Of a stretch of DNA of 64,000 bases, positions 1-64,000 are shown in pieces. The DNA comes from Candidatus Staskawiczbacteria bacterium RIFCSPHIGHO2_02_FULL_42_22 (GTDB taxonomy: Bacteria; Patescibacteriota; Minisyncoccia; Minisyncoccales; Staskawiczbacteraceae): positions 124-64,123 of the forward strand of contig MHOT01000012.1 in the NCBI GenBank assembly GCA_001820175.1, read 5' to 3'. Every line of letters starts with the position of its first letter. Within the stretch, counting starts at the first letter, position 1. The notes below the pieces were generated by a model. That model was not told where the DNA came from. It worked only from the letters and a program-made list of their open reading frames with translations, and ran no database searches. The position numbers and the translations under genes are program-made.

Positions 1-34
1 TACTACTACCAACTACAAACCCACATGTGATACA

Positions 35-2620
35 ATGAAAGAATTTATACTGTCGCTAACTATGCACAAATTTTTCTCTTTCATCTTTAAACAAAAGAAG
101 ATATTGATTCTTGTGCTTTTGGCATTGGTAATAACAGGAATTATTGCACCTCAAGTTGCTTTTGCCTGGGATTCATGGCAAGACATGTTTAGTGATTGCT
201 TTCTTAACCCCCGTTGCATATTTAGTGAAAAATCTGCTGTAGTAAGAGGTACTGTAGCCGGTATTATTGGCGGACTTATTACTATTATAGGATCCCTTAT
301 TCTTGGAATGACCGCACTCTTTAGTTTTATATCGGGAACCTTACTAAACTGGGTTTTGGTAATTTCGACAAAAGTAAGCTATACCAGCACCGATCCGTTA
401 TATAACCCAGTCATAGCTACCGGCTGGCCCATTGTAAGGGACTTTGCCAATATTATTATTGTGTTAGGCCTTGTTATTATTGCCCTGGCCACCATTTTGC
501 GCTTTAAAAATTATGAAACCCGCCAGCTTTTGGTAAAACTGATCGTTGCCGCCCTGCTCATTAATTTTTCTTTGGTAATCTGCGGCGTAGTTATTGATAT
601 TTCCAATGTGCTTATTTCCTATTTTTTGGGCAACGGCAATGCATGGGCATTTCTTTCCAATGATCAGGGATTCGAGGTTGCGCTAAATTTTTCAAAAAAT
701 GCCGCAAAAGACACCCCCCTTGTTTTATTTTCAAGACTGTTCGCTAATGTATTTTTTAACATTATGCAGGGTGTTATTAATTATCTCTATGTCTTTTTAT
801 TTTTATTTAGAATTTTTGCTCTTTGGGTACTAGTACTTTTATCCCCTCTGGCCTTTGCCTGCTACGTATTCCCCAAAACCAAGACCATGATTTTCGACAA
901 GTGGTTGAATAACTTTTTGCAATGGGCATTTATCGGGGCTCTTGGCGCCATGTTTATTTTCCTGGCAAATAAAATAAATATTGCTATGTCAAAAGCGGGA
1001 ACAGGAATCGCTAACTTTAAATTTCCGGAGGGTAATGGACCCGGTAAGATATTTGATTTTATAGGTAACGATGTTACAAAAATATTTACTTTTTTTGTGC
1101 CGGGAATGTTTTTGGTCATCGGGTTTATTATATCACTGCAGGTTTCAGCCGCTGGGGCCAACTACGCCGTCGCAGGGTTTAAAAGGAGCGGAAATGCAAT
1201 AGCCCGAGCGGGCAAATGGACCAGAAAATTCGCAGCGGATAACATTGGATACAGAGGATATACCGCCACAAGCATAAAAGATGCAGTCGTAGATAGAGCA
1301 ACTAGAATTGGGGAAAGTTTAAGGCTTATTAATAGAGGGACAGCAGATACGAATAAAAAAGTAAGACAATCTGGCAAATTAGATGAAAAGGGACGAGTAG
1401 AACGAGCAAATGATATGAACACTCAGCAGAAACTTGCCGTGGCAAGAGAAACACCATTAACCCAAGCAGCTGGATTAAACCAAGCTGCAGTACTTAAGAG
1501 TATGACCAAAGAAGAGTTTGGCCTACTAAGTAATGATGAGCAAATAAGATTATTAAGAAATAGCGAACAGAACGGTTATGGATTAAAACCACATGAAATG
1601 GTGACTAAAATGAGTACGGCTAATCAAAATCGAGTAGTGCGAGAAGATATGTTTGATTCAAAGACCAGAGGAGAAGCATTAAAATCTTTAGCTGGAAAAG
1701 GGCAAATTAATTCCTCATCGTATAATCCAGCTGTAGCAACATCAGCATTAAATCAGGATGAAATTATTAGAGCAATGCAAGACGCAAGAGATAATGGATC
1801 AGATCTAAAAGACATTATTAGTGGATTAGAAGGACAGGATTTGGCTGACATCATCGGAGAAACTAGAACTGCGGCTGCAATGGGGGAGGAACTTTTTGAC
1901 GGAGCAACAAGGGTTAAATTATTAAAAGCATTGGGCGATAAAAAACAAACTGATTTACTAACACAAGTAGAATTAATGGATGAAATGAGGTTGGCTGCGA
2001 TAAATGGAATGAAATTACCAGATATTGTAGGAAAATTAGATAGTGCAAACCAGGCCCATATCATTGAAAATAATCTATTTAATCCAGAAACAAGAGCTAA
2101 AGTAGTAGAATCACTAGCTAAAAAGGGAAGACTTGACCTTATACCAGTTGCCAGTCGATCAACGGCATTTACTGAAGCCATGGATAATGGAGTTGATGCA
2201 GAAGATTTGGAAAAAGCAGATTACCATGCTGCTGAATTCAATCAAGTTAGAATACAACGACTCATAGCTAACGGCGTTGCTCCAGCCAATGCGCCAACTG
2301 AAGCAAGAAGACAGGTCCTCGATAGTACAATAACTAAAATGGACGGGGATCAACTTCGAGGAATTGACAGAATAGATATTACCGCAGATAGAATTGAAGC
2401 ATTGACTCCGGAAAAAGTACTTGAATTCCGCTATGCTAGCACTGACAGAAGAACGGAAATTAGGACGACAGTAAGAGCAGCCCTTGATACAAAGAGAACA
2501 GCTGCTGATGCGGACTATAACATAGCTCAGGTCGCGGGGGAAGTAGCAAAAGCCGAAAAAGCTCTGGATAAATGGACTAAATTGGATAAGCTAATAAAAG
2601 CAATCGATCTTTTACCATAG
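35..2620 (+). CDS. VirB6/TrbL-like polytopic membrane protein with long hydrophilic C-terminal repeat domain (T4SS-like locus)
   Basis: N-terminal signal/TM then 6-7 hydrophobic helices over ~380 aa (e.g. IIGGLITIIGSLILGMTALF, IIVLGLVIIALATIL, VFLFLFRIFALWVLVLLSPLAF). The C-terminal ~480 aa is hydrophilic with ~40-aa degenerate repeats (ETR..K.L..LG). Placed next to VirB3-like and VirB4 genes. Family assignment by architecture and context only. Confidence 0.45.
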   Translation: MKEFILSLTMHKFFSFIFKQKKILILVLLALVITGIIAPQVAFAWDSWQDMFSDCFLNPRCIFSEKSAVVRGTVAGIIGGLITIIGSLILGMTALFSFISGTLLNWVLVISTKVSYTSTDPLYNPVIATGWPIVRDFANIIIVLGLVIIALATILRFKNYETRQLLVKLIVAALLINFSLVICGVVIDISNVLISYFLGNGNAWAFLSNDQGFEVALNFSKNAAKDTPLVLFSRLFANVFFNIMQGVINYLYVFLFLFRIFALWVLVLLSPLAFACYVFPKTKTMIFDKWLNNFLQWAFIGALGAMFIFLANKINIAMSKAGTGIANFKFPEGNGPGKIFDFIGNDVTKIFTFFVPGMFLVIGFIISLQVSAAGANYAVAGFKRSGNAIARAGKWTRKFAADNIGYRGYTATSIKDAVVDRATRIGESLRLINRGTADTNKKVRQSGKLDEKGRVERANDMNTQQKLAVARETPLTQAAGLNQAAVLKSMTKEEFGLLSNDEQIRLLRNSEQNGYGLKPHEMVTKMSTANQNRVVREDMFDSKTRGEALKSLAGKGQINSSSYNPAVATSALNQDEIIRAMQDARDNGSDLKDIISGLEGQDLADIIGETRTAAAMGEELFDGATRVKLLKALGDKKQTDLLTQVELMDEMRLAAINGMKLPDIVGKLDSANQAHIIENNLFNPETRAKVVESLAKKGRLDLIPVASRSTAFTEAMDNGVDAEDLEKADYHAAEFNQVRIQRLIANGVAPANAPTEARRQVLDSTITKMDGDQLRGIDRIDITADRIEALTPEKVLEFRYASTDRRTEIRTTVRAALDTKRTAADADYNIAQVAGEVAKAEKALDKWTKLDKLIKAIDLLP

Positions 2621-2644
2621 CACTGTTTATTAATTTAAATACAT

Positions 2645-3265
2645 ATGATTGAAGAAAAAAATACAATTATACCTTTTAGTAAGAATGCTACAGATATTCT
2701 TTATGGCATAGAAAAAAAATACAAATTAGAAGAAACTCGAGAGGAAACCATACAAAGGATTCATAATCATAAAATTCACAAAATTAATATTGTGGCTACT
2801 CTTGTAAGGAATTTTATATTGGAAGAAATCTCTAATACAGAATTTCTTGATGCTCTCCATAAAGAGTTGCATATCTCAAAAGAAGCGGTAAAAAATCTAG
2901 CTATAGATATAGTAGATAATTTAATCCCGTTATTAGAAAAAATTCCCGAAGATCAACTGGAAGAATATAATAGAAAAAAACGATCAAAAGAAAAAAATAA
3001 AGAAGCAGATGTTAAGAAAACAGAAAATAAAAAGGGGGAATTTCAAGAACAATTATTAAATAAAATAAGAGGCGATGTAAATATCCCGAAACCCGAACCG
3101 AAAGAAACACCAGCGACGCCCAACCTTAAAAAACCCGAAATTGAAGATGTGGAAGATAATGCAAAGGATATTCAACATGTCCAACAAAAAAAGGAGGAAA
3201 CCGTAGTCCCACCAACGCTAAAAGAAGAAAAGAAGGCAGATCCATACCAGGAACCTGTGGAATGA
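2645..3265 (+). CDS. hypothetical K/E-rich protein
   Basis: Long ORF in coding-dense region; highly charged, no recognisable motif. Confidence 0.3.
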   Translation: MIEEKNTIIPFSKNATDILYGIEKKYKLEETREETIQRIHNHKIHKINIVATLVRNFILEEISNTEFLDALHKELHISKEAVKNLAIDIVDNLIPLLEKIPEDQLEEYNRKKRSKEKNKEADVKKTENKKGEFQEQLLNKIRGDVNIPKPEPKETPATPNLKKPEIEDVEDNAKDIQHVQQKKEETVVPPTLKEEKKADPYQEPVE

Positions 3266-3730
3266 ATTTCTAATTGACCTAATCAAACCCCAATGAACAA
3301 TGAGCCAATTTCTAAAATCTACGACTTAGAAGAAAGAACAGCTAAATTTGGTGAAAACATAATAAAGTTTGCCAGAAAAATACCTAAAGATGTCATTACC
3401 TTACCTTTAATAAATCAGTTAGTAAAATCCGGCACCAGTGTGGGTGCTAATTACTGTGAAGCGGATGATGCTGAATCGAAACAGGATTTTAAACATAAAT
3501 TGGGAATTTGTAAAAAAGAGGCAAGGGAAACAAAACATTGGCTAAGAATGATTGTGATTGCCATACCAGAAATAGAAAAAGAAGCAAAAATACTTTGGCA
3601 AGAAGCTAAAGAATTAAATCTTATCTTTAATGCTATTATTAAAAAATTAAAATAAAGCCATTTTAGACATTCGGTATTCTAAATTAGGATTTGATTAGAA
3701 ATTAGGTTAATTAGAAATTAGAAATTGCAT
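3266..3730. mobile_element. AT-rich inverted-repeat cassette 1 carrying a four-helix-bundle gene
   Basis: Left arm ttctaattgacctaatcaaa (3268-3290) and right arm tttgattagaaattaggttaattagaaattagaa (3690-3726) are inverted copies flanking ORF 3293..3655. Confidence 0.5.
3293..3655 (+). CDS. four-helix-bundle protein (PF05635 / 23S rRNA intervening-sequence protein / Avd-like family)
   Basis: ~120 aa. Family hallmarks present: EERT.KFGENII.F, LINQLV.SGTSVGANYCEA and KQDFKHKLGICKKEARETKHWL. Confidence 0.65.
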   Translation: MNNEPISKIYDLEERTAKFGENIIKFARKIPKDVITLPLINQLVKSGTSVGANYCEADDAESKQDFKHKLGICKKEARETKHWLRMIVIAIPEIEKEAKILWQEAKELNLIFNAIIKKLK

Positions 3731-3756
3731 ATTTTTAATATCATTAAAAATTAGCG

Positions 3757-4146
3757 ATGGCACAATACTCCACTCCACAATTTACTGAAAGCGAAGGGAA
3801 AATTATTTCTTTCCTCACCTTTCGCCAATTTTTTGTCCTCGTTGGAGGAGGAGCGGTTTGTTTTGCGCTGTATTACACCCTGCCGTTTGCTCTTTTTTTG
3901 ATTTTAGGGATAATGGTGGCCACCATAACCGCGGCCATCGCATTTTTAAAAGTAAATAATACTTCAGTAGTAACCCTGGTACTTCACTTTATTACCTTTT
4001 CAATCGCCTCAAAAACGTATGTATGGAAGAAAAAAGAATCGGTATATCCTTTTGCTAGTAAGCGGTACGAGGCCAAGGATATGGAAGTGGGCGGCAAAAC
4101 CGCGCTGGATGCTACTAAAAAAATAGTAGAATACCGCAAGAAGTGA
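3757..4146 (+). CDS. VirB3/PrgI-like small membrane protein (T4SS-like locus)
   Basis: 129 aa with two adjacent TM helices (FFVLVGGGAVCFALYYTLPFALFLILGIMVATITAAIAF). Lies immediately upstream of VirB4, as VirB3/PrgI does in Gram-positive-type T4SS. Confidence 0.35.
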   Translation: MAQYSTPQFTESEGKIISFLTFRQFFVLVGGGAVCFALYYTLPFALFLILGIMVATITAAIAFLKVNNTSVVTLVLHFITFSIASKTYVWKKKESVYPFASKRYEAKDMEVGGKTALDATKKIVEYRKK

Positions 4147-4149
4147 ATT

Positions 4150-4650
4150 TATTTTTATTATGAATCTCGAATCTTGTATCTTGTAGCTTGAATAGAATAA
4201 AGAATCATGAATGATGACAATAAAATCAGAAGGTTTACCGATCTTCATGCTTGGCAAGAGGGGCATAAGTTAGTATTAATGGTCTATAGAAATACTGAAA
4301 CATTTCCCGATAAAGAAAGGTTTGGGATAATAGACCAAATGAGACGAGCTGTAATTTCTTTGACTTCTAATATAGCGGAGGGATTTTCAAGGAGGTCTTC
4401 AAAAGAAAAGAACAGGTTTTATTGCATGGCCCAGGCATCATTAGTAGAATTACAAAATCAACTTATTATTTCTAGAGATATTGGTTATTTATCAAATGAT
4501 GAATTTAAAATAATTGCAGATCAGTCAGTGGTGGCAAATAAACTGTTAAATGGACTCTTAAAAGCTACTAAAGATAAAAAATTTGAATCTTAGATTCTTA
4601 ATTCAAAATTCTATTCAAGCTACAAGATACAAGATTCAAGATTCACACAC
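4150..4650. mobile_element. AT-rich inverted-repeat cassette 2 carrying a four-helix-bundle gene
   Basis: gaatctcgaatcttgtatcttgtagcttgaatagaat (4160-4197) is mirrored by attctattcaagctacaagatacaagattcaagattc (4603-4641), flanking ORF 4207..4593. Confidence 0.55.
4207..4593 (+). CDS. four-helix-bundle protein (PF05635 family)
   Basis: 128 aa. Family motifs present: LTSNIAEGFSRRS..EK.RFY..A.AS..ELQNQL. Confidence 0.6.
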   Translation: MNDDNKIRRFTDLHAWQEGHKLVLMVYRNTETFPDKERFGIIDQMRRAVISLTSNIAEGFSRRSSKEKNRFYCMAQASLVELQNQLIISRDIGYLSNDEFKIIADQSVVANKLLNGLLKATKDKKFES

Positions 4651-4653
4651 ATT

Positions 4654-5328
4654 ATGGCAGAGCAATCAACTCAAGATTTTTTAGAATTCAAAGACATTAA
4701 AGAAGGTATTGTTATCCTTAAAAACAACGATATTCGGGGCGTTTTAATGGTCTCTTCCATTAATTTTGCCTTAAAGTCCGACGATGACCGCGCGGCCATC
4801 ATTTATGCCTTCCAGAATTTTTTAAATTCCCTGGATTTTCCCTGCCAGATTGTGGTGCAGTCAAAAAAAATCAACATCACCCGCTACTTAGACACCCTGC
4901 GCGCTCTGGAAGAAAAGCAAACCAACGAACTGCTTAAAATCCAAACTGCTTCATACATAGAGTTTATAAAAAACCTGGTGCAGGGTGATGCGGTTATGAC
5001 CAAAAACTTTTACGTTGTGGTGCCTTACGCCCTTACGGCAATCTTGGGTACTGGTGCTATTACCAAACAGTTCAATATTCCGGATTTATTGGGCAAAAAA
5101 AATAAGGCCGGCGGGCCGGTGCAATCCATCAGCGACGAGGACTTTGAAAAATGCAAAAACCAGCTTTGGCAACGAATGGAATTTTTGGCCCTTGGCTTAA
5201 AGCGTTGCGGATTAGACAGCGTGCCGCTTACCACCCCGGAATTAATTGAATTGTTCTGGTCACTACACCACCCAAGCGAAGCGGAAGTGGGGTATTCACC
5301 GGAGATAATACCGGAATTATTGAAATAA
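4654..5328 (+). CDS. VirB4-family ATPase, N-terminal segment (split gene)
   Basis: Shows the DIKEGIVILKNNDIRGVLMVSSINFALKSDDDRAAIIYAFQNFLNSLDFPCQIVVQSKK pattern typical of the N-terminal region of Gram-positive-type VirB4 (TcpF/Orf16-like). The stop codon abuts the left arm of cassette 3. Confidence 0.5.
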   Translation: MAEQSTQDFLEFKDIKEGIVILKNNDIRGVLMVSSINFALKSDDDRAAIIYAFQNFLNSLDFPCQIVVQSKKINITRYLDTLRALEEKQTNELLKIQTASYIEFIKNLVQGDAVMTKNFYVVVPYALTAILGTGAITKQFNIPDLLGKKNKAGGPVQSISDEDFEKCKNQLWQRMEFLALGLKRCGLDSVPLTTPELIELFWSLHHPSEAEVGYSPEIIPELLK

Positions 5329-5808
5329 TTCCGAATTATCAATTATCAATTTTCAAGTATCAATCAAGTTTTAAATTACTAAATTATCAATATGGAAAAG
5401 ATATTTGACCTAGAGGAAAGAACTATGGTTTTTGCAGAAAATATAATTGATTTAGTAAGATCAATAAAAAGTGACTCGGTAAATAATAGAATTATCACCC
5501 AATTAGTAGGTTCAAGTGGCTCTATCGGAGCAAATTATTGCGAAGCCACAGAAGGTGAAAGTAAAAAAGATTTTATTCATAAAATTGGCATCGCCAAAAA
5601 AGAAATAAAAGAAACCAAGCACTGGTTGCGATTATTAGCCAGAGCTAATCCTGAGAAAAAAGAAGAAATAAGAAAATTATGGAAAGAAGTACAAGAACTG
5701 CTATTAATATTCTCTAAAATAATCAGAAGCAGTAAAACCAACGCGATTGAAAATTAATTACTTGATCATTTATTGATACTTGAAAATTGATAATTGATAA
5801 TTAAGATC
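5329..5808. mobile_element. AT-rich inverted-repeat cassette 3 carrying a four-helix-bundle gene, inserted between the two VirB4 segments
   Basis: aattatcaattatcaattttcaagtatcaat (5335-5366) is mirrored by attgatacttgaaaattgataattgataatt (5771-5802), flanking ORF 5392..5757. Confidence 0.55.
5392..5757 (+). CDS. four-helix-bundle protein (PF05635 family)
   Basis: 121 aa. EERT..FAENII, SIGANYCEATEGESKKDFIHKIGIAKKEIKETKHWL; paralog of 3293..3655. Confidence 0.65.
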   Translation: MEKIFDLEERTMVFAENIIDLVRSIKSDSVNNRIITQLVGSSGSIGANYCEATEGESKKDFIHKIGIAKKEIKETKHWLRLLARANPEKKEEIRKLWKEVQELLLIFSKIIRSSKTNAIEN

Positions 5809-7611
5809 ATGGCTATTCCATTCTTCAAAAATAAAAAGGGGACAGAAATAGAAGAAGAAAAAATCTTTGGCCAAGACACCCTTAACATCAAGGACATCAT
5901 TGCTCCTCCTTACATTGGCATTACCCAGGATAATATTAAGCTGGGAGAAAAAATAGTAAAGTCATTTTTTATTTTCTCCTACCCCCGGTATATAAATACC
6001 GGCTGGCTGTCTCCGGCCATCAATCTGAATGTTCCCATGAACATTGCTTTTTTCATCCACCCGGTTGACAGTTCCCAGATTTTACGGAAATTGCGTTCAA
6101 AGGTGACCCAAGTTTCTTCAGAATTAATAGAGCGCCAGGAAAAGGGGCTTATCCGCGATCCGGCCCTTGAAACATCTTACCAAGACATTGAAAATTTACG
6201 GGATAAAATCACCACCGCCCAGGAAAAAATGTTTCAGTTCGGGCTGTATATTACTTTATTTGAAGAAAATCCTCAAACCCTCAAAGAAACTGAGGTAACC
6301 CTACGGTCTATTTTTGAATCACGGCTTATTTACATAAAACCGGCGCTCTTTAAACAAAAAGAGGGGTTTATTTCCACCCTTCCCTACGGTCTGGATATGC
6401 TTTCGGTTCACGTGCCCATGGACACCGACCCTTTATCCACTTCATTTCCTTTTATTTCGTTTGACTTAAGCTCAAATGAAGGGATTTTATACGGCATCAA
6501 CAACCATAATAATTCCCTGGTGCTCTTTGACCGCTTCACGCTGGAGAACGCAAACATGGTGGTCTTCGCAAAATCGGGATCCGGCAAGTCCTACGCCATA
6601 AAATTGGAAATTTTGCGCTACCTAATGTGGGGAATTGATGTTATTGTGGTAGACCCGGAAAACGAGTATGAATTTTTATCGGATGGCGTTGGGGGCGACT
6701 TTTTCAACATTTCCCTTACTTCAGATACCCATATTAACCCCTTTGACTTGCCTATGCCCGGAGCGGAAGAAAACCCCGAAGATATTTTGCGCTCTAACAT
6801 TATTAACTTGGTGGGGCTGTTGCGAATTATGCTTGGCGGATTGAGTGCAGAAGAAGATAGCATTGTCGACGAAGCCCTCACTGAAACCTACGCCATCCGC
6901 GATATTACGGCCCAATCAAACCCCGCCACCTGGCAGGAAAACATACCCGTTCTGTCCGACTTTGCGGAAATTTTGGAAAGCATGGCGGGAGCCGAATCGC
7001 TGGCCAGGCGCCTTAAAAAATTCACCCAGGGAACTTTTTCTGATTTTTTCAACCAAAAAACCAATATTGCCATGGATAAGCCATTTATTGTCTTTGGCAT
7101 CCGCGATATGGAAGAATCACTGCGGCCGGTGGCCCTTTTTATGGTCATGCGATACATTTGGAACACTATTCGCACCCACATCAAAAAGAGGATTTTAGTG
7201 GTGGACGAGGCCTGGTGGCTGACCCAGTCCGAAGACGGCGCTTCGTTTTTATTTAGCGTGGTAAAACGCGGCCGAAAATACTGGCTGGGGGTTACCACCA
7301 TCACCCAGGACGTAGAGGACTTTATGAAATCAAGTTATGGTAAGGCCATTATTACGAATTCCTCGCTGCAATTATTACTAAAACAATCACCGGCCACCAT
7401 TGACGTGATGCAAAATATATTCAATTTAACTGAACAGGAAAAAATGCTTCTTTTGGAAGCCAATGTAGGGGAGGGACTCTTTTTTGCCGGTAAAAAACAT
7501 GTCAGTATTAGTATAAAAGCCAGCTACACCGAAGACCAGATTATTACTACCAACCCGGGGGAGGTGGAAAAGATAAAGGAAGCTAAAAGGAAACTAAAGG
7601 AAAATCTATAA
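5794..7611 (+). CDS. virB4: VirB4/TraC/CagE-family T4SS ATPase (C-terminal, catalytic segment)
   Basis: Walker A VVFAKSGSGKSY, Walker B RILVVDEAWWL, motif VTTITQD. The N-terminal IIAPPYIGITQDNIKLGEKIVKSFFIFSYPRYINTGWLSPAINLN matches the conserved VirB4 region. The actual start is possibly the ATG at 5809. Confidence 0.8.
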   Translation: MIIKIMAIPFFKNKKGTEIEEEKIFGQDTLNIKDIIAPPYIGITQDNIKLGEKIVKSFFIFSYPRYINTGWLSPAINLNVPMNIAFFIHPVDSSQILRKLRSKVTQVSSELIERQEKGLIRDPALETSYQDIENLRDKITTAQEKMFQFGLYITLFEENPQTLKETEVTLRSIFESRLIYIKPALFKQKEGFISTLPYGLDMLSVHVPMDTDPLSTSFPFISFDLSSNEGILYGINNHNNSLVLFDRFTLENANMVVFAKSGSGKSYAIKLEILRYLMWGIDVIVVDPENEYEFLSDGVGGDFFNISLTSDTHINPFDLPMPGAEENPEDILRSNIINLVGLLRIMLGGLSAEEDSIVDEALTETYAIRDITAQSNPATWQENIPVLSDFAEILESMAGAESLARRLKKFTQGTFSDFFNQKTNIAMDKPFIVFGIRDMEESLRPVALFMVMRYIWNTIRTHIKKRILVVDEAWWLTQSEDGASFLFSVVKRGRKYWLGVTTITQDVEDFMKSSYGKAIITNSSLQLLLKQSPATIDVMQNIFNLTEQEKMLLLEANVGEGLFFAGKKHVSISIKASYTEDQIITTNPGEVEKIKEAKRKLKENL

Positions 7612-7721
7612 TTAAATTCGAAGCACGAAATCCGAAATACGAAACAAATTCAAATGTTCAAAATCTAAATTTTCAAAACTTGTTTCGAATTTCGACATTC
7701 GAATTTCGAGTTTGGTAAGTT
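7612..7721. repeat. AT-rich inverted repeat spacer
   Basis: cgaaatccgaaatacgaaacaa mirrored by ttgtttcgaatttcgacattcgaatttcg; no ORF inside. Confidence 0.5.
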
Positions 7722-8324
7722 ATGTCTAGCGAAGTCACATCGCCACAAGGATTATTAATGCTGATTATTGCCGGCTGCTTTGATATAGCCGCCATTCTTA
7801 TATTTCTTATTGAGGTGTGGGTTGATTTGGGAATTTTCAGCACTTTGGTTGGTTGGACTGGGTTGTTGTTTGTTTTGACATGGGCATTCCTTACCGGACG
7901 CATGTCAGTAACCGATATAACCAACATATTAAAAAGAAAATCAAAAAAGGGAAGTGGGTCGCCAGAAAAAATAGCCGGTTCGAGCGATATGAAGGATTGG
8001 AAACAAAATAAAGACGGGGTATATGAATTACAAAATAAAGAGTCACCAGAAACCGATGATGCAAATAATCAAGGAACCAGTGGGCTTAGTGGGTTTACAA
8101 AGAAATTTGGGTGGGGTTTAATTGTAGAATTAGTTCCATGGATTAGTGCGGTTTTACCAATGCTTACTATGCTTGTTTGGAGATTACTACGAGATGATAG
8201 TGGAGGAGTCAGCCAAAACAACGACTCCCAAGAAGAAGGCCAGTCAGGCACCTTAAAAATGCCGGATAAAAAACCAACCAGCGCGCCGCAAACGCCCGCC
8301 GCACCGGCTGAAAAAGCGGCGTAA
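7722..8324 (+). CDS. hypothetical membrane protein (3-4 TM, disordered Pro/Ala-rich tail) within T4SS-like locus
   Basis: Two N-terminal TM helices, a hydrophilic linker and a third TM (FGWGLIVELVPWISAVLPMLTMLVW). Confidence 0.35.
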   Translation: MSSEVTSPQGLLMLIIAGCFDIAAILIFLIEVWVDLGIFSTLVGWTGLLFVLTWAFLTGRMSVTDITNILKRKSKKGSGSPEKIAGSSDMKDWKQNKDGVYELQNKESPETDDANNQGTSGLSGFTKKFGWGLIVELVPWISAVLPMLTMLVWRLLRDDSGGVSQNNDSQEEGQSGTLKMPDKKPTSAPQTPAAPAEKAA

Positions 8325-8342
8325 AACTTGAGATTGCTTCGG

Positions 8343-8532
8343 CCGCGGCCCTATGGACATCACATCCAGAAACCGCACTCCAAGTCTTGCCGGATTTGCC
8401 AATCTTGGGCAGTTTTCACAAAAAATTTGTTCGGCGTAGCTACGGCTAGGCCTTACAAATTTTTTGCTCCAAGCCGCCCAATATTGCGAAACCGTCGGCA
8501 ACTTTAGTGCGGTTTCTGGATGTGATGTCCAT
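8343..8532. repeat. family-B MITE-like element (27-bp TIR atggacatcacatccagaaaccgcact), copy 1
   Basis: Perfect terminal inverted repeats. The internal sequence is the reverse complement of copy 32318..32497. Flanked by TA on both sides. Confidence 0.7.
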
Positions 8533-8540
8533 AACAACCC

Positions 8541-8686
8541 TAGATTGCTTCGTCGTCACGCCTGCGGGCGCAACTCCTCGCAATGACGGGGGACACAGAA
8601 TTCGCGTCATTGCGAGGAGCCCGCAGGCGACGAAGCAATCTAACGGTGAACGGAGATTGCTTCGCTGCGGCTCGCAATGACGGATT
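8541..8686. repeat. GC-rich palindromic element (GTCATTGCGAGG...GAAGCAATCT...AGATTGCTTC...CCTCGCAATGAC family), tandem pair
   Basis: Nested inverted repeats read directly: cgtcattgcgaggagcccgcaggcgacgaagcaatctaacggtgaacggagattgcttcgctgcggctcgcaatgacgg. Confidence 0.7.
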
Positions 8687-8773
8687 GATGACGAGCTTAA
8701 AACATTATTCACAGTTCAAGGAAAATATGATGTGTTATAAAATTTCCGAATATGGTAAAATATTCGAATAGTT

Positions 8774-11700
8774 ATGATTAAAAAACCGAAAAAACTAATT
8801 TATTTCTTTGCCGTTTTTTTGATAGGTTTTTTACTGTTAACGGTAAGCTATAGCGCTTTGGCGCTGGAAGTGCAATATCCTCACATTCCGGGATTTTCGG
8901 ATATTAAAAATGGAAGCACCCTACCCGATTATATTAATTATTTCTTTGGCTTTATTATGGTAACGGCCGGAATCATTGCGGTTATTTCCATTGCCATTGG
9001 TGGCCTGCGCATGTTAATTTCTGCCGGTAACCCGGGGGCCCGCGGCGAGGCGATGGACCGGATTTTTGGAGGAGTGCTAGGTATTATTTTATTGATGTTT
9101 TCCTACGTTATTTTAGAGACCATTAATCCCCAGCTGGTGAATTTGCAAGAAACAAGTGTAGTGTCTCTAAACAAAGGAATGTTTTTAGGAGAGCCGAAGG
9201 AGGGACAGGCCATGAATAATAATTCACACTCCATTACGGCTAATTTCGCCCAAAAATTACTAATAAATAACCCCCTTGCGGTTGCAATCGCGAAAGCCGA
9301 TGGAAGTTTCTATAGCCAATTTAATATTGAAGATTATGATATCACCCCATTGCCCGAATCCATAATTAATAGAACTTTCAAGCCGGGGAGTTTTGTTTGG
9401 AATAATTGTCCGGGGTGTGTTGAAGGAGACGGTCCGGGTAAATTTCTGCGGGTGACATACCGTTCTGAGGGCGAAGAGTTTAACGATGACGATACTGCGG
9501 CAAAGCGTGTTCATTTACCAGACATAGAAACTACTGACGAAAATTTTGACGAGGTTAGCTTCTCTCTTTATGGAGTAAAAGACCTTGATTGGGCCGAAAA
9601 AACGCCGGGGATCTATCTTTTTAAGACCGATGATTGCACGGGCCTGCCCACCCGTGTCATTACTAGCAGCGGGCAAATTCCCCCCGGTTTTCAAAACCAG
9701 GTGCGTTCAGCCCAGATTCTTAATGGGAATGAAGAGGGAGACCCCCGCTACGGATTTATTTTAAACACCAGCCCCGATTTAAAGGGCACCTGCAGCCAGC
9801 CGTTTATGAATTATGAGGCCAGCGACCCTGATTACGAGGACGGAGAAGACCATGATTCCGAAGACGAAGCCCCGTGTTTTCCAATTATTAACGACTCACC
9901 TTCGTGCGATTTTACGGTCCCCCAAACCCATAATGTATGCGTTAACCAAACCTGTACCCAAGTAGACGGAGTGGGGGACAATGCCTGCAACACTAGTTCC
10001 GACTGCCTGCCCCAAACCCACAACGAATGCGTCAACCAGGCCTGTCAAGAGATAAGCGGAGCTGGCGATAATAAATGTACCAGCAACAGCGAATGTCTTC
10101 CTACGTGTAATACCGATACACAAAAGTGCGAGGTGGGGGGCGGAGGAAAGAGTTGTAATTCTGATTCAGAATGTACAACTTCTGTTCATAACGAATGCGT
10201 CAACCAGGCCTGCCAAGAGGTAAGTGGAGCTGGCGATAATAAATGTACCAGCAATAGCGAATGTCTTCCTACGTGTAATACCGATACACAAAAGTGCGAG
10301 GTGGGGGGCGGAGGAAAGAGTTGTAATTCTGATTCCGAGTGCACACCGCAACTGGCAGTATTGACCATAAAAAAAGTGGTTGATAATGCGGGGGTTGGGA
10401 ACTCTAATTGCGAAAGTTTTCAGACCTATCGTCTATTTGATTATAATCACTCTGAATGGCTTGGGCTTAACCTATGTCCATCGGGTACGGTGGATATACC
10501 GCTTGAAGCAGGTTATTATGCATTTATGGAAAATGAGCGCAGGCCCCCCTACAAGGCAACTTATGAAGGCGCATGCCCCAGCACCAATATTATCCAAGTA
10601 ACCGAAGGCCAAAATGCCACCTGTACGGTTACTAATACATATAGTTATGGATGCAATAGCCAAAACCAATGTGTTGAAGGGGGCACGGTTAAAGGTTGTG
10701 ATATTGCCAACGGTGATGCCGACTGCACTGCGCCAACTGGCAAATGTAGCACTAACCCTAGCCAGACCTATACTTGTTCTCCGTCAAATAATGGCGCCCC
10801 TTGCACCTCTGCCAATGTATGTAAACCAAGATGCAATAGCCAAAACAAATGCGTTCAGGGGCTTACTGAAGGGCCAGAATGCAGTAATCTTGGCGGTGAC
10901 TGTACTGCATCCATTCTTGTAACAAAAGAATGTGATCCGGTTGGTGATCAAGGGCGCTTTATTATGAGAAAGGACGGTCAGAATATGAATGGCCCAAACA
11001 CTCCGGATATAGGATGTGGCGAAAGCGCAAGCGCCCAAGTAACACCGGGAAGAGATTATATCATAAGCGAAGCTCCTGGAAACAGTACCACTGATCTCTC
11101 TAAATATGATACAGTTATTGGCGGGGAATGCGACCGAAGCGGCCGATTTACTGCGAAGGTAGGTGTTAATAGGTGTACCATCACCAATAACAAGAAACAT
11201 GCGTATTTGCAAATAAAAAAAGAGTGCAGTCCCACAGATGATACTGGTCACTTTGACTTGCGAATTGATGGCATAACGACTTATAGTCAGAATATGGATT
11301 GTGTAAATAATACCACTACTCCACGTAGAGATGTGGGTACTGGAACCCATACCGTCAGTGAACTTGCGGGAAGTAATACCAATCTTTTCGATTACACCAC
11401 TACTATTGATTGCGGTTCGGGGGCGACCAGCGGAACTAGTAAAACTATCACCCTGCAAAAAGATGATGATAAACTCTGCACTATTACCAACACTAAAAAA
11501 CCACCCGGTTCCGCGTCTATAAAAGTAGTAAAACAGTGTAATCCGAGTAGCGACCCAGGTCGTTTTAAAGCAACTATTAATGGCGAAATTGCCAGCAACC
11601 AAGAATTAACATGTACCGGCCCCACGTCATCGGTAACTATTAATGTATCACCCGGAAATTATCTGGTAGGTGAAGTTGCTGGCAGTGGTACCAACCTCTC

Positions 11701-13414
11701 CCAATACAACCCACCGGTGTTTGGTGGGGACTGCACTCAAAGTGGACAAATTATTGCGGAAGTAGGAAAAACGAATTCATGTATTATTACTAATAGCCCC
11801 AAAACTGCTTCATCAGCAACCCTGCGTTTTCATAAGACCGTATTTAATAGCGACAACAATGGTAGTCCCGATTATTCTCCTAATGATTTCGGACCATTTA
11901 CCCTGCAAAATACATCTCGTTCATATACATTTAATGTAGATGCAAGCGGCGATGCCATAATTACTAATATTGTACCCGATACATATTCTATTATTGAAAA
12001 TTATCAAGATTATTATGAGGCAACTTATACCGGAACCGGTGGAGCATGTAACGGCAATAATATCATACCTTTAGGACCAGGAGAAACAAAGGAGTGCATT
12101 ATTTTTAATAGGTGGGAGGGAGGAATATTAGTGTTACATAAAATTATAAAGGATGGTGATTTAAAAAGCGAAGATTTTCTGCCATTTATTTACGATGCAG
12201 ACTTGGATTATGGTCAATTCTATACTTGGGGAGTACCAATACCAGTTTATGCTGGTCATCAGTTGTACGTCTCTGAAATCATACCTGCTAATTCTAATTA
12301 TACCGGCCAATTTGCTCCCCCAAGCGATTGCGATGCAAATGGAGGCATTATTCTTGACGTAGACCAATGGGCGGATTGCAATATTACTAATACCTATCAA
12401 CCTAGCCCATCAGACACAATGTTAACGGTAATAAAAAAAGTAGTGGGAGGACCACTGGATGGGCAATCAAGCCAGTTCCGGATGACCATCGCTGGTTCTG
12501 CTGGCCCTGCCGTACAGGGAGATAATTCTTTTCCTGGCACAGATGACCCCGGCACCCCAAAGATGTTATCTATAACTGGCCCTACCGACTACCGCGTCGA
12601 AGAATCATCGGTCAGCGGTTACACAATGACATATTATAATAATTGCTCAGGTACCATAAACCCGGGGGATCACATCATCTGCAGTATTACTAATACTTAT
12701 CAATTAGGAGCAGGATTAATAAACCCTCAAAACGCTATTTTGGCTAATGTTTCAACCAGTATTATTAATAAAATAAGGCCAGAAATAATTTCTCTTGCCT
12801 CACCCATGCGCATCCGGCTTGCCGCCACGGTTGATGATAGGGGAGGCGTCGGTAGCGACCCTATCGCATTCCCCGCCAGTTATATTTATGTTATTAAGGG
12901 TTACAACCCTGGCAATCCGGAGTTTGATACCCCGGGAACCGGGGTAAGCTTGTATGCCGGCACGCGCTACAAATACCTTCCACCTTCCACTATTAAACAA
13001 CACTTTATTTTAGATGGGACAACTGATTGCGACGACACCTATCAAACCTGCTGGCCCTACACCAACACCGACGATTTATTAAAAGAAATTGGCGATATCC
13101 AGCCGGGTTTTGGTCAAAACCAGGATATCTGCAAGCGAACCTATATTTACCCCTGCACCCAGTACATCGACCACCAGGGAAGCTACCTTACGGTTTTATA
13201 CACCCAAAACCAGGGAAACCCCTACAACCAAACCTGCAGCACTTTCATTAATTCGGTTGACTTTATCAGGGACACCAATAATATTCCCATAGGTAGCACA
13301 CCTATTAACAATCCCTTGCCCACCAATTCTAATATTGATGTAAATAGCGATATTAGTATTTTTGATAATAATAAATACGTCTGCAGAGTGGATATCTTCC
13401 CAATACTGCCGTAG
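8774..13414 (+). CDS. giant surface protein: VirB2/TrbC-like pilin N-terminal module fused to ~1400-aa cysteine-rich and repeat-rich extracellular region (putative T4SS-anchored adhesin)
   Basis: N-terminus has signal/TM, helix YINYFFGFIMVTAGIIAVISIAIGGLRMLISAG, short charged loop NPGARGEAMDRIF and a second helix GGVLGIILLMFSYVIL (VirB2/TrbC-like). These are followed by an acidic linker and four CxNQxCQxxxGAGDNKCTSNSECLP modules. After that come ten or more ~100-aa beta-rich repeats ending in C.ITNT. Confidence 0.5.
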   Translation: MIKKPKKLIYFFAVFLIGFLLLTVSYSALALEVQYPHIPGFSDIKNGSTLPDYINYFFGFIMVTAGIIAVISIAIGGLRMLISAGNPGARGEAMDRIFGGVLGIILLMFSYVILETINPQLVNLQETSVVSLNKGMFLGEPKEGQAMNNNSHSITANFAQKLLINNPLAVAIAKADGSFYSQFNIEDYDITPLPESIINRTFKPGSFVWNNCPGCVEGDGPGKFLRVTYRSEGEEFNDDDTAAKRVHLPDIETTDENFDEVSFSLYGVKDLDWAEKTPGIYLFKTDDCTGLPTRVITSSGQIPPGFQNQVRSAQILNGNEEGDPRYGFILNTSPDLKGTCSQPFMNYEASDPDYEDGEDHDSEDEAPCFPIINDSPSCDFTVPQTHNVCVNQTCTQVDGVGDNACNTSSDCLPQTHNECVNQACQEISGAGDNKCTSNSECLPTCNTDTQKCEVGGGGKSCNSDSECTTSVHNECVNQACQEVSGAGDNKCTSNSECLPTCNTDTQKCEVGGGGKSCNSDSECTPQLAVLTIKKVVDNAGVGNSNCESFQTYRLFDYNHSEWLGLNLCPSGTVDIPLEAGYYAFMENERRPPYKATYEGACPSTNIIQVTEGQNATCTVTNTYSYGCNSQNQCVEGGTVKGCDIANGDADCTAPTGKCSTNPSQTYTCSPSNNGAPCTSANVCKPRCNSQNKCVQGLTEGPECSNLGGDCTASILVTKECDPVGDQGRFIMRKDGQNMNGPNTPDIGCGESASAQVTPGRDYIISEAPGNSTTDLSKYDTVIGGECDRSGRFTAKVGVNRCTITNNKKHAYLQIKKECSPTDDTGHFDLRIDGITTYSQNMDCVNNTTTPRRDVGTGTHTVSELAGSNTNLFDYTTTIDCGSGATSGTSKTITLQKDDDKLCTITNTKKPPGSASIKVVKQCNPSSDPGRFKATINGEIASNQELTCTGPTSSVTINVSPGNYLVGEVAGSGTNLSQYNPPVFGGDCTQSGQIIAEVGKTNSCIITNSPKTASSATLRFHKTVFNSDNNGSPDYSPNDFGPFTLQNTSRSYTFNVDASGDAIITNIVPDTYSIIENYQDYYEATYTGTGGACNGNNIIPLGPGETKECIIFNRWEGGILVLHKIIKDGDLKSEDFLPFIYDADLDYGQFYTWGVPIPVYAGHQLYVSEIIPANSNYTGQFAPPSDCDANGGIILDVDQWADCNITNTYQPSPSDTMLTVIKKVVGGPLDGQSSQFRMTIAGSAGPAVQGDNSFPGTDDPGTPKMLSITGPTDYRVEESSVSGYTMTYYNNCSGTINPGDHIICSITNTYQLGAGLINPQNAILANVSTSIINKIRPEIISLASPMRIRLAATVDDRGGVGSDPIAFPASYIYVIKGYNPGNPEFDTPGTGVSLYAGTRYKYLPPSTIKQHFILDGTTDCDDTYQTCWPYTNTDDLLKEIGDIQPGFGQNQDICKRTYIYPCTQYIDHQGSYLTVLYTQNQGNPYNQTCSTFINSVDFIRDTNNIPIGSTPINNPLPTNSNIDVNSDISIFDNNKYVCRVDIFPILP
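10008..10340 (+). repeat. near-perfect tandem duplication (~150 bp x2) inside the adhesin CDS
   Basis: cacaacgaatgcgtcaaccaggcctgtcaagag...gattcagaatgtaca is repeated with about 7 substitutions. It encodes a duplicated HNECVNQACQE.SGAGDNKCTSNSECLPTCNTDTQKCEVGGGGKSCNSDSEC module. Confidence 0.8.
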
Positions 13415-13416
13415 TA

Positions 13417-13525
13417 TTACCACTCGTCATTGCGAGGGTTCGAAACCCGAAGCAATCTCCACCTCTCGTCATTGCGAGCCACGGCGAAGTAATCTTATAG
13501 CGATCCCTCACGCCTCGTCATTGCG
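13417..13525. repeat. GC-rich palindromic element, interrupted by IS insertion
   Basis: cgtcattgcgagggttcgaaacccgaagcaatctcc...cgtcattgcgg, then the IS. The remainder of the element (tcattgcgaggagtcctgagc...) resumes at 14597. Confidence 0.6.
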
Positions 13526-14596
13526 GGTATAAAGGTAGGTAACTTGTTGCTAATTTTTGAAGTAGATATACCACTTAAAGAAATCCTTTCGCCTGCCCTT
13601 TAACAATCCGCGATGTTGTCGGTAAATAATTTTTAATCTTGAAAAATATCCCTCGATCTTGTTCGTGGTTGAAGGAATATTTTTATCTTTTAAATAATGG
13701 AACATGCTCGGCAGAGCGTTTATCAATAAATTTCTGGTTGCTTTAAGATCGCTGAAAACTTTATCCTTTGAAGACAGGAGGTTCACCGATTTTCCGTATT
13801 TCCTTTCCCATTTTTGAAAAGTATTTAAGAATATTTTTTTACCTCTTTCATTTTTAATTTTTGTAACAGATAGCAATATATCTCTTAATTTCTTGCTGGC
13901 CTCCAGCTTTGGATTTCTTCTTAACCATGATAACCCCTGCCGTTGAATGTGTGCCAAACATCTTTGTATGATAATATCTGGCCAGACATCTTTAATGGCC
14001 CTCATTACGCTTGTATTGCCATCTACCGTGATAGCCATGGGCATAATGCCGCAGCTCTTTGACTCTTCAAAAATTGATCTTGCATATTCGTAATTTTCTC
14101 TGATACAATATTTATGATTTACGATTTTACCATTCGAATTGTCTATTAGCACCATTAGACAATTTTCATGTTTGAAATATGTCCCATCAAAAAGTAAATA
14201 TTTTATTTGATGGTAATTTAGAGTTTTTTTATCCGGCGCTTTGTTCATCCAAAAAGATAATATTTGTTTTATCTTCCAAATTCCACGACGGCTAATACTG
14301 ACTAATTGCCTTGCCGAATAACCCTCAACAATCCACAGCTCAAACCATTTTCTTTCGTTAAATTCCTTGTTCTTGCGATTATGAAAAGTGTAGGTGTGCT
14401 TACAAATTTTACATCTATACCTCTGGTAACCGCATGAAGTGCGACCAAATAATTTAACATTCAAAGAACCACACTTTAGACAACTTTTTTTTCATAATAT
14501 TGAACTGATTTGATATTATTCCAGATTTTAATTGTAATTTACTCTCAAATTAGCACGAAATCCGCATTTTTAGCAACAAGTTACCTACCTTTATAC
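13526..14596 (-). mobile_element. IS1595-family-like insertion sequence with 27-bp perfect TIRs and 8-bp target duplication
   Basis: TIR gtataaaggtaggtaacttgttgctaa at 13527-13553, with its reverse complement at 14570-14596. The direct repeat tcattgcg occurs at 13518-13525 and 14597-14604. There is a single transposase ORF. Confidence 0.7.
13550..14464 (-). CDS. transposase (N-terminal zinc ribbon plus DDE domain; IS1595-like)
   Basis: C..C...C..C near the N-terminus (CGYQRYRCKICKH). DDE-region motifs LFDGTYF, ITVDGNTSVMRAIKDVWPD and TNKIEGYFSRLK. Length 304 aa. Confidence 0.7.
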   Translation of the reverse strand: MNVKLFGRTSCGYQRYRCKICKHTYTFHNRKNKEFNERKWFELWIVEGYSARQLVSISRRGIWKIKQILSFWMNKAPDKKTLNYHQIKYLLFDGTYFKHENCLMVLIDNSNGKIVNHKYCIRENYEYARSIFEESKSCGIMPMAITVDGNTSVMRAIKDVWPDIIIQRCLAHIQRQGLSWLRRNPKLEASKKLRDILLSVTKIKNERGKKIFLNTFQKWERKYGKSVNLLSSKDKVFSDLKATRNLLINALPSMFHYLKDKNIPSTTNKIEGYFSRLKIIYRQHRGLLKGRRKDFFKWYIYFKN

Positions 14597-14690
14597 TCAT
14601 TGCGAGGAGTCCTGAGCCGCAGCGAAGGACGACGAAGCAATCTAACATTGAACGGAGATTGCTTCACTGCGGCTCGCAATGACGGCGTAA
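14597..14690. repeat. GC-rich palindromic element (right part of IS-disrupted copy plus hairpin)
   Basis: tcattgcgaggagtcctgagccgcagcgaaggacgacgaagcaatctaacattgaacggagattgcttcactgcggctcgcaatgacgg. Confidence 0.65.
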
Positions 14691-14692
14691 CT

Positions 14693-14729
14693 GTAAACAA
14701 AAACGACCCTTGGGATCGTTTTTGTTTAC
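14693..14729. terminator. hairpin downstream of jag
   Basis: gtaaacaaaaacgacccttgggatcgtttttgtttac stem-loop. Confidence 0.4.
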
Positions 14730-14744
14730 AGAATTGTAAAAAAA

Positions 14745-15245
14745 TTATTTGGGACTTATCACAATCCGCCGCTCCGCCCCCTCACCCTGGCTTTCAACTA
14801 TTACCTCTTTATGTGACTCTAATTCAGTATGCACGATTCTCCTTTCATATGAAGACATTGTGGGCAGGGTTATGGGTTTTCCTTGCGCCAGGGCCTCGGA
14901 CACCGAATCATTGGCTATTTTTTTTATGTATTCAATTTTATTTTTTTTGTAGTCGTTAATATCTAAATATACATAAAAAAATTTCCCCAATTTTTTGGCC
15001 AGCATAATTCGCAGCAGGTAATTGAGGTCAAATAGCGTTTGGCCATTTTGGCCAATCAGTATTTGCGGCTCATCCAGCCGCACCTCTATGGTAACACTAT
15101 CAACCACTTCTTTTTGATCGGCATTATCTTCTGGGGCCTGGCCGGCCTTATGCTCAATATTAATGTCTTGAACTGGTAGCGTCAATTTTTGGAAAAATTC
15201 TGACACCGTTTCGCGTATATTTTTTATGTCTTGATCGTCTATCAT
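14745..15245 (-). CDS. khpB: RNA-binding protein Jag/KhpB (KH + R3H domains)
   Basis: C-terminal R3H motif ITLPTMSSYERRIVHTEL. Conserved position downstream of yidC. Confidence 0.7.
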   Translation of the reverse strand: MIDDQDIKNIRETVSEFFQKLTLPVQDINIEHKAGQAPEDNADQKEVVDSVTIEVRLDEPQILIGQNGQTLFDLNYLLRIMLAKKLGKFFYVYLDINDYKKNKIEYIKKIANDSVSEALAQGKPITLPTMSSYERRIVHTELESHKEVIVESQGEGAERRIVISPK

Positions 15246-15253
15246 AATTAATA

Positions 15254-15410
15254 GACCTGTTGCGTATTAAGGATTTACTGCAAATTGCATATTTCGGCCA
15301 TAAATTTGCTATAATTTTTCGGCGGGCCCTCTAGGCAAGCCGAAAAATTCTATCAAATTTCTGGCTCAAAATCTTCAATTTTCGTAACAATCCTTAATAC
15401 GCAACAGGTC
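15254..15410. repeat. family-C MITE-like element (conserved core ttttcggcgggccctctaggcaagccgaaaaattctatcaaattt, self-complementary termini), copy 1
   Basis: Termini are gacctgttgcgtattaaggatt and aatccttaatacgcaacaggtc. TA on both flanks. Confidence 0.65.
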
Positions 15411-15451
15411 TAATTCTTTAAATGTAACCTCTTGCGCCTCTCCCATATATA

Positions 15452-15550
15452 CTCGTCGTCATTGCGAGCGAGCGGCCGCAGCCGCGAGCGCGGCAATCTC
15501 CTTTTTTTTACGGGGATTGCTTCGGGCCTGCGGGTCCTCGCAATGACGAG
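15452..15550. repeat. GC-rich palindromic element overlapping the 3' end of yidC
   Basis: cgtcgtcattgcgagcgagcggccgcagccgcgagcgcggcaatctcc...ggggattgcttcgggcctgcgggtcctcgcaatgacgag. The yidC stop codon (15508) lies inside the element. Confidence 0.65.
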
Positions 15551-16287
15551 ATAGGGGGAATTACTTTTATATTTTTTGATCTTTTGAGAATAAACCATTG
15601 CTGCGCCATGGAAAATAATCCGCTTACAATCCAATATAGTCCCAGCGCCGATGGTAATTTTATAAGAATAATCACGGTAATAATAGGAAAAAGATATACC
15701 ATTTGTTTTTGCATCATGGATGCAATATCAGGGCCACTTTTTGCCACCCCCTTAATTGTCTTGGGAAGCAGCATTTTTGTTTGAAAAAATTGTACGGCTC
15801 CCGCCAACACTGCAAATATCATATTAGGGTCGCCTAGGTTAATAAGCCCCAGAAACATTGTGTTAATCTGCACGGGGTTTACCACAAATTGATATAAATG
15901 AGAAAGCTCTTCTGGTTTTAATCCATTCCAAAATACCCGATACAGGGCGATAAGAATAGGGAGTTGTATCAAGGCCAAAAAAAGGCCTGAAAACGGGTTT
16001 ATCTTTTCCCTGCGGTATAATTCCAGGGTCTCTTTGGCTTGCTTTTCCTTATCGTCTTTATATTTTTTTTGCAGTTCCCGCAACTGCGGCTGCAATTTTT
16101 GCATAGCCGCCTGAGAGGCAACGGCTTTCACTGAAAGCGGATAGATAATAATCCGAATAATCACTGTAAGAATAATAATAGCGATGCCAAAATCGTGGCC
16201 AGGCACATAATTATAAATAATCACCAGGAAATTAAAGAGGGGAAAGTATAAAAAAAAATCGAAAAAATTTACAATAAATTGGAACAT
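15508..16287 (-). CDS. yidC: membrane protein insertase YidC (short form); last ~18 codons encoded by a GC-rich repeat
   Basis: Multi-TM Oxa1/YidC pattern with conserved loop PQLRELQKKYKDDKEKQAKETLELYRREKINPFSG. The C-terminus ...SLRGPAGPKQSP is read from the repeat. Confidence 0.8.
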   Translation of the reverse strand: MFQFIVNFFDFFLYFPLFNFLVIIYNYVPGHDFGIAIIILTVIIRIIIYPLSVKAVASQAAMQKLQPQLRELQKKYKDDKEKQAKETLELYRREKINPFSGLFLALIQLPILIALYRVFWNGLKPEELSHLYQFVVNPVQINTMFLGLINLGDPNMIFAVLAGAVQFFQTKMLLPKTIKGVAKSGPDIASMMQKQMVYLFPIITVIILIKLPSALGLYWIVSGLFSMAQQWFILKRSKNIKVIPPISSLRGPAGPKQSP

Positions 16288-16440
16288 TATTACTTAATTT
16301 CTAATTATTCTAATTATTCTAATTAACCTAATCAAATATCAATAACTAAAATACTTAAATCCTAAAACGGTTTAGAGATTAGGTATTCACTTATTGGATA
16401 TTGATTAGAATAATTAGGTTAATTAGAAATTAGAATAATT
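16288..16440. repeat. AT-rich inverted-repeat spacer (empty cassette-like) between yidC and rnpA
   Basis: ttctaattattctaattattctaattaacctaatcaaat is mirrored by attgattagaataattaggttaattagaaattagaataatt. Same sequence style as the arms of cassette 1. Confidence 0.55.
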
Positions 16441-16779
16441 TTATATTATTCCCATCTTTCTAAAAGAATCACTGACGGTTTTCTGTATCTCTAAAAACTC
16501 TCTTTTCTCGATTCCAGCCAAACTAATAACAATAACATCAAATGATCCGTTTAATTCCCCCAATAAACCCGCAACTGCGTCTCGTAATCTCCTTTTTACC
16601 CTATTGCGTACTACGGCTTTTGGTGAAACCTTCTTACTGACCACAAAACCAAAGCGACTGGAAGGTAAATTATTTTTCACAGCTTTTACCAGTAAAAAAT
16701 CCTGCTTGACGCCCTTTCCCCCAGTAAAAACCTTATCGAAATCCTTTTTTTTGGTAAGTCGGTTTATTTTTGGCAACAC
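16441..16779 (-). CDS. rnpA: ribonuclease P protein component
   Basis: 112-aa basic protein with the RNR motif (RNRVKRRLRDA). Sits between rpmH and yidC. Confidence 0.75.
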   Translation of the reverse strand: MLPKINRLTKKKDFDKVFTGGKGVKQDFLLVKAVKNNLPSSRFGFVVSKKVSPKAVVRNRVKRRLRDAVAGLLGELNGSFDVIVISLAGIEKREFLEIQKTVSDSFRKMGII

Positions 16780-16899
16780 TTCTGCAAATTATCAATTATC
16801 AATTTTCAATGACCAATTTTCAATAACGGCGTCAATTGATAATTAGATAATTTAGAAATTGATTGATACTTGATAATTGATAATTGATAATTTCCACAT
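16780..16899. repeat. AT-rich inverted-repeat spacer between rnpA and rpmH
   Basis: tatcaattatcaattttcaatgaccaattttcaat is mirrored by attgatacttgataattgataattgataatt. Same sequence style as the arms of cassette 3. Confidence 0.55.
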
Positions 16900-17034
16900 T
16901 TACACCGAAAGCTTCTTCCTTCCCTTAGCTCTTCTTCGCGCCAAAACCTGTTTGCCTTTCTTGGTTTGCTTGCGCACTAAAAAACCGTGGGTTTTTTTTC
17001 TTTTTTTCTTCTTGGGGTTATACGTAAAACTCAT
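16900..17034 (-). CDS. rpmH: 50S ribosomal protein L34
   Basis: Hand translation of the minus strand gives [44 protein letters not shown]. Missed by the ORF track (below the length cutoff). Confidence 0.85.
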
Positions 17035-17296
17035 AATTGTATAATTCTCTTAATTAATATAATATGGTTACTATAGTATAAAAAAATCCCCGAGTCAATT
17101 GTGTAATTGCGCGTTTAATTTATTGTGCGTCTACCTTAAAATGTATCACACATATTATCCCCATCTTATCAACAACCTAGGTTTATTCTATTTTAATTTG
17201 ACTCGCGGGTTCAGTATTTGATATTTATATTATATAGTTTCTAAAAAAATAACTGCGTAATTTTGCGTTAATTTCCGCGTTTTTGCGCGACCATGT
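17035..17296. promoter_or_regulatory. dnaA upstream region with candidate DnaA boxes (oriC candidate)
   Basis: TTATCCCCA and TTATCAACA (17171-17193) each differ from TTATCCACA by one base. Divergent rpmH/dnaA arrangement. Confidence 0.45.
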
Positions 17297-18655
17297 ATGG
17301 ACCACAACGAACTCTGGCAACAAGTGCTGGCACAAATGCAATTTCATATTTCCAAGGCAAATTTTGCCACGTGGTTTCAAAATACCGAAATTATTTTAAG
17401 AGAAGATGAAAAGATGGTCATTTCCGTACCCAATGCTTTTTCTAAAGAATGGCTGAAGAACAAATATTATAAACTTATTCTCAAAACTATCCATACTACA
17501 GATAATTCTATAAAAGAATTGGAGTTTGTTATTAAACCTCAGTTATTAAAAAAAATTGACCAGAAAGAGGATACTAAAAAACCAGAAATAGAAACCGGGC
17601 AATTAAAATTTGAAGAGTTTAAGGTAAACAAAGAAACTAATTTAAATCCGCGCTACACCTTTGAAAATTTTGTCGTCGGATCATTTAATGAGCTGGCGTA
17701 TTCGGCCAGCTTGGCGATTTCAGAAAATGTCGGGACTGTGTACAACCCCTTATTTATTTATGGCGGCGTCGGTTTGGGAAAAACCCATTTAATACAGGCC
17801 ATTGGAAATAAAATACATGACAGCCCCAAAAAAAAGAAGGTAAAGTATATTTCCTGTGAAAAATTTGTTTCGAGCATTGTGTCGGGAATACGAAACCATA
17901 ATATTGATATTTTTAAAGCAAGTTTGTCTTTAATTGACGTATTAATTATTGACGACATCCAGTTTTTGGCAGGAAAAGATAAAACCCAGGAAGAATTCTT
18001 CCACACTTTTAATTCTCTATACGAAAAAAATAAACAAATCATTCTTTCTTCTGATCGGCCGCCCAACGCCATTCCTGAACTAGAAGAACGCCTGCGATCG
18101 CGTTTTGAAGGCGGAATGATCACCGACATTAGTCTACCGGATTATGAAACACGGCTTGCTATTTTAAAAACAAAGCTTCAAGAAAAAAATCTAAAACTAC
18201 CCGAAGATGTATTAGAATACGTCGCTTCTAACGTAAAAAAGAATATCAGGGAATTAGAAGGGGCCCTTAATAGTTTATTAATATATTATAAAACCAACAC
18301 CTCAATTCCTAACCTTGAAACAACTAAAAGATTATTGAAAAATTTTGTATTTTCTCCCTTTAATGTGGCAAATTACAAAAAAATCATTGAAATTGTTTCT
18401 AAATTTTATAATTTAGATGAAAAAACGATTTTTAACCCGACCCGCCGCAAAGAAATTGTTAGGCCCCGGCAAATTGCCATGTTTTTATTAAGAGAAGAAT
18501 TAAAATACTCCTTCCCGGCCATTGCCCGTAAATTTGGCGGAAAAGACCACACCACCGTGATTTACGCCCATAAAAAAATACTCCAAGAATGCCAACAAAA
18601 TAATAAACTCACTGAAGAATTAAATATGATAAAACAAAAAGTATATAGTGGTTAA
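17297..18655 (+). CDS. dnaA: chromosomal replication initiator DnaA
   Basis: AAA+ Walker A GGVGLGKTHLIQAIGN, Walker B LIIDDIQFL, sensor motifs, C-terminal DNA-binding domain. Confidence 0.9.
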   Translation: MDHNELWQQVLAQMQFHISKANFATWFQNTEIILREDEKMVISVPNAFSKEWLKNKYYKLILKTIHTTDNSIKELEFVIKPQLLKKIDQKEDTKKPEIETGQLKFEEFKVNKETNLNPRYTFENFVVGSFNELAYSASLAISENVGTVYNPLFIYGGVGLGKTHLIQAIGNKIHDSPKKKKVKYISCEKFVSSIVSGIRNHNIDIFKASLSLIDVLIIDDIQFLAGKDKTQEEFFHTFNSLYEKNKQIILSSDRPPNAIPELEERLRSRFEGGMITDISLPDYETRLAILKTKLQEKNLKLPEDVLEYVASNVKKNIRELEGALNSLLIYYKTNTSIPNLETTKRLLKNFVFSPFNVANYKKIIEIVSKFYNLDEKTIFNPTRRKEIVRPRQIAMFLLREELKYSFPAIARKFGGKDHTTVIYAHKKILQECQQNNKLTEELNMIKQKVYSG

Positions 18656-18689
18656 GCAACCCCTCACGCCCCACATAACCCCTCACGCC

Positions 18690-18975
18690 CCCACCGTCAT
18701 TGCGAGGCACACTGAAGCAATCCCCGTACAAAACGACGAGATTGCCACGTCGCTTGCGAGCTCCTTGCAATGAAGACACTGGGTCACTGATCCTATTTTA
18801 CACTTTTTGATTAGGGGGTGTGAGGGGTTACCGCCTCACCACCATCACTACCGTCATTGCGAGGAATCCGCAGATTCCGTGGCAATCCCTCAATAATACG
18901 ACTAGATTGTCCCGATGGTGGAGCCATCGAGGATCCTCGATAGAATCGGGACTGCGGGCCCTCGTAATAACAGTA
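18690..18975. repeat. cluster of GC-rich palindromic elements (3 units)
   Basis: ccgtcattgcgaggcacactgaagcaatcc..., cgtcattgcgaggaatccgcagattccgtggcaatcc... and attgtcccgatggtggagccatcgaggatcctcgat...atcgggact. Confidence 0.65.
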
Positions 18976-19235
18976 CGGGGGATGATGTGGTTAAAATTAA
19001 AATAAGATAGTGGAATACCTGTGTAAAAGTACGGTAGTAAACTGAACACCATTGATGTATAAAAAATACTATAAAAATTCACCCACCTTATCACCAAATG
19101 ATTTCCAATTATTTATCAACAAGTTATTATAAAAAAAGATAAAGATAAATTACCCTATAAAATTATTAAAAATACATTAAAATTACCTTCACCAACAACA
19201 ATAATAATATTTTATTAACTATTAATTACGACATT
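18976..19235. promoter_or_regulatory. AT-rich dnaA-dnaN intergenic region with DnaA-box-like 9-mers (oriC/DUE candidate)
   Basis: TTATCACCA and TTATCAACA at ~19087-19120, followed by ~120 bp of >85% AT immediately upstream of dnaN. Confidence 0.4.
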
Positions 19236-20363
19236 ATGAAAATAGAAGTGTTGAAAGAAAATTTAAAATCAGGCCTTATTATTAGTGAAAGAATTGTGGG
19301 TAAAAACATATCCCTCCCTATTTTACATAATGTGTTAATAACCACAGAGAATAATTTTTTAAGTTTAATTTCTACTGATTTAGAAGTAACTATTAAATTA
19401 TGGATGCTGGTGAAAATTATTAACAAAGGAAGTGTGGTGGTGCCGGCAAAATTCCTTTCTAGTTTTATTACCTCTTTACCTAATGAGAAAATAACTATGG
19501 AGCAAAGGGATCAGTCCTTGTATATTGAGTGTGGAAATGTGAAGACAAAAATCCAAGGACATAACTTAGAGGATTTTCCTATTATCCCTGAGTTTAAAAA
19601 TACTGAAACACTGGAGGTTGATAGCCAGGCATTATATGGGGCAATTTCACAGGTGGTTGATATTGCTTCCCAGAACCAAGGCCGACCGGAAATTTCTGGT
19701 GTCTATTTTTCTTTTCTGAAAAATTCCATTAAAGTAGTGGCCACTGATAGTTTTCGTTTAGCAGAAAAAAATATTCACCTATCAGAGCCCATTAAAAAAG
19801 AGCATAGTTTTATTTTGCCCCAAAAGTCGGCCCGAGAAATTATGAATATTTTAGAGGGAAGGGGAGGGGCGGTGATCATATATTTTTCACCAAATCAAGT
19901 ACTTTTTGAAGTATTAATGAAAGAGGTTGGGCATCCGGAAGTCCAAGTTACTTCCCGTCTTATTGATGGGGAGTACCCTAATTACCAAGATATCATACCC
20001 AGTAAATTTAAGACCCATATTACGGTATCAAAAGACCAATTTTTAAACCAAATAAAAACCGCGTCATTATTTTCAGGTAAGGTTAATGAAGTGAGAATTT
20101 CCCTTAGTACCGAAAAACAAGACCTTGAAATATCTTCAAAGAGCCAAGATGTTGGCGAACACACCTCATTATTAAAAGCAAAAATAGAAGGGGAGGCGAT
20201 ACAGATATCTTTTAATTATAAATTTTTAATGGATGCTCTTTTGCACATGAAAAGTTCAGAGGTAATTTTAGAAATAAGCAAAGAAGATGGACCCTGTCTT
20301 CTGCGACCCCTGGGAGACGATAGTTATATTTGTGTAGTGATGCCGATTAAATCGCTTCAATAG
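19236..20363 (+). CDS. dnaN: DNA polymerase III beta sliding clamp
   Basis: 375 aa. Three-domain clamp pattern with the dnaA-dnaN gene order. Confidence 0.85.
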   Translation: MKIEVLKENLKSGLIISERIVGKNISLPILHNVLITTENNFLSLISTDLEVTIKLWMLVKIINKGSVVVPAKFLSSFITSLPNEKITMEQRDQSLYIECGNVKTKIQGHNLEDFPIIPEFKNTETLEVDSQALYGAISQVVDIASQNQGRPEISGVYFSFLKNSIKVVATDSFRLAEKNIHLSEPIKKEHSFILPQKSAREIMNILEGRGGAVIIYFSPNQVLFEVLMKEVGHPEVQVTSRLIDGEYPNYQDIIPSKFKTHITVSKDQFLNQIKTASLFSGKVNEVRISLSTEKQDLEISSKSQDVGEHTSLLKAKIEGEAIQISFNYKFLMDALLHMKSSEVILEISKEDGPCLLRPLGDDSYICVVMPIKSLQ

Positions 20364-20373
20364 TAACCGTAAT

Positions 20374-20406
20374 AAAAAATCCCAAAAGTTTCTTGGGATT
20401 TTTTAT
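20374..20406 (+). terminator. rho-independent terminator after dnaN
   Basis: aaaaaatcccaaaagtttcttgggatttttt hairpin followed by a T-run. Confidence 0.6.
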
Positions 20407-20469
20407 TGTGGTTAATTTACTTTCTATGAATTATGAAATACCCTCCACTTCGTAACCCCTCACGCTCCT

Positions 20470-20617
20470 ACATACACCCACCGTCATTGCGAGGAGCGCG
20501 CACGCGACGCGGCAATCTCCACCACCAAACGACGACGGAGATTGCCATGGCTGGCCAGACGCGAGGCGTAATTTGTCGCAACAAATTCGCCCCGTCTCCG
20601 GCCTCGCAATGACGGGA
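20470..20617. repeat. GC-rich palindromic elements (2 units)
   Basis: ccaccgtcattgcgaggagcgcgcacgcgacgcggcaatctcc...ggagattgcc...gcctcgcaatgacggg. Confidence 0.65.
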
Positions 20618-20645
20618 AAAATATTATTTCGTAATTCAAAGTAAC

Positions 20646-22889
20646 TTACCCTGAAGTATCAGTGGTGTCGCCAATCCAATTTTGGACTGCCGCCTCCCAA
20701 AATGGATACTGGGGATCGTTGTTGGGATTTGGATAAGAAGTATCAAGAGGATTATCTTTATTAATGTAATGCAAAATACTATGGGGTGGTTCTTGTTCTG
20801 GAAATTGACCCAATAAAATAGGGTTTTTACTTTGTGGCGGCTCGGGCTTGGTAAAACTCTGTTTGGGGTGCAAAGCGAGCATTTTTTGCATCACCTTGCG
20901 CCAGATAGGAGCCGCCAAACCAATACCCTGGCTGGTGGTTGAAGAATTATCATTATTTCCCACCCAAACGCCAATTGAGGCAAAGGGCGTGTACCCCATC
21001 GTCCATCCATCGTTTTGGTATTGGGTGGTGCCGGTTTTAGCTGCCACCTGGTAGTCCTTAAAATATAAAGCGTTGTTGACGCCAAATACAGGGGCTCTAG
21101 CGTTATTATCCGACAGAATATCGTTTATTTGCCGGGCCACCTCTGTATCTAAAACTTTAGTAAGTTGGGGGGTATTTTGTTGAATAATATTCCCCTTACT
21201 ATCCTCGATTTTTAAGATACTTATCGGCGGTACTCGCTTACCCTCCGTAGCAAATACGCCATAAGCCGAAGTCATATCCAAAAGAGTTACTTCACCTCCA
21301 CCCAACACTAACGATAGTCCATATGCATCAGGATCGTGCAGGGTGGTGATACCCATATCATGGGCGGTTTTTAAGCTATCAATAACCCCTGTTAGGTATA
21401 ATAATTGAACTGATGTGATATTGAGTGATTGGGCTAAAGAAGATCGCATTGAAACCTGGCCACGCCAACTGCCATCGTAATCCTGAGGGTGGTAACAGGC
21501 CAAGCTGTATTGATCTTTGGTCTGACTGCCATCGGCGCTGCAGTTTGGGTTAAATTCGGTTTTTACGTCCCATAACATGGTGTTTGGGGTATAACCCTCT
21601 TTTAACGCAGTGGCATACACAAAGGGTTTAAATGAGGATCCTGGTTGGCGTTGGCCCATAGTGGCTACGTCGTACTGGGGGTCAAATAAACACCTGCTGG
21701 CGGCCTTTTGGTCGCATCCTTCAGGATATGATTTTCCAAAATAATTCTTTGATCCAATGAGTGATAAAATTTCTCCCGTATACGGGTCAATTACCACCAA
21801 CGCAGCATTATTAGCACGGGATTTTATATTAATTTTATCCGCCTCTTTTACCACTTCCTCGGCGTAATTGTGCAGTTCCCAATCAAGGGTGGTGTAGACC
21901 TTAAGCCCCTTTTCTTTTAAAAATTCATCTCCGTAGGTCTCTTCTAGATATTGGTTAACATACATAACAAAATGGGGCGCTTTTATAGGTGTGGTGGTTT
22001 GGGAAAAATTAAGCAGTTCTTTTTTTGCGTCCTCAAGTTGCCCTTGGTTAATATAGCCAATGTCTTTCATTCGCTGTAGGATATAATCCTTTTTTTGCAA
22101 GAGCAAGTCCTTATGGGAGCCATAGGGAGAGTAGTAGCTTGGGGCGGGGATTAAAGCGGTTAATGTGGCCGCCTGGGCTAAGCTCAAATTATCTGCTGAT
22201 GTGTTAAAATATGTCTGGGCAGCCGCTTCGGCTCCATAGGCATTTTTACCAAAAGGAATTTTATTTAAATACCAGTCAAAAATTTGATCCTTAGAGTACC
22301 TTCGTTCTATTTCTATACTCAACACAATTTCCCTGATTTTTCTTTCTAGGGTTTTTTGTTGGCTTAAATATACTGATCGTATGAGTTGTTGGGTTATTGT
22401 TGAAGTCCCCTTAAATGCATTTTTGGGATTTAAAATATTTACCAGCACCGACCGTATAATTGACCTGAAATCCACTCCATAGTGATTGTAAAATCGCGCA
22501 TCTTCTGAAGCCAATACAGCATGTTTTAAGTTATTGGAAATATTATCAAAAGGGATAATTTCTCTTTTTTCTTCGCCATAAATGTCGTATAAAAGCACCT
22601 TTCCGGTTCGGTCGTATATTTTAGTTGATTGGATAAAAGGGGTTTCGGTAAATTTTTCCGGACGCGGTAAATCATAGGTGTAGTAAAAAAATAAACCCAA
22701 GATAAAAATACAAAATGCTAAAAATAAAAATGCAAGGTATTTTACGGCCAGCACTATTATGAGCCGGTTTTTTTTGGTTCTTTTTTTTATAATGCGAAAG
22801 CAAAATTTAGTAAATTTTTTAGAGGTACTAATGCAGCTTTTCAATATTTTTTTTATACCCTTTTTCGTAACATATTTTCTAATGGTCAT
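20646..22889 (-). CDS. class A penicillin-binding protein (transglycosylase + transpeptidase)
   Basis: Glycosyltransferase motif EDARFYNHYGVD, transpeptidase motif SSFKP, N-terminal TM anchor. Confidence 0.85.
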   Translation of the reverse strand: MTIRKYVTKKGIKKILKSCISTSKKFTKFCFRIIKKRTKKNRLIIVLAVKYLAFLFLAFCIFILGLFFYYTYDLPRPEKFTETPFIQSTKIYDRTGKVLLYDIYGEEKREIIPFDNISNNLKHAVLASEDARFYNHYGVDFRSIIRSVLVNILNPKNAFKGTSTITQQLIRSVYLSQQKTLERKIREIVLSIEIERRYSKDQIFDWYLNKIPFGKNAYGAEAAAQTYFNTSADNLSLAQAATLTALIPAPSYYSPYGSHKDLLLQKKDYILQRMKDIGYINQGQLEDAKKELLNFSQTTTPIKAPHFVMYVNQYLEETYGDEFLKEKGLKVYTTLDWELHNYAEEVVKEADKINIKSRANNAALVVIDPYTGEILSLIGSKNYFGKSYPEGCDQKAASRCLFDPQYDVATMGQRQPGSSFKPFVYATALKEGYTPNTMLWDVKTEFNPNCSADGSQTKDQYSLACYHPQDYDGSWRGQVSMRSSLAQSLNITSVQLLYLTGVIDSLKTAHDMGITTLHDPDAYGLSLVLGGGEVTLLDMTSAYGVFATEGKRVPPISILKIEDSKGNIIQQNTPQLTKVLDTEVARQINDILSDNNARAPVFGVNNALYFKDYQVAAKTGTTQYQNDGWTMGYTPFASIGVWVGNNDNSSTTSQGIGLAAPIWRKVMQKMLALHPKQSFTKPEPPQSKNPILLGQFPEQEPPHSILHYINKDNPLDTSYPNPNNDPQYPFWEAAVQNWIGDTTDTSG

Positions 22890-22924
22890 AATAGTTACAT
22901 TAAGACACTAATTTTTATAAAAAT

Positions 22925-23215
22925 CAAGCAATCTGTGGGTAACCTCTCACACCCCCAATGTCATTCCCGACGCGCACGATCGGGAATCCAGGGTATCTTG
23001 TTTAGACCTCTTGCAAAATAAGGATTAGCTGAAAATTCCATATTTTGGCTGAAAATTTGCAATAATTTTTCGGCGGGCCTATGGGCAAGCCGAAAAATTC
23101 TATCAAATTTTCATCTAAAAATCTGTAATTTTCGCTCTAATCCTTATTTTACAAGAGGTCTTTTGAAAATCTTCTGGATCTCGCTTCAAAAGCCCGGGAT
23201 GACAACGAGAGGCGT
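22925..23215. repeat. GC-rich element split by a nested family-C element
   Basis: gtcattcccgacgcgcacgatcgggaatccaggg | family-C copy (gacctcttgcaaaataaggatt...aatccttattttacaagaggtc) | aaaatcttctggatctcgcttcaaaagcccgggatgacaacgagaggcg. An uninterrupted version is at 38574..38665. Confidence 0.7.
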
Positions 23216-23237
23216 AATGGGTTGCATTTGTGAATTC

Positions 23238-23262
23238 AAAAACCCCGGTTACCGGGGTTTTT
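23238..23262. terminator. bidirectional hairpin terminator
   Basis: aaaaaccccggttaccggggttttt. Confidence 0.55.
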
Positions 23263-23282
23263 AAGTACTAACAAATACCGTA

Positions 23283-23474
23283 CTACTCTTCTTCGTCAAC
23301 CACACTATCTTCTTGGTCATCATTAAGTTCTTCATCTACTTTGTCTTTATCGTCACCGTCTTTATCGTCACCGTCTTTATCGTCGCTGTTTACATCTTCT
23401 TCTTCATCTTCATCGTCAATCACATCGTCTTCATCAGCTTGACTTAAGACGTTTAATAAAAAATCATCATCCAT
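23283..23474 (-). CDS. small acidic low-complexity protein (doubtful)
   Basis: 63 aa, D/E rich, with a 15-bp tandem repeat (DKDGD)x3. Could be non-coding. Confidence 0.2.
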   Translation of the reverse strand: MDDDFLLNVLSQADEDDVIDDEDEEEDVNSDDKDGDDKDGDDKDKVDEELNDDQEDSVVDEEE

Positions 23475-23758
23475 TTTCTTAAATTATTCTAATTATTCTA
23501 ATTGCTCTAATTATTCTAAATAATTTCTAATGTCTAAATTTTTAACATTATAATTTAGGATCTGATTAGGTCAATTAGTATAATTAGGTTAATTAAACTA
23601 ATTTATTTTATCTACTTTCCCTATTATATTTTTTCATCTATCATTGTCAAGGGCCTCTATCCACAGCCCCTTAGAAATTGTCCCATAAGTCGCTTTTGAG
23701 GGCAATATTCTCTTTTTCGGCTACAAATATGGACTTATGAGACAGTTTCTTGGAATAG

Positions 23759-24271
23759 TCACGCCGTTAAAAATGCGCATAGCGCTACCCCTAAGGCATC
23801 GGAAGCATCGTCTTTTTTTCTGTCTTTTTCCTCAATATCAAAACTACTTAAGTCCAATAATTGGCGAGTCATTTCTTGAACCTGTTTTTTTTCTGCCCTG
23901 CCGTATCCTACCACCGTCATTTTAACCTGTAGCGGGGTAAATTCAATAACGGGGACATTTTTTTTGGCGGCAGATAACAGGATAACTCCCTTTGCTTGAC
24001 TTACCGGCATGGCGGTTTTCAGGTTTTTGAAGAAAAAAAGATTTTCAATCGAAATGACATCGGGGGTATGTTTTTTAATAAGGGCATTAACTTCTTGGTG
24101 GATAATATAAAGTCGCTTGCCGGGAGAGTGGAGGGTAGTGGTAGTGATGCATCCAAAATCGACCACTTTTGGTTTTTCATTTTTGTCTTGTTTTTGATGT
24201 TTTGGTTTTGTAGTCGAGATAATCCCATATCCTACCAAAGCCAATCCCGGATCTATTCCCAAGATAATCAT
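23759..24271 (-). CDS. ruvC: crossover junction endodeoxyribonuclease RuvC
   Basis: MIILGIDPGLALVGYGII N-terminus, catalytic acidic residues, C-terminal DDASDALGVALC. Confidence 0.85.
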   Translation of the reverse strand: MIILGIDPGLALVGYGIISTTKPKHQKQDKNEKPKVVDFGCITTTTLHSPGKRLYIIHQEVNALIKKHTPDVISIENLFFFKNLKTAMPVSQAKGVILLSAAKKNVPVIEFTPLQVKMTVVGYGRAEKKQVQEMTRQLLDLSSFDIEEKDRKKDDASDALGVALCAFLTA

Positions 24272-24395
24272 GAAAATTTGAAATTTGAAATTTTCAATTT
24301 GAAATCAATATTAAATGTCTAAATGATTAAATTTGAAAACACGGCATCGTTTTTTAATCATTTCAAATTCACTTTTTTCAAATTGATTTCAAATT

Positions 24396-25121
24396 TCAAA
24401 TTGTAAATTTCAAATTCGAGTAAATATCCTGCACCGCATCGTTTTCGTCTAGTGCCTCAAACAGTTTTTTGGCTTTTTCCCGATCTTTTTGGTCTATGGT
24501 GATTTCTTCTTTGGCAATCCACGATAAAGAGTTTGAATTCATTTTTAATCCTTTTTCTTCTAATGCTTTTTTAATAACCTCTAATTCTTCCGGTTTAGTA
24601 TAAACTAATATAGTATCTCCTTGCCAAAGCACATCGTCTGCCCCCACTTCTATGGCCAATAATTCTAATTCGTCTTTCGATTTTCCTTCCATAATCACCT
24701 CAATATATCCCTTTCTTTCAAACATCCAACGCACCGCTCCCTCTCCTGCCATTTTACCGCCATATTGACTTAAAATTCCTTTAATATCACCCAGGGTACG
24801 GTTTTTATTATCTGTAATTCCCTCCACAATCAAAGAAATTCCACCGGGGCCAAATCCCTCAAATGACACTTCTTCTAAGGCCTCACCTGCTAATTCCCCA
24901 GTACCTTTTTTAATCGCCCGTTCAATATTTTCTTTGGGCATATTAAATTCCCTGGCCTTTTCTATAGCGGCTTTTAACTGGATGTTGCTACTTATATCAG
25001 GCCCTTTTTCTTTTGCAGCAATGGTAATAACTCTTCCTATTTTGGAAAAGATTTTACCCCTTTTGGCATCGTTGGCGTTTTTAGTAGCCGCGACGGTTTT
25101 GAAATGAGAATGACCTGACAT
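24396..25121 (-). CDS. yebC: YebC/PmpR family DNA-binding regulator
   Basis: MSGHSHFKTVAATKNANDAKRGKIFSK signature. Confidence 0.85.
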   Translation of the reverse strand: MSGHSHFKTVAATKNANDAKRGKIFSKIGRVITIAAKEKGPDISSNIQLKAAIEKAREFNMPKENIERAIKKGTGELAGEALEEVSFEGFGPGGISLIVEGITDNKNRTLGDIKGILSQYGGKMAGEGAVRWMFERKGYIEVIMEGKSKDELELLAIEVGADDVLWQGDTILVYTKPEELEVIKKALEEKGLKMNSNSLSWIAKEEITIDQKDREKAKKLFEALDENDAVQDIYSNLKFTI

Positions 25122-26275
25122 TACTTTTTTAACATTTTAAACTTTAATAACAATATAGTGGTTGCGCAAACTAAGGTGATTGCCAAAGCGATGATAAATA
25201 GCCACATGGGATGCGAGGTGGCGTTTTTAGATTTACTTAGCGCTGATCCATATGTATCAGTTTTTTTTATTTTTGACAAGGCGGCAGTTTGATTATTAAG
25301 GTCATAGGCCTCTCCGTCGGGCATTGAAATGTTATTGGTTTTACCCGGGGTCGGGGTAGCGCTCCATTGCCAGTCCAAGGGAGTTTTGTTATATGACTGA
25401 TCGGTAACTGTTTTAGTGTATTCCATAGTGTCTACAACAGTTCCACTGGGCGAAAGGAGACGGAGCCCATCCACATCGTTGTTAAGGGTAATTTTTGTAA
25501 CAGGTCTTTTAAGGACTACATATCCATGGGCTGCCATAAAGGTATTTTTCGGAATAGTGTAAGTAGTAGAGGCGCCGCCGGTATCTTGTAATTTCCAGCC
25601 GGAAATAGCAACTGAAACATCATTGGTATTGTAAAGCTCAATCCACTCATCCGTTTGATCGGCGGTCTTGGGATTTGGCAATACCTCATTGATAATAATG
25701 CCGGAAATTACTTTTGGGGTTGGGGCGGTGACAGCCACCGCTACGCCAAAACTATTTTGTTTCCCCGGAGTTCCGCCGGCTTTTTGACTGGTATACCAGG
25801 TTCCGTTGATTTTTTCCATGGTTTGGTGTGTCGCGGCGTTACCGGCCGGCCATGTTGAGGAAAAATTCACTTGATCAATTGAGTTGTTTTCAGAATCGTA
25901 GAGTTGTAAATGCCCTCCAGTATTGTTTAGTACCCCTTTATATATTGCGCCGGCTTCAATTTCTGGTACGGAATTATTATCGGTTCGTTCCAGTAAATAA
26001 AGCCCTTGGGGGCCAATGATTCCCGCCAGGCCGATGTTTATATTTCCATCAACTGATTGCAGTGTCCACCCGGAAAGATTAATGCTTTCATTGGTGGTAT
26101 TTTTTAACTCTATCCATTCATCACTGGCGGAAGCCGCCGACCCCATCCAGGCGATTTCATTAATAACTACATTGCTTTGATTATCCATTGCCCCGTAAAC
26201 TTCAATGGCAAAATGGGTAGCTATTAACATTAAAGAAATGGTGAAAACTTTTTTCATTGCCACTATTATACCCAT
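25121..26275 (-). CDS. secreted protein with two lamin-tail-domain (LTD) repeats and C-terminal TM anchor
   Basis: VVINEIAWMGS...SDEWIELKN and IIINEVLPNPKTADQTDEWIELYN repeats; C-terminal hydrophobic helix. Confidence 0.4.
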   Translation of the reverse strand: MGIIVAMKKVFTISLMLIATHFAIEVYGAMDNQSNVVINEIAWMGSAASASDEWIELKNTTNESINLSGWTLQSVDGNINIGLAGIIGPQGLYLLERTDNNSVPEIEAGAIYKGVLNNTGGHLQLYDSENNSIDQVNFSSTWPAGNAATHQTMEKINGTWYTSQKAGGTPGKQNSFGVAVAVTAPTPKVISGIIINEVLPNPKTADQTDEWIELYNTNDVSVAISGWKLQDTGGASTTYTIPKNTFMAAHGYVVLKRPVTKITLNNDVDGLRLLSPSGTVVDTMEYTKTVTDQSYNKTPLDWQWSATPTPGKTNNISMPDGEAYDLNNQTAALSKIKKTDTYGSALSKSKNATSHPMWLFIIALAITLVCATTILLLKFKMLKK

Positions 26276-26321
26276 TTAAAGAACCAAAATCTACATTTTG
26301 ATTTTTTAAAATAATTATGGT

Positions 26322-26807
26322 ATGCTTTTTTTAGTACAAAAACCCAAGGAGGCAATCGTGAAAAAGTTCATTTTAGTCGTGCGTGGACAATTGTATTCCG
26401 ACGGACAGTTTGATGAATTTGTTTTTTGGAAAATCAAATCAGTCATCGAAAAATTAAGGTTTGCTATTAACGATGGTTCGGTATTGGTTCTTACCTCATT
26501 TGCCCCGGATGATTTACAAAGCGCTGGAATCATAGCAAATTATTTGTGTGCCAAATTTCAGGGATGCGAAATTCCAAATTCCTCACACGACGATGTAGGG
26601 CGCAAAAAATTTATCGAACTGGTCGATTCTTACAGCTCTGCGGCCGATGTTATCATTGTGGTCATGTCGCCCGAAAAAATCGAGGATTTCTTGCCAGAAT
26701 TTCTTCTGCAAAGATTCGATGGTATGTGGATGCGGCCGCATGCGCTTCAGGTTGATGAAGCGTATATTGTTCACTTTGATACAAAAAGAGTGGAACATGT
26801 TCGCTGA
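26322..26807 (+). CDS. hypothetical protein
   Basis: 161-aa ORF, no confident motif. Confidence 0.3.
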   Translation: MLFLVQKPKEAIVKKFILVVRGQLYSDGQFDEFVFWKIKSVIEKLRFAINDGSVLVLTSFAPDDLQSAGIIANYLCAKFQGCEIPNSSHDDVGRKKFIELVDSYSSAADVIIVVMSPEKIEDFLPEFLLQRFDGMWMRPHALQVDEAYIVHFDTKRVEHVR

Positions 26808-26855
26808 ACCATCGCCAACCCCGCCACTTGCTAAGGCAGTAACGGGGGTCTTTTT

Positions 26856-27869
26856 TTATACGAGAGGTTGAACGGTTTTCTTAGGTTTTAACCCTAAATG
26901 TTCGTAAGCTAGTTTTGAGGCCATTCGGCCCTTAGGAGTTCGCTCAAGAAATCCGCATTGCATTAAATATGGCTCATACATATCTAAAATAGTATCCTCT
27001 TCTTCAAGGGCCGCCGCTGCCAATGATTGTAACCCCACAGGCCCGCCATCAAATTTTTCAATGAGGGCCAGTAAAATTTTTATATCTCCGGGTTCCAGAC
27101 CCATGTGGTCAACTTCCAGGGAATTTAAAGCGTGTTCGGTAATTTCTTTAGTCACAATACCCTCATTTTTTACCTGCGCAAAATCCCGCACCCGTTTCAA
27201 TAAGCGGTTGGCAACCCGGGGAGTAAAACGAGACCGGCGCGCAATAATTTCAATGGCTTCGGGGTGGATATCAACTTTCAAAAGCCGTGCGGACCTGGCA
27301 ATAATTTTTTCAATATCTTCGGGTTTGTAAAAATTCAACTGGAAGGTGCCGCCAAATCTGTTTCTTAACGGGGCTGACAGTAATCCAGGACGGGTGGTAG
27401 CCCCAATAATGGTAAAGTGGGGCAGTTTTAATTCCATAGTGCGGGCCATGGGGCCTTTGCCTAAAATTAAATTTAGCTTATAATCTTCCATGGCCGGATA
27501 AATGTATTCTTCAATGGTTTTATGCATCCTATGGATTTCGTCCAAAAAAAGCACATCACCTTCTTGTAAATTAGTCAAAATGGCCGCCAAGTCACCCGCC
27601 CGTTCAATGGCCGGCCCCGATGTAATCCGTATTTTTTTACCCATTTCCAATGCTACCAGTTGCGCCAGGGTGGTTTTTCCCAATCCGGAATTTCCATACA
27701 ACAATAAATGGTCGGGGGATTGACCTCGTTGCTTGGCTGCGGTTATAATCACCTGTATGTTTTCCTTGATGTTCTCCTGGCCTACGTAATCGTCCCAGGT
27801 TTTGGGGCGCAGGGAGGAGTCCAATACTTCATCCTCCGGATTAGGTTTTTTGTCGAGAATGCTTGACAT
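26856..27869 (-). CDS. ruvB: Holliday junction branch migration ATPase RuvB
   Basis: Walker [17 protein letters not shown], Walker [11 protein letters not shown], sensor/arginine finger, winged-helix C-terminus. Confidence 0.9.
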
Positions 27870-27994
27870 ATATATTGCAAGGTGATATAATTAAGATATT
27901 GTGTGATTTTCATCAAATTGCGCACCTTAATCGTACTATAAACTACCAACATATCAAAGAGACGAAAAATAATCCCTTGCACTTTACCACCATC

Positions 27995-28306
27995 ACTACC
28001 GTCATTGCGAGGAGTCCCGATCGCAATCGTGGACGACGAAGCAATCTCGTCATTTTGTATGGAGATTAGACCTGTCCCTAAATAAGGTTTCGTACGAAAA
28101 TAACAGATTTTGAGCTAGAAATTTGATAGAATTTTTCGGCTTGCCCTCTGGGCCCGCCGAAAAATTATAGCAAATTTGTGGCCAAAAGGTGTTATTTGCA
28201 GTAAAACCTTATTTAGGGACAGGTCTATTACTTCGTCGTTGTGACTCCTCGCAATGACGGGGTGGCCAGATTGCTTCGGGCCTGCTGGCCCTTGCAATGA
28301 CAAAGT
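27995..28306. repeat. GC-rich element with a nested family-C element (copy 3, TA-flanked)
   Basis: ccgtcattgcgaggagtcccgatcgcaatcgtggacgacgaagcaatctcgtcattttgtatggagat-TA-[gacctgtccctaaataaggttt...aaaccttatttagggacaggtc]-TA-ttacttcgtcgttgtgactcctcgcaatgacgg. Confidence 0.65.
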
Positions 28307-28450
28307 GTGAGGGGTTACGACAAAAACAGCTCTGGAGTTGGAGGTCTTATATGGGCATGTCTTAGATTGGATAGTTTTGCTCCGGCTCAACTATTCCCTA
28401 AACACGCTTTTACTGGTATCCCAGATACCATGACCCCTCCAACTCCAGAG
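28300..28450. repeat. long hairpin (20-bp stem, ~100-nt loop)
   Basis: acagctctggagttggaggtc ... gacccctccaactccagagctgt. Confidence 0.45.
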
Positions 28451-28473
28451 CTGTTTTTTTTGTGTAAGAAAAT

Positions 28474-29061
28474 TTAATATTTGCCTCTTTCTTTTCCATC
28501 TTCATATTCAGCAACTAATTTGAGCATATAAGAAATAGTATCTAATATATCGGCATTTTTCTTGAGAGCATCTTTTTGCTCGGAGTCATAAAAATTTTCC
28601 AAATGATCTAGGTAAATTTTCGATTGCTGTTCGGGATCACCAGAAAGTAAGCGCGGGTGGCTTTTAAGTTCTTCTACGAATTTTTTAACCACTTCAGGTG
28701 AAAGTGTGCCGTATCTTTGTATACCATCTTCTATTAAGTTACGATATCCCTCAAGCCATTTTTTTACTTCAGGATTATTTTGACTTATTTTTTTAGCCTC
28801 AGTAGATATTTTATCCCATACCCCCCACAAAGCATCAGGGCTATGTTCACCATTTTTAATGGCACTTTCTGCTTGCCCTCGCATAACTAAGATGGGGTCG
28901 TCTACCATGGCCCAACCTTTTTCGCCATCATGTTTTCCTGGAGTGGTGGTTTTTACGGTTTTCAATATTGCTCCAAGTTTTCCCCTGGGAATTTCGTGGT
29001 AATTTGAAGGACCATATTCTTTTAAATAATGCTCGCGCTCTTGCAAAGAATCTTCTCTCAT
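28474..29061 (-). CDS. hypothetical protein
   Basis: 195-aa ORF with normal codon usage, no motif. Confidence 0.35.
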   Translation of the reverse strand: MREDSLQEREHYLKEYGPSNYHEIPRGKLGAILKTVKTTTPGKHDGEKGWAMVDDPILVMRGQAESAIKNGEHSPDALWGVWDKISTEAKKISQNNPEVKKWLEGYRNLIEDGIQRYGTLSPEVVKKFVEELKSHPRLLSGDPEQQSKIYLDHLENFYDSEQKDALKKNADILDTISYMLKLVAEYEDGKERGKY

Positions 29062-29162
29062 TTTTTTATTACTTCCTTATTTTATTCAGAAGTAATTTTA
29101 AAGATTTATTGATACTTGAAAATTGATAATTGGAAATTCCACTCCGCCCGCGGGCGGGGTGG

Positions 29163-30476
29163 CTACTCATCCGCCTCGACAACTCTCTTCACCTCCTCAA
29201 ACGTGGCATTTCCCAGCGCCACTTCAATAAGGCCTGATTGGTAAATGGTGATCATCCCCTTTTTAATGGATAATTCTTTAATGGCGGAAACCGGAGGATT
29301 GGTTAAAATAAAGCGTTCCATGTCTGAATCCACTAAAAACACTTCGTATAACCCCTTTCTTCCTTTGTAGCCCGAAAAATTACATGCCTTGCATCCTTTT
29401 TCGGCTACCGCGGCAATTTTTACTGCTTCCACATTTAGGTTAATAATTTCCTTGGGTACACCGTGGAGGCCTTTTTTTAATTCTTCGAGTTGCTCTGCAC
29501 TGGGGCTGGCCATTACCGAACATTCTTTGCATACTTTTCTTATGAGCCGTTGTCCCACCGCCATTTTAATGGCAGGCGCTATAGATGCCGTATCTATTCC
29601 CAAATCAACCAAGCGGGGAATCGTGCCAGCCGCATCGTTGGTGTGAATAGTGGATAATACTAGGTGGCCAGTCAGCGCCGCTTGCAAGGAAATTTTTGCG
29701 GTTTCCAAATCCCGGATTTCTCCCACTAAAATAACATCGGGATCCTGGCGGACAATTGAGCGCAGGCCATCGGAAAAATCGTACCCTTTTTCCGGAGCCA
29801 CTTGGGTTTGTGATATTCCTTTTAAATGATATTCAATAGGGTCTTCAATGGTGATGATTTTAATTTGCGGGTTTTGTATTTTCATTAGGAAAGCATATAG
29901 GGTGGTGGTTTTTCCGGCACCCGTCGGCCCGGTAATAATAATCATGCCATTGGGTTTTTGAATTTCTTTCAAAAAAATCTGATACAAATCATCTCGCAAC
30001 CCCAAGTCATCCAAGTTCTTTAAGTCCCTGGGGTTTAAAATCCTCATGACAATGGACTCTCCGTATTCGGCCGGCAAACTTGATGTTCTCACTTCCACCA
30101 ACATATCATCAATATTGATGGTAAAGCGGCCATCCTGGGGTTTATCGGTAATGTTTAACTTAATTTTTGATTCAAGTTTCAGGCGGCTTAACAGATGATG
30201 GTAAACAGGTTGCTCGAAAAAAGCCACGTCCTGCAGGACGCCGTCAATTCTAATGCGCAGGCGTATTTTTTCTTCTTCGGGTTCGAGGTGAATGTCAGAG
30301 GCCGTAAGTTGAATGGCTGCGCATAAAATAACGTCCAAAAGATTGGTGGTGTTTTGCTTTATATGTTCCTGGATTTCTTTTGTAAAATCGGCAATGTTTT
30401 GAACATTTTTTTTAATGTCTGCAACAATTTCGGGAATGATAGTTACTGACCCTAACAATTTTTTTGATGGCTCCAT
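29163..30476 (-). CDS. type II/IV secretion system ATPase (GspE/PilB family)
   Basis: Walker A IITGPTGAGKTTTLYAF, Asp box, Walker B ILVGEIRD, His box LVLSTIHTND, C-terminal tetracysteine CKEC...CKAC. Start trimmed to MEPSKK to avoid overlap with the upstream gene. Confidence 0.75.
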   Translation of the reverse strand: MEPSKKLLGSVTIIPEIVADIKKNVQNIADFTKEIQEHIKQNTTNLLDVILCAAIQLTASDIHLEPEEEKIRLRIRIDGVLQDVAFFEQPVYHHLLSRLKLESKIKLNITDKPQDGRFTINIDDMLVEVRTSSLPAEYGESIVMRILNPRDLKNLDDLGLRDDLYQIFLKEIQKPNGMIIITGPTGAGKTTTLYAFLMKIQNPQIKIITIEDPIEYHLKGISQTQVAPEKGYDFSDGLRSIVRQDPDVILVGEIRDLETAKISLQAALTGHLVLSTIHTNDAAGTIPRLVDLGIDTASIAPAIKMAVGQRLIRKVCKECSVMASPSAEQLEELKKGLHGVPKEIINLNVEAVKIAAVAEKGCKACNFSGYKGRKGLYEVFLVDSDMERFILTNPPVSAIKELSIKKGMITIYQSGLIEVALGNATFEEVKRVVEADE

Positions 30477-30480
30477 GTTT

Positions 30481-31572
30481 TTACAGTAGTAAAGAAAATA
30501 TTTTTTCTTTTGCATCTGCGATATTTGCCCCTGGAATGTGGAGCAAAATCCAGTCATGTTTCATGTCTCCCTGTTGGTGTTCTCGTATTTTTTCCATGAG
30601 TTCTTGTTTTTTTGAGTAAAAGAAGCCCTTGATGATCGGGTCAGAAGCGTGGCTTTTCCAAAGGACCAGTAAATCATCATAAATTCCCATGGTTTTTATT
30701 TTTTCAACCGATGCGGTAATTTGCTCTGGGCTCAAGTGCTCAAATGCCTGGGTGTCCAACATAGAAAGTGAAACATCGTGGTGGGGCGTTGTTTGAATAT
30801 TTTGGAAAATCTGACTTAAAAATACGGCCTCTTCTTTAGTGGTTTTATGAAGCTCCTTTGCAATGCGATGCTGTGAGGCCCCCTTTTTTATTAATTTAGC
30901 AGTAATTTCGAATATTTCGTGTCCTGTAGCAGGATGGTTAAAGTGATGATAATGAAGCATGATTCCTGCAAGTAAGCAGTTGGCCACGTTGGGGGTAAGC
31001 AGATTTTCATTTAGACCTTCTATGATTTCCATGCTTATTTGAGAAATTGATGCATGTTCCACCATATTTATGTTCCCGAATTTTTTATTATACCCGTCGC
31101 TTGAGCTGTCAATGTTGATGATTGGCGCATCTAAAATAAAGGCAAAGGAGTCCATCTTGCCAAGCTTATCTTGAAAATCCTTTATTCCAAGTGTGATAAC
31201 CAGGTCTGGTTTTGGTTCTGAAAAGTAAAAAGCAATGTTATCTTTTTTAATATTCCCTTTATCGATGGTTAAATGTATTTTTAAATTTTCTTCATTTTTT
31301 TCGTAATAGACCTGGGAAACATCGGCTTTTGCGCGCGGAATGGAAATGATAAAGTTTTTTGGACTGGAAATAAAATCTAATGACGGGATTAAAAAATGCA
31401 ATTTTTCAGGAAAAACGTCTATAATCAGGTTTACATTTTTTTGCAAGTCCTTTAGAGTATAAAAAAGGGCCAAAGCGTTTACTACGCCTTCGCCCTGATC
31501 ATCATCGGATGGAATAATGCAAATATTCTTTGCTTCACTAATAAGGTTTTTTGTTTCTTGAAGTAATTCCAT
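30481..31572 (-). CDS. DHH/DHHA1-like phosphoesterase family protein (motifs degenerate)
   Basis: Overall NrnA-like length and layout. Degenerate N-terminal motif IIPSDDDQGEG and C-terminal HPATGHEIF in place of GGGH. Confidence 0.35.
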   Translation of the reverse strand: MELLQETKNLISEAKNICIIPSDDDQGEGVVNALALFYTLKDLQKNVNLIIDVFPEKLHFLIPSLDFISSPKNFIISIPRAKADVSQVYYEKNEENLKIHLTIDKGNIKKDNIAFYFSEPKPDLVITLGIKDFQDKLGKMDSFAFILDAPIINIDSSSDGYNKKFGNINMVEHASISQISMEIIEGLNENLLTPNVANCLLAGIMLHYHHFNHPATGHEIFEITAKLIKKGASQHRIAKELHKTTKEEAVFLSQIFQNIQTTPHHDVSLSMLDTQAFEHLSPEQITASVEKIKTMGIYDDLLVLWKSHASDPIIKGFFYSKKQELMEKIREHQQGDMKHDWILLHIPGANIADAKEKIFSLLL

Positions 31573-31609
31573 AATAATTCAAGCTATATCATTTTAATAA
31601 ATAAATCAA

Positions 31610-32254
31610 GTGGAAAAAATAATTACTAAAACCTTTCGTCAAACCCAGGAAGTCGGCCAAAATTTCGCGGATGAAATTCTATCTTCTGATTCTCAAAAAA
31701 CGGCGGTGATTTTGGCGTTGAGGGGTGATTTGGGTGCCGGAAAAACCACGTTTTTGCAGGGCTTTGCAAAAGGCCTGGGAATTATTGAAGTGGTGAATAG
31801 TCCGACGTTTGTTATTATGAAGAAATTCAAAATCGCTGAATTGCGCGGAAATTTACCCTTCGGCCTCGCTCAGGGCGGGCGCGGAAGGGACGCGGAAACG
31901 AAACCGCGCGGCGGCCCCGCGGGGCCGCCCGCCCGCCCGTCATTGCGAGCCGTGCCCAGTGGGGCGCGGCGTGGTCCCGATGAATTTATCAAGATAAATT
32001 CATACGAGGATCCTCGATGGCAAAGCCATCGGGACAATCCAGCGTTTAAATTTTTCTACCACTTCGATTTATATCGCCTCGAAAGCGAAAAGGACTTGGA
32101 GTTTTTGAATTTCCAAGAAATAATTTCAAACCCAAAAAACATCATTGCCATCGAATGGCCGGAAAAAATCGGCAAATTATTGCCTAAAAATAGCATTTCA
32201 ATAATATTCAAACATTTAGAAGAAAATAAAAGAGAGTTGATAATTCATAGATAA
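31610..32254 (+). CDS. tsaE: tRNA threonylcarbamoyladenosine biosynthesis protein TsaE, carrying an in-frame repeat-element insertion
   Basis: Walker A ILALRGDLGAGKTTF; SPTFVIMKKF ... HFDLYRL motifs. About 55 extra codons lie between them (GLAQGGRGRDAETKPRGGPAGPPARPS...). Confidence 0.75.
   Translation: MEKIITKTFRQTQEVGQNFADEILSSDSQKTAVILALRGDLGAGKTTFLQGFAKGLGIIEVVNSPTFVIMKKFKIAELRGNLPFGLAQGGRGRDAETKPRGGPAGPPARPSLRAVPSGARRGPDEFIKINSYEDPRWQSHRDNPAFKFFYHFDLYRLESEKDLEFLNFQEIISNPKNIIAIEWPEKIGKLLPKNSISIIFKHLEENKRELIIHR
31855..32042. repeat. GC-rich palindromic element inserted in frame within tsaE
   Basis: gcccgcccgtcattgcgagccgtgcccagtggggcgcgg ... ggtcccgatg...gaggatcctcgatggcaaagccatcgggacaatcc. 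Same sub-motifs as copies at 18895 and 38755. Confidence 0.65.
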
Positions 32255-32317
32255 TGTTTTATCTATAAGTGTAGTACATTTCATGGGCATTGTTGGAGGG
32301 AGTCAATCATGAGCACT

Positions 32318-32497
32318 ATGGACATCACATCCAGAAACCGCACTTAAGTTGCCGACGGTTTGGCAATCTTGGGCGGCTTGGAGCAAAAAATTTGTGAGGC
32401 CTAGCCGTAGCTACGCCGAACAAATTTTTTGTGAAAACTGCCCAAGATTGGCAAACCCGTCAAGACTTGGAGTGCGGTTTCTGGATGTGATGTCCAT
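32318..32497. repeat. family-B MITE-like element, copy 2 (opposite internal orientation to copy 1)
   Basis: atggacatcacatccagaaaccgcact...agtgcggtttctggatgtgatgtccat; TA flanks. Confidence 0.7.
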
Positions 32498-32698
32498 ATG
32501 TATGACAAGGGTATGGGAAATTTTTTAGGAAATGCAAGAATGCAGAAAGGAGATTCCGTAGAAGATGTGAGAGTAAGATCTGGTTATTCTAGTAGGATAA
32601 CCATAAGTGGGATTGAAGCAGGAAAATATGGAATTTCCGCAAAAAATATAAAAAGAATTGTTGCTGCGTACCGACTAACGCCCGCTGAATTGCAGTAA
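32498..32698 (+). CDS. small XRE-type helix-turn-helix protein (tentative)
   Basis: ITISGIEAGKYGISAKNIKRIVAAYRLTPAEL resembles an HTH_XRE helix-turn-helix. The start codon lies at the edge of the family-B repeat. Confidence 0.3.
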   Translation: MYDKGMGNFLGNARMQKGDSVEDVRVRSGYSSRITISGIEAGKYGISAKNIKRIVAAYRLTPAELQ

Positions 32699-33036
32699 TT
32701 CAGCAATTTAGTAGAAATATACCGCCAAAAGCAAACCAAACACATAAGTGAGTATGGTAAAAAATAATTCTATCCATGGAATCGTATATTCTTCGGGAAT
32801 GGAGAAAGTTGCCCCTGGAGTCCCAACAAAAATTGTTTAAAATTATGAATGCCACGGAACATTTTTAGTTCCCGGGAAAATATTGGCTGTTGCTTGTGTA
32901 ACAGCTTTTTTATTTACGAGAATGGCAGAGCGATAATACGGAAAATATAATATCGATAACATTCGAATACTTTAAGGAAAATAAAAGAGGAGTAAAAAAT
33001 TTGACTTTTTAATTAATAGAATGTTATCAATAGAGT

Positions 33037-33249
33037 ATGGCTAATAAAAATATCATTCTATCAACATCAACGATAAACAAGCAAAATGGCGTGGTAGTTT
33101 TGTCTTTGAAAAAATGGCAAAAAATGGAAAAAGAATTTTTGGAATTAAAAGATGCGATGGAGGCAGTTATTGAGGGGGAGATAGCTTTGCGTGAAGGTAA
33201 AACGAGGTCATTTAAGGAGTTTTTAGCTGAACTACATGCCAAGAATTAA
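33037..33249 (+). CDS. type II antitoxin (Phd/YefM- or RelB-like, tentative)
   Basis: 70 aa. Overlaps the downstream RelE/ParE-like gene by 14 nt. Confidence 0.4.
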   Translation: MANKNIILSTSTINKQNGVVVLSLKKWQKMEKEFLELKDAMEAVIEGEIALREGKTRSFKEFLAELHAKN

Positions 33250-33508
33250 TAAATCTTCCACTACTCCGCGTTTCGAAAAAAGCTTTAGGAATCTTTCTGG
33301 AGAAATTCGCAAATCAGCCGAGAAAAAAATAGTGCTTTTTGAAAGTGAATTTTTACATCCAAGTTTAAAAACACACAAATTGAAAGGCCCGTTGTCAAAT
33401 TTTTGGGCTTTTTCTATCACAAAAAGTTATAGAGTTTTGTTTAGATTTTTAAAGAGTAATGAAGTTATTTACTATGACATTGATACCCATGACATATATA
33501 AAAAATAG
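33236..33508 (+). CDS. RelE/ParE-family toxin
   Basis: 90 aa. ...FESEFLHPSLKTHKLKGPLSNFWAFSITKSYRVLFRF...VIYYDIDTHD pattern of RelE/ParE fold toxins. Confidence 0.5.
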   Translation: MPRINKSSTTPRFEKSFRNLSGEIRKSAEKKIVLFESEFLHPSLKTHKLKGPLSNFWAFSITKSYRVLFRFLKSNEVIYYDIDTHDIYKK

Positions 33509-33642
33509 ATGATTACCCAAAAATACCGCTTTAATAATTTAGAAGACAACAAAAGAGAAATCACGATAGAATACCGACTACCAAATAAGGTGGTGGTGGG
33601 GGCGATATTAAGACAGTAATTAAAAAAGGTCGATTTTTTGTA

Positions 33643-33870
33643 ATGTTTGAAATAAAAAATAAAAATATGACAGAGTCAAATTTTATACCAGAAGATAAAT
33701 ATCCATTAGTCGGAGAGAATATTAATGATGAAAATAAAAAATTAAGAGACGACGAAAATTTTAAAAAAATTTTCCATGAAATTGATTGGGAAAGTGTAGG
33801 GGAAGATGTGTTAAGAGAGTTTGCAGAAGTATTAAAAAAAGAAGAAGAAAGAAGGGGAAAAAAGTTTTAA
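33643..33870 (+). CDS. hypothetical small charged protein
   Basis: 75-aa ORF. Confidence 0.25.
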   Translation: MFEIKNKNMTESNFIPEDKYPLVGENINDENKKLRDDENFKKIFHEIDWESVGEDVLREFAEVLKKEEERRGKKF

Positions 33871-33959
33871 AAAATAATTAGAAAAATACAAGATTCTTAA
33901 TTTCTTGTATTTTTTTTGCAAAATTTTTAAAAGTTTTGTAAAAATGTTAAAATACTTAC

Positions 33960-34844
33960 ATGGAAAATGAAAAACGGTTAATCATTATTGATTCTTCTTC
34001 ATTATTATATCGCGCGTTTCATGCCCTGCCTCCGCTGACCAATTCCAAGGGCCAGCCAACCGGTGCTGTATATGGGTTTTTACTGATTTTATTTAAAGCC
34101 ATTAAAGATGTGCAAGCTAATTACGTGGTGGCTTGTTTTGATACTAAAAAGCCAACGTTTCGCCACGAGCAGTTTGTCGATTATAAAGCCCATAGGGCGC
34201 CGACTCCCGATGGCATTATTTCCCAATTTCCAGTGATTAAAGAAGTATTGGGAGCCATGAATATCCCCTTGTTTGAAAAAGAGGGTTTTGAAGCCGATGA
34301 CTTGATTGCTACGATTGCTAAAAAATACGCCGATAGCGCCAAGGTTTTTATTGTTAGTGGCGATTTGGATAATTTGCAACTGGTAGATGAAAATATTCAA
34401 GTATATACACCGGGAAAAAGTATCAAAGAAACCATATTGTACGATAAAGCAAGGGTAGTTGAGCGGTTTGGAGTAACTCCCGAGCAAATGAATGATTTTA
34501 AGGCATTAACGGGAGATAATTCCGATAATGTGCCGGGGGTTCCGGGTATTGGAAAAACCACGGCGGCCGATTTAATTCAACGTTTCGGCAGTATTAAAAA
34601 TTTGTACGATGAATTATCAACCGATACCGCGATATTGAAGCCAAAAGTAAAAGAGGCCTTAAAAGCCAATAAGGAAAAAGCTTTTTTATCATTAAAATTA
34701 GTTGAAACGGTCAAGGATATGGAAATTAATTTTAATATTGAGGTATGTAAATTTGGTAATTTCGACCAGCAAAAACTGGCAGCCATTTTTAAGGAACTCA
34801 ATTTTACCACCATGATGGATAAAGTGTCTTCTATTGTTTTTTGA
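33960..34844 (+). CDS. 5'-3' exonuclease (PolA N-terminal/FEN-like domain, stand-alone)
   Basis: LIIIDSSSLLYRAFHALP, GFEADDLIATIAKK, helix-hairpin-helix GIPGIGKTTAADLI. Confidence 0.85.
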   Translation: MENEKRLIIIDSSSLLYRAFHALPPLTNSKGQPTGAVYGFLLILFKAIKDVQANYVVACFDTKKPTFRHEQFVDYKAHRAPTPDGIISQFPVIKEVLGAMNIPLFEKEGFEADDLIATIAKKYADSAKVFIVSGDLDNLQLVDENIQVYTPGKSIKETILYDKARVVERFGVTPEQMNDFKALTGDNSDNVPGVPGIGKTTAADLIQRFGSIKNLYDELSTDTAILKPKVKEALKANKEKAFLSLKLVETVKDMEINFNIEVCKFGNFDQQKLAAIFKELNFTTMMDKVSSIVF

Positions 34845-34865
34845 TTTAGTGTAAAATGAATTCAA

Positions 34866-34954
34866 TGCGATGCTAATATACTAATTCATGCTAATAATAC
34901 CAATGCGAAAACGTAATTCGTATCATTAGTATGCATTCGCATATTGGCATCGCA
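34866..34954. repeat. family-D hairpin element, copy 1
   Basis: gcgatgctaatatactaattcatgctaat...attagtatgcattcgcatattggcatcgc; second copy at 61170..61275. Confidence 0.6.
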
Positions 34955-34963
34955 TCCACAAAC

Positions 34964-35566
34964 ATGCCAACTCTTTCTTTCAAAATCGCCTATCCTATAA
35001 TTATCGCCGGTTTTTTTATTATGGTTTCATTTATTGCTTTAAACTATAATAATTTAAATACTAGTTTTTATATCGTCTTTGCATTTCTTGCGGTGTATGT
35101 ATTTTTGTTCGGGTTTGCTATAGGGCAAAATTTTACCGCTCCCGTAAAAAAATTATTGAAACGCGCCAATGATTTAAGTGACGGCGACCTAAAAAGCCGG
35201 TTTTATTCAGAAAGCAAAGATGAATTAGGCCAATTGGCTAACACCTTCAATAGAATCGCCGATCAATTAGAGGAAAGTAATTCTGAAAATGAAAAAACCA
35301 AAAAATCCGTTGGCATTAAGGTTGAAGCGGAAACCCAATCATTGCGGGAGGTAATAAATGCCTTGGAGCAAAAGGTGCAAAACCGCACATTAGAACTTCA
35401 AAAAATCGCCGGGGACTTTGAAAAATTCAAGCAAAGTACCATGGCCCATGAATCAGAATTAACAGAATTAAAAAACCAAGTATCGGAATTAAAAGAGGCC
35501 TCAAGAAAGCGCGTTCCCAAAAAAGAAGAAATAGAAACACAAATAGAAAACAAACAAGAAGCATAG
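34964..35566 (+). CDS. membrane-anchored HAMP-domain coiled-coil protein
   Basis: Two TM helices, then HAMP-like PVKKLLKRANDLSDGDLKSRFYSESKDELGQLANTFNRIADQL, then coiled coil. Start moved to MPTLSF; upstream codons belong to the family-D repeat. Confidence 0.45.
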   Translation: MPTLSFKIAYPIIIAGFFIMVSFIALNYNNLNTSFYIVFAFLAVYVFLFGFAIGQNFTAPVKKLLKRANDLSDGDLKSRFYSESKDELGQLANTFNRIADQLEESNSENEKTKKSVGIKVEAETQSLREVINALEQKVQNRTLELQKIAGDFEKFKQSTMAHESELTELKNQVSELKEASRKRVPKKEEIETQIENKQEA

Positions 35567-35570
35567 TGGT

Positions 35571-36446
35571 ATGCCAGAATTACCCGAAGTAGAAACAACC
35601 ATTAGGGGTTTGCATTCAAAGGTCCTCAAAAGGACCTTTGTTGATGTGTGGTCGGATTGGAAAAAGACCGTTAAAAAACCGAAGGATTTCGAACTGTTTA
35701 AAAAAGAACTGCAGGGCAAAAAAATTATAAGGGTTTGGCGCAAGGCAAAAAATGTCATTTTTGATTTGTCTAAAGGGTATTCTTTACTGATTCACATGAA
35801 AATGACGGGTCACTTGATGGTGGGAAAATGGCATTTGGAGCATGGCAAGTGGCAGCCCGATAAAAAAGGGCCATTGGAAGAAAAGATAAACATGTTTATC
35901 CATATGCTTTTTACCATGGACGATGGGCAGATGATTGCCTTGTCTGATCTGCGTAAATTTGCCAAGGTGGAATTATGGAAAACAGAAGAATTATTAAATT
36001 CTAAAGAATTTTTGGGCTTGGGACCCGAGCCCATGGAAAAAAGTTTTACATTAGCTAAATTTAAACAAGCATTAAAAGGTAAAAGAGGAAAGATAAAGCA
36101 AGTTATCATGGTGCCGGAAGTTATCGCGGGTATTGGTAATATTTATTCCAGCGAGGCCTTGTGGTGGGCGCGCATTCACCCAAAAAAAGATGTTTCAAAA
36201 TTAACCGATACAGAATTGGCATTATTGTATAAAGCAATTAAAAAGGTATTGGCGGCGGGAATTAAATTGGGAGGCGAAAGTTTTGCCGATTATCGGGATA
36301 TTGACGGTAAAAAGGGACACTTTGACAAGGAGCGCAGGGTATACAAACGAGAAAAACAACCCTGTTTTCGATGCAGAACACCCATTTTGCGCCTCAAATT
36401 CGGCGGCCGCAGCGCCTTCTTTTGCCCCACATGCCAAGTATTATAA
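35571..36446 (+). CDS. mutM: formamidopyrimidine-DNA glycosylase
   Basis: N-terminal MPELPEVET, H2TH region, C-terminal zinc finger CFRCRTPILRLKFGGRSAFFCPTCQ. Confidence 0.9.
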   Translation: MPELPEVETTIRGLHSKVLKRTFVDVWSDWKKTVKKPKDFELFKKELQGKKIIRVWRKAKNVIFDLSKGYSLLIHMKMTGHLMVGKWHLEHGKWQPDKKGPLEEKINMFIHMLFTMDDGQMIALSDLRKFAKVELWKTEELLNSKEFLGLGPEPMEKSFTLAKFKQALKGKRGKIKQVIMVPEVIAGIGNIYSSEALWWARIHPKKDVSKLTDTELALLYKAIKKVLAAGIKLGGESFADYRDIDGKKGHFDKERRVYKREKQPCFRCRTPILRLKFGGRSAFFCPTCQVL

Positions 36447-36461
36447 TCTGAAGGGGATATG

Positions 36462-36500
36462 TTAGTATACTCTAAATTCCGAAGCTTCGGAATTTAGAGT
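36462..36500. promoter_or_regulatory. 38-bp perfect palindrome upstream of PaaX-like gene
   Basis: tatactctaaattccgaagcttcggaatttagagtata. Confidence 0.5.
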
Positions 36501-36514
36501 ATAATAAGGTTTAT

Positions 36515-37045
36515 ATGAAATTATCACTGACAGATAAATTTTTATGGGATCTTTATGTTGTCCTTGAAAAAACAGGGGATATTACGGCTTTTATATTAAA
36601 TCCTCATTCGTCAAAATGGAATTCTTTATGGCAGCTAAACAATCCTGTTTTTGAAAAATATAAACACGATAAAAATAGGGCAAAATTCAGTAAATTAATA
36701 TATTACCTTAAAAGAAATAATTATATAAAAGTCGCAAGTTTGAATAATGTGAGGGGTGTTGTGCTTACAAAAGAGGGGTTGGGTAAAATATTGAAGGCAA
36801 GTTTTAAAATTGAAAAGAAAAATAAAAGAAAAGATGGTAAATGGGTAATGCTGATTTTTGATATTCCTCAAAAATACAAGAAATCAAGAGAACTATTGAG
36901 GGGTGTATTGCACAACTTAGGATATAAATTACTGCAACAGAGCGTTTGGGTAACCCCATATGATGTTTCAGAAAAAACAGAGAAATTATTACAATTTTAT
37001 TCGTTGGATAATTTTGTAAAATTATTTTTAATAGAAGAAATGTAG
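36515..37045 (+). CDS. PaaX-like transcriptional regulator (wHTH plus Cas2-fold PaaX_C domain)
   Basis: C-terminal KWVMLIFDIPQKYKKSRELLRGVLHNLGYKLLQQSVWVTPYDV matches the PaaX_C pattern W..L.YDIPE..R..R..L...GF..LQ.SVWV.P. Confidence 0.5.
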   Translation: MKLSLTDKFLWDLYVVLEKTGDITAFILNPHSSKWNSLWQLNNPVFEKYKHDKNRAKFSKLIYYLKRNNYIKVASLNNVRGVVLTKEGLGKILKASFKIEKKNKRKDGKWVMLIFDIPQKYKKSRELLRGVLHNLGYKLLQQSVWVTPYDVSEKTEKLLQFYSLDNFVKLFLIEEM

Positions 37046-37082
37046 TATACTCTAAATTCCGAAGCTTCGGGATTTAGAGTAT
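37044..37082. promoter_or_regulatory. second copy of the 38-bp palindrome (1 mismatch) downstream of PaaX-like gene
   Basis: tatactctaaattccgaagcttcgggatttagagtata. Confidence 0.5.
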
Positions 37083-37107
37083 AAAAATATTATGATAAAA
37101 TGATGTT

Positions 37108-38043
37108 ATGATACTTTTTATTTACGGAGATGATTCGTATCGCTCCAAGGAAAAATTAGATGAAATAATTAGCCATTATAAAGAGGTTCGCAAAAGCGGG
37201 CTTAATTTAATGTACGTAGATGCTACCACCGGCACCTTTGCCGATTTTTACGACCGTTTTAAAATTTCCCCTATGTTTGCGGAAACCAAGTTGGTTATTT
37301 TAAAAAACGTATCTTCAAGTAAACAATTTCAGGAGGACTTTTTACAAGAAATTACCATACTGCAAACATTAAAAGACGTGATCGTCATTTTTGAAAAAGA
37401 AAAAATTGACCAGCGCCTAAAACTATTTAAAACGTTATTGAAAGAATGCAAATGCCAGGAATTTGCTCTGCTAGATGCCAGACAAGTTACGGCATGGGTG
37501 GGAAAGGAGTTGGAAAAACTGGGGGCCAAAATTAATAAAGATGCTTTAGACATATTGGCGCGCTATGCGGGAAACGATTTGTGGCGCCTTAAACAAGAAA
37601 TTAAAAAATTGGCAGATTTTAAGCGGGGGTTAGTAATAAAAAAAGAAGATGTGGAATTAATGGTGGCTCCCAATATCGAAAATGATATTTTTAAAACCAT
37701 TGATGCCCTGGCAGAAAAAAATAAAACCAGGGCTTTGCAACTATTGCACACCCACTTAGATAGCGGAGAAAATGCCCTATACCTTCTTTCTATGGTGGCT
37801 TATCAGTTTAGGAATTTGCTGATGGTTAAAGAATTATCAGAGGAAGGGCTCATGTATGCTTCTATTATAAAAAAGAGCGGACTGCATCCGTTCGTGGTCA
37901 AAAAAACCTATTTTCAGTGCCGGCAGTTTTCGTTTGAAGAATTAAAGAATATCTATCGGCGCATTTTTTCCGTTGATGCAGACATTAAAATAGGAAAAAT
38001 AGAACCGGAAACCGCCCTGGATTTATTGATTTCAAAAATGTAG
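37108..38043 (+). CDS. holA: DNA polymerase III delta subunit
   Basis: MILFIYGDDSYRSKEKLDEII N-terminus; length and helical C-terminus typical of HolA. Confidence 0.6.
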   Translation: MILFIYGDDSYRSKEKLDEIISHYKEVRKSGLNLMYVDATTGTFADFYDRFKISPMFAETKLVILKNVSSSKQFQEDFLQEITILQTLKDVIVIFEKEKIDQRLKLFKTLLKECKCQEFALLDARQVTAWVGKELEKLGAKINKDALDILARYAGNDLWRLKQEIKKLADFKRGLVIKKEDVELMVAPNIENDIFKTIDALAEKNKTRALQLLHTHLDSGENALYLLSMVAYQFRNLLMVKELSEEGLMYASIIKKSGLHPFVVKKTYFQCRQFSFEELKNIYRRIFSVDADIKIGKIEPETALDLLISKM

Positions 38044-38079
38044 CGCAGCAAAAAAGCACCCGAAGGTGCTTTTTTGCTG
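38044..38079. terminator. bidirectional terminator between holA and rpsT
   Basis: agcaaaaaagcacccgaaggtgcttttttgct. Confidence 0.65.
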
Positions 38080-38346
38080 CTACTTAGAATTTTTATCCAC
38101 CAATTTGGTAATTCGTGACTTATGGCGCGATGCATTATTTTTTTTGATAACCCCTATTTTGGCTGCCTTGTCGAATGCCTGGTAGACCTTTGGCAGTAAG
38201 TCCTTGGCTTCTTTCACTTTTTTTTGCACCACAAATTGCTTGGCTTCTTTTACCAGTTTTTTAATCTTATTAATATACGTAAGGTTGTGAATCCTTCGCG
38301 CCTTATTTTGCCGTATTGCTTTTTTGGCTGATTTTGTAATTGCCAT
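38080..38346 (-). CDS. rpsT: 30S ribosomal protein S20
   Basis: MAITKSAKKAIRQNKARR...; 88 aa, basic. Confidence 0.85.
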   Translation of the reverse strand: MAITKSAKKAIRQNKARRIHNLTYINKIKKLVKEAKQFVVQKKVKEAKDLLPKVYQAFDKAAKIGVIKKNNASRHKSRITKLVDKNSK

Positions 38347-38424
38347 AATTTTTTAAGTTAATTAAAACTCTATCAGATAATCTCGATTTTTGCAACTTTT
38401 TGGTAATTGAGCTTGGTGAATAAT

Positions 38425-38860
38425 ACCCACTACCGTCATTGCGAGGAGCCCCGAACCACAGTGAGGGGCGACGAAGCAATCTAATAACGAATGGAGATTG
38501 CTTCGCTGTGGCTCGCAATGACGAGAGAAAAACCATTATTCGCCAAGCTCTAATTAAAACCCCTCACACCCCCGATGTCATTTACGACGCGCACGATCGG
38601 GAATCCAGGGGAAAATCTTCTGGATCCCGGGTCAAAAGTCCGGGATGACAACGAGAGGCGTGAGGGGCTATTTTTGGTAATTTTGAGTATGGCAAATAAT
38701 CCCCTCAATCAGTCATTGCGAGCCCACAGGCGTGGCAATCTCGCTTCATTGAATCTAACTGGATTGTCCCGATGGTGGAACCATCGAGGATCCTCGATCA
38801 CATCGGGACTTCGGGTTTGCGAACCCTCGCAATGACGATGCGCGTGGGGGATGCCTCGGT
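38425..38860. repeat. cluster of GC-rich palindromic elements (4 units, including an intact copy of the unit split at 22925)
   Basis: ccgtcattgcgaggagccccgaaccacagtgaggggcgacgaagcaatct...; gatgtcatttacgacgcgcacgatcgggaatccagggg...cccgggatgacaacgagaggcg; cagtcattgcgagcccacaggcgtggcaatctc...attgtcccgatggtggaaccatcgaggatcctcgat. Confidence 0.7.
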
Positions 38861-38912
38861 AATTTTTGCAAAAAAAATGGCATGGTGTGATTACCATGCC
38901 TTTGTTGTTACT

Positions 38913-39845
38913 TTATGTTTTTGTATTCGATCCTACGTTTGTCTCTGATCCTTTGGGCGATTGCGCCTCCGTCATTTTTTTGACGATTCTTTGAGCGATT
39001 TCGCTAATGTCTTTAATTTTTCCCATGGCCTCTTTTTGGTGGTCTTCCATTTTCTTTAACCTCTCTTCTTGTGCGGCTATGTATCGCTCCAACTGCTCCG
39101 TAAGTGCTTTATTACGGTTGTTGGTTTCGTTGCCGATTACCTGAATTTGTTGGGCAATCACGTCTTTTAAGCGAGTTTCAATTTCAGCTAGATTTGCTGC
39201 CGGAATTTGGCTTTGCGTGGCCACGGCATCCAATCGTTTCCCAAATTCTACCACTTGGCCTTGAATTTTACCTAGCGCTCCAGTTTGTTCTGAAGCCCAT
39301 TGGTTAAATGCTTCGGGAGCGATGATTGCTCCACCCGTCCCTTGGCGAATTTTTTGATCGATATCCTCAATCCTTGCTTTTTGTTTTCCGGTTTCTTCGT
39401 GGAAATCCCTTTCCAGTTTCTGGTAATATTCTTGGTGGGTCTTTTGCTGCTCTTCCATCCTTGCTTGTATCTGCCGATTTGATTCCACGACAGTGTCGTT
39501 TAATTTTTGCGTCGCTTCTATACTTTCTTTAGCCAGGGAAATAACGCTTTCCGCAGCCAGTTTGGTTTCTTGCAACTTTTCTTCCCATTCTTTAACCCTT
39601 TTTTCTAGCTTCTGTGCGCTTTCGATGATCGCCTTTAAATTCTTGTCAATGTTTTTGATGTCATCGCAGTTTGTATTAATGGCTTTTTTGTCGCCTTCCT
39701 GCTGTTTGTCAACATATTTTTTTAATGAAACATTTGACAGGAATATTAGCAGAAGTAATCCTGATGCGGCGATTGAAAAAACAAGCCATATTATTGCCAG
39801 CGGATCAAAAGGGGACACAACCCTAACGATATCCATTACAATCAT
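38913..39845 (-). CDS. hypothetical N-terminally anchored coiled-coil protein
   Basis: N-terminal TM followed by ~280 aa of Q/E/K-rich predicted coiled coil. Confidence 0.4.
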   Translation of the reverse strand: MIVMDIVRVVSPFDPLAIIWLVFSIAASGLLLLIFLSNVSLKKYVDKQQEGDKKAINTNCDDIKNIDKNLKAIIESAQKLEKRVKEWEEKLQETKLAAESVISLAKESIEATQKLNDTVVESNRQIQARMEEQQKTHQEYYQKLERDFHEETGKQKARIEDIDQKIRQGTGGAIIAPEAFNQWASEQTGALGKIQGQVVEFGKRLDAVATQSQIPAANLAEIETRLKDVIAQQIQVIGNETNNRNKALTEQLERYIAAQEERLKKMEDHQKEAMGKIKDISEIAQRIVKKMTEAQSPKGSETNVGSNTKT

Positions 39846-39946
39846 ATTCTTTTCCCTTCATTGTTAAAGAACATACTTTGCCACGATTTGAGATTATATG
39901 ATATAATAAATTATGTCAATTGTTTTTCCTGTAACCCCTCGCGCCC

Positions 39947-40226
39947 CGTCATTACGAGGGGATTGTAATACCTGAAGCAATCTCGCATAATTACATAAAA
40001 CGAGATTGCCGCTCGCTTTGCGAGCAAAGCTCCTCGCAATGACGATGGGGGGGGTGTGAATGGTCACCCCTCAAAGTAACTGCTCACTGAACATGAAAAA
40101 TAAGCCCACTTACCTCTCGTCGTCATTGCGAGGAGCCCCGAGCCGAATCGAGGGGCGACGTGGCAATCTGGTCGTTTTGTACGGGGATTGCTTCGGGCCT
40201 GCGGGCCCTCGCAATGACGAGAGGCG
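39947..40226. repeat. GC-rich palindromic elements (2 units)
   Basis: cgtcattacgaggggattgtaatacctgaagcaatctcgc... and cgtcgtcattgcgaggagccccgagccgaatcgaggggcgacgtggcaatct...ggggattgcttcgggcctgcgggccctcgcaatgacgag. Confidence 0.7.
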
Positions 40227-40301
40227 CGAGGGGTTAGTCAAATGCTTGACATTATTTTATAAAATGTTATAATGGGATAATTAAGTTAATTATAAAATTT
40301 T

Positions 40302-43300
40302 ATGACAGAAAAACGCGAACAATCAGGGAATGCGCCCGAACAAACAAATATTCTGAATAACTTACTTAAATCACTTAAAGTGATGGAAGAGAGGGTGAAT
40401 ACACCTGGTTATTTATTTAATCAGGTCGATCAAGAAGAGCTGACTCACATTAAGGCAGAAAAGGAATTATTAGACAATGAGATAAGCTTTCCTGGTCGAT
40501 CGATAAATGCCCAGGAATTAGAAGGATTTAATAAATTAGGGGCGTTGCTTACAGAGATAGAAAGGCTAGTACCCCAAGCATCAAGCAGGCCAGAATCCCA
40601 GAGGCCTTCGGTTGCGGTAGCAGCGGCAGAAAATCCGGCATCAGCACAAGTTAACAAAGGTGATTTAGGAGGCAGTAATACAATAGATGTGAGAATGGGA
40701 ATGGAGTCCTTGCCCGATATGGTGGGGGCTGGGGCTGAAACGTTGCTTCCCGGAGACACCCAGTCAGGCCCCGCTGGAACGAGCGACATAGAAGTTGCCA
40801 TGCCTTCTCATCCCGAAAAAAGAGAGTTAATAAAAAAAGCCGCCGAATTTAACAGAATAGCTAAAACAATTCGAGAAACAAGGAGAGGTGGCCAGCCGGT
40901 ACCAGCAATCCTCTTGGACCAGGGGCGAGCATTATATAACAACATAAAGGATGAATTTAGTAGGAAAACTCAAGAAAAGCTAAGTCCAAAGGTGCAACGA
41001 GAAATAGCTCAAAAACTAAAAGAGGTTACCATAGACGGGGTTCATACCGAAGATACGCGTCGAGGCATTCGTGCTGCCAGATCGGAAAAATATAAAATAG
41101 ATTGCCAGAATAAAAATATCCGCGCAATTAATCGGGAAAATGTCACGGGTGCCGAGGATTTGGAAAACCAAAGAAAAAGGGAAGAACTTGAGGTTGGCGG
41201 AAAATATATGGGCAAAATTCCCTTTTATTGGGGGATAAAAAATGGCTATCGATTGGACAAATTGGAACGGCGGACTTTTAATTGGAATATTTTTAAGCTG
41301 CCGCTGGCGGACGGAAAGTGTCTTTATTTTAAAAACTCCAATACCTTGAATGATTTTTTAATTAAACTCAATGAAAGATGCTGGGATGATATTAAAACTC
41401 AGGCCGGCCAACGGGCAGAGGAAGAGGTAAAGCAAGCGCAGGAAGGAAATGATGTTTCCCAAGACAATGTGCGCCAAACCGTCGAGCAGCAATTTAAGGC
41501 AAGAGCCAAGCATGACGCATTGGTTGCTTTTTCAGCAGAGCATAAAGACAGGTGGCTTTTTGGCATGTTAAAGAAAAGCAAAGGAGCGGATGAAGAGTTT
41601 AAAGAGTTATTTAAAATAACAGAGACGGACGCAAGAGCTTATGATACTGCAGGCGACAAAACTACCACTAATGCTTTTTATGGCGGCCTGCTTGCCGGCA
41701 AGTGGTATGATTTTAGAAATAGAAAAATATTTTTTGACAACGGCATTCAAGTATCGTATTCCAAAAAAGAGTGGGAAAAAATAGTAAAATCGGAAGCAGG
41801 AAATTATCAAAAGCAATTGAAAAAAGAGATTGAAAGCAGGGAAGATAAAATGAAAAAAATTAATAAAGTGCAAGATACTTACCGGGCAATTAAATCCCAG
41901 GGAGTTTTGGAGGTAGTTGGCCAAACCAATATCGGGGATACCGATGCCAGTGGAGGAGTGCGACCTACTCCAGAGACGCCGCCAACTCCACCGGGGCCAG
42001 CGGGAGGTCTAGGCGGAACTGGCGGAGGTACGCCGGAAGCACCCGTATCACAGCCATCGGTTCCGGGCAATGAGCCGGTTCCCAAACCAAAAGAAGTAGA
42101 AAAATTACCTGAACAATCCATAAAAGATCTTTTCAGGGAAGGGGAAATTTTTGATCCAAAGGGAAAATTTGAAGAGATACTATTATTAACACGGCCTACA
42201 GGGATGACGATTAATGAGAAAGAGAATGCAATAAAAGAAATAAATAAAGATTCGGAAATGGATCAGAAAGAAAAGGAAAAATTAATAATAAGTATAGATC
42301 AAAAAGAATTGATAAGTGAAGATGAGAAAAAAATAAGGGTGGAACAAGGTAGATTAGCGAGAGAAGAAAAACTTAAACTTTATGACAAGCAATTAATAGC
42401 ACAGCGAAGGGGTTTGGCTGAGTGCGGTGTTGAACTTGAAAAAAAACTAGAGTCCGACGATGGTGTTACAAGGGAGGATTTAGTTTTGCTCATTGGGCCG
42501 TATGATAAAAAATACGGTTTTACCGAAAAACAAAAGAATCGTATTGGCGAACGCGTTGATAGCTATATTAAAATGAGGGAAAAAGTGAGGAAATTCTATG
42601 AAGATAATAAGAGTAATCCGAAAGAATTAATTAAGCAATTAACTGGTCGAGAATTAGACGATGATACAATAAATAAAATAAAAGATAATATATTAAGAAA
42701 AGGCATAGCTTTAGTAATTAAATCAGATAAAAAAATATTACTTGATTTGTGGACTGAGGGGGCAATGGCCACGGAGGCAGGAGAGGAAAAGATTAATAAT
42801 AGAAAAATCCATTTTGGAGAAAAACTGGGTGGTTTTGCAAGAAGAGGAGACAATGGCATTCCTTACGTCGTTATACAATCTTTGGAATCTAGGGTAGATG
42901 ATATAAATAATAAAAGGAAGAATAAAAAAAGGAAATTCTTGGATGATAGGGAATTGGGTGATTGCCGCTTAAAATTTCAGAACATTTTAAAGCATGAACT
43001 CCAGCATGCAAAAGACCTTTTTGATGCTAAGGAAGAATCTCCAGAAAAAATGTTGGTAGAATATGAGAAAGAAGATGATGAAAGTAAAAAAGAGAAATTG
43101 CTTTGGCAATATTTTAGGGCAAAACAAGAAAAAAGATTGGATAGGGCAAAAAAAGAAATACTACCATCTTTACATAATCTAGGGGCAAATAATTTAAAGC
43201 AGAGAGTTAATGAGCTCTTCTTGAAAAAAGGTGATGTATATAACTTTCCTGTTACAATAAATGAGAATATGGTTTCGCAATTAGAAAAATCCGATGGGAA

Positions 43301-44597
43301 ATTATATGAAAAACTTGGAACAAAATATGATACTATCGTCCCTAATGCAATCACAGCTCTTCATTCACTGGTAAATAGTGATATATATCCCAATGAAACA
43401 ATTATCATGCTTTTAAAAGGTCTAGAAGATGATGAGTTCCCATTAGTTGTTTGGCCAAAAACCATGCAAAGATTATTGAATCCAGAGGGGTTTAAGCAGA
43501 GAATGGGGGCAATAAGAACAAGAAATGGGCTAAAAGCTGAATTAAGGGAATTAACTAATAGATCTAGAAATCATCGAGCGGAATTTGGCGATGAGGACCA
43601 GAAAAGAATGGATGAGGTTGTTTCAATATTGGATAGTGGTTCTGGTACAGCAAATACTCCTAGTGTAGTTGCAGCACCAAGACGAGTACCCGTTAAAAAA
43701 GAACCCAAGAAAAAGGGAGGATGGTTTTGGGGTTGGTTTGGTTTTGGAAGAAGTACAAAAGGGGGGGAAACCAAAAAAGGCGATGCGGCAAAGCCCGAAA
43801 GTGTATCAGAGGAAAAAGCAGAAGAATTATTTTCGAATGCGCAAAATCTTAACGAAGTAGTGACAATTTTAAAGAAAAAGTTAAATGAAAATGGAGATGC
43901 GGTGTGGGTGGGAGTTGATAAACCCCCAGAGTTTCTTTCGGAATTAATAAAAGTCGTTGATGCATTAGTGCTAGAAATTGATAAATTTAAAAAAGCCGTT
44001 GAGAATAATACTCCTAATGAGCTTAACGAACCAATCTGGGATGAATTGCCAAATGACGAGGGTTTAAAGGGTTTTAGGGATAAGCTAGGAAAATTATTTT
44101 ACGATGAACTTTCAAAAATTCGTAAATCCAAGAACAATAATCTTCCTAAAGAGTCGGGGAAAGGGGTTGGTCAAGAACAGCATTCGAATTCTGGGGGCGG
44201 TGGAGTTGGAAATCGAGTGGAGCAGGGCGGTGGACAAAGAAATGAACAAGATGCTCGGGAAGATGTAATAACTAAGAAGATGGGGGGCGCAAGCGATCTG
44301 CCGGATTTATTAAGAATATTAAAAGAATTGGGGGGGGAGTTGTTTGGTGTGTGGTTGCAAGATGGATCGCAGGTAAATCTTTATTTTTCCACATTAATAA
44401 ATCGAGTGGAAGAATTAATGGAGGATATTGCTGATAGAAAAAAGGATACAGGGGGAGATGCTTCGGATTTATCTGTGCCCTTGGAGAAGAAACAATGGGA
44501 TTGGAGTGGATTTAGATTATATGAATTCGATAAAACTGCTCAAAGGTTATTTGAAAAAGAAATAAAAGAAATAGAAAAACCAGGAAAAAAAAACTAA
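40302..44597 (+). CDS. giant hypothetical protein (1431 aa) with Pro/Gly-rich linker and an HExxH-like motif
   Basis: Continuous ORF with no N-terminal signal peptide. PTPPGPAGGLGGTGGGTPEAP linker near aa 550; NILKHELQHAKDLFD near aa 900. Confidence 0.45.
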   Translation: MTEKREQSGNAPEQTNILNNLLKSLKVMEERVNTPGYLFNQVDQEELTHIKAEKELLDNEISFPGRSINAQELEGFNKLGALLTEIERLVPQASSRPESQRPSVAVAAAENPASAQVNKGDLGGSNTIDVRMGMESLPDMVGAGAETLLPGDTQSGPAGTSDIEVAMPSHPEKRELIKKAAEFNRIAKTIRETRRGGQPVPAILLDQGRALYNNIKDEFSRKTQEKLSPKVQREIAQKLKEVTIDGVHTEDTRRGIRAARSEKYKIDCQNKNIRAINRENVTGAEDLENQRKREELEVGGKYMGKIPFYWGIKNGYRLDKLERRTFNWNIFKLPLADGKCLYFKNSNTLNDFLIKLNERCWDDIKTQAGQRAEEEVKQAQEGNDVSQDNVRQTVEQQFKARAKHDALVAFSAEHKDRWLFGMLKKSKGADEEFKELFKITETDARAYDTAGDKTTTNAFYGGLLAGKWYDFRNRKIFFDNGIQVSYSKKEWEKIVKSEAGNYQKQLKKEIESREDKMKKINKVQDTYRAIKSQGVLEVVGQTNIGDTDASGGVRPTPETPPTPPGPAGGLGGTGGGTPEAPVSQPSVPGNEPVPKPKEVEKLPEQSIKDLFREGEIFDPKGKFEEILLLTRPTGMTINEKENAIKEINKDSEMDQKEKEKLIISIDQKELISEDEKKIRVEQGRLAREEKLKLYDKQLIAQRRGLAECGVELEKKLESDDGVTREDLVLLIGPYDKKYGFTEKQKNRIGERVDSYIKMREKVRKFYEDNKSNPKELIKQLTGRELDDDTINKIKDNILRKGIALVIKSDKKILLDLWTEGAMATEAGEEKINNRKIHFGEKLGGFARRGDNGIPYVVIQSLESRVDDINNKRKNKKRKFLDDRELGDCRLKFQNILKHELQHAKDLFDAKEESPEKMLVEYEKEDDESKKEKLLWQYFRAKQEKRLDRAKKEILPSLHNLGANNLKQRVNELFLKKGDVYNFPVTINENMVSQLEKSDGKLYEKLGTKYDTIVPNAITALHSLVNSDIYPNETIIMLLKGLEDDEFPLVVWPKTMQRLLNPEGFKQRMGAIRTRNGLKAELRELTNRSRNHRAEFGDEDQKRMDEVVSILDSGSGTANTPSVVAAPRRVPVKKEPKKKGGWFWGWFGFGRSTKGGETKKGDAAKPESVSEEKAEELFSNAQNLNEVVTILKKKLNENGDAVWVGVDKPPEFLSELIKVVDALVLEIDKFKKAVENNTPNELNEPIWDELPNDEGLKGFRDKLGKLFYDELSKIRKSKNNNLPKESGKGVGQEQHSNSGGGGVGNRVEQGGGQRNEQDAREDVITKKMGGASDLPDLLRILKELGGELFGVWLQDGSQVNLYFSTLINRVEELMEDIADRKKDTGGDASDLSVPLEKKQWDWSGFRLYEFDKTAQRLFEKEIKEIEKPGKKN

Positions 44598-44677
44598 AAA
44601 AACCGGAGAATGAGGAGAAATTAGGGGTAAATGAAAAAGATAAGACAATTGCGTCAAGAGAAGATTTAAGGAGGCGG

Positions 44678-45859
44678 ATGGAGATTTTGTATCCAAAATT
44701 TAACGAAGGAACGCTCGATGATAAAGAAACAATAGAATACAATGAAGTTCATCAAAAATTAAAAGCAATTGAAGAACAAGAAGAATTACCGCCGGATCCG
44801 GAAGATGAAAACAAGAAAAAATTCCTTTCTATTATAAATGATCTGGTTAATAAATCAGTAGAATATAAAGAACAATTTACAAAAGAGAACAATAAGGAAG
44901 CTGAGGATTTTTTCTATCATTATCCGGACGTACTTGAAGAAGAGATGCTAAAACGGAATGCCAAACAAGATGTTTTGGGTGGTTATGGTAATTTGGAACG
45001 ATACAAGAAGAATAAATTAAATGATTTAAGGAGAAAAGCAGATGAATTTAAGGAAAAAAATAAAATAAAGCTAATAAAAGAACTTGGACAGTTTGTCTTA
45101 AAAGAAGATTTGAATAAAGAGGAAGATAGGGGATTTTCCGAGGTTTGTGAAAAATTAAAAATATCTAAAAATATCCTGGAACTGGCAAGGCGAGAGATTT
45201 ATGGCGAAGATGAAAAGGAGGCCAAAAAAATTATTTTAAGATCTTTTTTGGGTGAAATTGGAGAGGATCTAGAAAATACGGAAAATCACGAAGTCCGGCT
45301 TCAGGATTCATTTTTTCAAAATCATCTTCAAAAAAAACAAGAAAGGTTTTATAAATTTGCAGAAAAATCGGGGTGTATTTTTTCCGATAAGCACTTTTAT
45401 GCGCTTGTTAATCGGGGGTACGACTTACATAAAATACCCGTATCTGGTAATCAGGGGATAATGGTTGCTGGTCTATTATTCCGATTGGGCGTGTTAGGAG
45501 TATTTGATTTTATCACTATGCCATCTGAACGCGAAAAATACCAGGGAGAAATCACAAAAAAGCCATTAAAAGAAGTATTAGAACAATTAAAAAAAGAAGC
45601 CGAAGAAAGATTTGCAGAAGATGTGATTGCCAGAGCCAGGATAATTAGCAGCCGAGAAAAAAGCGATCAACAGAAGGTCGCCGGAGGTCAAGAAATGCAC
45701 AGAGAGTTAAAGGGGAAAACTGATGCCCAAACTGAAGAGGAATTACGAGCAGAGTGGTTGCGGCTTGAATCAGAGTATCCTTCAGAAAAACAAAATGAAA
45801 TCGGTAAAAAGTTGGATGAGGTTATGGCAAGGAAAAATAAAAAAAATCAGACAGAATAA
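44678..45859 (+). CDS. hypothetical charged protein
   Basis: 393-aa ORF directly downstream of the giant ORF on the same strand. Confidence 0.4.
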   Translation: MEILYPKFNEGTLDDKETIEYNEVHQKLKAIEEQEELPPDPEDENKKKFLSIINDLVNKSVEYKEQFTKENNKEAEDFFYHYPDVLEEEMLKRNAKQDVLGGYGNLERYKKNKLNDLRRKADEFKEKNKIKLIKELGQFVLKEDLNKEEDRGFSEVCEKLKISKNILELARREIYGEDEKEAKKIILRSFLGEIGEDLENTENHEVRLQDSFFQNHLQKKQERFYKFAEKSGCIFSDKHFYALVNRGYDLHKIPVSGNQGIMVAGLLFRLGVLGVFDFITMPSEREKYQGEITKKPLKEVLEQLKKEAEERFAEDVIARARIISSREKSDQQKVAGGQEMHRELKGKTDAQTEEELRAEWLRLESEYPSEKQNEIGKKLDEVMARKNKKNQTE

Positions 45860-45917
45860 AAAAATCTTTAATCTAAAAAAAACTGCCGATGTGTATTGGT
45901 AGTTTTTTTAGATGGAA

Positions 45918-48017
45918 TTACTCATTTTTCAATTTTTCTAATAAATCGCGGATTTTCGCTGCCCGTTCAAAATCCATATTTTTGGCGGCGATTTTCATTT
46001 CTTTTTCCAATAACTTTTTATCCTGCACGGCGTCAAATTCTGAAATAACATCTTCTTTTTTGGAAAACCCCCAATCGCGTACATCTTTGATGATGGCCGT
46101 GGGAGTAATACGATGTTTTTTATTGTATGCTTCCTGAATTTTTCTTCTGCGGTTTATTTCATCAATGGCCGATTTCATGGAACCAGTAATAGAATCGCCA
46201 TACAAAATAACCCTTCCATACTGGTGGCGCGCCGCCCGGCCCATGGTTTGAATTAAGGTGGTTTTATTCCGCAAAAACCCTTCTTTGTCGGCATCTAAAA
46301 TGGCAACCAATGCAACTTCGGGCAAGTCCAACCCTTCTCGCAATAGGTTAATTCCTACGAGAACGTCAAATTTTCCCTGTCGGAAATTTTTTAACACCTC
46401 GGGCCGCTCCATCGTTTTTATTTCTGAATGCAGGTATTGGGCTTTGACGTTTCTTTCTGCCAGGTAATCAGAAATTTCTTCAGCCAGGCGTTTGGTCAAA
46501 GTAATTACCAGCACACGGTGTTTTTTGGCCACCTCTTTTTTAATTTCGGCCAGCAGGTCTTTAATTTGGTTTTCGGTTTTTTTCACTTCTATGGAAGGTT
46601 CGAGTAACCCGGTTGGCCTGATAATTTGTTCAATCACCTCTTTGCCGGATTTTTGAAGTTCGTAATCAGCTGGTGTGGCCGACACATAAATTGACTGTTT
46701 TTCCCGTTCGGTAAATTCCTGGAACCTTAGGGGCCGATTATCAATGGCCGAAGGCAGGCGAAAACCAAAATCGATCAAGGTTTCTTTGCGTATTTTATCT
46801 CCAATGGCCATGGCTTTAATTTGAGGAAGCGAAATGTGGGACTCGTCGATGAAAATTAAAAATCCGTCATTTGTGTTGTCTGAGATTGCCACGTCGCCGC
46901 GCGCCCGCGGGCGCGCGGCTCCTGAGTCGGGAACTCCCGTTACGCGGGAAGTTCTCGCGACTTTGCGCAATGACGAAGAACGGGTGGCATAATTAAAATA
47001 ATCAACCAAAGAAAATGGCGGGGTTCCTGCTTTTCTGAATTCCAATTGGCTGGAATAATTTTCAATGCCCTGGCACCAACCGGTTTCTTTGAGCATTTCC
47101 AGGTCGTAGTTAGTTTTTTGCTCCAAGCGTTGGTATTCCACTAATTTATTTTGTTTTTTTAATTCTTTGAGCCGTTCTTGTAATTCCAGTTTTATATTTT
47201 CAAGGGCAATGGGAAGGGTGTCTTGGGGCGCGGCCCAGAAGGTGGCGGGGTATAGTGTGAAGCTTGAATCTTGTATCTTGAAGCTTGTATTCGGGCCACT
47301 TTGTGAAACGGAAATTTTCTGGATGGTATTACCATTAAATTCTATCCTTAATATTTTTTCTCCGGTCACCAAATATATTTCAACTATTTCTCCGCGCACC
47401 CGAAAGGTGGCCGGTTTAAAATCAATATCATTTCGTTTGTATTGCAGTAAAATAAGGTGGGAAATAAAATCCTTGCGGGTTATTTTTTGATTTGGTTTTA
47501 TATTCCAACTAACTTTTTGGTAGTTTTCCGGCGACCCAATGTTATAAATACAACTTACGGATGCCACCACAATAACATCTTTTCGCTGCAGTACATCTTG
47601 GGCGGCGGAATGTCGCAGGCGGTCAATTTCCTGGTTTATCTTGGCATCTTTTTCTATATAGGTATCGGTCTGGGGAATATATGCTTCTGGTTGGTAGTAA
47701 TCGTAATACGATACAAAATAGTGCACGCCATTGTTGGGAAAAAATTCCTTCATTTCTTGGTAAAGTTGCGCGGCCAGGGTTTTGTTACAAGCTACTATAA
47801 GAGTAGGTTTTTGGTATTTGGAAATGACTTGGGCCATGGTAAAAGTCTTGCCGGATCCGGTAACGCCCAAAAGCACCTGGTGTTTTTTGCCTTTTTTTAA
47901 ATTTTCGGTCAGTTTTTTAATGGCCTGGGGCTGATCGCCCGTGGGGGTGTATTTTGATATTATTTTGAATTCCATGGTAGTATATGTGTAGCGTGAAGCG
48001 CATAGCGCAGAACGCAA
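45918..48017 (-). CDS. uvrB: excinuclease ABC subunit B, carrying an in-frame repeat-element insertion
   Basis: Walker A GVTGSGKTFTMAQVI, helicase motifs, C-terminal UVR domain. There are ~36 extra codons (TRSSSLRKVARTSRVTGVPDSGAARPRARGDVAISD) between PPFSLVDYF and the FIDESH motif. Confidence 0.85.
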   Translation of the reverse strand: MRSALCASRYTYTTMEFKIISKYTPTGDQPQAIKKLTENLKKGKKHQVLLGVTGSGKTFTMAQVISKYQKPTLIVACNKTLAAQLYQEMKEFFPNNGVHYFVSYYDYYQPEAYIPQTDTYIEKDAKINQEIDRLRHSAAQDVLQRKDVIVVASVSCIYNIGSPENYQKVSWNIKPNQKITRKDFISHLILLQYKRNDIDFKPATFRVRGEIVEIYLVTGEKILRIEFNGNTIQKISVSQSGPNTSFKIQDSSFTLYPATFWAAPQDTLPIALENIKLELQERLKELKKQNKLVEYQRLEQKTNYDLEMLKETGWCQGIENYSSQLEFRKAGTPPFSLVDYFNYATRSSSLRKVARTSRVTGVPDSGAARPRARGDVAISDNTNDGFLIFIDESHISLPQIKAMAIGDKIRKETLIDFGFRLPSAIDNRPLRFQEFTEREKQSIYVSATPADYELQKSGKEVIEQIIRPTGLLEPSIEVKKTENQIKDLLAEIKKEVAKKHRVLVITLTKRLAEEISDYLAERNVKAQYLHSEIKTMERPEVLKNFRQGKFDVLVGINLLREGLDLPEVALVAILDADKEGFLRNKTTLIQTMGRAARHQYGRVILYGDSITGSMKSAIDEINRRRKIQEAYNKKHRITPTAIIKDVRDWGFSKKEDVISEFDAVQDKKLLEKEMKIAAKNMDFERAAKIRDLLEKLKNE
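46882..46976. repeat. GC-rich palindromic element inserted in frame within uvrB
   Basis: gagattgccacgtcgccgcgcgcccgcgggcgcgcggctcctgagtcgggaactcccgttacgcgggaagttctcgcgactttgcgcaatgacga. Confidence 0.65.
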
Positions 48018-48068
48018 AAAAAGCTACGCGTTACACGTTTCGTTACACGATCGTTATACGCGAAAACT

Positions 48069-48284
48069 ATGGATGATAAAAATGGTTTTCATGCACAACT
48101 TTACGCTTTGATGGATGATTTTGTGCTTGATGTTTATTCTGTGAGTAAAAATTTTCCAAAAGACGAATTATACGGTGTTACCTCGCAATTAAGGAGAGCC
48201 ACATTATCTGTAATTTTAAACTATATAGAAGGTTATGCAAGGAGAAGAGACAAAGTTTACAAGAATTGTTTAGAAATTTCATAA
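48069..48284 (+). pseudogene. truncated four-helix-bundle (PF05635) gene fragment
   Basis: 71-aa ORF with LSVILNYIEGYARR motif; the rest of the family fold is missing. Confidence 0.35.
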
Positions 48285-48475
48285 GGTTCCTTAAAAGAGG
48301 CAAAGTATCTGATATATTTTAGTTGTCGCCAAGGATATATAACCAAAGAAGATGAAAAAAAGTTATTAGTTTTATCCGAAAGAATTGGAAAAATGTTATG
48401 GGGAATTATTGTAAAAATATAAAATTAGTGCGTTAAGTTTAAGCGTTCTGCGCTACGCGCTCCACGTTCTGCAAA

Positions 48476-49042
48476 ATGATTTCTTATTTAAAGGGTTCTA
48501 TTATCCTAAAAAAAGACAAATTTATCATCGTTGAAACTGGTGGCATTGGCTACAAAGTTTTTTTGTCCAACTCGTCGATGTTAAAACTACCAGAAGTCGG
48601 CTCTGATATCAAATTATTCTGTTTCCAAAATGTAAAGGAAGATGCCTTGGATTTATATGGTTTTTTGACCTATGATGAACTGGATTTTTTTGAAGTGCTC
48701 ATGGATATTCGTGGCGTGGGGCCAAAGTCCGCGCTTGATATTGCAGCACTTGGATCATTGGAAAAAATAAAAGACAGAATTTTAAAGGGTGATGTAAAAA
48801 TATTTGAGTCGGTTCCGGGCATTGGCACCAAGAAAGCCATGACCATTATTTTAGAATTAACCGGAAAAATTAAAATGCTTAGCAGTGCAAAATCCAGGGG
48901 ACCGCAGGATGGGGCGGAAGATGCGCTAACTCAGCTTGGTTTTTCGCGACAACAGGCCAGGGAAGCCCTAAAAAACGTGCCTACGAGCGTAAAAGACATG
49001 GAAGAAAGGATTAAACAGGCCTTGAAAATAATAGGTAAGTGA
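48476..49042 (+). CDS. ruvA: Holliday junction DNA helicase RuvA
   Basis: MISYLKGSII...ETGGIGYKVFLS N-terminus; HhH motifs GVGPKSALDI and GIGTKKAMTIILEL. Confidence 0.85.
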   Translation: MISYLKGSIILKKDKFIIVETGGIGYKVFLSNSSMLKLPEVGSDIKLFCFQNVKEDALDLYGFLTYDELDFFEVLMDIRGVGPKSALDIAALGSLEKIKDRILKGDVKIFESVPGIGTKKAMTIILELTGKIKMLSSAKSRGPQDGAEDALTQLGFSRQQAREALKNVPTSVKDMEERIKQALKIIGK

Positions 49043-49046
49043 GAGT

Positions 49047-49105
49047 ATGGACATCACATCCAGAAACCGCACTAAGTTGCCGACGGTTTGGAAACTTTAG
49101 TGCAA
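49047..49105. repeat. family-B element remnant (left TIR plus ~30 nt)
   Basis: atggacatcacatccagaaaccgcactaagttgccgacggtttgg, then diverges. Confidence 0.5.
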
Positions 49106-49149
49106 AGCGATAATATTTGTTCTATACAATAAGGGCTTGGTAATGATAT

Positions 49150-49240
49150 CCCCTCCGTGTCATACCCGCGAAAGCGGGGATCCAGACTCTCAAACAAAAA
49201 CGCTAGATTCCCGCTTTCGCGGGAATGACAATGGGGCGGT
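49150..49240. repeat. GC-rich palindromic element, variant subfamily (gtcat.cccgcgaaagcggg)
   Basis: cgtgtcatacccgcgaaagcggggatccagactctcaaacaaaaacgctagattcccgctttcgcgggaatgacaatgg; a near-identical copy is at 57395..57480. Confidence 0.65.
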
Positions 49241-49296
49241 GTTGGGTGTTATTTGCCAATCTCAGGTAACCAGTACCTTTACAAGGAGTAATTGCT

Positions 49297-49797
49297 ATGC
49301 GTTTTAGCGAAGTGCCAGGCGTGGTGTTTGATGAGCTGACTGCATTCACTAGAATTGAGCCCATTGAAATGATGGAAATGGATGGGCGCATGATTTCGCT
49401 TTTGATGTTCAAAAAATCGGGGGCGATAGTTGGCTATTTAGAGTGCGACTCGAGTACGGGGCAGTATGCTTATTTGAAGTTTTGGAAAGCGGATATTGGA
49501 AAAGAATTCAATCCGTTTTTCTTCCTTGCCAATAACCCAAATCCCTGTTTTGAAATTATCGCAGGACGGATGTACGGGGACAAAGATGATCCAGAAAAAG
49601 GAAATGAAACTATTGAAAATATTGAAGTCCAATACCATAGTTCGCCTCCGCAACATTTTGTTGCCTTCGCTTTAAATGACAAGTTTTATAAGTTCATTAA
49701 GCGCGTGGAAATAATGATTCGCGTTATTGTATCTTGTAATACGCCGCCGGAGTTACCAGTTTGGTCAAGATTTTTCAAGCGCAACTATTTGGATTGA
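49297..49797 (+). CDS. hypothetical protein
   Basis: 166-aa ORF. Confidence 0.3.
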   Translation: MRFSEVPGVVFDELTAFTRIEPIEMMEMDGRMISLLMFKKSGAIVGYLECDSSTGQYAYLKFWKADIGKEFNPFFFLANNPNPCFEIIAGRMYGDKDDPEKGNETIENIEVQYHSSPPQHFVAFALNDKFYKFIKRVEIMIRVIVSCNTPPELPVWSRFFKRNYLD

Positions 49798-49867
49798 GTC
49801 AGATTATAAAAGCGGTAACCGCAAAAACCGCTTTTTTTTATTGTCATCGTGTGCTACATTAAAAACC

Positions 49868-51184
49868 ATGAATGTGAAAAGAATAATTAAAAAAATAACT
49901 CCACACTTTTTGTTGGACTTTTACTATTGGCTGTGGGCGTTTTTAGGGGCTTTAATGTACGGCCTTCCCTCCCGAAAATTAACCATTATCGGGGTTACGG
50001 GTACCAGCGGTAAGTCCACTACCGTTGATTTTATCAGTAAAATTTTTGAAGAAAATGGTGATAAAGTTGCCTCTATTTCTTCGGTGCGATTTAGAATCGC
50101 AGGTGAAGCCGCCTCCGCCAAAGGCTACGGCGGGCCGAAGGAATGGAAAAACCAATTAAAAATGACCATGCCCGGCCGTTTTATTATCCAAAAATTTCTG
50201 CGCCAAGCGGTGCGTGAAAAATGTAAATATGCAATACTAGAAGTTACATCTGAAGGCATTAAACAATTTCGCCATAAATTTATTAGCATTGATACGGCGG
50301 TGTTTACCAATTTAAGTCCGGAACATATTGAAGCCCACGGCGGGTTTGAAAATTATCGCAATGAGAAATTAAAGTTATTTAAAGTGGCAAAAAGTGTGCA
50401 CGTAATAAATGTTGATGACCAAAATGCCCAATACTTTTTAAAAATTCCCGCAAAAAAAAGAATTACCTTTGGCCTTGAACAAGGAGAGGTTAACTTAAAA
50501 AATACTCATTTTAATTTGCAGGTATTGGGAAGTTTTAATCACTATAATGCCTTGGCGGCCATTTCGGTGGCGGTAAATTATGGAGTTTCTTTAGAAATGT
50601 GCAAAAAAGCGCTGGAAAAAGTGACGGGTATTCCCGGTAGAATGGAAGTGGTTTCTCAAAACCCTTTGGTGGTGGTTGATTATGCACACACGCCCGACCA
50701 ATTAGAAAAGGTGTATCGCACCTTTTCTAATTGGTCGGAAAATCCTAAGCCCCAAACTCTAAATCCTAAACAAATCCAAAATACAAATAACCAAAATTCA
50801 AAATTGATTTGTGTACTAGGATCGTGCGGGGGAGGGCGGGATAAATGGAAGCGGCCGGTGCTGGGTCGCCTTGCTGCCAAATATTGCAAGGAAATTATTA
50901 TCACCAATGAAGATCCATATGACGAGAATCCGCTTTCAATTATAAATGAAATTGAAAGCGGGTTCTCGCAAACCCTAAACTCTAAATACCAAATTCTAAA
51001 ATACGAAAAAATATTGGATCGCAGGGAGGCAATTAAAAAAGCATTGCAGTTGGCTAAACCCGAAGATTCGGTTATAATAACCGGTAAGGGGTCTGAAGTG
51101 TGGATGTGCGTGGCGGAGGGGAAGAAAATCCCCTGGAGCGATGTTAATATAGTAAAGGAAGAATTATTGAAGATTAATAAGTAA
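49868..51184 (+). CDS. murE: Mur ligase family protein (MurE-like UDP-MurNAc-tripeptide ligase)
   Basis: P-loop IIGVTGTSGKSTT, DYAHTPD, GSCGGGRDKWKRP, NEDPYDENP and ITGKGSE motifs. Start set at MNVKR. Confidence 0.7.
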   Translation: MNVKRIIKKITPHFLLDFYYWLWAFLGALMYGLPSRKLTIIGVTGTSGKSTTVDFISKIFEENGDKVASISSVRFRIAGEAASAKGYGGPKEWKNQLKMTMPGRFIIQKFLRQAVREKCKYAILEVTSEGIKQFRHKFISIDTAVFTNLSPEHIEAHGGFENYRNEKLKLFKVAKSVHVINVDDQNAQYFLKIPAKKRITFGLEQGEVNLKNTHFNLQVLGSFNHYNALAAISVAVNYGVSLEMCKKALEKVTGIPGRMEVVSQNPLVVVDYAHTPDQLEKVYRTFSNWSENPKPQTLNPKQIQNTNNQNSKLICVLGSCGGGRDKWKRPVLGRLAAKYCKEIIITNEDPYDENPLSIINEIESGFSQTLNSKYQILKYEKILDRREAIKKALQLAKPEDSVIITGKGSEVWMCVAEGKKIPWSDVNIVKEELLKINK

Positions 51185-51232
51185 CCCCTCCTCGCCTCGT
51201 CATTGACGGCGGGGTGCGAGGAGTTACAGCGT
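51185..51232. repeat. short GC-rich palindromic element
   Basis: cccctcctcgcctcgtcattgacggcggggtgcgaggagttac. Confidence 0.5.
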
Positions 51233-51306
51233 GCAGGGTATTGACAAAGTATTTTTAATATTGTATCATTAAAAAACAGTAAATAGTATTAATTTTCTAC
51301 CATTAT

Positions 51307-53010
51307 ATGCCAAGAGGTGAATTTAGGGATTCAAATATGGGTCCAGAAAATTCAGAGGGTTCTGACTTGGATTTGACACCAGAAACATCTGAAAGTGAGC
51401 AGCAAAATTTGAAAGCTGTTTTGGGTGAAAATATCGAAACAACCCTGAATAGGCCATTGGAAAGATCTGGAAAAAAAGTCAGTATTGGGGCAGGAGCCCT
51501 GCTTTTAGCTGCCGTAATAGGTTGTGGTGGCGGAACTTCAAGTCCTGAACGGCCAAAAGGGTCGGGGACTACCGTTGTTGCACAACAAGAAGAACATGGA
51601 AAAACGCTAAGTGAAGCTGAAAAAGCGGAAGTAGCGGAAAAAGAAGCTAAAAAGAAATTAGAAGAGGATAGGAGAAAATTGATTGCCGAAAAAAACACAA
51701 AAATACATGAAAAAGAAAGAGAGCGGCTTACTGCAGATAGGGATGACAAAAAAAAGATTCAAAAAGAGATTGATGCATTAAAAGAAGAGTTGGATGAATT
51801 AATAAATCCAGCTGAGGGGAGCAGAAAAGAGAAGGAAGCAGCTGAGGCGGAAAAAAAGCGGGGGGAGAGGGATAAAGAAGAAAAAATGGAAAAAGCGCGA
51901 AAGGATATTGATGCTATACAAAAAGAATTAGTCAAAGCTAAAGTTGATTTGCTTAAAGAGCAGAAAAAAGAACAATCTGAAAAGGTGATATCGGAAAAAA
52001 TGTCAGAACTTCTTTGGGAGCAAAGTGCCACACCAACTGTTTGGCAAAAAGAAGCTTTTAAGATTGCCAAAGAGGCCGGTTCTCTTAAAACTCCCAAAAA
52101 ACTTGATAGTGGCTATATTATTGATTTCGAAAATGGATCTTATGAAGTTCCGATGGGAAATTTAAGGTATGTATTGGGCGTAGAAGAGGAAACTAAAAGA
52201 GCGACAGAAAAAATAGATCCCATGTTGGTGAATTCGGCTTACAGAGCCAGTTTTAATATTAAAAAAATCAGAATTCAAGAAGCAATCGTAAATAATGGGA
52301 CGGAGATAAAAAAAGGAAAGACACTTGAGGCAGCAGATCAGATAATTAAAAAGAAAAAAGAAGCACTGGATGAATTAGTTAAAAAGTTTCGGGCCACGTT
52401 AATGAAGCCGAAAGAATATCCAAAAAAAGAAGAGTTTGATAAAGAATTAGAAAAACGACTTGCGTCAAGTGGGGGGTATAATGACGAAAAGGAAAGAATC
52501 GAAAAAGAAATTAAAAACATTCAAGAGGCAAGCACTCAATTTAAAGAAAGGGCGCAAGAGGTGCAAGAGGCCGATATCAAGGGTTTGGAATCCTTAATCA
52601 AGGGGAGCAAATTAACAGATGAGGGGTTGGTGGCAAAATTCTATTTCGGTCCTTACGGTGTCTGTGAAATTAAAAAACCTGATTTGAACAAAGTAATATC
52701 CGGGGTAGGTGGTGTTCGCCTGGAAAATGATTTGATTAGACAATATTATGCAGAGCGGAGATTGCGTCTGGCACCAGCGGATGTTTTACTATTAGAGCAT
52801 AAAAAGAATCTTGATATGGCAAAGGTTATTTTTGATCATGGAAAAACAATACAGGCAAGAGTGACACCGGAGGATAAATTAGCTGAAGTATCGAGGATTG
52901 AAAAAGGAATTACTGATATTAAAAACAATATGAATGAAAATGGAAGAATTCCAACTCAGGACGATATTAAAAAAATTGAAGATCAAATTAAAAAACTCCA
53001 TGAAAAATAA
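51307..53010 (+). CDS. putative lipoprotein with long K/E-rich coiled coil
   Basis: Lipobox-like LLLAAVIGCGGG, then ~450 aa of heptad-like charged sequence. Confidence 0.45.
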   Translation: MPRGEFRDSNMGPENSEGSDLDLTPETSESEQQNLKAVLGENIETTLNRPLERSGKKVSIGAGALLLAAVIGCGGGTSSPERPKGSGTTVVAQQEEHGKTLSEAEKAEVAEKEAKKKLEEDRRKLIAEKNTKIHEKERERLTADRDDKKKIQKEIDALKEELDELINPAEGSRKEKEAAEAEKKRGERDKEEKMEKARKDIDAIQKELVKAKVDLLKEQKKEQSEKVISEKMSELLWEQSATPTVWQKEAFKIAKEAGSLKTPKKLDSGYIIDFENGSYEVPMGNLRYVLGVEEETKRATEKIDPMLVNSAYRASFNIKKIRIQEAIVNNGTEIKKGKTLEAADQIIKKKKEALDELVKKFRATLMKPKEYPKKEEFDKELEKRLASSGGYNDEKERIEKEIKNIQEASTQFKERAQEVQEADIKGLESLIKGSKLTDEGLVAKFYFGPYGVCEIKKPDLNKVISGVGGVRLENDLIRQYYAERRLRLAPADVLLLEHKKNLDMAKVIFDHGKTIQARVTPEDKLAEVSRIEKGITDIKNNMNENGRIPTQDDIKKIEDQIKKLHEK

Positions 53011-53017
53011 AAAATCG

Positions 53018-53320
53018 ATGGCCCAAAATTATGACTTGCGAGAAGCCATTATTGAAGGTGTTGGCTTGGCGGAGCTGTCACCGGCCAAGCAAGATACTGT
53101 AGTGGCTGAGGTTATCGAGGGGATATCGGCAAATATAAATGAGGCGGTATGGGAAAAATTATCACGTGAAGATAAAAATGATTTGAATAAAATAGCGTCG
53201 CAAGGCCCGGAGGATACTCTGGATTACCTGAATTCTCATATCGAAAATTTCTCGTCCCTAGTCGAGGATGTTACCCGTAAAACCATTGCCGAATTTAAAC
53301 AAAAAAAGGCCGGCATTTGA
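53018..53320 (+). CDS. hypothetical protein
   Basis: ORF with start trimmed to MAQNYD to remove overlap. Confidence 0.3.
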   Translation: MAQNYDLREAIIEGVGLAELSPAKQDTVVAEVIEGISANINEAVWEKLSREDKNDLNKIASQGPEDTLDYLNSHIENFSSLVEDVTRKTIAEFKQKKAGI

Positions 53321-53414
53321 TTTTTTCAGGGTTTTGCGCTACACTGTACGCAATGGTTTGAAGAAGCCATTTTTTGTTACTAAATTGTATTTTGTTACGA
53401 AATTATAACATGCC

Positions 53415-53666
53415 ATGGAAAATCAATTAACTAAATCGGTAAAAAAATTCATCAGGTCCGAAAAGGCGCGCATCCGCAGTCAATTTTTAGATGTGAAAAA
53501 ACAAGACGAATTGATTGGAAATTTGTATAAAAAATTATTGGATAAACCAGTGGTTAAAAAGGCCGATGAGGCGCCTTTGGAAAATCCGGAAAAAACGGTG
53601 GCGGTAGAACAAGAAACCAAAAAAGCGCCGAAAGAGGCGGCGGTTAAAAAATCTAAACCAAAATAA
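53415..53666 (+). CDS. hypothetical small lysine-rich protein
   Basis: 83-aa ORF. Confidence 0.3.
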   Translation: MENQLTKSVKKFIRSEKARIRSQFLDVKKQDELIGNLYKKLLDKPVVKKADEAPLENPEKTVAVEQETKKAPKEAAVKKSKPK

Positions 53667-53837
53667 TTACATGAAGCAAAGCACTACCCGTCACAACGGA
53701 AGAATTAACAAAAGATGGAGAAAAAGTAGGAAACCCAAGCGATCCTAATTTACGAATACATCCGAATTATCCGAATAACGTTAACCCTATTAGGATCATT
53801 CGGATGAAGATTCGGATTATTCGGATCGCGTACTAAT

Positions 53838-54782
53838 ATGACCATAAAAGATATTCACAATTTATCTATTAACATGGGTATGGAATCGGACTTTCGAGGC
53901 AAGGAAGGAGTCCAAAAGCTTTTGGATGGCAAAAAAAGCAAATTTTTGACCCTTTCTTTAAAGGAGCAGGATGAGTTTGATAGGGAAGCGTTTCAAAACC
54001 CTTACCTGGATTCCGGCGTCTATAATGTTTCTGATGACAAGGAAATTAAAAGGGTGCTCGTAGGAATTGATATTGGTCCTGAAGAAATTTTATTGGCCCG
54101 CGAGCTTGGCAACATTGATTTGGTCATTGCGCACCACCCCGTAGGCAAGGGCTTGGCCCAGTTGGCGGATGTGATGGATTTACAGTGCGATGTGTATAAT
54201 TATTATGGAGTACCAATAAATGTGGCGGAGGGGCTGATGAGAGAAAGAATTTCGGAAGTTGCCAGGGGGGTCAATGCCATTAATCACCAAAGAACCGTGG
54301 ACACCGCCCGACTTTTGGGGGTTAACCTGATGAATTCCCACACGCCCACGGATAACTTGGCGGCACATTTTTTGAAAAATATTTTCGAGAATAAAAAATG
54401 TGAAAAAGTGCAGGATGTGGTAAGTACCCTAAAAGAAATTCCTGAATACAAAGAAGCAATGAAAATTGGTGTGGGTCCTAAAATTTTTGTGGGCTCTCCC
54501 GAACATCGCTGTGGAAAAATTGCTCTGTCGGAAATTACCGGAGGCACTGAGGGCTCGCCGAAGTTGTACGAAAAAATCGCCCAGGCCGGAATTGGTACGG
54601 TAATCGGCATGCACATTTCTGAGGATCACAAAAAAGAGGCCGAAGCCGCCCATATTAATATTGTCATTGCCGGACATATGTCATCGGATTCATTGGGGGT
54701 CAACTTATTTATGGATGAATTAGAAAAACAGGGAATTGAAGTAGTGGCTTGTTCGGGGTTTACGAGGATCTCAAGGATATAA
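53838..54782 (+). CDS. NIF3-family dinuclear-metal-centre protein (tentative)
   Basis: LVIAHHP and C-terminal IAGHMSSD resemble the conserved His clusters of NIF3/YqfO. Confidence 0.4.
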   Translation: MTIKDIHNLSINMGMESDFRGKEGVQKLLDGKKSKFLTLSLKEQDEFDREAFQNPYLDSGVYNVSDDKEIKRVLVGIDIGPEEILLARELGNIDLVIAHHPVGKGLAQLADVMDLQCDVYNYYGVPINVAEGLMRERISEVARGVNAINHQRTVDTARLLGVNLMNSHTPTDNLAAHFLKNIFENKKCEKVQDVVSTLKEIPEYKEAMKIGVGPKIFVGSPEHRCGKIALSEITGGTEGSPKLYEKIAQAGIGTVIGMHISEDHKKEAEAAHINIVIAGHMSSDSLGVNLFMDELEKQGIEVVACSGFTRISRI

Positions 54783-54786
54783 CATC

Positions 54787-54818
54787 AAAAGCCGCCGCGC
54801 TAAAGCGCGGCGGCTTTT
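54787..54818 (+). terminator. rho-independent terminator
   Basis: aaaagccgccgcgctaaagcgcggcggctttt. Confidence 0.6.
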
Positions 54819-55077
54819 GATTTACTAAAAGTTATCCACAGCCAGATGCTTGACATGGTTTTTTGAGGTGATATGATGGCGGTAGATGAACCTTTTAGAA
54901 GATTATCACAATCTTCAAAAAAGGGATATCAATTCGCTCCGCTCATTCAAAATACAACCCCCAAACAAACCCAAAAAAACACCACAACCCCTCAAACATA
55001 TCAACAGGGCTTTCTTCGGAAAGTCTTTTTGCGTATATGGGGCCAGTGTTTGGATCTTGGTGAATAATAATTTTTCC

Positions 55078-55158
55078 CTCGTCATTGCGAGCCGCAGCGA
55101 AGCAATCTCCGTTCATCGCTAGATTGCTTCGTCGCCTGCGGGCTCCTCGCAATGACGG
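55078..55158. repeat. GC-rich palindromic element
   Basis: cctcgtcattgcgagccgcagcgaagcaatctccgttcatcgctagattgcttcgtcgcctgcgggctcctcgcaatgacgg. Confidence 0.7.
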
Positions 55159-55226
55159 TTTTGGGACATTGTTCACAAAGCTTGTTTGATAAATACTGCA
55201 TATTTTGTTACGATGAAAACAAAAAC

Positions 55227-55568
55227 ATGGCAAAAGCAAAGAAGGCAATAAAAAAGAAAAATACGAAAGTGGTAAAGAATAAGTCCCTTGCCAAGAATCC
55301 GTTGAAGCCGACAAGAAAAGAAGGAAAATTAGTAGGAAAAGTTTCTCACTATTTTTCAAATATCAAAGTAGCGGTTATTAGGGTTTTGGCTCCGATAAAG
55401 CAGGGGGATGAAATAAGGATTATAGGGGGAGAGGCCACGGATTTTAATCAAAAAATCACCTCAATGCAAATTGACCACAAGGAAGTTGTAAAGGCCGCTA
55501 AGGGGAAATCGATTGGATTAAAAGTGAGCGAAAAAGTACGCGAAGGATATAAGATATACAAAGCATAA
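55227..55568 (+). CDS. hypothetical basic protein
   Basis: ORF beginning MAKAKKAIKKK with a beta-rich C-terminal part; no assignable family. Confidence 0.3.
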   Translation: MAKAKKAIKKKNTKVVKNKSLAKNPLKPTRKEGKLVGKVSHYFSNIKVAVIRVLAPIKQGDEIRIIGGEATDFNQKITSMQIDHKEVVKAAKGKSIGLKVSEKVREGYKIYKA

Positions 55569-55777
55569 ATTATAACATGAGATTGTCGAGCATGATTGAC
55601 ATTCAAAAATAAATAAAATAGGATAACTAAATTCAAAATACAAAATTATAAGCTCCAAACAAATTATAATAACCAAAATATAAAATTCAAAACGTTTTAG
55701 ATTTAGTTATTTGGATTTTGATATTGTTTGGGATTTGGTGCTTGGAATTTATAATTTCTTTTAACAAATTAAAAGTT

Positions 55778-56254
55778 ATGGACGAAAAAACTTTTTTTAT
55801 CACGAAAGCAAAATTGCAAGAATTAAAACAGGAGCACGAAAAGCTGGTTTTGGCCGAGCGCGACAAAACAGTTGGCCAGGAGGCGCCTAGAATTCTTGAA
55901 TCAGAGGATTTAAATCCCGAGTTCGTCAGTTTCCAGGAAGACATAGGGGCATTGCGTGGCAGGATTGACGAACTGGAAAATATTTTTGAAAATTATCAAT
56001 TAATAAAAAAACCACCAAAAGAAAGACAGGTAATGGTTGATTTGGGGGCAAAGGTGGGGGTGGATATCAACGGCCAACACGACGAATTTATGATTATGGG
56101 GACTTTGGAGGCCGATCCGGTGCTGGGTCGCATTAGTAATGAATCACCGGTTGGTAGGGCACTGGTGGGGCGCAAGGTGGGAGACGAAGTTGATGTTTTT
56201 CTCCCCGAGAAAACAACCTATAAAATAAAGCATATCAGTTACGAAATCAGTTAA
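55778..56254 (+). CDS. greA: transcription elongation factor GreA
   Basis: N-terminal coiled coil ...TKAKLQELKQEHEKLV... and C-terminal FKBP-like GRISNESPVGRALVGRKVGDEVDV. Confidence 0.8.
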   Translation: MDEKTFFITKAKLQELKQEHEKLVLAERDKTVGQEAPRILESEDLNPEFVSFQEDIGALRGRIDELENIFENYQLIKKPPKERQVMVDLGAKVGVDINGQHDEFMIMGTLEADPVLGRISNESPVGRALVGRKVGDEVDVFLPEKTTYKIKHISYEIS

Positions 56255-56284
56255 CAATGTGAGAGAGGCCCGTAACTGCTCACT

Positions 56285-56465
56285 GGGTATGCAGCGTAAT
56301 CCTAATCTCCGTTCGTCATTGCGAGGCCGGAGACGGGGCGAATTTGTTGCGACAAATTACGCCTCGCGTCTGGCCAGCCGTGGCAATCCCCGTCGTCGTT
56401 TGGTGGTGGAGATTGCCGCGTCGTCCTTCGCCCTGGCTCAGGACTCCTCGCAATGACGGGAGGTG
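56285..56465. repeat. GC-rich palindromic elements (2 units)
   Basis: ccgttcgtcattgcgaggccggagacggggcgaatttgttgcgacaaattacgcctcgcgtctggcc...gtggcaatcc...ggagattgccgcgtcgtcc...cctcgcaatgacggg. Confidence 0.65.
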
Positions 56466-56497
56466 TAACATGTCCAGTGAGCAGTTACAGAGGCCTT

Positions 56498-56677
56498 ATG
56501 GACATCACATCCAGAAACCGCACTAAAGTCGCCGGCGGTTTGGCAATCTTGGGCGGCTTGGAACAAAAAATATGCGAGGCGTAGCCGAAGCTACGGCGAA
56601 CATATTTTTTGTGAAAACTGCCCAAGATTGCCAAATCCGGCAAGACTTGGAGTGCGGTTTCTGGATGTGATGTCCAT
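56498..56677. repeat. family-B MITE-like element, copy 4
   Basis: Perfect 27-bp TIRs, TA flanks; the flanking host sequence aggcctt/aagggcct is itself palindromic. Confidence 0.7.
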
Positions 56678-56730
56678 AAGGGCCTTTTTTGTTATTTTGT
56701 AGTATAATGAAGCATTAATTATTTTATCTT

Positions 56731-57375
56731 ATGCCAAAATTATTCAATAAAATAATAAAGCTGTTAATTTTAAGCGATTTCTTTTTAAATTTGGGATGGG
56801 GTTTTATGGGCCCAATATTCGCTATTTTTCTTGTTCAGCAGGTGGCTTTCTCAAATATTGCCCAGGGCGCTAAAATTGCCGGTTTTGCCGCACTGTGCTT
56901 TTGGATTACCAAGTCATTATTGCAAATTCCCATTGGCCGCTATCTAGATAAAAACCATGGCGAAGTAGATGATTTTTGGTTCATGTTTATTGGAACCTGC
57001 ATGATGGCCCTGGTGCCCTTGGGATATCTTTTTTCAACCGAGGCCTGGCACATCTACGTTCTGCAAATTTTCTACGCCATGGCAGCTGCAATTAATTTTC
57101 CGTCCTGGTCGGCAATATTTACCCGGCATATTGACGAAGGCAAGGAGGCCGTTGAATGGAGCACCCATAGCACAGTTTCGGGTCTGGGGGTGGGAGTCGC
57201 CGGTGGCATTGGGGGTATTGCCGTGGCGTATTTTGGATTTGTGTCGGTATTTATGTTTGTAAGCACTTTTACCTTTTTGGCTGCCGCATTGCTGCTCACT
57301 ATTAGGAAAGATATCTCTCCCTTTAATAAAGACGTGATAAGAATTCCAGTGCAAAGGCCGATGCACAAGTTATAG
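56731..57375 (+). CDS. six-TM MFS-like half-transporter (possibly truncated)
   Basis: 6 predicted helices in 214 aa with an MFS-like loop motif GRYLDK. Confidence 0.35.
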   Translation: MPKLFNKIIKLLILSDFFLNLGWGFMGPIFAIFLVQQVAFSNIAQGAKIAGFAALCFWITKSLLQIPIGRYLDKNHGEVDDFWFMFIGTCMMALVPLGYLFSTEAWHIYVLQIFYAMAAAINFPSWSAIFTRHIDEGKEAVEWSTHSTVSGLGVGVAGGIGGIAVAYFGFVSVFMFVSTFTFLAAALLLTIRKDISPFNKDVIRIPVQRPMHKL

Positions 57376-57394
57376 TTAAGAGTTTGGCGAATAA

Positions 57395-57480
57395 TACCTC
57401 CTCCGTGTCATTCCCGCGAAAGCGGGAATCCAGATTCTCAAACAAAAACGCTAGATTCCCGCTTTCGCAGGAATGACAAT
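57395..57480. repeat. GC-rich palindromic element, variant subfamily (second copy)
   Basis: ccgtgtcattcccgcgaaagcgggaatccagattctcaaacaaaaacgctagattcccgctttcgcaggaatgacaat. Confidence 0.65.
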
Positions 57481-57518
57481 AAGGGTGGCATTAGGTGTTA
57501 TCTGCCAAGCTCAGTTAA

Positions 57519-59252
57519 GTGTTATATAGAATGAGAAATCAGGAAATTGCAAAATTATTTTATGATCTGGCGCGGTTTTTAGAAATAGATGGCGTGGCTT
57601 TTAAGCCCTATGCCTATCAGCGGGCGGCTGCTTCTTTAGAGGGGTTAAAAGAAGATGTGGCTGACATGTACCGGCGTGGAGGTAAAGAAACGTTGCAAGA
57701 AATTCCAGGAGTGGGAAAAAATATTGCATTTCACATTGAAGAATATTTAAAAAAGGGCAAAATTACGGATTTAGAACGTTTCAAAAAACGGTTGCCGGTA
57801 AAGATGGATGAACTGTTAAGGGTAGAAGGATTGGGCCCTAAAAAAATAAAAGTATTGTATCAAAAATTGGGAATTAAGGATATAAAAACTTTGGAAAAAG
57901 CGGTAAAAAAACATGAAATTGCACCATTGTTTGGTTTTGGCCAAAAAACCGAGCAAAACATTGTGCAGGGGTTAGAATTTTTAAAACAAAACAAGGGAAG
58001 GGTGTTGTTGCAAAAAATAACGCCGGTGGCAAAGGAGGTGTTGGAAAAATTAAAAGCGCTCCAAGGGGTTGAGCGGGCAAGTTTGGCTGGGTCTTTGCGC
58101 AGGGGTAAAGAAACCATCGGAGATGTAGATTTTTTAGTGGCTTCTGATAAGCCCGAAAAAATCATGGATTTTTTTGTTGCTCTGCCGGGGGTTAAAAAAG
58201 TGTGGGGCAAGGGGGGGACGAAGGCATCGGTGCACATGGCTGCGGGATTTGACATGGATTTACGGGTGGTGCCCGAAAAGAGTTACGGGGCGGCGCTGCA
58301 GTATTTTACCGGTTCTCAAGCCCATAATATTTTGACTCGGAAGCTGGCCATTGATAAAGGGTTGAAATTAAGTGAGTATGGCGTTTTTAAGGGTTCAAAA
58401 ATGATTGCCGGAAAAACCGAACAAGAAGTTTATAAAGCCATTGGTTTACCCTACATAGAACCAGAATTACGCGAAGATCAGGGGGAAATTGATGCGGCTT
58501 TGCAAGGAAAGCTACCAACATTAGTTACATTAAAAGATATTAAAGGGGATTTGCATTGCCATTCCAATTGGAATGGCGGCCAGCATTCTATTGAAGTAAT
58601 GGCTAAAACCGCCATGGAAAAGGGTTATGAATACATTGGTATTTCCGACCATTCAAAGACGCTAAAAATCGAAAATGGCTTGAATGAAAAACAGTTACTG
58701 GACCAACATAAAGCAATTGAAAAAATAAACGCGAAATTTTTGGCAAGTGGCCGAAAATTTCGAGTTTTACATGGCGTGGAGGCCGACGTCTTAAAAGATG
58801 GATCTATTGATATTGACGATAAGGTGCTTAAACAATTAGATTATGTAATTGCCTCGGTACATTTAAATACTAAAATGGAAAAGCCCCAAATGATGGCTCG
58901 AATTGAAAAAGCCATGAAAAATCCTCACGTAGATATTATCGGGCATCCCACAGGAAGAATTGTAAATCAGCGCGACGAGTACCAAATTGACATGGATCGG
59001 TTGTTGAAAATTGCCAAAGAAACCGGAATAATTTTAGAAATTAATTCTTCGGCCAGATTGGACTTACGGGATTTTTACATCAGGCGCGCCAAAGCCGAAG
59101 GGGTCAAAATGATTATTAATACCGATTCACACCACAAAGACCAGATGGATTTAATGCCCTATGGCGTAGCGCAGGCCCGAAGAGGTTGGAGTGAATGTAG
59201 TGACATAATAAATACCTTGCCCGCCGAAAAATTATTAGAATATTTTAAATAA
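57519..59252 (+). CDS. polX: family X DNA polymerase with C-terminal PHP domain
   Basis: HhH motifs, Pol-beta-like nucleotidyltransferase GDVDFLV, PHP histidines HCHSNW...DH...H. Confidence 0.85.
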   Translation: MLYRMRNQEIAKLFYDLARFLEIDGVAFKPYAYQRAAASLEGLKEDVADMYRRGGKETLQEIPGVGKNIAFHIEEYLKKGKITDLERFKKRLPVKMDELLRVEGLGPKKIKVLYQKLGIKDIKTLEKAVKKHEIAPLFGFGQKTEQNIVQGLEFLKQNKGRVLLQKITPVAKEVLEKLKALQGVERASLAGSLRRGKETIGDVDFLVASDKPEKIMDFFVALPGVKKVWGKGGTKASVHMAAGFDMDLRVVPEKSYGAALQYFTGSQAHNILTRKLAIDKGLKLSEYGVFKGSKMIAGKTEQEVYKAIGLPYIEPELREDQGEIDAALQGKLPTLVTLKDIKGDLHCHSNWNGGQHSIEVMAKTAMEKGYEYIGISDHSKTLKIENGLNEKQLLDQHKAIEKINAKFLASGRKFRVLHGVEADVLKDGSIDIDDKVLKQLDYVIASVHLNTKMEKPQMMARIEKAMKNPHVDIIGHPTGRIVNQRDEYQIDMDRLLKIAKETGIILEINSSARLDLRDFYIRRAKAEGVKMIINTDSHHKDQMDLMPYGVAQARRGWSECSDIINTLPAEKLLEYFK

Positions 59253-59256
59253 TATC

Positions 59257-59763
59257 ATGAAATTAATTTTAATAAATGGTTTGGGTGGGGCGGGCAAATC
59301 CAGCTCTGGTAAAGCTTTAATGCGTGCAATGGATAGTTCTGCCTATATAGGGTTAGATTCTCTAGTTGCCACCAATCCTTGGGAATTTAATAAAAAAACT
59401 GATGATCTTGGCATTAAAAATGCCATAAGTTTAATACGTAATTTTTCTGAAACTGGATTTGAGAATATTATTATATCTGGTTTAACGAGAAACCAAGAAA
59501 TCTTAAATGATTTTTTGAGTTCATTAAATCAAAAAGCAGATATATTATTTATATGGTTATACGCCGATGCCGATCAAAGAATACTAAGAAAAGAAAAAAG
59601 AAATAGAGATCAGGCAGATAAAAGAGAAGATTTCAATTCTTTAGATGTTTTAATTCCAAATATAAAATCAATTGAAATAAAAGAAGGCAAGTCCGTTTTT
59701 ATAGATACTTCGCATAAGAGCGTAGAGCAAGTAGTGCAGGAAATTTTAAGTTATACTAAATAA
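59257..59763 (+). CDS. P-loop NTPase/kinase-like protein
   Basis: Walker A INGLGGAGKSS at the N-terminus; 168 aa. Confidence 0.4.
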   Translation: MKLILINGLGGAGKSSSGKALMRAMDSSAYIGLDSLVATNPWEFNKKTDDLGIKNAISLIRNFSETGFENIIISGLTRNQEILNDFLSSLNQKADILFIWLYADADQRILRKEKRNRDQADKREDFNSLDVLIPNIKSIEIKEGKSVFIDTSHKSVEQVVQEILSYTK

Positions 59764-59764
59764 T

Positions 59765-60226
59765 ATGCCAAGGGAAAAATCGGCAGGAGCAATTATATAT
59801 AGAATGGAAAATAAGGTGCCGTACTTTCTGCTTTTGCATTACCCGTCGGGGCATTGGGAATTTGCTAAGGGCCACATTGAAGAAGGTGAAAACCAGGAGC
59901 AGGCGGCTTTGCGGGAAATAGAAGAAGAAACCGGAATTACCGATCTAAAAATAATCCCCGGATTTAAAGAGTATATTAAATATTTTTTTCGCAATAATTA
60001 TGATATGGTCAAGGAAGATAAGAATAAGGCGCCGTGGATTTTTAAACTGGTGGTATTTTATTTGGCCCAAACCCAAACAGAGGTGGTGAAAATTTCAGAC
60101 GAACATATTGGTTTTGCGTGGCTTTCTTACCAAGAGGCCTTAAAAAAACTAACCTTTAAGAATGCAAAAAATTTACTTAAAAAAGCCAATGACGCCCTTT
60201 CAAAAAAAAGTGTACCGAGTGGTTAA
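59765..60226 (+). CDS. NUDIX hydrolase
   Basis: Nudix box GHWEFAKGHIEEGENQEQAALREIEEETGI. Confidence 0.8.
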   Translation: MPREKSAGAIIYRMENKVPYFLLLHYPSGHWEFAKGHIEEGENQEQAALREIEEETGITDLKIIPGFKEYIKYFFRNNYDMVKEDKNKAPWIFKLVVFYLAQTQTEVVKISDEHIGFAWLSYQEALKKLTFKNAKNLLKKANDALSKKSVPSG

Positions 60227-60440
60227 ACAGATTCCCGAAGGAAGAGTGTTAACGTACCAGCAGGTAGCTCAAATGATAGGGATCCCAAGGGCAGCTCGAG
60301 CCGTAGGGAATGCACTCAATAAAAATTATGACCCAGCTATTCCTTGTCACAGGGTTGTTAAAAGCAACGGAGAGTTTGGGGGATACAATCGCGGCATTGT
60401 TAAGAAAATAGCCCTACTAAAGCAAGAAAAATTTTTGTAA
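60162..60440 (+). CDS. ogt: methylated-DNA-protein-cysteine methyltransferase (DNA-binding/active-site domain only)
   Basis: Active-site PCHRVV, preceded by a helix-turn-helix. The true start is probably the internal ATG at 60189. Confidence 0.75.
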   Translation: MQKIYLKKPMTPFQKKVYRVVKQIPEGRVLTYQQVAQMIGIPRAARAVGNALNKNYDPAIPCHRVVKSNGEFGGYNRGIVKKIALLKQEKFL

Positions 60441-60445
60441 ATTAA

Positions 60446-60483
60446 GAAAATACCGCACGGCCCATGGGCCGTGCGGTATTTTC
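60446..60483. terminator. bidirectional terminator between ogt and rplT
   Basis: gaaaataccgcacggcccatgggccgtgcggtattttc. Confidence 0.7.
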
Positions 60484-60522
60484 TTGGTTTATTGGGATTC
60501 GTGAGTTAGTTGTGGCAATTCG

Positions 60523-60870
60523 TTATTTTTTTACTTCTTCAATGATTTTTTCGAATACGTTAGGATATTTTTTGATTAATTCAGATAAGATTTTCCTATC
60601 AAGGTTGATTTTTTTTAATTTTAACCCATGGATTAATTTACTATAGTTGATTCCTAATTTTCGGGCCGCGGCGTTAATTTGCAATTGCCATAATTGCCGA
60701 AAGTCCCTCTTTTTTACTTTTCTATCCCTATAAGAAAACGTCCAGGCGTGGCGCAAAGCATCTTTGGCCAACTTGTACTTTGATTTTCGGCCATATTTAA
60801 AACCCTTGGCATGTTTTAGCAAGTGTTTTTTATGTTTATGGGCGGCAGCTCCTTTTTTGACTCTAGTCAT
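60523..60870 (-). CDS. rplT: 50S ribosomal protein L20
   Basis: MTRVKKGAAAHKHKKHLLKHAKGF... Confidence 0.9.
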   Translation of the reverse strand: MTRVKKGAAAHKHKKHLLKHAKGFKYGRKSKYKLAKDALRHAWTFSYRDRKVKKRDFRQLWQLQINAAARKLGINYSKLIHGLKLKKINLDRKILSELIKKYPNVFEKIIEEVKK

Positions 60871-60980
60871 GTTCTAGAATTTAAAATTTAAAATGATAAA
60901 TTTAAAAACAATGATAAATTTCAGAATTTTTAAATTAGTGCTTTTAAATTGTTTTTAAATTTTGAATTCGGATTTTTAAA

Positions 60981-61169
60981 TTAACTTTGTAAGTATCGCT
61001 TAACTCTCTTAGTTTCCGATTGAGATAATTGGATCCACTTTCGGCCCTTTCTTCGCATCTGGCCGGTTTTTTTTGAACGATAATGGTTTTGGCCCGAGGC
61101 ACGCCGCAAAATCTTCCCCGTTCCGGTGATTTTAAATCTTTTTATAATGGCTTTTTTTGTCTTATTCAT
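60981..61169 (-). CDS. rpmI: 50S ribosomal protein L35
   Basis: MNKTKKAIIKRFKITGTGKILRR...; infC-rpmI-rplT gene order. Confidence 0.85.
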   Translation of the reverse strand: MNKTKKAIIKRFKITGTGKILRRASGQNHYRSKKTGQMRRKGRKWIQLSQSETKRVKRYLQS

Positions 61170-61275
61170 GTGGGTGCGATGCTAATATACTAATTCATGC
61201 TAATTATACTAATACGTCAACGAATACGTTTTTATTCGTATTATTAGTATGCATTCGTATATTGGCATCGCATTT
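61170..61275. repeat. family-D hairpin element, copy 2 (between infC and rpmI)
   Basis: gcgatgctaatatactaattcatgctaat...attagtatgcattcgtatattggcatcgc. Confidence 0.6.
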
Positions 61276-61783
61276 ACTCTTTCGATACAATCATCGTAAA
61301 CCCTTTTATTTCTCGTTTTAATTCCCGTTCTACTTTTAGTGGTATTAATTTATCAGTAGTTTCAAGAAAGAAAATCATTTTTTGTTTTGCCAGCTCGCCC
61401 ATGGCTTTCTCTCTGCCTTTCAGCACCATACTTACCTTTACTTTATCGCCCTCTTTGATAAATTTCTCTGCTTGCTTGGCTTTTGTTTCAATGTCGCCGG
61501 CGGCTATATTAAACCCAATCTGGATTTCTTTTAACTTAGTAATTTTGGTATTTACCTTTATTTTCTTTTCTTTTTTTTGCAGTGAATAGAGATATTTTCC
61601 GTAGTTGGCAATGCGACATACCGGCGGCTGGACTTTTTCGGTTACCTGAATTAAATCCAGTCCTTTGCTTTTTGCCAATTCAATGGCCGCAAAAATATTC
61701 ATCACTCCCAGTTGTTCGCCGGTCTCACTGATGACCCGCACTTCTTTTGCCCGTATGAAATTGTTGATTAATACTTTTTCCAA
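61274..61783 (-). CDS. infC: translation initiation factor IF-3, probable non-ATG start
   Basis: IRAKEVRVISETGEQLGVM...PPVCRIANYGKYLY. The listed ATG start at 61912 would run through a GC-rich repeat. A TTG at 61781-61783 preceded by aaggaaaa fits the usual IF-3 atypical start. The 5' boundary is uncertain. Confidence 0.7.
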   Translation of the reverse strand: MEKVLINNFIRAKEVRVISETGEQLGVMNIFAAIELAKSKGLDLIQVTEKVQPPVCRIANYGKYLYSLQKKEKKIKVNTKITKLKEIQIGFNIAAGDIETKAKQAEKFIKEGDKVKVSMVLKGREKAMGELAKQKMIFFLETTDKLIPLKVERELKREIKGFTMIVSKE

Positions 61784-61790
61784 ATGATTT

Positions 61791-61866
61791 TCCTTGTCAT
61801 TCTCGGGCTTGACCCGAGAATCCAGAGTTATTCTTGCTGGATTCCGGGCTTTGGCGGGAATGACAT
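61791..61866. repeat. GC-rich palindromic element between infC and ssrA
   Basis: ccttgtcattctcgggcttgacccgagaatccagagttattcttgctggattccgggctttggcgggaatgacatgtgg. Confidence 0.6.
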
Positions 61867-61867
61867 G

Positions 61868-62217
61868 TGGTGGAGATGCCGAGATTGAACTCGGGTCCAA
61901 TAATTTTTTCAAAATAATTCTACAAATGTATTCTGTTTTGTTGTTTGGATATCAAATAAGAAACAGACAAAATTTTTAATATCCTAATCCTCTTAATTTC
62001 AATAATTTTCCGAGGAGAAAAATTATCTATCCTAATAATATAACACCCTTGGTCCGCCTATTAGGAGTCGACGGCAAGGATGCAGCACTAAGCGTATGCT
62101 AATGCTGGTTGCTTATTAAATAAATTAGCAATTATGTTTTTTCTGAAAGTTTAGCCAGATTTCAGAATACTGGATTTGCTTATTTTGAAAGGAACTATTG
62201 TCGAAGCTCACATCCCC
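61868..62217 (-). ncRNA. ssrA: tmRNA (SsrA), one-piece, CCA encoded
   Basis: Minus strand reads 5'-GGGGAUGUGAGCUUCGACAAUAG...GGACCCGAGUUCAAUCUCGGCAUCUCCACCA-3'. The 7-bp acceptor stem GGGGAUG/CAUCUCC has a G3-U pair, and there is a T-arm CCGAG-UUCAAUC-CUCGG. Candidate tag frame GCU AAU UUA UUU AAU AAG CAA CCA GCA UUA GCA UAC GCU UAG (ANLFNKQPALAYA). Immediately downstream of smpB. Confidence 0.75.
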
Positions 62218-62218
62218 A

Positions 62219-62722
62219 TTATTTTAACGCTCGTTGAATGTCGCGCTGGACGTCTCGTTTTTTAATTTTCTCTTTTTTATCAAATTTCTTCTTACCGCGA
62301 GCCAGAGCGAATTCGAGTTTTATCCTACCATTTTGCTCGTAAACTTTCAAGGGGATGAGCGAAAAACCGCGCTCGTTCACTTTACCCATAAGGTAATTAA
62401 TTTCTTTTTTATTTAATAGCAACTTGCGTGGTTGTTCAGGATTATAATCGGCTGGCGCATTTTTGGGCTGATAGGGAGGAATTTTAGCGCCGATGAGCAG
62501 TGGTTCGGCGGCGGCCCGAGGGTGGGAATTTCCGCCTGCGAGCGGAAAATTCTCGCGTCCAGCCGGGCCGCCGCCGCGAATCACCACATACGCCCCCGCC
62601 AAATGCATGTGCCCCGTTTTGATGCTTTTTACCTCTTGGCCAATCAAAACCAGCCCGGCTTCATATTTTTCCAGGATTTCGTAGTCAAACGTGGCCTTCT
62701 TATTTTCAGAATAAATTTCCAT
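62219..62722 (-). CDS. smpB: SsrA-binding protein SmpB, carrying an in-frame GC-rich palindromic insertion
   Basis: ATFDYEILEKYEAGLVLIGQEVKSIK...KLLLNKKEINYLMGKVNERGFSLIPLKVY. About 21 extra residues (GPAGRENFPLAGGNSHPRAAAEP) lie between VVIRGG and LLIGAKI. Confidence 0.85.
   Translation of the reverse strand: MEIYSENKKATFDYEILEKYEAGLVLIGQEVKSIKTGHMHLAGAYVVIRGGGPAGRENFPLAGGNSHPRAAAEPLLIGAKIPPYQPKNAPADYNPEQPRKLLLNKKEINYLMGKVNERGFSLIPLKVYEQNGRIKLEFALARGKKKFDKKEKIKKRDVQRDIQRALK
62507..62576. repeat. 70-bp GC-rich perfect-ended palindrome inside smpB (in frame)
   Basis: gcggcggcccgagggtgggaatttccgcctgcgagcggaaaattctcgcgtccagccgggccgccgc. Confidence 0.65.
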
Positions 62723-62826
62723 GGCTTCATACTATCAGTTTTTTTTCCATCTGAAACTATTGACAAATACTATAGTTTATTATAAAATTCCATGGGAACA
62801 ACAATTCCTTTTTTCTTGGGGGAATC

Positions 62827-63141
62827 ATGAAAAGAATCGCCAAAAGGTCGGTGGTAGTATTTATGTCTGACTGGGGCCCTGCGGTGGGGTTGGTCACGCA
62901 AAAACACAAAAATGGTGTACTCAACGTGACAACTATCTTCCCCGAAAATGATGGTAAGGGCGGGACCTATAATTTGACAGGATGGGAAGTCATTCATCTG
63001 CCCGAGGCAACTGCCGAAGATTTCCATTCAGCATTGGTCGAAATGATTTTTGATCAATCGGAAAGGATCAAGAGTATTGAATCAACGCTGAAGGAGATCC
63101 GGGCATCGGTTTTCGATGCCATTGGATCTGCAAAAAAATGA
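62827..63141 (+). CDS. hypothetical protein
   Basis: 104-aa ORF followed by a terminator. Confidence 0.3.
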   Translation: MKRIAKRSVVVFMSDWGPAVGLVTQKHKNGVLNVTTIFPENDGKGGTYNLTGWEVIHLPEATAEDFHSALVEMIFDQSERIKSIESTLKEIRASVFDAIGSAKK

Positions 63142-63160
63142 TCCTTCCCGGGGTTACTGG

Positions 63161-63193
63161 ACCCGAACATTTCATTTGTTCGGGTTTTTTTTT
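63161..63193 (+). terminator. rho-independent terminator
   Basis: acccgaacatttcatttgttcgggttttttttt. Confidence 0.65.
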
Positions 63194-63241
63194 ACATAAA
63201 AAACTGTATTTTTTGTGATTTCTGTGATAGAATTGGCGATA

Positions 63242-63919
63242 ATGAATAAAGAAAATATCATCATTTCACTGGGCGGATCGCTGGTTGCGCCACAGGAAAT
63301 TGACACCGCTTTTTTGAAAACATTCAAAAAAGCGGTAATAAAATTTTTAGAATCCAAGCGTTTTTTTATATTCGTCGGCGGCGGGAAAGTATGCCGTGAT
63401 TACCAAAAATCATTGCTGGAATTCGGTGCCGACAATAAAGACCGTGATTTAATTGGCATTGATATTTCGCGATTAAATGCGCGGGTTGTGAAGCAATCTT
63501 TCGATAAGTTGGCGTTTGATAACGTAATCACTGATCCCACCAAAAAAGTGAATTCCCGGCGTGATGTGGCGGTATTTGGCGGCTGGAAGCCGGGGTGGTC
63601 AACGGATTACTGCAGTGTGATATTGGCCAAAAATATGGGCATTAAAACCATTGTTAATCTTACCAATATTGATTATGTATACGAAAAAGATCCGAAGAAA
63701 TTTCCGAACGCCAAACCCCTTGAGGAAATCACCTGGAAGGATTTCAGGAAAATAGTGCCGGAAAAATGGAGTCCTGGTTTGTCGGCGCCCTTTGATCCGC
63801 GCGCCAGCAAAATGGCGGAAATTTTAAAGATAAAAGTAATTATGATTAATGGTAAATACTTGGAGCGTTTTGAGAATTTTTTACACAGTAAACCGTTTAT
63901 AGGAACTATCATAAGTTAG
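63242..63919 (+). CDS. pyrH: amino-acid-kinase-fold protein, probable UMP kinase
   Basis: IISLGGSLVAPQE N-terminal motif and FVGGG; length ~225 aa. Start set at MNKENII. Confidence 0.5.
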   Translation: MNKENIIISLGGSLVAPQEIDTAFLKTFKKAVIKFLESKRFFIFVGGGKVCRDYQKSLLEFGADNKDRDLIGIDISRLNARVVKQSFDKLAFDNVITDPTKKVNSRRDVAVFGGWKPGWSTDYCSVILAKNMGIKTIVNLTNIDYVYEKDPKKFPNAKPLEEITWKDFRKIVPEKWSPGLSAPFDPRASKMAEILKIKVIMINGKYLERFENFLHSKPFIGTIIS

Positions 63920-63921
63920 TT

Positions 63922-64000
63922 TGTCATTGCGAGCGGCGGCCAGTGGGCCGCCGCGTGGCAATCTCGTCCAATAACAGACCTGTCCCTAAATAAGATTTTA
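63922..64000. repeat. GC-rich element followed by start of another family-C element
   Basis: gtcattgcgagcggcggccagtgggccgccgcgtggcaatctcg, then gacctgtccctaaataag (same terminus as the copy at 28062). Confidence 0.5.

Follow-up and report, generated by a model that had tools for sequence, protein, structure and literature searches.

Type IV secretion systems (T4SSs) of ultrasmall Patescibacteria, including their dnaA-adjacent position and the missing relaxase, have already been described (Quinonero-Coronel et al. 2025, PMC12102498; Wang et al. 2023, PMC10633639); in these classes dnaA, dnaN, rnpA, rpmH and ksgA are commonly found near virB4, and TrsD is encoded by a separate gene (PMC12102498). 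The same survey detected no adhesins, speaks of the small size of VirB2 and counts PF18895 matches as VirB2-like pilins (PMC12102498), and the role of the T4SS in Saccharibacteria is, according to reviews, "completely unknown" (PMC11665869). The locus considered here, at positions 35-13414 of a 64-kb window (the whole stretch of DNA that was analysed, 64,000 nucleotides), comes from a groundwater Staskawiczbacteria-like Parcubacterium and is the known non-conjugative T4SS of these ultrasmall bacteria, origin-proximal, chromosomal and descended from monoderm conjugation machinery. As a chromosomal, dnaA-adjacent and relaxase-less locus, it matches the published Patescibacteria system (PMC12102498). 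In the Staskawiczbacteria/Parcubacteria lineage, the fusion of a pilin module to an ectodomain is the rule; that pilins fused to surface proteins are a rule is not pointed out in the literature searched. The reading that best explains the whole, an origin-proximal Patescibacteria T4SS that displays a pilin-anchored ectodomain, is given a probability of roughly 0.7.

The cluster is a single same-strand (+) run of genes for an extended VirB6-like protein, a 206-aa protein, PrgI/VirB3, TrsD, VirB4, a 200-aa membrane protein and a 1546-aa product (the giant ORF), and all ORFs of a preliminary description of this DNA lie where it had placed them, on the + strand. In terms of components, this gives an extended VirB6-like protein, PrgI/VirB3, a VirB4 split over two genes (TrsD and VirB4), a single pilin-module protein and two proteins specific to the lineage; about 70 species-level genomes share the order VirB6, orf206, PrgI, TrsD, VirB4, pilin-module gene(s). 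Directly downstream lies a Mutator-family transposase fragment (13550-14464, -), followed by jag, yidC, rnpA and rpmH and then by dnaA and dnaN; the remainder of the window consists of housekeeping genes, and four of the window's ORFs (30481-31572(-), 40302-44597, 44678-45859 and 51307-53010) have no Pfam match. The preliminary description had taken the cluster for a minimal Patescibacteria-type T4SS and not a conjugation module, which the site near dnaA and the lack of a relaxase or coupling protein support. It had also claimed that relaxase, VirD4 and VirB11 are all absent: relaxase and VirD4 (coupling protein) families were indeed found in none of the window's ORFs scanned against Pfam and NCBIfam, whereas for VirB11 the claim has to be qualified by a T2SSE-family ATPase, a family that also takes in VirB11, encoded 16 kb from the cluster (29163-30557, -) and taken to be putatively PilB-like.

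The first gene (35..2620, +) encodes an extended VirB6/TrbL-like polytopic membrane protein of 861 aa, with about seven to nine hydrophobic segments in residues 13-376 and then a hydrophilic helical-repeat tail of about 430 aa. Its proposed VirB6/TrbL likeness stands as regards the polytopic topology and, through homologs, the similarity to TrbL, and falls short of a direct family match, none being obtained in Pfam or NCBIfam: PF04610 TrbL and PF19590 TrbL_3 occur in homologs of 27-46% identity (PF04610 in 19 of 41 on rescanning), and the top PDB match of the family profile is TrwI/VirB6 (7o3v_F, E = 0.027). The conserved 206-aa hydrophilic protein that follows (2645..3265, +) belongs to no Pfam or NCBIfam family at threshold, and many related loci have a homolog at this place, flanked by VirB6 and PrgI. 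The 129-aa protein at 3757..4146 (+), with a hydrophobic stretch at residues 16-67 and a position conserved in related loci, is a two-TM PrgI/VirB3-like protein as had been proposed (PF12666, 28.5 bits against a cut-off of 27).

TrsD (4654..5328, +, 224 aa), which had been overlooked, is a separate protein homologous to the N-terminal domain of VirB4, again at a position conserved in related loci; it covers NF045971 from model position 4 to 118 and NF045975 from 101 to 233, carries a precomputed PF26593 TraC-like assignment and matches NF041427 TrsD at E = 9.3e-6, under that family's own cut-off. The VirB4 ATPase (5809..7611, +), 600 aa from the ATG at 5809, matches NF045971 (CD1110 family) at 363.7 bits (cut-off 325) over model positions 166-734, as well as PF19044, PF12846 and PF01935, and PDB entry 4ag5 at 2.1e-42; the full Walker motifs ascribed to it were located, Walker A as AKSGSGKS in the translation and Walker B as ILVVDE at residue 462. 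This VirB4 is without the N-terminal domain, which TrsD supplies, the two proteins tiling one full VirB4 model (positions 4-118 and 166-734). Behind VirB4, where a protein with three or four transmembrane segments had been noted, a 200-aa membrane protein (7722..8324, +) shows about three hydrophobic segments, at residues 7-57 and 132-156; it received no Pfam or NCBIfam assignment, and a few related loci (L008, L012, L016 and L038) have a homolog at the corresponding place.

Three four-helix-bundle genes of the 23S_rRNA_IVP type, each enclosed by a stem of about 40 bp and likewise overlooked before, lie between the protein genes of the operon. Cassette 1 (3265..3719, +) holds its gene at 3293-3655 (PF05635 52 bits, TIGR02436 75 bits) and the inverted repeats I5/I6 at 3265-3301 and 3676-3719. 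Cassette 2 (4161..4645, +; gene 4207-4593, PF05635 109.7 bits) is bounded by inverted repeat I1, with 52-nt arms that are 88% complementary, and its RNA fold (-132.5 kcal/mol, z = -6.0) has a terminal stem that closes the entire cassette. Cassette 3 (5334..5802, +; gene 5392-5757, PF05635 64.3 bits), between TrsD and VirB4, has the 52-nt arms of inverted repeat I2, 83% complementary, and an RNA fold of -103.9 kcal/mol (z = -5.4). In related loci, 26 of 36 such PF05635 genes have flanking inverted repeats, as against 1 of 66 and 1 of 74 control genes. Like the intervening sequences (IVS) of 23S rRNA, such as that of Coxiella burnetii (PMC4990558), the cassettes measure about 450-490 nt in total and carry a PF05635 ORF of about 120 aa in a loop that a long stem of terminal inverted repeats closes off; the Coxiella IVS, with its 28-bp stem, has a folding energy of -143 kcal/mol, similar to that of cassette 2. 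In contrast to an IVS, which is inserted in an rRNA helix and excised by RNase III, the cassettes are intergenic in a protein-coding operon, and the window contains no rRNA. Further palindromic repeats cluster at 8330..8683, within the 449 nt that precede the pilin gene: an inverted repeat with perfect 28-nt arms (8352-8379 / 8506-8533) is accompanied there by a dispersed GATTGCTTCG...CTCGCAATGAC element, present three times; another GATTGCTTCG-hairpin-CTCGCAATGAC copy lies at 13426..13457 (-), 12 nt past the giant ORF stop codon.

The giant ORF opens with a signal-peptide-like hydrophobic helix (residues 1-30, 8774..8863, +; helix 5-27 in the predicted model) that ends in SALA, followed by LE; relatives show little or no variation at A30, L31, E32, Y35 and P36, and the product is presumably cleaved at this signal peptide. 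The VirB2-like T4SS pilin module (residues 29-122, 8858..9139, +) consists of two long hydrophobic helices with a short charged loop between them and a conserved INP motif at its end. The hydrophobic segments of the protein span residues 5-34, 53-86 and 94-122, none being present after residue 122, and AF2 places helices at 50-82 and 87-117 (pLDDT 80-89). Against a cut-off of 26.6 bits, PF18895 T4SS_pilin scores 28.9 bits at residues 49-115 of the complete protein and 34.9 bits when the module is scanned by itself; all 25 modules tested from relatives likewise exceed the cut-off, and 74 of 83 relatives match the family. NF045849, a pilin-like conjugal transfer protein family, scores 30.9 bits, under its 40-bit cut-off. 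The VirB2/TrbC pilin topology read into the first ~120 residues is therefore borne out in its topology and by PF18895; PF04956 (TrbC/VirB2) gave no match for the giant ORF, and fold searches with the module returned generic helical hairpins only. Matches to PF04956 are rare in relatives (1 of 83, at 6.7e-8, and 1 of 25 modules, at 0.024), while Saccharibacterial pilins match both PF18895 and PF04956. As the module has no detectable sequence match to solved VirB2/TraA pilins and its fold results are generic, the link to VirB2 rests on the PF18895/NCBIfam assignment, the gene context, the rare PF04956 cross-matches in relatives and the double matches in Saccharibacterial pilins.

This module, the only one in the 64-kb window, is covalently joined to a large Cys-rich and beta-rich C-terminal region in one ORF, as had been described; with the topology of a propilin, the protein has 1546 aa and not the ~100-150 aa of a canonical one. 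Eleven contigs encode this same 1546-aa protein, and the three of them listed come from three different samples, so that the ORF is not an assembly artefact.

Beyond the module, two conserved non-repeat domains, which had not been set apart before, enclose the repeats. The first block (residues 133-365, 9170..9868, +) is common to homologs of about 500 aa; the last (residues 1314-1546, 12713..13411, +) closes with (Y)R(M/V)DI(F/I)P, a motif of the family, and aligns to the C-termini of relatives of about 480-2057 aa, for example residues 329-482 of P0009. Between them come a region of five tandem 4-Cys modules of about 28 aa with the pattern C-x4-6-C-x8-9-C-x5-C (residues 366-524, 9869..10345, +), across which a near-identical variant of 1412 aa (P0001) is shorter; a SpaA-like repeat R1 (residues 525-627, 10346..10654, +), matching PF19403 SpaA_2 over the full model length at E = 4.4e-4 and 21.2 bits (cut-off 25); a second Cys-rich set (residues 628-713, 10655..10912, +); and six SpaA/Cna-B-like beta repeats R2-R7 (residues 714-1313, 10913..12712, +). 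Profile matches of R2-R7 are sub-threshold (SpaA_3 at E 0.003-0.01 and 16-18 bits against 24, DUF7601 at 25.5 bits against 27, Cna_B at E 0.21); the long relatives P0036 and P0091 can be aligned here with 25-31% identity, and one of 83 relatives scanned matches SpaA_2 at 2.6e-75. Where four Cys-rich modules had been counted, five are clear at residues 389-523 and about three more lie at 627-713, two stretches found by pattern scan and the rest by eye; the ten or more beta-rich repeats reported earlier reduce to seven, ending in C-x-[IV]-[ITF]-N. All 66 cysteines of the protein lie beyond residue 211. An LPXTG sorting signal with hydrophobic tail is absent from the C-terminus, which ends in RVDIFPILP and reads ...KYVCRVDIFPILP.

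The giant ORF is a family core of about 500 aa into which a stalk of about 1000 aa has been inserted. The crystallin likeness of this family is confined to the fold and comes from a homolog with 30% identity, and the giant ORF's own model did not recover it; to the microbial beta-gamma-crystallins (Protein S, spherulin 3a, clostrillin, nitrollin), neither the giant ORF nor the family profile gave a sequence-level match. Identity to relatives is 78-86% for VirB4, 64-82% for TrsD and 27-40% for the ectodomain core; the ectodomain evolves quickly, which is read as evolution facing the host.

The fusion had been put forward as an oddity, not a standard T4SS arrangement, whereas it proves normal within its own lineage. 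When pilin-module genes were counted beside VirB4 in 79 species-level Staskawiczbacteria/Parcubacteria loci, all 113 complete genes encoded proteins of more than 200 aa (median 510 aa, range 237-2095 aa, 25 above 1000 aa), and no free-standing short pilin was found in these loci or in the 64-kb window; as between fusion and a separate pilin gene, the relatives show fusion throughout the 79 loci. An exhaustive search for pilin-module relatives gave 13,662 cluster representatives, of which 140 of the 150 best exceed 200 aa.

In the preferred reading, the 1546-aa product would enter the membrane via its signal peptide and VirB2-like helical hairpin, with the positively charged inter-helix loop toward the cytoplasm, and such a cytoplasmic loop would put the entire C-terminal stretch of ~1420 residues on the outer side of the membrane, outside the cell. 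The TrsD/VirB4 ATPase, together with PrgI and VirB6, would handle the hairpin as other T4SSs handle VirB2, and the hairpin would be either extracted into a short fibre or held at the VirB6 platform. The ectodomain, made of crystallin-like head domains, Cys-rich modules and seven SpaA-like stalk repeats, would thereby be displayed for host-cell contact and would be the adhesin that surveys missed as a separate gene. The earlier idea of a surface filament carrying its own adhesin would entail polymerisation, VirB4-dependent handling and adhesion, each of them conjectured from sequence; 400-1400 extra residues per subunit may be sterically hard to pack in a canonical VirB2 helix, and the tandem arrays of two to six pilin modules per chain in 22 of the 150 best relatives would suit a membrane platform better than a pilus subunit.

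These tandem modules also speak for a possible, if somewhat unlikely, alternative in which the pilin module is a general sorting or anchoring tag by which VirB4/VirB6 displays tagged ectodomains in or on the envelope without any pilus. Among 83 close relatives, the module is fused to adhesin-like and cell-wall hydrolase domains (SLT in six proteins, Peptidase_M15_4, NlpC/P60, CHAP, SpaA and crystallin domains), VanY and Peptidase_C39_2 fusions also occur, and the absence of free-standing short pilins noted above fits as well. Tentatively, a Parcubacteria-type T4SS may build no pilus of small pilins, and the essential, relaxase-less machine of these epibionts would be an organelle for surface display or attachment, whose hairpin tag would let TrsD/VirB4-VirB6 install large ectodomains (crystallin/SpaA adhesin-like ones, and the SLT, M15, NlpC/P60 and CHAP hydrolases of relatives), while four-helix-bundle cassettes may colonise, and possibly segment, the operon mRNA. 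However, the same Pfam family comprises small, essential, free-standing pilins in Saccharibacteria (PMC10633639), and the search for short pilins covered the 64-kb window, so that some may be encoded elsewhere in the genome.

It is improbable that the giant ORF encodes a precursor whose C-terminal region is cut off near INP after export, the small VirB2-like pilin then polymerising and the ectodomain being shed or re-attached. RP4 TrbC and T-pilin VirB2 are established cases of propilins processed at the C-terminus, the module-boundary residues N118 and P119 show at least 90% conservation, and about ten of the 150 best relatives are only 117-198 aa long and end shortly past the INP motif. The locus, however, contains no conserved protease gene, tandem-module proteins would require several cuts, and the conservation of the C-terminal motif and ectodomain core over hundreds of relatives argues that the ectodomain is itself under selection.

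The hairpin could be regarded as the mere membrane anchor of an ordinary adhesin, functionally unrelated to the T4SS genes, since SpaA-like and Cys-rich modules are generic surface-protein parts and the module recalls no solved VirB2 in sequence or fold searches; this is made very improbable by the strict adjacency to VirB4 in about 70 species-level genomes, by the PF18895 score above cut-off in all 25 modules tested and by the small pilins of the same family in S. epibionticum, which are essential together with the T4SS (PMC10633639). That the cluster is a decayed integrative conjugative element and not a resident cellular system can hardly be credited, despite the transposase fragment downstream and a VirB4 type that stems from monoderm conjugation systems (PMC12102498), as every ORF is intact, VirB4 is well conserved, relaxase, coupling protein and integrase are all absent from the ORFs scanned, dnaA, dnaN, rnpA, rpmH and ksgA are reported as common neighbours of virB4, and the slot ksgA ... 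jag-yidC-rnpA-rpmH-dnaA holds the cluster in a relative too, bounded there by ksgA and jag-yidC-rnpA and without the transposase.

The "pilins" of this lineage are large proteins with crystallin-like and SpaA-like parts or, in relatives, cell-wall hydrolase domains; the findings suggest that the machine serves host contact and the remodelling of the envelope, and they make the ectodomains concrete targets for binding and localisation work. In comparison with sortase pilins and the SpaA/Cna-B stalks of MSCRAMMs, with which it shares tandem beta repeats of about 100 aa and the sub-threshold SpaA_2, SpaA_3, DUF7601 and Cna_B matches, the giant ORF has no sortase signal, and its repeats are inserted between two conserved ectodomain blocks. 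Gram-positive conjugation systems (pCF10 with PrgB; pGO1 with TrsD/TrsE) likewise have a VirB4 of the monoderm family, PrgI and TrsD homologs and a presumed need for adhesion, but they are without VirB2-like pilins and use an LPXTG wall-anchored adhesin, whereas the presumed anchor here is the pilin hairpin. The canonical VirB2/TrbC/TraA pilins (Agrobacterium VirB, R388, F) resemble the present one in signal peptide, two hydrophobic helices, short charged loop and VirB4/VirB6 cluster; they measure about 70-120 residues when mature and work with a separate VirB5 tip adhesin, whereas here VirB5 is absent and the C-terminus carries about 1420 fused residues. With the Patescibacteria T4SSs (PMC12102498; Southlakia epibionticum ML1, PMC10633639), the locus shares the monoderm MPF-FATA VirB4, the separate TrsD, PrgI/VirB3, a putative VirB6 and PF18895 gene(s) beside VirB4, as well as the lack of a relaxase and the location beside dnaA, dnaN, rnpA and rpmH. 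The T4SS is thus a known system and its classification is unchanged by the fusion, but its pilin architecture differs from that of the one studied Saccharibacterium, where six small pilins of about 126-185 aa (SEML1_0014-0019) stand against proteins of 237-2095 aa here and in the 79 related loci.

Ten ORFs, all on the same strand, lie within positions 35-13414 of the window. The PrgI/VirB3 homolog (3757-4146, +) matches PF12666 (28.5 bits against a cut-off of 27), and the VirB4 ATPase (5809-7611, +) is of the monoderm type (NF045971, 363.7 bits against a cut-off of 325; also PF19044 and PF12846) and matches the solved VirB4 domain 4ag5 (E = 2.1e-42). TrsD (4654-5328, +) is a free-standing homolog of the VirB4 N-domain; the two proteins tile one VirB4 model, with TrsD covering positions 4-118 and VirB4 positions 166-734. 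A single VirB4 gene, split into 4654-5328 and 5809-7611 by an inserted cassette or intron, was considered and rejected because a free-standing TrsD gene is known from such systems (PMC12102498), because it is also separate in related loci without the cassette, and because Rfam gives no intron in the window, its sole RNA there being the tmRNA (61868-62217, -). The 861-aa first ORF, called VirB6-like in the preliminary description, has no direct match in family scans, and the call draws its support from relatives instead: 19 of 41 homologs carry TrbL/VirB6 families on rescanning, and the top solved-structure match of the family profile is TrwI/VirB6 (E = 0.027). VirB6 is thus a probable, though not proven, identity. 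The conserved 206-aa protein (orf206, 2645-3265) and the 200-aa membrane protein (7722-8324) gave no match in family scans or among solved structures and keep the same positions in related loci. Promoter and terminator scans gave a signal no better than chance. In five related genomes (L072, L073, L077, L078 and L079), the VirB4 ORF is ~660 aa longer (~1261-1268 aa) and aligns with the query as two separate blocks, tblastn having aligned residues ~249-598 only; the ATPase of these genomes would seem to carry a large insertion, perhaps an intein.

The last ORF, 8774-13414 (+), encodes a giant protein of 1546 aa in which, as first proposed, a pilin module is indeed covalently fused to a large ectodomain. 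The T4SS_pilin family PF18895 matches residues 49-115 above its cut-off (28.9 bits against 26.6, rising to 34.9 bits for the module by itself), and this is the only pilin module in the whole window; NF045849, the NCBIfam family of pilin-like conjugal transfer proteins, gives 30.9 bits, under its 40-bit cut-off. Some pilins of the studied Saccharibacterium match both PF18895 and PF04956, which ties PF18895 to VirB2. The VirB2 likeness claimed for the N-terminus draws on family matches and gene context and not on solved structures: PDB sequences, compared with profiles built for the pilin module and for the ~500-aa family as a whole, yielded neither a pilin nor a crystallin. Foldseek, run with a homolog model against the PDB, returned nothing at E <= 0.001, and a word-indexed search for homologs of residues 1-145 returned zero matches. 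Hydrophobic segments span residues 5-34, 53-86 and 94-122, and helices 5-27, 50-82 and 87-117 (hairpin pLDDT 80-89) appear in an AlphaFold model that covers residues 1-365; the N-terminus is thus predicted to form a signal peptide and, after it, a VirB2-like hairpin. As the positive charges of the hairpin sit in its loop, SAGNPGARGEAMDR, the positive-inside rule would place the C-terminal ~1420 residues outside the cell, and the 66 cysteines of the protein, every one of them beyond residue 211, fit such an extracellular placement.

By BLASTP against relatives, the giant protein consists of a conserved core and an insertion of ~1000 aa. The core (residues 1-~355 and ~1360-1546) is colinear with relatives of ~480-530 aa, such as P0009 and P0011, and shares with them the C-terminal motif (Y)R(M/V)DI(F/I)P. 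The insertion contains five clear 4-Cys modules (residues 389-523), about three further Cys modules (residues 627-713; two stretches in the pattern scan, the third read by eye) and seven beta repeats of ~100 aa, each closing with C-x-[IV]-[ITF]-N. These repeats fall just under the cut-offs of SpaA/prealbumin-like families (SpaA_2, 21.2 against 25 bits; DUF7601, 25.5 against 27), and SpaA_2 matches at 2.6e-75 in one of 83 relatives scanned. The resemblance of the ectodomain to beta-gamma-crystallins, seen in the structure model of a 30%-identical homolog, holds at the level of the fold only, and did not reappear with the less confident model of the window protein itself. P0001, a near-identical giant variant, is 134 aa shorter (identity 95% in residues 1-524 and 88% in residues 472-1546), and the overlap of the two alignment blocks points to fewer Cys-rich modules in P0001; comparison of the two sequences suggests that module number varies at strain level.

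With residues 1-145 as the query, exhaustive HMMER searching (E <= 1e-3) recovered 13,662 cluster representatives. The best 150 have a median length of 500 aa (10 with at most 200 aa, 10 above 1000 aa), and 22 of these closest relatives, including P0002-P0008, P0013 and P0067, carry 2-6 tandem pilin modules per chain. An SLT lytic transglycosylase domain is present in 6 of 83 relatives scanned, and the partners fused to the same module in relatives include SLT, M15, NlpC/P60, CHAP, VanY and C39-like domains. In 79 related species-level loci, retrieved via VirB4 and annotated with the window proteins, the order VirB6 - orf206 - PrgI - TrsD - VirB4 is conserved, recurring in about 70 species-level genomes, and one to four pilin-module genes come after VirB4. 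Conservation across relatives follows a gradient from VirB4 (78-86% identity, the closest belonging to Candidatus Staskawiczbacteria and other Parcubacteria) through TrsD (64-82%), PrgI (44-55%) and the pilin module (43-50%) to the VirB6 N-domain (27-46%) and the ectodomain core (27-40%). None of the 113 complete pilin-module ORFs in these loci has 200 aa or fewer, the median being 510 aa and 25 exceeding 1000 aa; the fusion is thus a real feature, found across the lineage and not singular.

The analysis documents which components are present, their synteny, their topology and how their domains are built; the mechanism itself is a proposal. The giant protein would be inserted into the membrane in a Sec-dependent manner, its signal peptide would be cut at a conserved SALA|LE site, its hairpin would be handled by TrsD/VirB4-PrgI-VirB6, and the ectodomain would be displayed for contact with the host. 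Three fates of the hairpin are possible. It may stay anchored at the VirB6 platform; the relatives with tandem modules and the hydrolase fusions favour a role as tag or anchor. Alternatively, processing at the conserved INP boundary of the module, where N118 and P119 are at least 90% conserved, may separate the hairpin from the ectodomain, and the C-terminal processing of TrbC/VirB2 propilins is a precedent. Finally, the hairpin may polymerise into a decorated fibre; display of peptides fused to the C-terminus of F-pilin is a further precedent. The filament carrying its own adhesin that the preliminary description put forward is kept as a hypothesis.

Three cassettes, each a four-helix-bundle gene of the 23S_rRNA_IVP/TIGR02436 family with inverted repeats on both sides, sit in gaps between the T4SS genes (3265-3719, ORF 3293-3655; 4161-4645, ORF 4207-4593; 5334-5802, ORF 5392-5757). 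Two were folded and have closing stems of ~37-40 bp (-132.5 kcal/mol, z = -6.0, and -103.9 kcal/mol, z = -5.4). The arm sequences are unlike one another; it is thus the pairing, not the sequence, that the cassettes have in common. In related loci (L004-L080), the intergenic slot of such genes varies or the gene is absent, and inverted repeats flank 26 of 36 of them, compared with 1 of 66 PrgI and 1 of 74 TrsD controls. The Coxiella 23S rRNA intervening sequence measures 428-444 nt, is cut by RNase III and has a stem of 28 bp whose loop contains an S23p ORF (PMC4990558). The cassettes resemble it in size and design, but their setting is that of an mRNA, between protein-coding genes rather than in 23S rRNA. 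If RNase III cuts their stems, the operon transcript would, speculatively, be segmented. A truncated fourth reading frame of this kind (48006-48281, +; phmmer E = 3.3e-9 against the 4207-4593 product) adjoins the start of uvrB.

A short element of the form GATTGCTTCG - GC-rich hairpin - CTCGCAATGAC is dispersed in 11 copies through the window (0 expected in shuffles) and looks like a REP/MITE-type repeat; several copies lie in inter-ORF gaps, and inverted pairs are frequent. Three copies precede the giant ORF (8543-8587; 8606-8640, -; 8655-8681) and one follows 12 nt past its stop codon (13426-13457, -), the others being at 15515-15547, 28001-28046 (-), 38435-38481 (-), 38496-38522, 40186-40218, 55081-55107 (-) and 55122-55156. 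A perfect 28-nt inverted repeat (8352-8379/8506-8533) around a second hairpin (8419-8466) also lies in the 449 nt that separate the pilin gene from the 200-aa gene, and in many related loci a gap of ~350-500 nt follows VirB4 before the first pilin gene begins. Elsewhere, three large K/E-rich ORFs (40302-44597, 1431 aa; 44678-45859, 393 aa; 51307-53010, 567 aa; all +) have zero Pfam matches, and the first two lie in a region whose GC and AT skews are both positive and unusually high (GC skew ~0.32 at 42-46 kb).

On 11 contigs the encoded 1546-aa protein is identical, and three of these contigs come from three samples (one JGI metagenome, two ENA assemblies). The giant ORF is immediately followed by a 304-aa Mutator-family transposase fragment (13550-14464, -; PF00872, 26 bits, model positions 205-315 of 379), missing at the equivalent position in L083, a relative from the same sample, and then by jag, yidC, rnpA and rpmH, with dnaA and dnaN divergent. 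In L083, the upstream border of the cluster, ahead of VirB6, is formed by ksgA and a HEPN/nucleotidyltransferase pair (8388-9079). The T4SS operon seems to collect small genes that look selfish. The PrgI-TrsD slot of L083 holds a small PDDEXK_3 gene (15215-15613) where the window has a four-helix-bundle cassette. The remainder of the window carries housekeeping genes (among them RuvABC, UvrB, a Mur ligase, IF3 and tmRNA); family scans found no relaxase or coupling protein in the ORFs scanned, and the only related ATPase, of the T2SSE family (29163-30557, -), lies 16 kb from the cluster and is taken to be a putative PilB-like protein. An ICE origin of the cluster was considered and rejected.

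The T4SS of Patescibacteria comprises VirB4, TrsD, PrgI, VirB6 and VirB2-like genes, mostly lacks a relaxase and often adjoins dnaA, dnaN, rnpA, rpmH and ksgA (PMC12102498); it is essential in Southlakia epibionticum (PMC10633639). The window cluster matches the published system exactly (PMC12102498) and is thus a Patescibacteria-type T4SS, an already known system, as the preliminary description had correctly recognised and as family matches, synteny, the site near dnaA and the lack of a relaxase bear out; what that description observed holds up for the most part. The survey of these systems detected no adhesins and speaks of the small size of VirB2 (PMC12102498), and no description of a pilin-ectodomain fusion was found in the literature that could be searched. 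Whereas the studied Saccharibacterium has six pilins of 126-185 aa, the lineage of the window has large fusions; joining pilin to ectodomain in one protein is a true variant, distinct from the characterised Saccharibacterium case and abundant in sequence databases.

Follow-up and report, generated by a model that had tools for sequence, protein, structure and literature searches.

The window, by which the whole analysed stretch of 64,000 nt is meant, carries a T4SS-like operon (Table 1) encoding an 861-aa membrane protein, whose orthologue in the related locus L012 matches TrbL_3, followed by a 206-aa ORF, a PrgI-family protein (3757–4146), a VirB4-N/TraC-like protein (4654–5328), the VirB4-C ATPase (5809–7611), a 200-aa ORF and a 1546-aa protein with a T4SS_pilin N-terminus (8774–13414). 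Three insertions, referred to as cassettes 1–3 and carrying the ORFs at 3293, 4207 and 5392, punctuate the operon. As had been proposed in the first-pass annotation, they occupy three consecutive junctions, namely 206-aa ORF/PrgI (a VirB3-like family), PrgI/VirB4-N and VirB4-N/VirB4-C. VirB4 is encoded by a ∼220-aa gene and a ∼600-aa gene throughout the clade and cassette 3 therefore occupies a pre-existing intergenic gap; the idea that cassette 3 had caused the N/C split was rejected, the split being ancestral.

Table 1. Positions of the host operon, cassettes and gene-less hairpins in the window.
Feature	Position	Strand	Basis or remarks
T4SS-like host operon punctuated by cassettes	35–13414	+	Profile matches of member ORFs
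Cassette 1 left arm	3265–3301	+	Words ttctaatt / gacctaat / caaa...
Cassette 1 cargo, 120-aa PF05635/TIGR02436 four-helix-bundle protein, 2RLD-like subfamily	3293–3655	+	Profile and structure-relative matches
Cassette 1 right arm	3676–3727	+	attag-type words, 4–5 copies; homologous to solo hairpin 16295–16432
Cassette 2 left arm	4161–4212	+	gaatctc gaatctt gtatctt gtagctt gaataga...; contains ATG at 4207
Cassette 2 cargo, 128-aa PF05635 protein	4207–4593	+	Nearest is Xanthomonas XCC0516 (PDB 2GSC)
Cassette 2 right arm	4594–4645	+	Ends 8 nt upstream of VirB4-N start codon
Cassette 3 left arm	5334–5385	+	aattatc ×2, aattttc, aagtatc, aatcaag...; begins 5 nt past VirB4-N stop
Cassette 3 cargo, 121-aa PF05635 protein	5392–5757	+	56% identity to cassette 1 cargo
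Cassette 3 right arm	5751–5802	+	Ends 6 nt upstream of VirB4-C ATG (5809)
Solo hairpin, VirB4-C/7722 ORF junction	7614–7713	.	Arms 7614–7650 / 7677–7713, 37 nt, 76%; z −3.65
Solo hairpin, between yidC and rnpA	16295–16432	.	32-nt arms, 91%; z −8.3
Solo hairpin, upstream of rnpA	16783–16896	.	Inverted arms; z −5.2
Solo hairpin, tttgaaa-type words	24260–24431	.	Inverted arms; z −4.0
Fourth cassette, between uvrB (−) and ruvA (+)	47992–48466	+	Arms 47992–48020 / 48438–48466, gcgc-type words
Solo hairpin, aatttaa-type words	60878–60982	.	Inverted arms; z −2.7

The ORFs of cassettes 1, 2 and 3 scored 52, 109.7 and 64.3 bits against PF05635 (Pfam cut-off 33.8) and 75, 101 and 83.8 bits against TIGR02436 (cut-off 24). 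Together with the complementarity of the arms, these scores bear out the earlier description of three PF05635 genes, each set between inverted repeats. The arms of cassettes 2 and 3 are 52 nt long and are 88 and 83% complementary, respectively. In cassette 1 the left arm overlaps the 206-aa ORF by the final base of its stop codon and reaches the start codon at 3293; it is truncated, the right arm exceeding it in length, and the pairing is weaker because the left arm is short (3265–3283 / 3701–3719, 19 nt, 95%, and 3279–3301 / 3676–3698, 23 nt, 78%). The word content of all three cassettes agreed with the earlier statement that the arms consist of short tandem words, here of 7–9 nt (aattatc five times; gaatctc/gaatctt/gtatctt/gtagctt; ttctaatt); the arm length of 30–40 bp given at that stage had to be corrected to a measured 19–52 nt.

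On RNA folding the arms formed a long terminal stem in each cassette, as had been anticipated, with z scores of −6.0 for cassette 2, −5.4 for cassette 3 and −2.5 for cassette 1 relative to dinucleotide shuffles; the terminal stem of cassette 2 comprised 37 bp. The range of about 19–37 bp would be sufficient in principle for RNase III, cleavage itself being inferred. The stem of only 19–23 nt in cassette 1 was counted against the reading favoured below. No excess of sense-strand G.U over A.C was found among the arm mismatches (131 versus 151) and there is therefore no RNA-strand-specific signature of selection.

The fourth cassette has 29-nt arms of 86% complementarity. Its PF05635 ORF (48069–48422) contains a single in-frame TAA at codon 72, a premature stop, and its N-terminal part scored 54.6 bits against PF05635. 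All four copies lie between protein-coding genes; an Rfam search of the window gave no rRNA and matched only a tmRNA. Five gene-less hairpins are present elsewhere in the window. The one at 7614–7713, which is built in the style of the cassettes from cgaaat-type words, occupies the next operon junction after cassette 3, while those at 16295–16432 and 16783–16896 align end to end with cassette 1 minus its ORF and with an ORF-deleted cassette 3, respectively, the latter being oriented as its host operon. The words differ among the cassettes of this single 64-kb window.

Orthologous junctions and genome census

The comparison of occupied with empty sites that the first-pass annotation had proposed was made on orthologous operons in about 80 metagenome contigs. 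Across these relatives the same junctions were found in three states: empty (spacer of ∼10 nt), occupied by a solo hairpin (∼100 nt) or occupied by a full cassette (∼450–530 nt). The VirB4-N/VirB4-C junction was empty in 48 cases, held 72–148 nt in 20 and was full in eight; the PrgI/VirB4-N junction was empty in 41 cases, mid-sized in eight and full in 23. Orthologous junctions gain and lose the elements. The inserted DNA stops exactly where the arms stop, the arms being the element's terminal inverted repeats. The median distances from stop codon to arm and from arm to start codon are 2 and 8 nt, with a median sum of 9 nt, the median empty spacer being 10 nt. The cargo at the T4SS junctions was PF05635, a PD-(D/E)XK nuclease or a GIY-YIG nuclease, and all recognised cargo ORFs there (30/30) lay on the operon strand. 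The PD-(D/E)XK cargo is bounded by arms with similar CGAAT/CTAAT-type words and the GIY-YIG cargo is flanked by inverted repeats of other kinds.

Gene and arms move as one unit to other junctions. The related locus L010 carries at its VirB4-N/VirB4-C junction a cassette whose protein is 65% identical to that of cassette 1, which occupies a different junction in the window, and ttctaattgacctaat arms are common to both. One PD-(D/E)XK cassette occupies two consecutive junctions of L012 (96.5% identity between the copies), and one of these copies has a 214-nt internal deletion. The elements decay to ORF-less hairpins with their arms kept, as MITEs do. Purifying selection acts on the cargo protein as well as on the arm words: comparison of cassette 2 with its L010 orthologue gave a dN/dS of ∼0.02 at a pS of 0.73 and arms that are ∼90% identical, the left arm retaining this identity despite saturated synonymous sites.

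A census of PF05635 genes was carried out in 80 genomes from many phyla, using neighbouring genes as controls and a flanking inverted-repeat score of at least 15 as the threshold. This was reached by 69/83 PF05635 genes versus 6/244 control genes, and by 76/91 PF05635 copies versus 6/91 shuffles; arms at other members of the family, the absence of which would have spoken against the first-pass annotation, are thus present both in the window and in 80 other genomes. The other objection it had foreseen, that the arms might be ordinary terminators, is not borne out, as they are not terminator-like and the control genes lack them. The arms have a period of 7 in 32 and of 9 in 25 of 62 cases (57/62 together) and a median length of 32.5 nt, or about 4–5 words. 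CTAAT is present in 60/76 left arms, with an AAT spacing of 7 (115 times) or 9 (71 times), and two or more CTAAT were found upstream of 55/85 PF05635 genes versus 6/298 controls. Neighbours were on the same strand in 67/69 cases upstream and in 62/65 downstream (baseline 0.83). In the CTAAT class the two arms of one element pair at 21.2, arms combined from different elements at 17.3, and the own arm is the best pairing partner in only 3/55. Own arms being only slightly better paired, the complementarity derives for the most part from a conserved motif that the elements share; this is a sign of sequence-specific recognition, and not of pairing alone.

Close homologues of the cassette proteins occur in many phyla and the same cassettes are found in unrelated operons (accBC, cmr, cas6/cas4, nrdAB and rnpA, and the uvrB/ruvA gap). 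The arms of the Xanthomonas copy between accB and accC are exactly the GGGAATC repeat, an Azospirillum copy with period-7 arms lies within a true 23S rRNA gene and a cyanobacterial copy (Pseudanabaena) has heptamer arrays that are direct, not inverted. The anatomy was recovered in 10/12 plasmid loci fetched from cultured bacteria, the Azospirillum locus being among the 12; cyanobacterial plasmid copies share it, their arms being STRR-like arrays.

Fold and relatives of the cargo protein

Sequence matches were obtained to 2GSC (XCC0516; 3.6e-23) and 2RLD (BT_0352; 4.1e-18). The model of the cassette 2 protein consists of four helices (pLDDT 90.6) and superimposes on 2GSC with TM scores of 0.81/0.90 and an r.m.s.d. 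of 0.7–0.8 Å, and on the Avd structures 8UB7 and 4DWL with TM scores of about 0.75/0.85, at about 9% sequence identity to Avd. Residues Q44, S51, N55, E58, S64 and E81 (cassette 2 numbering) are invariant in both subfamilies, and the cassette proteins conform to the G..R...S...N..E motif described for the family (PMC3936711). The entries 2GSC and 2RLD contain five chains each, i.e. the solved relatives are pentameric. It forms part of our best explanation that the cassette proteins are four-helix bundles of the Avd-like, pentamer-type kind, the pentamer itself resting on these relatives. In the DGR complex, Avd is a pentameric nucleic-acid-binding barrel that binds RNA stem-loops (bioRxiv 10.1101/2023.10.23.563531).

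The likeness to the Avd of diversity-generating retroelements is one of superfamily and fold. It does not extend to the rest of such a system: the window cassettes lack a reverse transcriptase and template/variable repeats, and the Avd equivalog is not met (NF033474, 21.8 bits versus a cut-off of 80, for cassette 2 only; a weak bAvd match in Pfam was likewise obtained for cassette 2). A Pfam scan of 28 window ORFs, comprising every called ORF of at least 214 aa except DnaA (17297), Fpg (35571) and a 311-aa ORF at 37108, revealed no reverse transcriptase, nor was a YxDD-type ORF found in the window. The direct-repeat search yielded no template/variable repeat pair, the longest direct repeat in 3200–5900 being 31 nt at 71%. 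The earlier statement that both components are missing was upheld on these two counts.

Nature of the cassettes

The suggestion that the arrangement represents a family of small passenger-carrying palindromic insertions was supported by every comparative test that had been proposed for it. The cassettes are probably copies of a widespread selfish element that has the anatomy of a 23S rRNA intervening sequence (IVS) and is housed in the spacers of mRNA operons, and the solo hairpins are best read as its MITE-like, ORF-less derivatives. Each element consists of a single promoter-less small gene tightly bracketed by two inverted arrays, each of ∼3–8 tandem words of 7 or 9 nt. It enters a ∼10-nt spacer directly after the stop codon in the orientation of the operon and ends where the arms end on the outside. 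Once transcribed with its host operon, it is inferred to form a stem of 20–37 bp by pairing of the arms; the insert would thereby be looped out, returning the stop codon before it and the start codon after it to their native distance. By analogy with experiments on the Coxiella IVS the stem may be a substrate of RNase III, and a cut would free the cassette mRNA and separate the host cistrons without harming them. Harmless excision of this kind would account for the tolerance of essential operons and rRNA helices towards the element. The cargo, with its start codon within the stem or at the stem's inner end, would be expressed only through read-through from the host. Both the processing by RNase III and the role of the cargo protein are inferred and have not been shown; the 64 kb yielded no rnc signature, and cleavage rests on analogy only, without transcript data. 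No direct repeat of at least 4 nt was found just outside the arms of cassettes 1–3, the arm ends being fuzzy and a duplication of 2–3 nt not excluded, and no transposase or integrase is associated with the cassettes among the window ORFs, the only transposase in the 64 kb examined being a Mutator-family fragment (13553–14248). In the absence of a visible target-site duplication and of an associated transposase or integrase, the mechanism of mobility is missing.

It is somewhat doubtful, there being no binding data, that pairing is secondary and that the word arrays are binding sites in single-stranded RNA or DNA for the cassette's own ring protein. The pentamer would read several tandem words, and by binding them it would regulate translation of the element, shield or display the stem, or promote copying. 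The TRAP ring, which reads triplet repeats, offers an analogy. Word conservation extends across phyla in the face of saturated synonymous sites, the complementarity is mostly motif-derived and the Pseudanabaena copy has direct arrays; a median arm of ∼4–5 words would also suit the pentamers seen in the solved relatives. The homologue Avd, to which the fold matches, binds RNA stem-loops, and the ORF is strongly purified by selection and co-oriented with host transcription. However, similar words surround the PD-(D/E)XK cargo and are therefore not tied to one cargo family, and different words are used by the cassettes of one 64-kb window. A further possibility is a DNA-transposon or MITE origin. 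On this view the arms would be terminal inverted repeats at which a transposase whose gene lies elsewhere finds several binding sites, with the small ORFs as mere passengers. Arm sequences differ between families within one genome and one transposase could therefore not serve all of them. We regard this origin as unlikely, even though the ends are defined by terminal inverted repeats, complete copies share a genome with internally deleted ones that have the same arms, and occupancy of the junctions varies. The three cassettes are without a visible target-site duplication, the sole transposase of the window is the fragment noted above, and the bias in ORF orientation is unexpected for a symmetric element unless expression of the ORF matters.

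The conservation of the arms between the window and L010, and the use of consecutive junctions of one operon, would also suit hairpins selected by the host as mRNA stabilisers, attenuators or decoupling signals, with the small proteins as accessory subunits of the T4SS-like system. This is very improbable given the 48 and 41 empty junctions, by which most orthologous operons lack cassettes, the same cassettes in unrelated operons and close homologues in many phyla, hairpins that are not terminator-like, and a pseudogene among the copies (48069–48422). Integron arrays hold small, promoter-less, co-oriented ORFs, and so do the cassettes; PF05635 includes Avd, and the weak bAvd match of cassette 2 might suggest avd genes left behind by a DGR. 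Neither an integron-type origin nor DGR remnants can seriously be maintained, and both are largely refuted: arms flank each gene on both sides, every cassette stands alone between host genes with no stacking into an array, and no integrase was found in the window. Against DGR remnants stand the equivalog score, the lack of a reverse transcriptase in the Pfam-scanned ORFs and the absence of TR/VR-like direct repeats longer than 31 nt.

Relation to known elements and significance

Among the nearest known systems are the ORF-bearing 23S rRNA IVSs of the Leptospira, Coxiella and Xanthomonas/Brucella type. These share the PF05635 cargo (the S23p ORF), its position in the loop of a terminal-inverted-repeat stem, its proneness to decay, tandem heptamers in the arm adjoining the start codon and a size of about 430–500 nt. 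The Coxiella IVS has a 28-bp terminal stem, an S23p ORF and three tandem GACAGAT heptamers before the ATG, and is excised by RNase III (PMC4990558). The window copies differ in lying between protein-coding genes instead of in rRNA helices (helix 25 or 45) and in coexisting with same-arm ORF-less solos and nuclease-cargo versions; excision by RNase III has not been shown for them. Like the heptamer repeats (STRR, the GGGAATC repeat of Xanthomonas, PMC4692102, and the TAACTGA repeat of Beggiatoaceae/cyanobacteria, PMC4679880), the arms are intergenic tandem heptamers, often in convergent pairs, whose copy number differs among relatives. Those papers treat the heptamers as stand-alone SSRs and as G-quadruplex or regulator-binding candidates and make no mention of S23p or four-helix-bundle genes, whereas in the present case a gene cassette has such an array at either end. 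No published link between PF05635 cassettes and bacterial heptamer repeats was found.

MITE-type elements (Correia/NEMIS, ERIC and REP/BIME) are similarly short intergenic inverted repeats that are co-transcribed with operons and vary among strains, and Correia elements are reported to be cut by RNase III. The cassettes differ from them in arms that are tandem word arrays varying among families, in full-length copies with a non-transposase ORF and in the lack of a visible target-site duplication. In CPR bacteria, free-standing homing-endonuclease genes and rRNA insertions likewise place small selfish ORFs (GIY-YIG, here also PD-(D/E)XK) in conserved loci, and 23S_rRNA_IVP ORFs occur in 16S and 23S insertions (PMC11270868); the cassettes, however, sit in operon spacers, have inverted word arms as their defining feature and carry a dominant cargo, PF05635, without known nuclease activity.

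A broader proposal is put forward only tentatively, as a possibility that we do not yet favour: rRNA IVSs, multi-copy 'four helix bundle protein' genes and tandem heptamer repeats would be one element family, the arrays (cyanobacterial STRR, Xanthomonas GGGAATC and similar) being cassette ends or ORF-less remains, several tandem words of which are read at once by the Avd-like pentamer that the cassette encodes, controlling the element's processing, expression or copying, the last possibly via an RNA intermediate as in the DGR relative.

The element is widespread and barely studied. For the large PF05635/S23p family, which has two crystal structures and no known function, its recognition provides a concrete frame, that of cargo of a mobile palindromic cassette, and leads to predictions that are testable in tractable organisms, e.g. 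with XCC0516 between accB and accC in Xanthomonas. It also carries a warning for annotation, in that PF05635, PD-(D/E)XK and GIY-YIG mini-genes in T4SS, CRISPR-Cmr, acetyl-CoA carboxylase and ribonucleotide reductase operons are insertions and not operon members; an earlier paper took PF05635-type genes in cas loci as a functional link. The over-represented heptamer repeats in bacterial genomes may have originated from these cassettes, which also suggest a general rule by which an insertion may be harmless inside an essential polycistronic transcript or rRNA.

Cassettes, gene-less hairpins and the host operon

The three ORFs in three consecutive gaps of the T4SS-like operon all scored above the curated PF05635 and TIGR02436 cut-offs, and each lies between inverted arms built of short tandem words. 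The first-pass annotation had described this arrangement and is confirmed in its observation, except that the arms measure 19–52 nt instead of 30–40 bp; its interpretation as a family of palindromic passenger-carrying insertions is supported by occupancy states, co-moving arms and a census of homologues. Folded as RNA, as it had proposed, the arms form a terminal stem of ∼20–37 bp in each cassette (z = −6.0, −5.4 and −2.5). Had the arms proved to be ordinary terminators the interpretation would have failed; in a promoter and terminator scan of 2500–8000 the counts equalled shuffle level and the arms were not terminator-like. An Rfam scan of the whole window gave no match at the arms, and no target-site duplications were seen at the cassettes.

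Features of the window discussed in the text
Feature	Position	Strand	Remarks
T4SS-like operon	35–13414	+	861-aa membrane protein encoded first
206-aa ORF	2645–3265	+	second in the operon
Cassette 1, ORF	3293–3655	+	206-aa ORF/PrgI junction
Cassette 1, arms	3265–3283 / 3701–3719		19 nt at 95%; extended by 3279–3301 / 3676–3698
PrgI-family, VirB3-like protein	3757–4146	+	after the 206-aa ORF
Cassette 2, ORF	4207–4593	+	PrgI/VirB4-N junction
Cassette 2, arms	4161–4212 / 4594–4645		52 nt, 88% complementary
TraC-like VirB4 N-terminal protein (VirB4-N)	4654–5328	+	positions 4–118 of CD1110 VirB4 profile
Cassette 3, ORF	5392–5757	+	VirB4-N/VirB4-C junction
Cassette 3, arms	5334–5385 / 5751–5802		52 nt, 83% complementary
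VirB4 ATPase body (VirB4-C)	5809–7611	+	positions 167–734 of CD1110 VirB4 profile
Gene-less hairpin, same style	7614–7713		operon junction after that of cassette 3
200-aa ORF, then 1546-aa protein with T4SS-pilin N-terminus		+	end of the operon
Mutator-family transposase fragment, 232 aa	13553–14248	−	directly downstream of the operon
Origin-type neighbourhood	14748–20360		jag(R3H)-yidC-rnpA (−), then dnaA 17297–18652 and dnaN 19236–20360
Gene-less hairpins, four more	16295–16432, 16783–16896, 24260–24431, 60878–60982
Fourth PF05635 copy	48069–48422		uvrB/ruvA gap
Fourth copy, arms	47992–48020 / 48438–48466
∼180-nt palindromic element	8352–8533, 32317–32498, 56494–56681
TGTCATTCCCGCGAAAGCGGGAATCCAG / CTAGATTCCCGCTTTCGCGGGAATGACA short hairpins	49158–49230, 57406–57478
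GATTGC...CTCGCAATGAC palindromes	8540–8680, 18740–18887
Tight hairpin	15292–15370, 23043–23120, 28109–28187
PaaX/Cas2-like insertion	36459–37090		176-aa ORF with PaaX central, Cas2-like domain (36515–37045), between fpg and a 311-aa ORF

The phenomenon is much wider than the T4SS-like locus. A fourth PF05635 copy, interrupted by a single in-frame TAA at codon 72, is likewise flanked by arms, and all of the gene-less hairpins of the window fold better than shuffles. Two of these, on either side of rnpA (16295 and 16783), can be aligned from one end to the other with cassettes 1 and 3 when the ORF is left out, so that one genome contains complete elements alongside copies that share their arms but lack the interior. 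Judged from these alignments, the two forms relate to each other as autonomous elements do to their MITE-like derivatives.

Several other palindromes were observed in the window. The ∼180-nt family has perfect or near-perfect arms of 28–48 nt (TATGGACATCACATCCAGAAACCGCACT...) with a second inverted repeat inside; it is distinct from the word hairpins and has a higher GC content. The tight hairpin (TTTCGGCC.AAATTTGCTATAATTTTTCGGCGGGCC / GGCAAGCCGAAAAATTCTATCAAATTT...) has arms of 37–38 nt and a loop of 3–5 nt. The PaaX/Cas2-like ORF has on each side a 48-nt copy that is itself a palindrome (...CTCTAAATTCCGAAGCTTCGGAATTTAGAG...), and looks like another type of insertion in which hairpins enclose a single gene.

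The origin-type genes place the T4SS-like operon on the chromosome, near a putative origin. Cassette 3 separates the two VirB4 genes and was considered as the cause of their split; this was ruled out by the stand-alone ∼220-aa VirB4-N that is the norm in the clade. A search with VirB4-N gave 7,741 matches, the best 120 of which were all 216–228 aa long. In the Parcubacteria-type clade VirB4 consists of two genes, a TraC-like N-terminal part of ∼220 aa and an ATPase of ∼600 aa, and in most relatives these lie 4–25 nt apart with no insert. By these comparisons the split is ancestral and was not caused by cassette 3.

Occupied and empty junctions in related operons

Eight contigs with an identical operon differed by one SNP in 2,593 nt and showed neither an empty site nor a change in word number; contigs with identical proteins represent the same strain and are uninformative on occupancy. 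An apparent 110-aa variant in one fetched contig (L002) was only a difference in gene calling. Occupancy was scored in more distant orthologous operons, comprising three contigs plus 80 metagenome contigs. The VirB4-N/VirB4-C junction was empty in 48 cases (spacer −1 to 44 nt), held a mid-sized spacer in 20 (72–148 nt) and was full in eight (450–505 nt); the corresponding counts for PrgI/VirB4-N were 41, eight and 23. Thirteen of the 20 mid-sized VirB4-N/VirB4-C spacers are word hairpins of the same kind and seven belong to other palindrome families. Some mid-sized hairpins, for example those of contigs L131, L157 and L165, have arms in common with the full cassette at the same junction of a different genome (L014 in these cases), and several 'empty' spacers (L100, L113 and L114) contain half-arm footprints.

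At full sites the cargo was PF05635 (21), PF13366 PD-(D/E)XK (7) or a 96-aa GIY-YIG protein (2), and all 30 recognised cargo ORFs were oriented with the operon strand. The termini of the inserted DNA coincide with the arm ends; the median distances are 2 nt from stop codon to left arm and 8 nt from right arm to start codon, and the sum of the two is 9 nt, compared with a median empty spacer of 10 nt. The VirB4-N/C cassette of L010, an orthologous operon, encodes a protein 65% identical to that of window cassette 1, which occupies a different junction, and has ttctaattgacctaat words in common with it. In another relative (L012) a PD-(D/E)XK (PF13366) cassette is present at two consecutive junctions (4797–5298 and 5713–6000), 96.5% identical including the arms; the second copy carries a 214-nt internal deletion that truncates its ORF to 63 aa. 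At the level of sequence, both cases indicate that a cassette moves with its gene and arms as one unit. Each cassette is a separate insertion, delimited by inverted arrays of words, that carries one promoter-less gene in the orientation of its host; cassettes have been acquired and lost, have spread as copies to further junctions and have decayed to solo hairpins.

Other insertions were noted at the same junctions. The TGTCATTCCCGCGAAAGCGGGAATCCAG / CTAGATTCCCGCTTTCGCGGGAATGACA family replaces the word hairpin at T4SS junctions of L123, L158 and L166, and GATTGC...CTCGCAATGAC palindromes occur at junction C of L117, L123 and L152 and in L098 (4167–4624). In the last contig the gene for a 96-aa GIY-YIG protein between VirB4-N and VirB4-C is enclosed by arms of this type, which suggests that there is a second lineage of cassettes, with arms of another type. 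The 206-aa ORF/PrgI gap is occupied in L099 (1954–2647) by a 171-aa ORF with an NYN (RNase-like) domain, around which no inverted repeats could be detected, and in L010 and L014 by AbiEii/DUF6922 genes that run against the operon; insertions in general seem to favour this junction.

Census of homologues and constraint on gene and arms

A one-genome-per-species scan gave 80 loci with close homologues (61–80% identity) in records titled Patescibacteria, Planctomycetota, Omnitrophota, Verrucomicrobiota, Acidobacteria, Cloacimonadota and others. The query was a four-sequence alignment, an initial seven-sequence alignment being too diverse, and its narrowness biases the 80-genome census towards the cassette 1/3 subfamily. 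A profile scan of viral contigs revealed no relative of the cassette protein. The proposed search for arms around other copies of the gene bore out the annotation: a flanking inverted-repeat score of at least 15 was reached by 76/91 PF05635 copies (shuffles 6/91) and by 69 of 83 when compared with neighbouring control genes (6/244). The upstream neighbour lay on the same strand in 67/69 cases and the downstream neighbour in 62/65, against a baseline of 0.83 for adjacent control genes. At least two CTAAT motifs were found in the upstream 60 nt of 55/85 copies (controls 6/298), and the left arm contained the CTAAT core in 60 of 76 cases in this subfamily. The arm period was 7 in 32 arms and 9 in 25; core-to-core spacings of CTAAT were 7 (115 times) and 9 (71 times).

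Inverted period-7 arrays also surround the PF05635 gene in ten of 12 plasmid loci taken from finished sequences of cultured bacteria, the words including TAGGGAG, AGTCAGG, TAGGGTG, AAGGGAA, GGGAAAA, ACAGGTG and GGTTCAA. Plasmid copies are situated between cmr2 and cmr3 (Picosynechococcus), between cas6 and cas4 (Pseudanabaena and Anabaena 90) and in other operons. In Xanthomonas the XCC0516-type gene (crystal structure 2GSC) lies between accB and accC, with arms GGGAATCGGGAGTGGAGAATCGGGAATCGG / CCCATTCCCCATTCTCGACTCCCTATTCCC. An Azospirillum lipoferum plasmid locus with arms of the same kind (GGACAGA/GGACGGA words) is within a 23S rRNA gene and is a genuine IVS. Antisense four-helix-bundle genes occur between nrdB and nrdA (Nostoc edaphicum plasmid pNe_5, L176) and in an HlyD-like/ABC-transporter pair (Calothrix PCC 7716 plasmid, L178); they are exceptions to the census co-orientation of ∼96%.

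Cassette 2 and its L010 orthologue encode proteins of 89% identity with pS = 0.73 and dN/dS ∼0.02, which indicates a functional cargo protein; their non-coding arms are ∼90% identical over the same divergence, so that the arm sequence is also constrained. These comparisons point to selection on both gene and words. In a third orthologue (L105) one word changes from CAAG to CTAA in both arms, for which compensatory change and conversion between the arms are possible explanations. Arm mismatches contain no sense-strand excess of G.U (131, versus 151 A.C). Within the CTAAT class, the two arms of one element paired only slightly better than arms of different elements (21.2 versus 17.3), the own arm was the best partner in 3/55 cases, and element-specific covariation is weak. 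Much of the complementarity thus stems from a conserved word that the two arms share in opposite orientations, and we argue from these counts that pairing alone does not account for the arms. On Pseudanabaena galeata plasmid pPg_01 (L180, 1390–1980) the arrays around the PF05635 gene in the cas6/cas4 gap are direct instead of inverted (∼14 × AAAGCTA upstream, ∼10 × AAAGCCA downstream) and do not fit the stem model.

Cargo protein, known systems and proposed mechanism

It is inferred, without binding data, that the word itself is read by some factor. The cargo protein is the only component that accompanies the arms across phyla; against its being the reader, similar CGAAT-/CTAAT-type words surround PD-(D/E)XK cargo. 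The cassette 2 protein was modelled as a confident four-helix bundle (pLDDT 90.6), with 2GSC as the closest structure (TM 0.81/0.90), followed by 2RLD and then by the DGR Avd structures 8UB7 and 4DWL (∼0.75/0.85). Six polar residues (Q, S, N, E, S and E) are invariant in both subfamilies and match the published motif G..R...S...N..E (PMC3936711). Crystals of both solved relatives (2GSC and 2RLD) contain five chains, Avd, a pentameric barrel, binds stem-loops of RNA (bioRxiv 10.1101/2023.10.23.563531) and the median arm length of 32.5 nt corresponds to ∼4–5 words. By analogy, the reading of several tandem words by one ring is a reasonable hypothesis, which has not been shown.

As the annotation had stated, no reverse transcriptase or template/variable repeat (TR/VR) pair was found; the window ORFs contain no RNase III signature or RT motif, and among those scanned there was no reverse transcriptase or integrase, the only transposase being the Mutator-family fragment. 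With these absent and the Avd model not met, the cassettes are not DGRs; nor are they integron cassettes. They resemble MITEs in behaviour but differ from them in arm structure. The anatomy, and by inference the working, is that of the ORF-bearing 23S rRNA IVS of Coxiella, a 428-nt element with a 28-bp terminal inverted-repeat stem and an S23p ORF in the loop. Its ATG is preceded by three GACAGAT heptamers in tandem, whose copy number varies between strains; its ORF is under reductive evolution, and RNase III excises it in vitro, with the ends mapped (PMC4990558). The window cassettes, however, are not in an rRNA gene and so lack the defining feature; they are therefore filed as a variant of the 23S rRNA IVS and not as a member. 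The same protein family occurs in rRNA insertions of CPR bacteria (PMC11270868).

In the mechanism that we infer, the arms would pair in the transcript and loop out the insert, bringing the flanking stop and start codons back to their native spacing. The stem may also be an RNase III cleavage site, by analogy with the rRNA IVS, and a cut would free the cassette RNA while leaving the host cistrons usable. Since the cassette AUG lies within or adjoining the inner end of the stem, expression should require opening or cutting of the stem.

The genes and the repeats have been catalogued separately. The 23S_rRNA_IVP genes in cas loci were read as a functional association, with flanking repeats unmentioned (PMC3936711). 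Catalogues of GGGAATC heptamer repeats in Xanthomonas, 70 convergent pairs among them, and of their counterparts in Nostoc (PMC4692102), as well as of TAACTGA repeats (PMC4679880), make no mention of S23p/four-helix-bundle genes, XCC0516 or acc genes. In the literature accessible to us, which excluded most subscription journals, nothing was found that links PF05635 cassettes to bacterial heptamer repeats or describes these arms outside rRNA. Resting on the ORF-deleted solo hairpins and on the Pseudanabaena, Xanthomonas and Azospirillum/plasmid arms, and still in need of a genome-wide test, is a link between IVS ORFs, orphan four-helix-bundle paralogues and bacterial heptamer repeats, three subjects that have previously been treated apart.

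Follow-up and report, generated by a model that had tools for sequence, protein, structure and literature searches.

The closest described systems are the intervening sequences (IVSs) of rRNA genes. The 23S IVS of Coxiella has a 28-bp terminal stem and heptameric repeats before the ATG of its S23p gene, and its excision by RNase III has been demonstrated; ORF-bearing 23S IVSs also occur in Leptospira, Brucella and Xanthomonas, according to the Coxiella IVS paper. In the rRNA genes of CPR bacteria, 23S_rRNA_IVP ORFs lie in insertions of both the 16S and the 23S gene, and all GIY-YIG proteins are encoded by insertions that resemble neither class of intron. PF05635 genes have also been reported inside cas operons, for example between cmr3 and cmr2 in Pleurocapsa PCC 7327. 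On the side of the host genes, the relevant precedent is the T4SS of the MPF-FATA type (prototype pGO1), in which TrsD, an N-terminal homologue of VirB4 of about 220 aa, is encoded directly upstream of the VirB4 ATPase gene (TrsE). The adjacency of trsD and virB4 has already been published for 2,221 Patescibacteria assemblies (PMC12102498).

The stretch of DNA that we analysed, here called the window (64,000 nt), holds an origin-proximal chromosomal T4SS operon of a Parcubacteria-type (Patescibacteria) bacterium. The operon follows the MPF-FATA plan, with trsD directly upstream of the ATPase gene, a PrgI/VirB3-like gene upstream of both (3757..4146, + strand; PF12666 PrgI, E=2.2e-6, 28.5 bits, cut-off 27) and a pilin-like gene downstream. 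Nothing essential sets it apart from these systems; the arrangement is the same, with a cassette in the spacer. The first of the two ORFs (4654..5328, + strand, 224 aa) matches TrsD/TraD and the N-terminal parts of VirB4 models in NCBIfam, where it corresponds to positions 4-118 of the CD1110 VirB4 model; its match to NF041427 TrsD (E=9e-6) is, at 25.6 bits, under the curated cut-off of 200 bits. Its homologues number more than 7,700, the best 120 of which are all 216-228 aa long, and PF26593 TraC-like is precomputed for every homologue listed in that size range. We identify the product of this ORF as TrsD, a T4SS component that stands alone and is homologous to the N-terminal domain of VirB4. 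The second ORF (5794..7611, + strand) encodes the ATPase proper, together with the rest of the VirB4 N-terminal block. Its true start is the ATG at 5809 (gene 5809..7611, 600 aa), from which the product opens with MAIPFF, resembling the MDLPF and MKLPFF starts of relatives. It corresponds to positions 167-734 of the CD1110 VirB4 model (NF045971, 363.6 bits, over the cut-off of 325) and contains the P-loop C-terminal domain of VirB4 that a two-gene TrsD/VirB4 module should have (PDB 4ag5, E=2e-42; PF19044 and P-loop_TraG are also matched).

The spacer between these two genes is occupied by a hairpin cassette, which we call cassette 3. Its left arm (5334-5385, + strand) is built of the tandem heptamers AATTATC AATTATC AATTTTC AAGTATC AATCAAG, and its right arm lies at 5751-5802 (+ strand); the arms are 52 nt long, 83% complementary and 365 nt apart. 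They enclose IVP3 (5392..5757, + strand), a four-helix-bundle cargo gene of the PF05635/TIGR02436 family (PF05635, E=1.4e-17, 64 bits, cut-off 33.8; TIGR02436, E=9e-24; PDB 2rld, E=1.6e-13). The stop codon of trsD (5326-5328) is 5 nt upstream of the left arm, and the ATG of virB4 is 6 nt past the right arm. The predicted RNA fold of the cassette has a free energy of -103.9 kcal/mol (z=-4.96, with 0/100 shuffles as good), and the arms pair as its terminal stem in the MFE structure and in the centroid alike. A 23-mer core of the arm recurs exactly at 16787 and, on the minus strand, at 5780. Long direct repeats are absent from positions 5100-6000 around the cassette. An initial annotation of this DNA had described the two ORFs with a PF05635 gene between them, the enclosing inverted repeats as the bounds of a discrete, mobile-looking unit, and the stop and start codons at its two edges. 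That description is accurate in each respect, as is the likeness it drew to PF05635-bearing rRNA intervening sequences, which share the architecture of a long stem with an ORF in its loop.

Cassette 3 is one of three intact cassettes in consecutive T4SS spacers of the window, which also holds one decayed copy and cargo-less hairpins. Cassette 1 (3265..3727, + strand) lies upstream of prgI, in the spacer that follows a 206-aa gene, with arms at about 3265-3301 and 3676-3727 (inverted repeats 3265-3283/3701-3719, 95%, and 3279-3301/3676-3698) around IVP1 (3293..3655, + strand, 120 aa; PF05635, E=8.9e-14). The cassette at the TrsD|VirB4 junction of a related genome, L001, has the same arm type, TTCTAATTGACCTAAT, and IVP1 together with its arm type matches that junction cassette at 65%. 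Cassette 2 (4146..4653, + strand) has 52-nt arms at 4161-4212 and 4594-4645 that are 88% complementary, and carries IVP2 (4207..4593, + strand, 128 aa; PF05635, E=1e-31), whose start codon lies inside the stem; its RNA fold is predicted at -134 kcal/mol (z=-6.12), and its stem shows covariation. Further hairpins lack a gene. One fills the spacer after virB4 (7612..7721, + strand), with CGAAATN heptamer arms and a fold of -25.7 kcal/mol (z=-4.5). Another lies between yidC and rnpA (16288..16440, - strand; -44.1 kcal/mol, z=-10.4), with an arm type like that of cassette 1 and an inverted repeat at 16295-16326/16401-16432 (91%). A third, upstream of rnpA (16780..16900, - strand), belongs to the element family of cassette 3, with which it has an exact 23-mer in common; read in the orientation of the host operon, its sequence follows the left arm of cassette 3 as far as the position of the IVP ATG and then runs into a GC-rich loop.

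A survey of the TrsD|VirB4 junction in relatives (78 junctions, 75 distinct) places cassette 3 in context. Most of the distinct junctions (46/75) are bare, with a spacer of -1 to 44 nt and no repeat. Twenty of the 75 have a hairpin without a gene, and nine have a hairpin-bracketed cargo gene (four IVP, three PDDEXK_3 and two GIY-YIG). Among spacers of middle length, 20 of the 21 scored fold with z values of -1.6 to -9.7. In no distinct junction are trsD and virB4 fused, and in every genome, those with 11-nt spacers included, a stop codon closes the upstream ORF and a separate ATG opens the downstream one. Judging from these junctions, from the TrsD homologues and from the published adjacency, two separate genes are the ancestral state in this lineage, normally about 4-25 nt apart. 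We think it likely that selfish, horizontally spreading hairpin cassettes colonised this pre-existing spacer, which normally lies between two genes, together with two spacers upstream.

The cassettes form a family with a common build, in which inverted arms of 30-55 nt, composed of tandem heptamers, surround one small gene. Three families of cargo occur: the PF05635 four-helix bundle (IVP), a GxxExxY/PDDEXK_3 nuclease or a GIY-YIG nuclease. Elements come and go at a single junction, and non-orthologous cassettes share the site across relatives. Where different genomes carry an IVP at the same junction, the proteins share only 53% and 33% identity and their arms are unrelated; unrelated hairpin families (GTCATT... 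and TGTCATTCCCGCG...) replace each other at the same site; and bare and solo-hairpin junctions differ between close relatives with 86% flank identity. Relatives of IVP3 (n=74, 41-83% identity, most 55-83%) span Parcubacteria, Microgenomates and a few non-CPR genomes, and adjoin many unrelated genes. About a third of the loci in this clade have arms that do not score above shuffled controls. In 53/53 cases the cargo gene is read in the direction of the operon, and the upstream neighbour is co-oriented in 55/57 independent loci. A cargo dN/dS of 0.02-0.19 indicates strong purifying selection, the values being approximate because dS is saturated in most pairs.

The resemblance to rRNA intervening sequences is extensive. 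Both are about 430-500 nt long, with complementary termini that form a long stem and one PF05635 ORF in the loop, and both have tandem heptamers in the part of the stem that immediately precedes the ORF (in Coxiella, GACAGAT). Both are sporadic and horizontally spread, and the non-intron insertions in CPR rRNA likewise include GIY-YIG genes. Unlike rRNA IVSs, however, the cassettes of the window sit in spacers of protein-coding operons rather than in rRNA helices. Rfam finds no rRNA in the window, none of the 66 scorable IVP3-clade loci lies in rRNA, and there is none at the nine loci of this clade that lack a nearby upstream ORF. The cargo is under strong purifying selection here, whereas S23p of Coxiella is decaying; the third cargo family (GxxExxY/PDDEXK_3) and the abundant solo hairpins are further differences; and excision by RNase III, demonstrated in Coxiella, is for these cassettes a prediction by analogy. 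IVS-type hairpin cassettes reach beyond rRNA and are common in the operon spacers of Patescibacteria, where they carry three families of cargo, pass from one lineage to another and leave hairpins devoid of cargo. With them, a large body of comparative data becomes available on a type of element that has been puzzling in its origin, mobility and protein function since the early 1990s.

The arms themselves are constrained. They are 75-100% identical between relatives, compared with 20-67% at four-fold sites, and in the L001 orthologue of cassette 2, whose IVP is 89% identical, the arms are 95% identical against 53% at four-fold sites. Double changes affect 9/34 stem pairs, and in a covariation test based on six sequences we count 16 covarying cells against 7.6 +/- 2.0 in shuffles (0/500), a signal that collapses in slid controls. 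The heptameric register is evident from lag-7 self-identities of 0.64 and 0.49 (vs 0.35) and from CAA cores in 7-nt register at 38/66 loci, compared with 0/66 shuffles, and arm type tracks cargo clade. Selection at the RNA level is not supported: on the sense strand, 55 distinct stems have 48 G.U and 74 A.C mismatches, with no excess of the former, and the covarying helix has hardly any one-sided G.U states. This pattern of mismatches fits maintenance at the DNA level better than selection on pairing of the sense RNA, and the palindrome is probably maintained as DNA.

We propose the following course of events. Single-gene cassettes bracketed by hairpins would insert into existing, transcribed operon spacers. 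The cassette presumably has no promoter of its own and is co-transcribed with the host operon. In the transcript, the long stem would bring the upstream stop and the downstream start close together and would be a natural substrate for RNase III, so that the RNA is probably cut at the stem, as in 23S rRNA intervening sequences. By this analogy RNase III processing of cassette transcripts is plausible; the window itself holds no rnc gene. Since the flanks are separate genes, the cut ends would not have to be re-joined, and nothing points to splicing or ligation. The heptamer arrays are putative recognition sites and could, more tentatively, be bound by the cargo protein.

Alternatively, the hairpins may be purely DNA-level palindromic mobile elements, MITE-like or of the homing type, whose RNA stem is incidental and unprocessed and in which the IVP is one cargo variant; movement would then occur in trans or through nuclease cargo. 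We regard this as possible but not probable. The absence of a sense-strand G.U excess and the double changes without wobble intermediates agree with it, as do the nuclease folds of two of the three cargo families, which are folds used by homing endonucleases. The cassettes share terminal inverted repeats with MITEs and insertion sequences. Like MITEs and REP/BIME elements, the hairpins are short palindromes dispersed in the genome, as the recurring arm core illustrates, and they lie intergenically between co-directional genes; the solo forms resemble non-autonomous derivatives and recall the relationship of MITEs to their parents. Against this reading, we find no target-site duplication, in that comparison of bare and occupied junctions reveals no direct repeat at element boundaries, and no transposase or RAYT was identified: the cassettes contain no transposase, and the window has only a Mutator-family fragment (13550-14464). 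The elements also differ from MITE and REP/BIME sequences in having many heptamer-array arm families, each tied to a cargo clade, and in holding protein-coding cargo in strict orientation, a bias that is unexpected for a DNA-only element. Moreover, a near-perfect mRNA duplex of 36-50 bp would, to judge from the IVSs, be hard to hide from RNase III. Free-standing homing endonuclease genes and intron-less homing cassettes offer a second comparison, being small selfish GIY-YIG and PD-(D/E)XK genes between host genes, with a patchy distribution and horizontal spread. The cassettes here differ from them in the long inverted repeats that bracket them and in their commonest cargo, the IVP, which has no known nuclease fold. 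An integron gene cassette was considered and rejected, as arms flank the gene on both sides, in place of a single attC hairpin at the 3' end, and a scan of window ORFs with a length of at least 100 aa yielded no integrase.

It is less probable, and in our judgement unlikely, that the hairpins are operon punctuation of benefit to the host, setting the stoichiometry of T4SS subunits as processing, stabilising or decoupling sites, with the small genes as secondary passengers or domesticated factors. Hairpins do occupy four consecutive T4SS spacers and both sides of rnpA, these host operons are origin-proximal and highly expressed, and the arm sequence is constrained. Punctuation of this kind is difficult to reconcile, however, with the patchiness among close relatives and with the mutual replacement of unrelated arm families at one site.

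We give very little credence to the idea that the PF05635 proteins are dedicated accessory subunits or regulators of the T4SS, or DGR Avd proteins. Three copies do lie within one T4SS operon, and IVP2 has a weak bAvd/DGR-Avd match. Yet their presence and position vary by genome, nucleases replace IVPs at the same junction, IVP3-clade genes neighbour many kinds of unrelated gene, and a decayed copy lies beside ruvA. The Avd identification was rejected: the scores, obtained for IVP2 only, are 21.4 bits against a cut-off of 40 (bAvd) and 21.8 against 80 (DivGenRetAVD), the window has no reverse transcriptase, and positions 5100-6000 lack the long direct repeats that a TR/VR pair would form. The cas-operon genes of Pleurocapsa are comparable in that an IVP gene is wedged into an unrelated operon in the same orientation; unlike here, the text of that report that concerns them reads this as a functional association with nucleases and makes no mention of inverted repeats. 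Our results advise caution against 'guilt by association' for PF05635 genes inside cas, T4SS or other operons.

The initial annotation had suggested, as one of two readings, that the cassette entered an intact virB4 and divided it, the halves being tolerated as two polypeptides. Part of its case stands. The upstream ORF is homologous to the N-terminal region of VirB4, through the NCBIfam VirB4 models and through P0196, a fused 797-aa homologue from a distant relative, with which it aligns over residues 8-213 (38% identity, 9e-46). The downstream ORF aligns with residues 214-793 of the same protein (51% identity), so that the two are adjacent, non-overlapping parts that abut exactly at the position of the cassette. 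Nevertheless, a split is highly improbable. The annotation itself named, as an outcome that would count against it, relatives sharing the two-gene arrangement without inverted repeats; the 46 bare junctions are of this kind, and the two genes are separate at every distinct junction. Stand-alone TrsD is widespread and already published, and the two sister cassettes of the same operon separate unrelated genes. Among the best 150 TrsD cluster representatives, the 797-aa protein is the one evident full-length fusion; the remainder mostly measure about 190-260 aa, with roughly a quarter at 280-443 aa. Because the two-gene arrangement is known and normal, a disrupted-virB4 label is inappropriate in annotation. 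The companion proposal in its strong form, a true intervening sequence whose removal by RNA splicing or translational bypass yields one full-length VirB4, can be dismissed as next to impossible: the stem would place the trsD stop within a few nucleotides of the virB4 ATG and excised rRNA IVSs are where the PF05635 family was first described, but the papers on the Coxiella IVS and on CPR rRNA insertions describe cleavage without ligation, Rfam matches no intron or ribozyme in the window (tmRNA alone is found), and the separate stop and start codons persist in every genome. A group I or II intron or an intein was rejected on the same Rfam result and on the separateness of the flanking genes in all relatives.

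A broader reading of the family is conceivable but doubtful. PF05635, GxxExxY and small GIY-YIG proteins might all be cargo of one unified class of transcript-riding hairpins, with heptamers that bind their own cargo protein. If so, the class would colonise any transcribed site at which cutting without re-joining is harmless, such as the tips of rRNA helices and operon spacers. The pentameric four-helix-bundle protein would be the long-sought factor for maintenance or mobility of the IVS, with roughly one heptamer per subunit, and a 30-year-old puzzle, the nature of the IVS and the role of S23p/IVP, would be explained.

Two further elements of the window lie near ruv genes. Between uvrB(-) and ruvA(+), a decayed cassette found by HMM match (47992..48466, + strand) retains 29-nt arms (47992-48020/48438-48466, 86%) around a frameshifted IVP pseudogene, which is recognisable at 48069-48284 and continues out of frame to about 48422. 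Between ruvC and a yebC-like gene lies a solo hairpin (24272..24395, - strand) with 56-nt arms of GAAATTT heptamers and a predicted fold of z=-4.8; the same arm family brackets IVPs in another genome, L006.

The two open reading frames on either side of the cassette are adjacent parts of VirB4, as the initial annotation had proposed. When aligned to P0196, a fused 797-aa VirB4 homologue obtained in a search of cluster representatives, the upstream ORF (the TrsD gene) covers residues 8-213 with 38% identity (9e-46) and the downstream ATPase ORF covers residues 214-793 with 51% identity, in contiguous, non-overlapping segments. On the NCBIfam model of CD1110 VirB4 the two cover positions 4-118 and 167-734, respectively, the ATPase ORF exceeding the curated cut-off. 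The C-terminal domain also finds a match in 4ag5, a VirB4 domain of solved structure, and the upstream ORF matches the TrsD/TraD family of NCBIfam as well. A sequence search of the PDB with the upstream ORF returned chance-level matches only, and its homology is therefore shown through the fused homologue and the NCBIfam profiles. This ORF also matched no profile in a local copy of Pfam, though PF26593 is precomputed for its homologues.

Gene boundaries at this junction hold for the upstream ORF (4654..5328, 224 aa), the 121-aa gene that follows it (5392..5757) and the end of the ATPase ORF at 7611. The start assigned to the ATPase ORF does not: position 5794 is a TTG inside the right arm, called by the ORF finder. 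Since relatives begin at a position equivalent to the ATG at 5809, 6 nt past that arm, we take 5809 as the real start. The small gene clearly encodes a four-helix-bundle protein of PF05635 (Pfam E=1.4e-17; NCBIfam TIGR02436 E=9e-24; PDB 2rld E=1.6e-13), and the predicted inverted repeats are present as arms of 52 nt, 83% complementary, at 5334-5385 and 5751-5802. The left arm begins 5 nt downstream of the TrsD stop codon (5326-5328). The predicted RNA fold of 5320-5815 has the terminal stem in both the minimum free energy and centroid structures (-103.9 kcal/mol, z=-4.96). A perfect 10-bp palindrome, CGGAATTATT/AATAATTCCG, lies across the TrsD stop codon at 5312-5333; its first half is conserved coding sequence for PELL(K), and its post-stop TAATTCCGAA is also found in locus L001, where the junction cassette differs.

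The proposal that this cassette split a virB4 gene is not borne out. We sampled TrsD-VirB4 junctions from T4SS loci of related genomes (8 loci from exact-protein look-up, 80 from a scan of metagenomes), of which 78 were scorable and 75 distinct; none carries a fused trsD-virB4. The two genes are separated by -1 to 44 nt (mostly 4-25) in 46 bare junctions, by mid-length spacers of 72-148 nt in 20, and by long spacers of 433-505 nt, each with a gene flanked by inverted arms, in 9. Nearly all mid-length spacers scored (20 of 21) fold as hairpins, with z from -1.6 to -9.7. Relatives with the two-gene arrangement and no repeats, which the initial annotation had named beforehand as refuting a split, are thus plentiful in this survey. 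Because bare two-gene junctions occur and none of the 75 is fused, the cassette sits in a pre-existing intergenic spacer. The idea that the insert is removed to restore one gene is likewise wrong, as its flanks are separate genes; its IVS-like, mobile nature was correctly recognized.

A two-gene VirB4, TrsD plus VirB4, is in fact a known arrangement. The 2025 survey of Patescibacteria T4SS describes TrsD as 'remotely homologous to the N-terminal portion of VirB4' and reports it in 2,221 of 3,035 Patescibacteria assemblies, mostly adjoining virB4 (PMC12102498). Our search returned more than 7,700 TrsD homologues. The best 120 are all stand-alone proteins of 216-228 aa from Parcubacteria/Patescibacteria; among the best 150 representatives there is one evident full-length fusion, most others being about 190-260 aa and roughly a quarter 280-443 aa. 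The same survey places Patescibacteria T4SS near dnaA, dnaN and rnpA (PMC12102498), and the window agrees exactly with this pattern: it spans the chromosomal origin region, with yidC, rnpA, dnaA and dnaN at 15508-20363, and carries a tmRNA gene at 61868-62217.

The TrsD-VirB4 insert (cassette 3) is not unique, as two spacers upstream of it hold sister cassettes. Their PF05635 genes are IVP1 (3293..3655) and IVP2 (4207..4593), the latter between 52-nt arms at 4161-4212 and 4594-4645 that are 88% complementary (fold z=-6.12). A gene-less hairpin occupies the spacer after virB4 (7612-7721). Further solo hairpins flank rnpA (16288-16440 and 16780-16900) and lie at 24272-24395 and near 60878-60982, and a frameshifted IVP with arms is found at 47992-48466. 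At related TrsD-VirB4 junctions the cargo also changes in kind: L001, L003 and L012 carry an IVP there, as the window does; L075 and L087, and in decayed form L067, have a GxxExxY/PDDEXK_3 nuclease; and L009 and L011 have a GIY-YIG nuclease of 96 aa.

Several comparisons bear on mobility. IVP3, the cargo of cassette 3, is 53% identical to the IVP at the same junction in L001 and 33% to that in L003, and the arms are unrelated, whereas the host TrsD proteins of these loci are 81-83% identical; the same-junction cassettes are therefore not orthologous. It is IVP1 of the window, together with its arm type, that resembles the L001 junction cassette (65%). Junction state differs between close relatives at about 85% flank identity. 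An exact copy of the 23-nt arm core of cassette 3 lies at 16787, where a solo hairpin, read in host-operon orientation, matches the cassette 3 left arm nearly base for base until the IVP start and then has a short GC-rich loop in place of the ORF. A scan of reference genomes with IVP3 alone as query found proteins of its clade in 74, in Parcubacteria and Microgenomates lineages and a few non-CPR genomes. These are 41-83% identical to IVP3 (most 55-83%), a similarity far above what vertical descent would allow. In occupied junctions the element takes up the entire spacer, and junction comparison revealed no target-site duplication at its boundaries. A search for transposase, integrase, reverse transcriptase and RNase III among the window's large ORFs yielded only a Mutator-type fragment. 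This 304-aa ORF (13550-14464, minus strand), directly downstream of a giant pilin-like T4SS gene, has weak matches to Mutator, MULE and IS66 transposases and is probably an IS remnant.

The loops of solo hairpins at 16780-16900, 16288-16440 and 24272-24395, and in the junction spacers of L006, L007 and L059, hold a short GC-rich patch (for example ACGGCGTC, CCCGCCGTG, CACGACGAG or CACGCGC) in elements that are otherwise very AT-rich. It lies where cassettes carry their ORF and may be the scar of a deletion or serve as a recognition site.

Both gene and arms are constrained. Purifying selection on the cargo genes is strong, with dN/dS of 0.02-0.19 against 0.07 for host TrsD, although dS is largely saturated. 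Between orthologous cassettes the non-coding arms are 75-100% identical, compared with 20-67% at four-fold degenerate sites of the enclosed gene. In the cassette-2 family, compensatory double changes occur in 9 of 34 genuine stem pairs; double changes fill 16 cells versus 7.6 +/- 2.0 after shuffling (0/500) and 0-6 in slid registers. The inner 'helix 2' of this alignment contains an artificial linker and is to be disregarded. The arms are heptamer arrays, with lag-7 self-identity of 0.64 and 0.49 versus about 0.35 for other lags and shuffles, and their type tracks the clade of the cargo. In the IVP3 clade, CAAT/CAA cores repeat at 7-nt intervals (38 of 66 loci versus 0 of 66 shuffles), and a GC-rich Phycisphaerae genome shows them too. 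CTTG/CAAG cores mark the arms of the IVP2 clade, GCTACTAATTTACTAAT-type arms are common to several PDDEXK_3 cassettes, and GIY-YIG genes have GTCATTGCGAGG arms. The direction of the cargo hardly varies: the 53 cargo genes in T4SS loci all lie along the operon, and the upstream neighbour points the same way in 55 of the 57 cases from an independent genome set. In that set, strand-symmetric alignment scored the arms above every shuffled-flank control in 67% of loci. A flank-duplex energy screen was confounded by arms from neighbouring cassettes and was set aside.

A promoter scan found promoter-like sites no commoner than chance, and in a terminator scan the long hairpins, having no T-run, were not terminator-like. 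Lacking an evident promoter and lying in a constant orientation behind a host gene, a cassette would most simply be transcribed by read-through from that gene. The transcript would then carry a duplex of 36-50 bp, the foot of which would bring the upstream stop next to the downstream start. We think that RNase III probably cuts the stems, as the anatomy is that of ORF-bearing 23S rRNA IVSs; this would free the cargo mRNA and separate the host cistrons. With separate genes on the two sides, cutting without ligation would do no harm.

We do not claim RNA-level selection on the arms. Among 55 distinct stems from the window and L001-L088, sense-strand G.U mismatches (48) are not enriched over A.C (74), and the difference (binomial p=0.02) is opposite to the prediction of sense-RNA selection; mutation bias could account for the A.C excess, as could constraints on the antisense strand or on the DNA. 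In the covarying helix, wobble states on one side alone hardly occur. These counts and states suggest that complementarity is maintained at the level of DNA, or by a factor requiring strict Watson-Crick pairing. At the DNA level, the arms could be kept matched through template switching or conversion between them, or because the element must form a DNA hairpin.

In anatomy the cassettes resemble the ORF-bearing 23S rRNA IVSs. That of Coxiella is 428 nt long; it has a 28-bp terminal stem, and tandem GACAGAT heptamers lead directly up to the S23p ATG. RNase III excises it, and the ends are not ligated. In CPR rRNA genes, 23S_rRNA_IVP ORFs turned up in both 16S and 23S insertions, and all GIY-YIG proteins were encoded by insertions resembling neither intron class. 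The window cassettes share the IVS anatomy but not the defining location: the window contains no rRNA, and none of the 66 scorable IVP3-clade loci is in rRNA. Nor are the cassettes introns, integron cassettes, DGR Avd genes or classical MITEs. A 2013 account reads PF05635 genes wedged between cas genes as functional partners; on the present data, they may show the same squatting behaviour. The supplementary tables of the T4SS survey make no mention of PF05635, TIGR02436 or PDDEXK_3 (PMC12102498). A literature search of incomplete coverage turned up no account of PF05635, GxxExxY or GIY-YIG cassettes bracketed by hairpins in mRNA spacers, an absence that is weak evidence. As far as we can tell, this family in operon spacers is a novel form of an already known type of element. 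Of ordinary interest for T4SS biology, the cassettes offer a useful, testable handle on what IVS elements and their proteins are.

A Shine-Dalgarno-like motif lies within 20 nt upstream of only 1 of 24 confident gene starts in the window, so that initiation of translation here is essentially independent of such motifs. The heptamer arms of cassette 3 yield a 10/12 sigma-70-like match, TTGATA-17-GATAAT, at 5773-5801 (+), mirrored at 5363-5335 (-); promoter-like sites overall occur at chance frequency. The plus-strand match ends 7 nt upstream of the virB4 ATG at 5809, and would give a nearly leaderless virB4 transcript in this host without Shine-Dalgarno motifs.

Other palindromes are dispersed through the window. 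An element of about 180 nt has three copies (8352-8533, 32317-32498 and 56494-56681). Besides an inner inverted repeat it has outer arms TATGGACATCACATCCAGAAACCGCACT / AGTGCGGTTTCTGGATGTGATGTCCATA, whose complementarity is 100% in two of the copies; its GC content exceeds that of the sequence around it, and it creates spurious ORFs with a 'DCFVA..LLAMT'-type peptide. Hairpins of the TGTCATTCCCGCGAAAGCGGGAATCCAG...CTGGATTCCCGCTTTCGCGGGAATGACA family lie at 49158-49230 and 57406-57478, and since this hairpin is the solo occupant of the TrsD-VirB4 spacer in L069 and L077, unrelated hairpin families compete for the same spacers. Palindromes of the form GTCATTGCGAGG...CCTCGCAATGAC are solo in the window (18656-18827 and 38347-38574), occur also in L009, L011, L028, L034 and L062, and form the inner arms around the 96-aa GIY-YIG gene in L009 and L011. 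In L009, outer arms of the GAAATTT type enclose them in turn, a nesting that suggests they inserted into the loop of a hairpin already present. A hairpin with 37-nt arms (TTTCGGCC.AAATTTGC.ATAATTTTTCGGCGGGCC / GGCAAGCCGAAAAATTCTATCAAATTT...) is present at 15292-15370, 23043-23120 and 28109-28187. Finally, within 36459-37090, copies of a near-perfect 38-nt palindrome (TATACTCTAAATTCCGAAGCTTCGGAATTTAGAGTATA) stand on both sides of 36515..37045, a gene whose 176-aa product has a PaaX central Cas2-like domain; this may be another bracketed small-gene unit or simply a gene between paired terminators.
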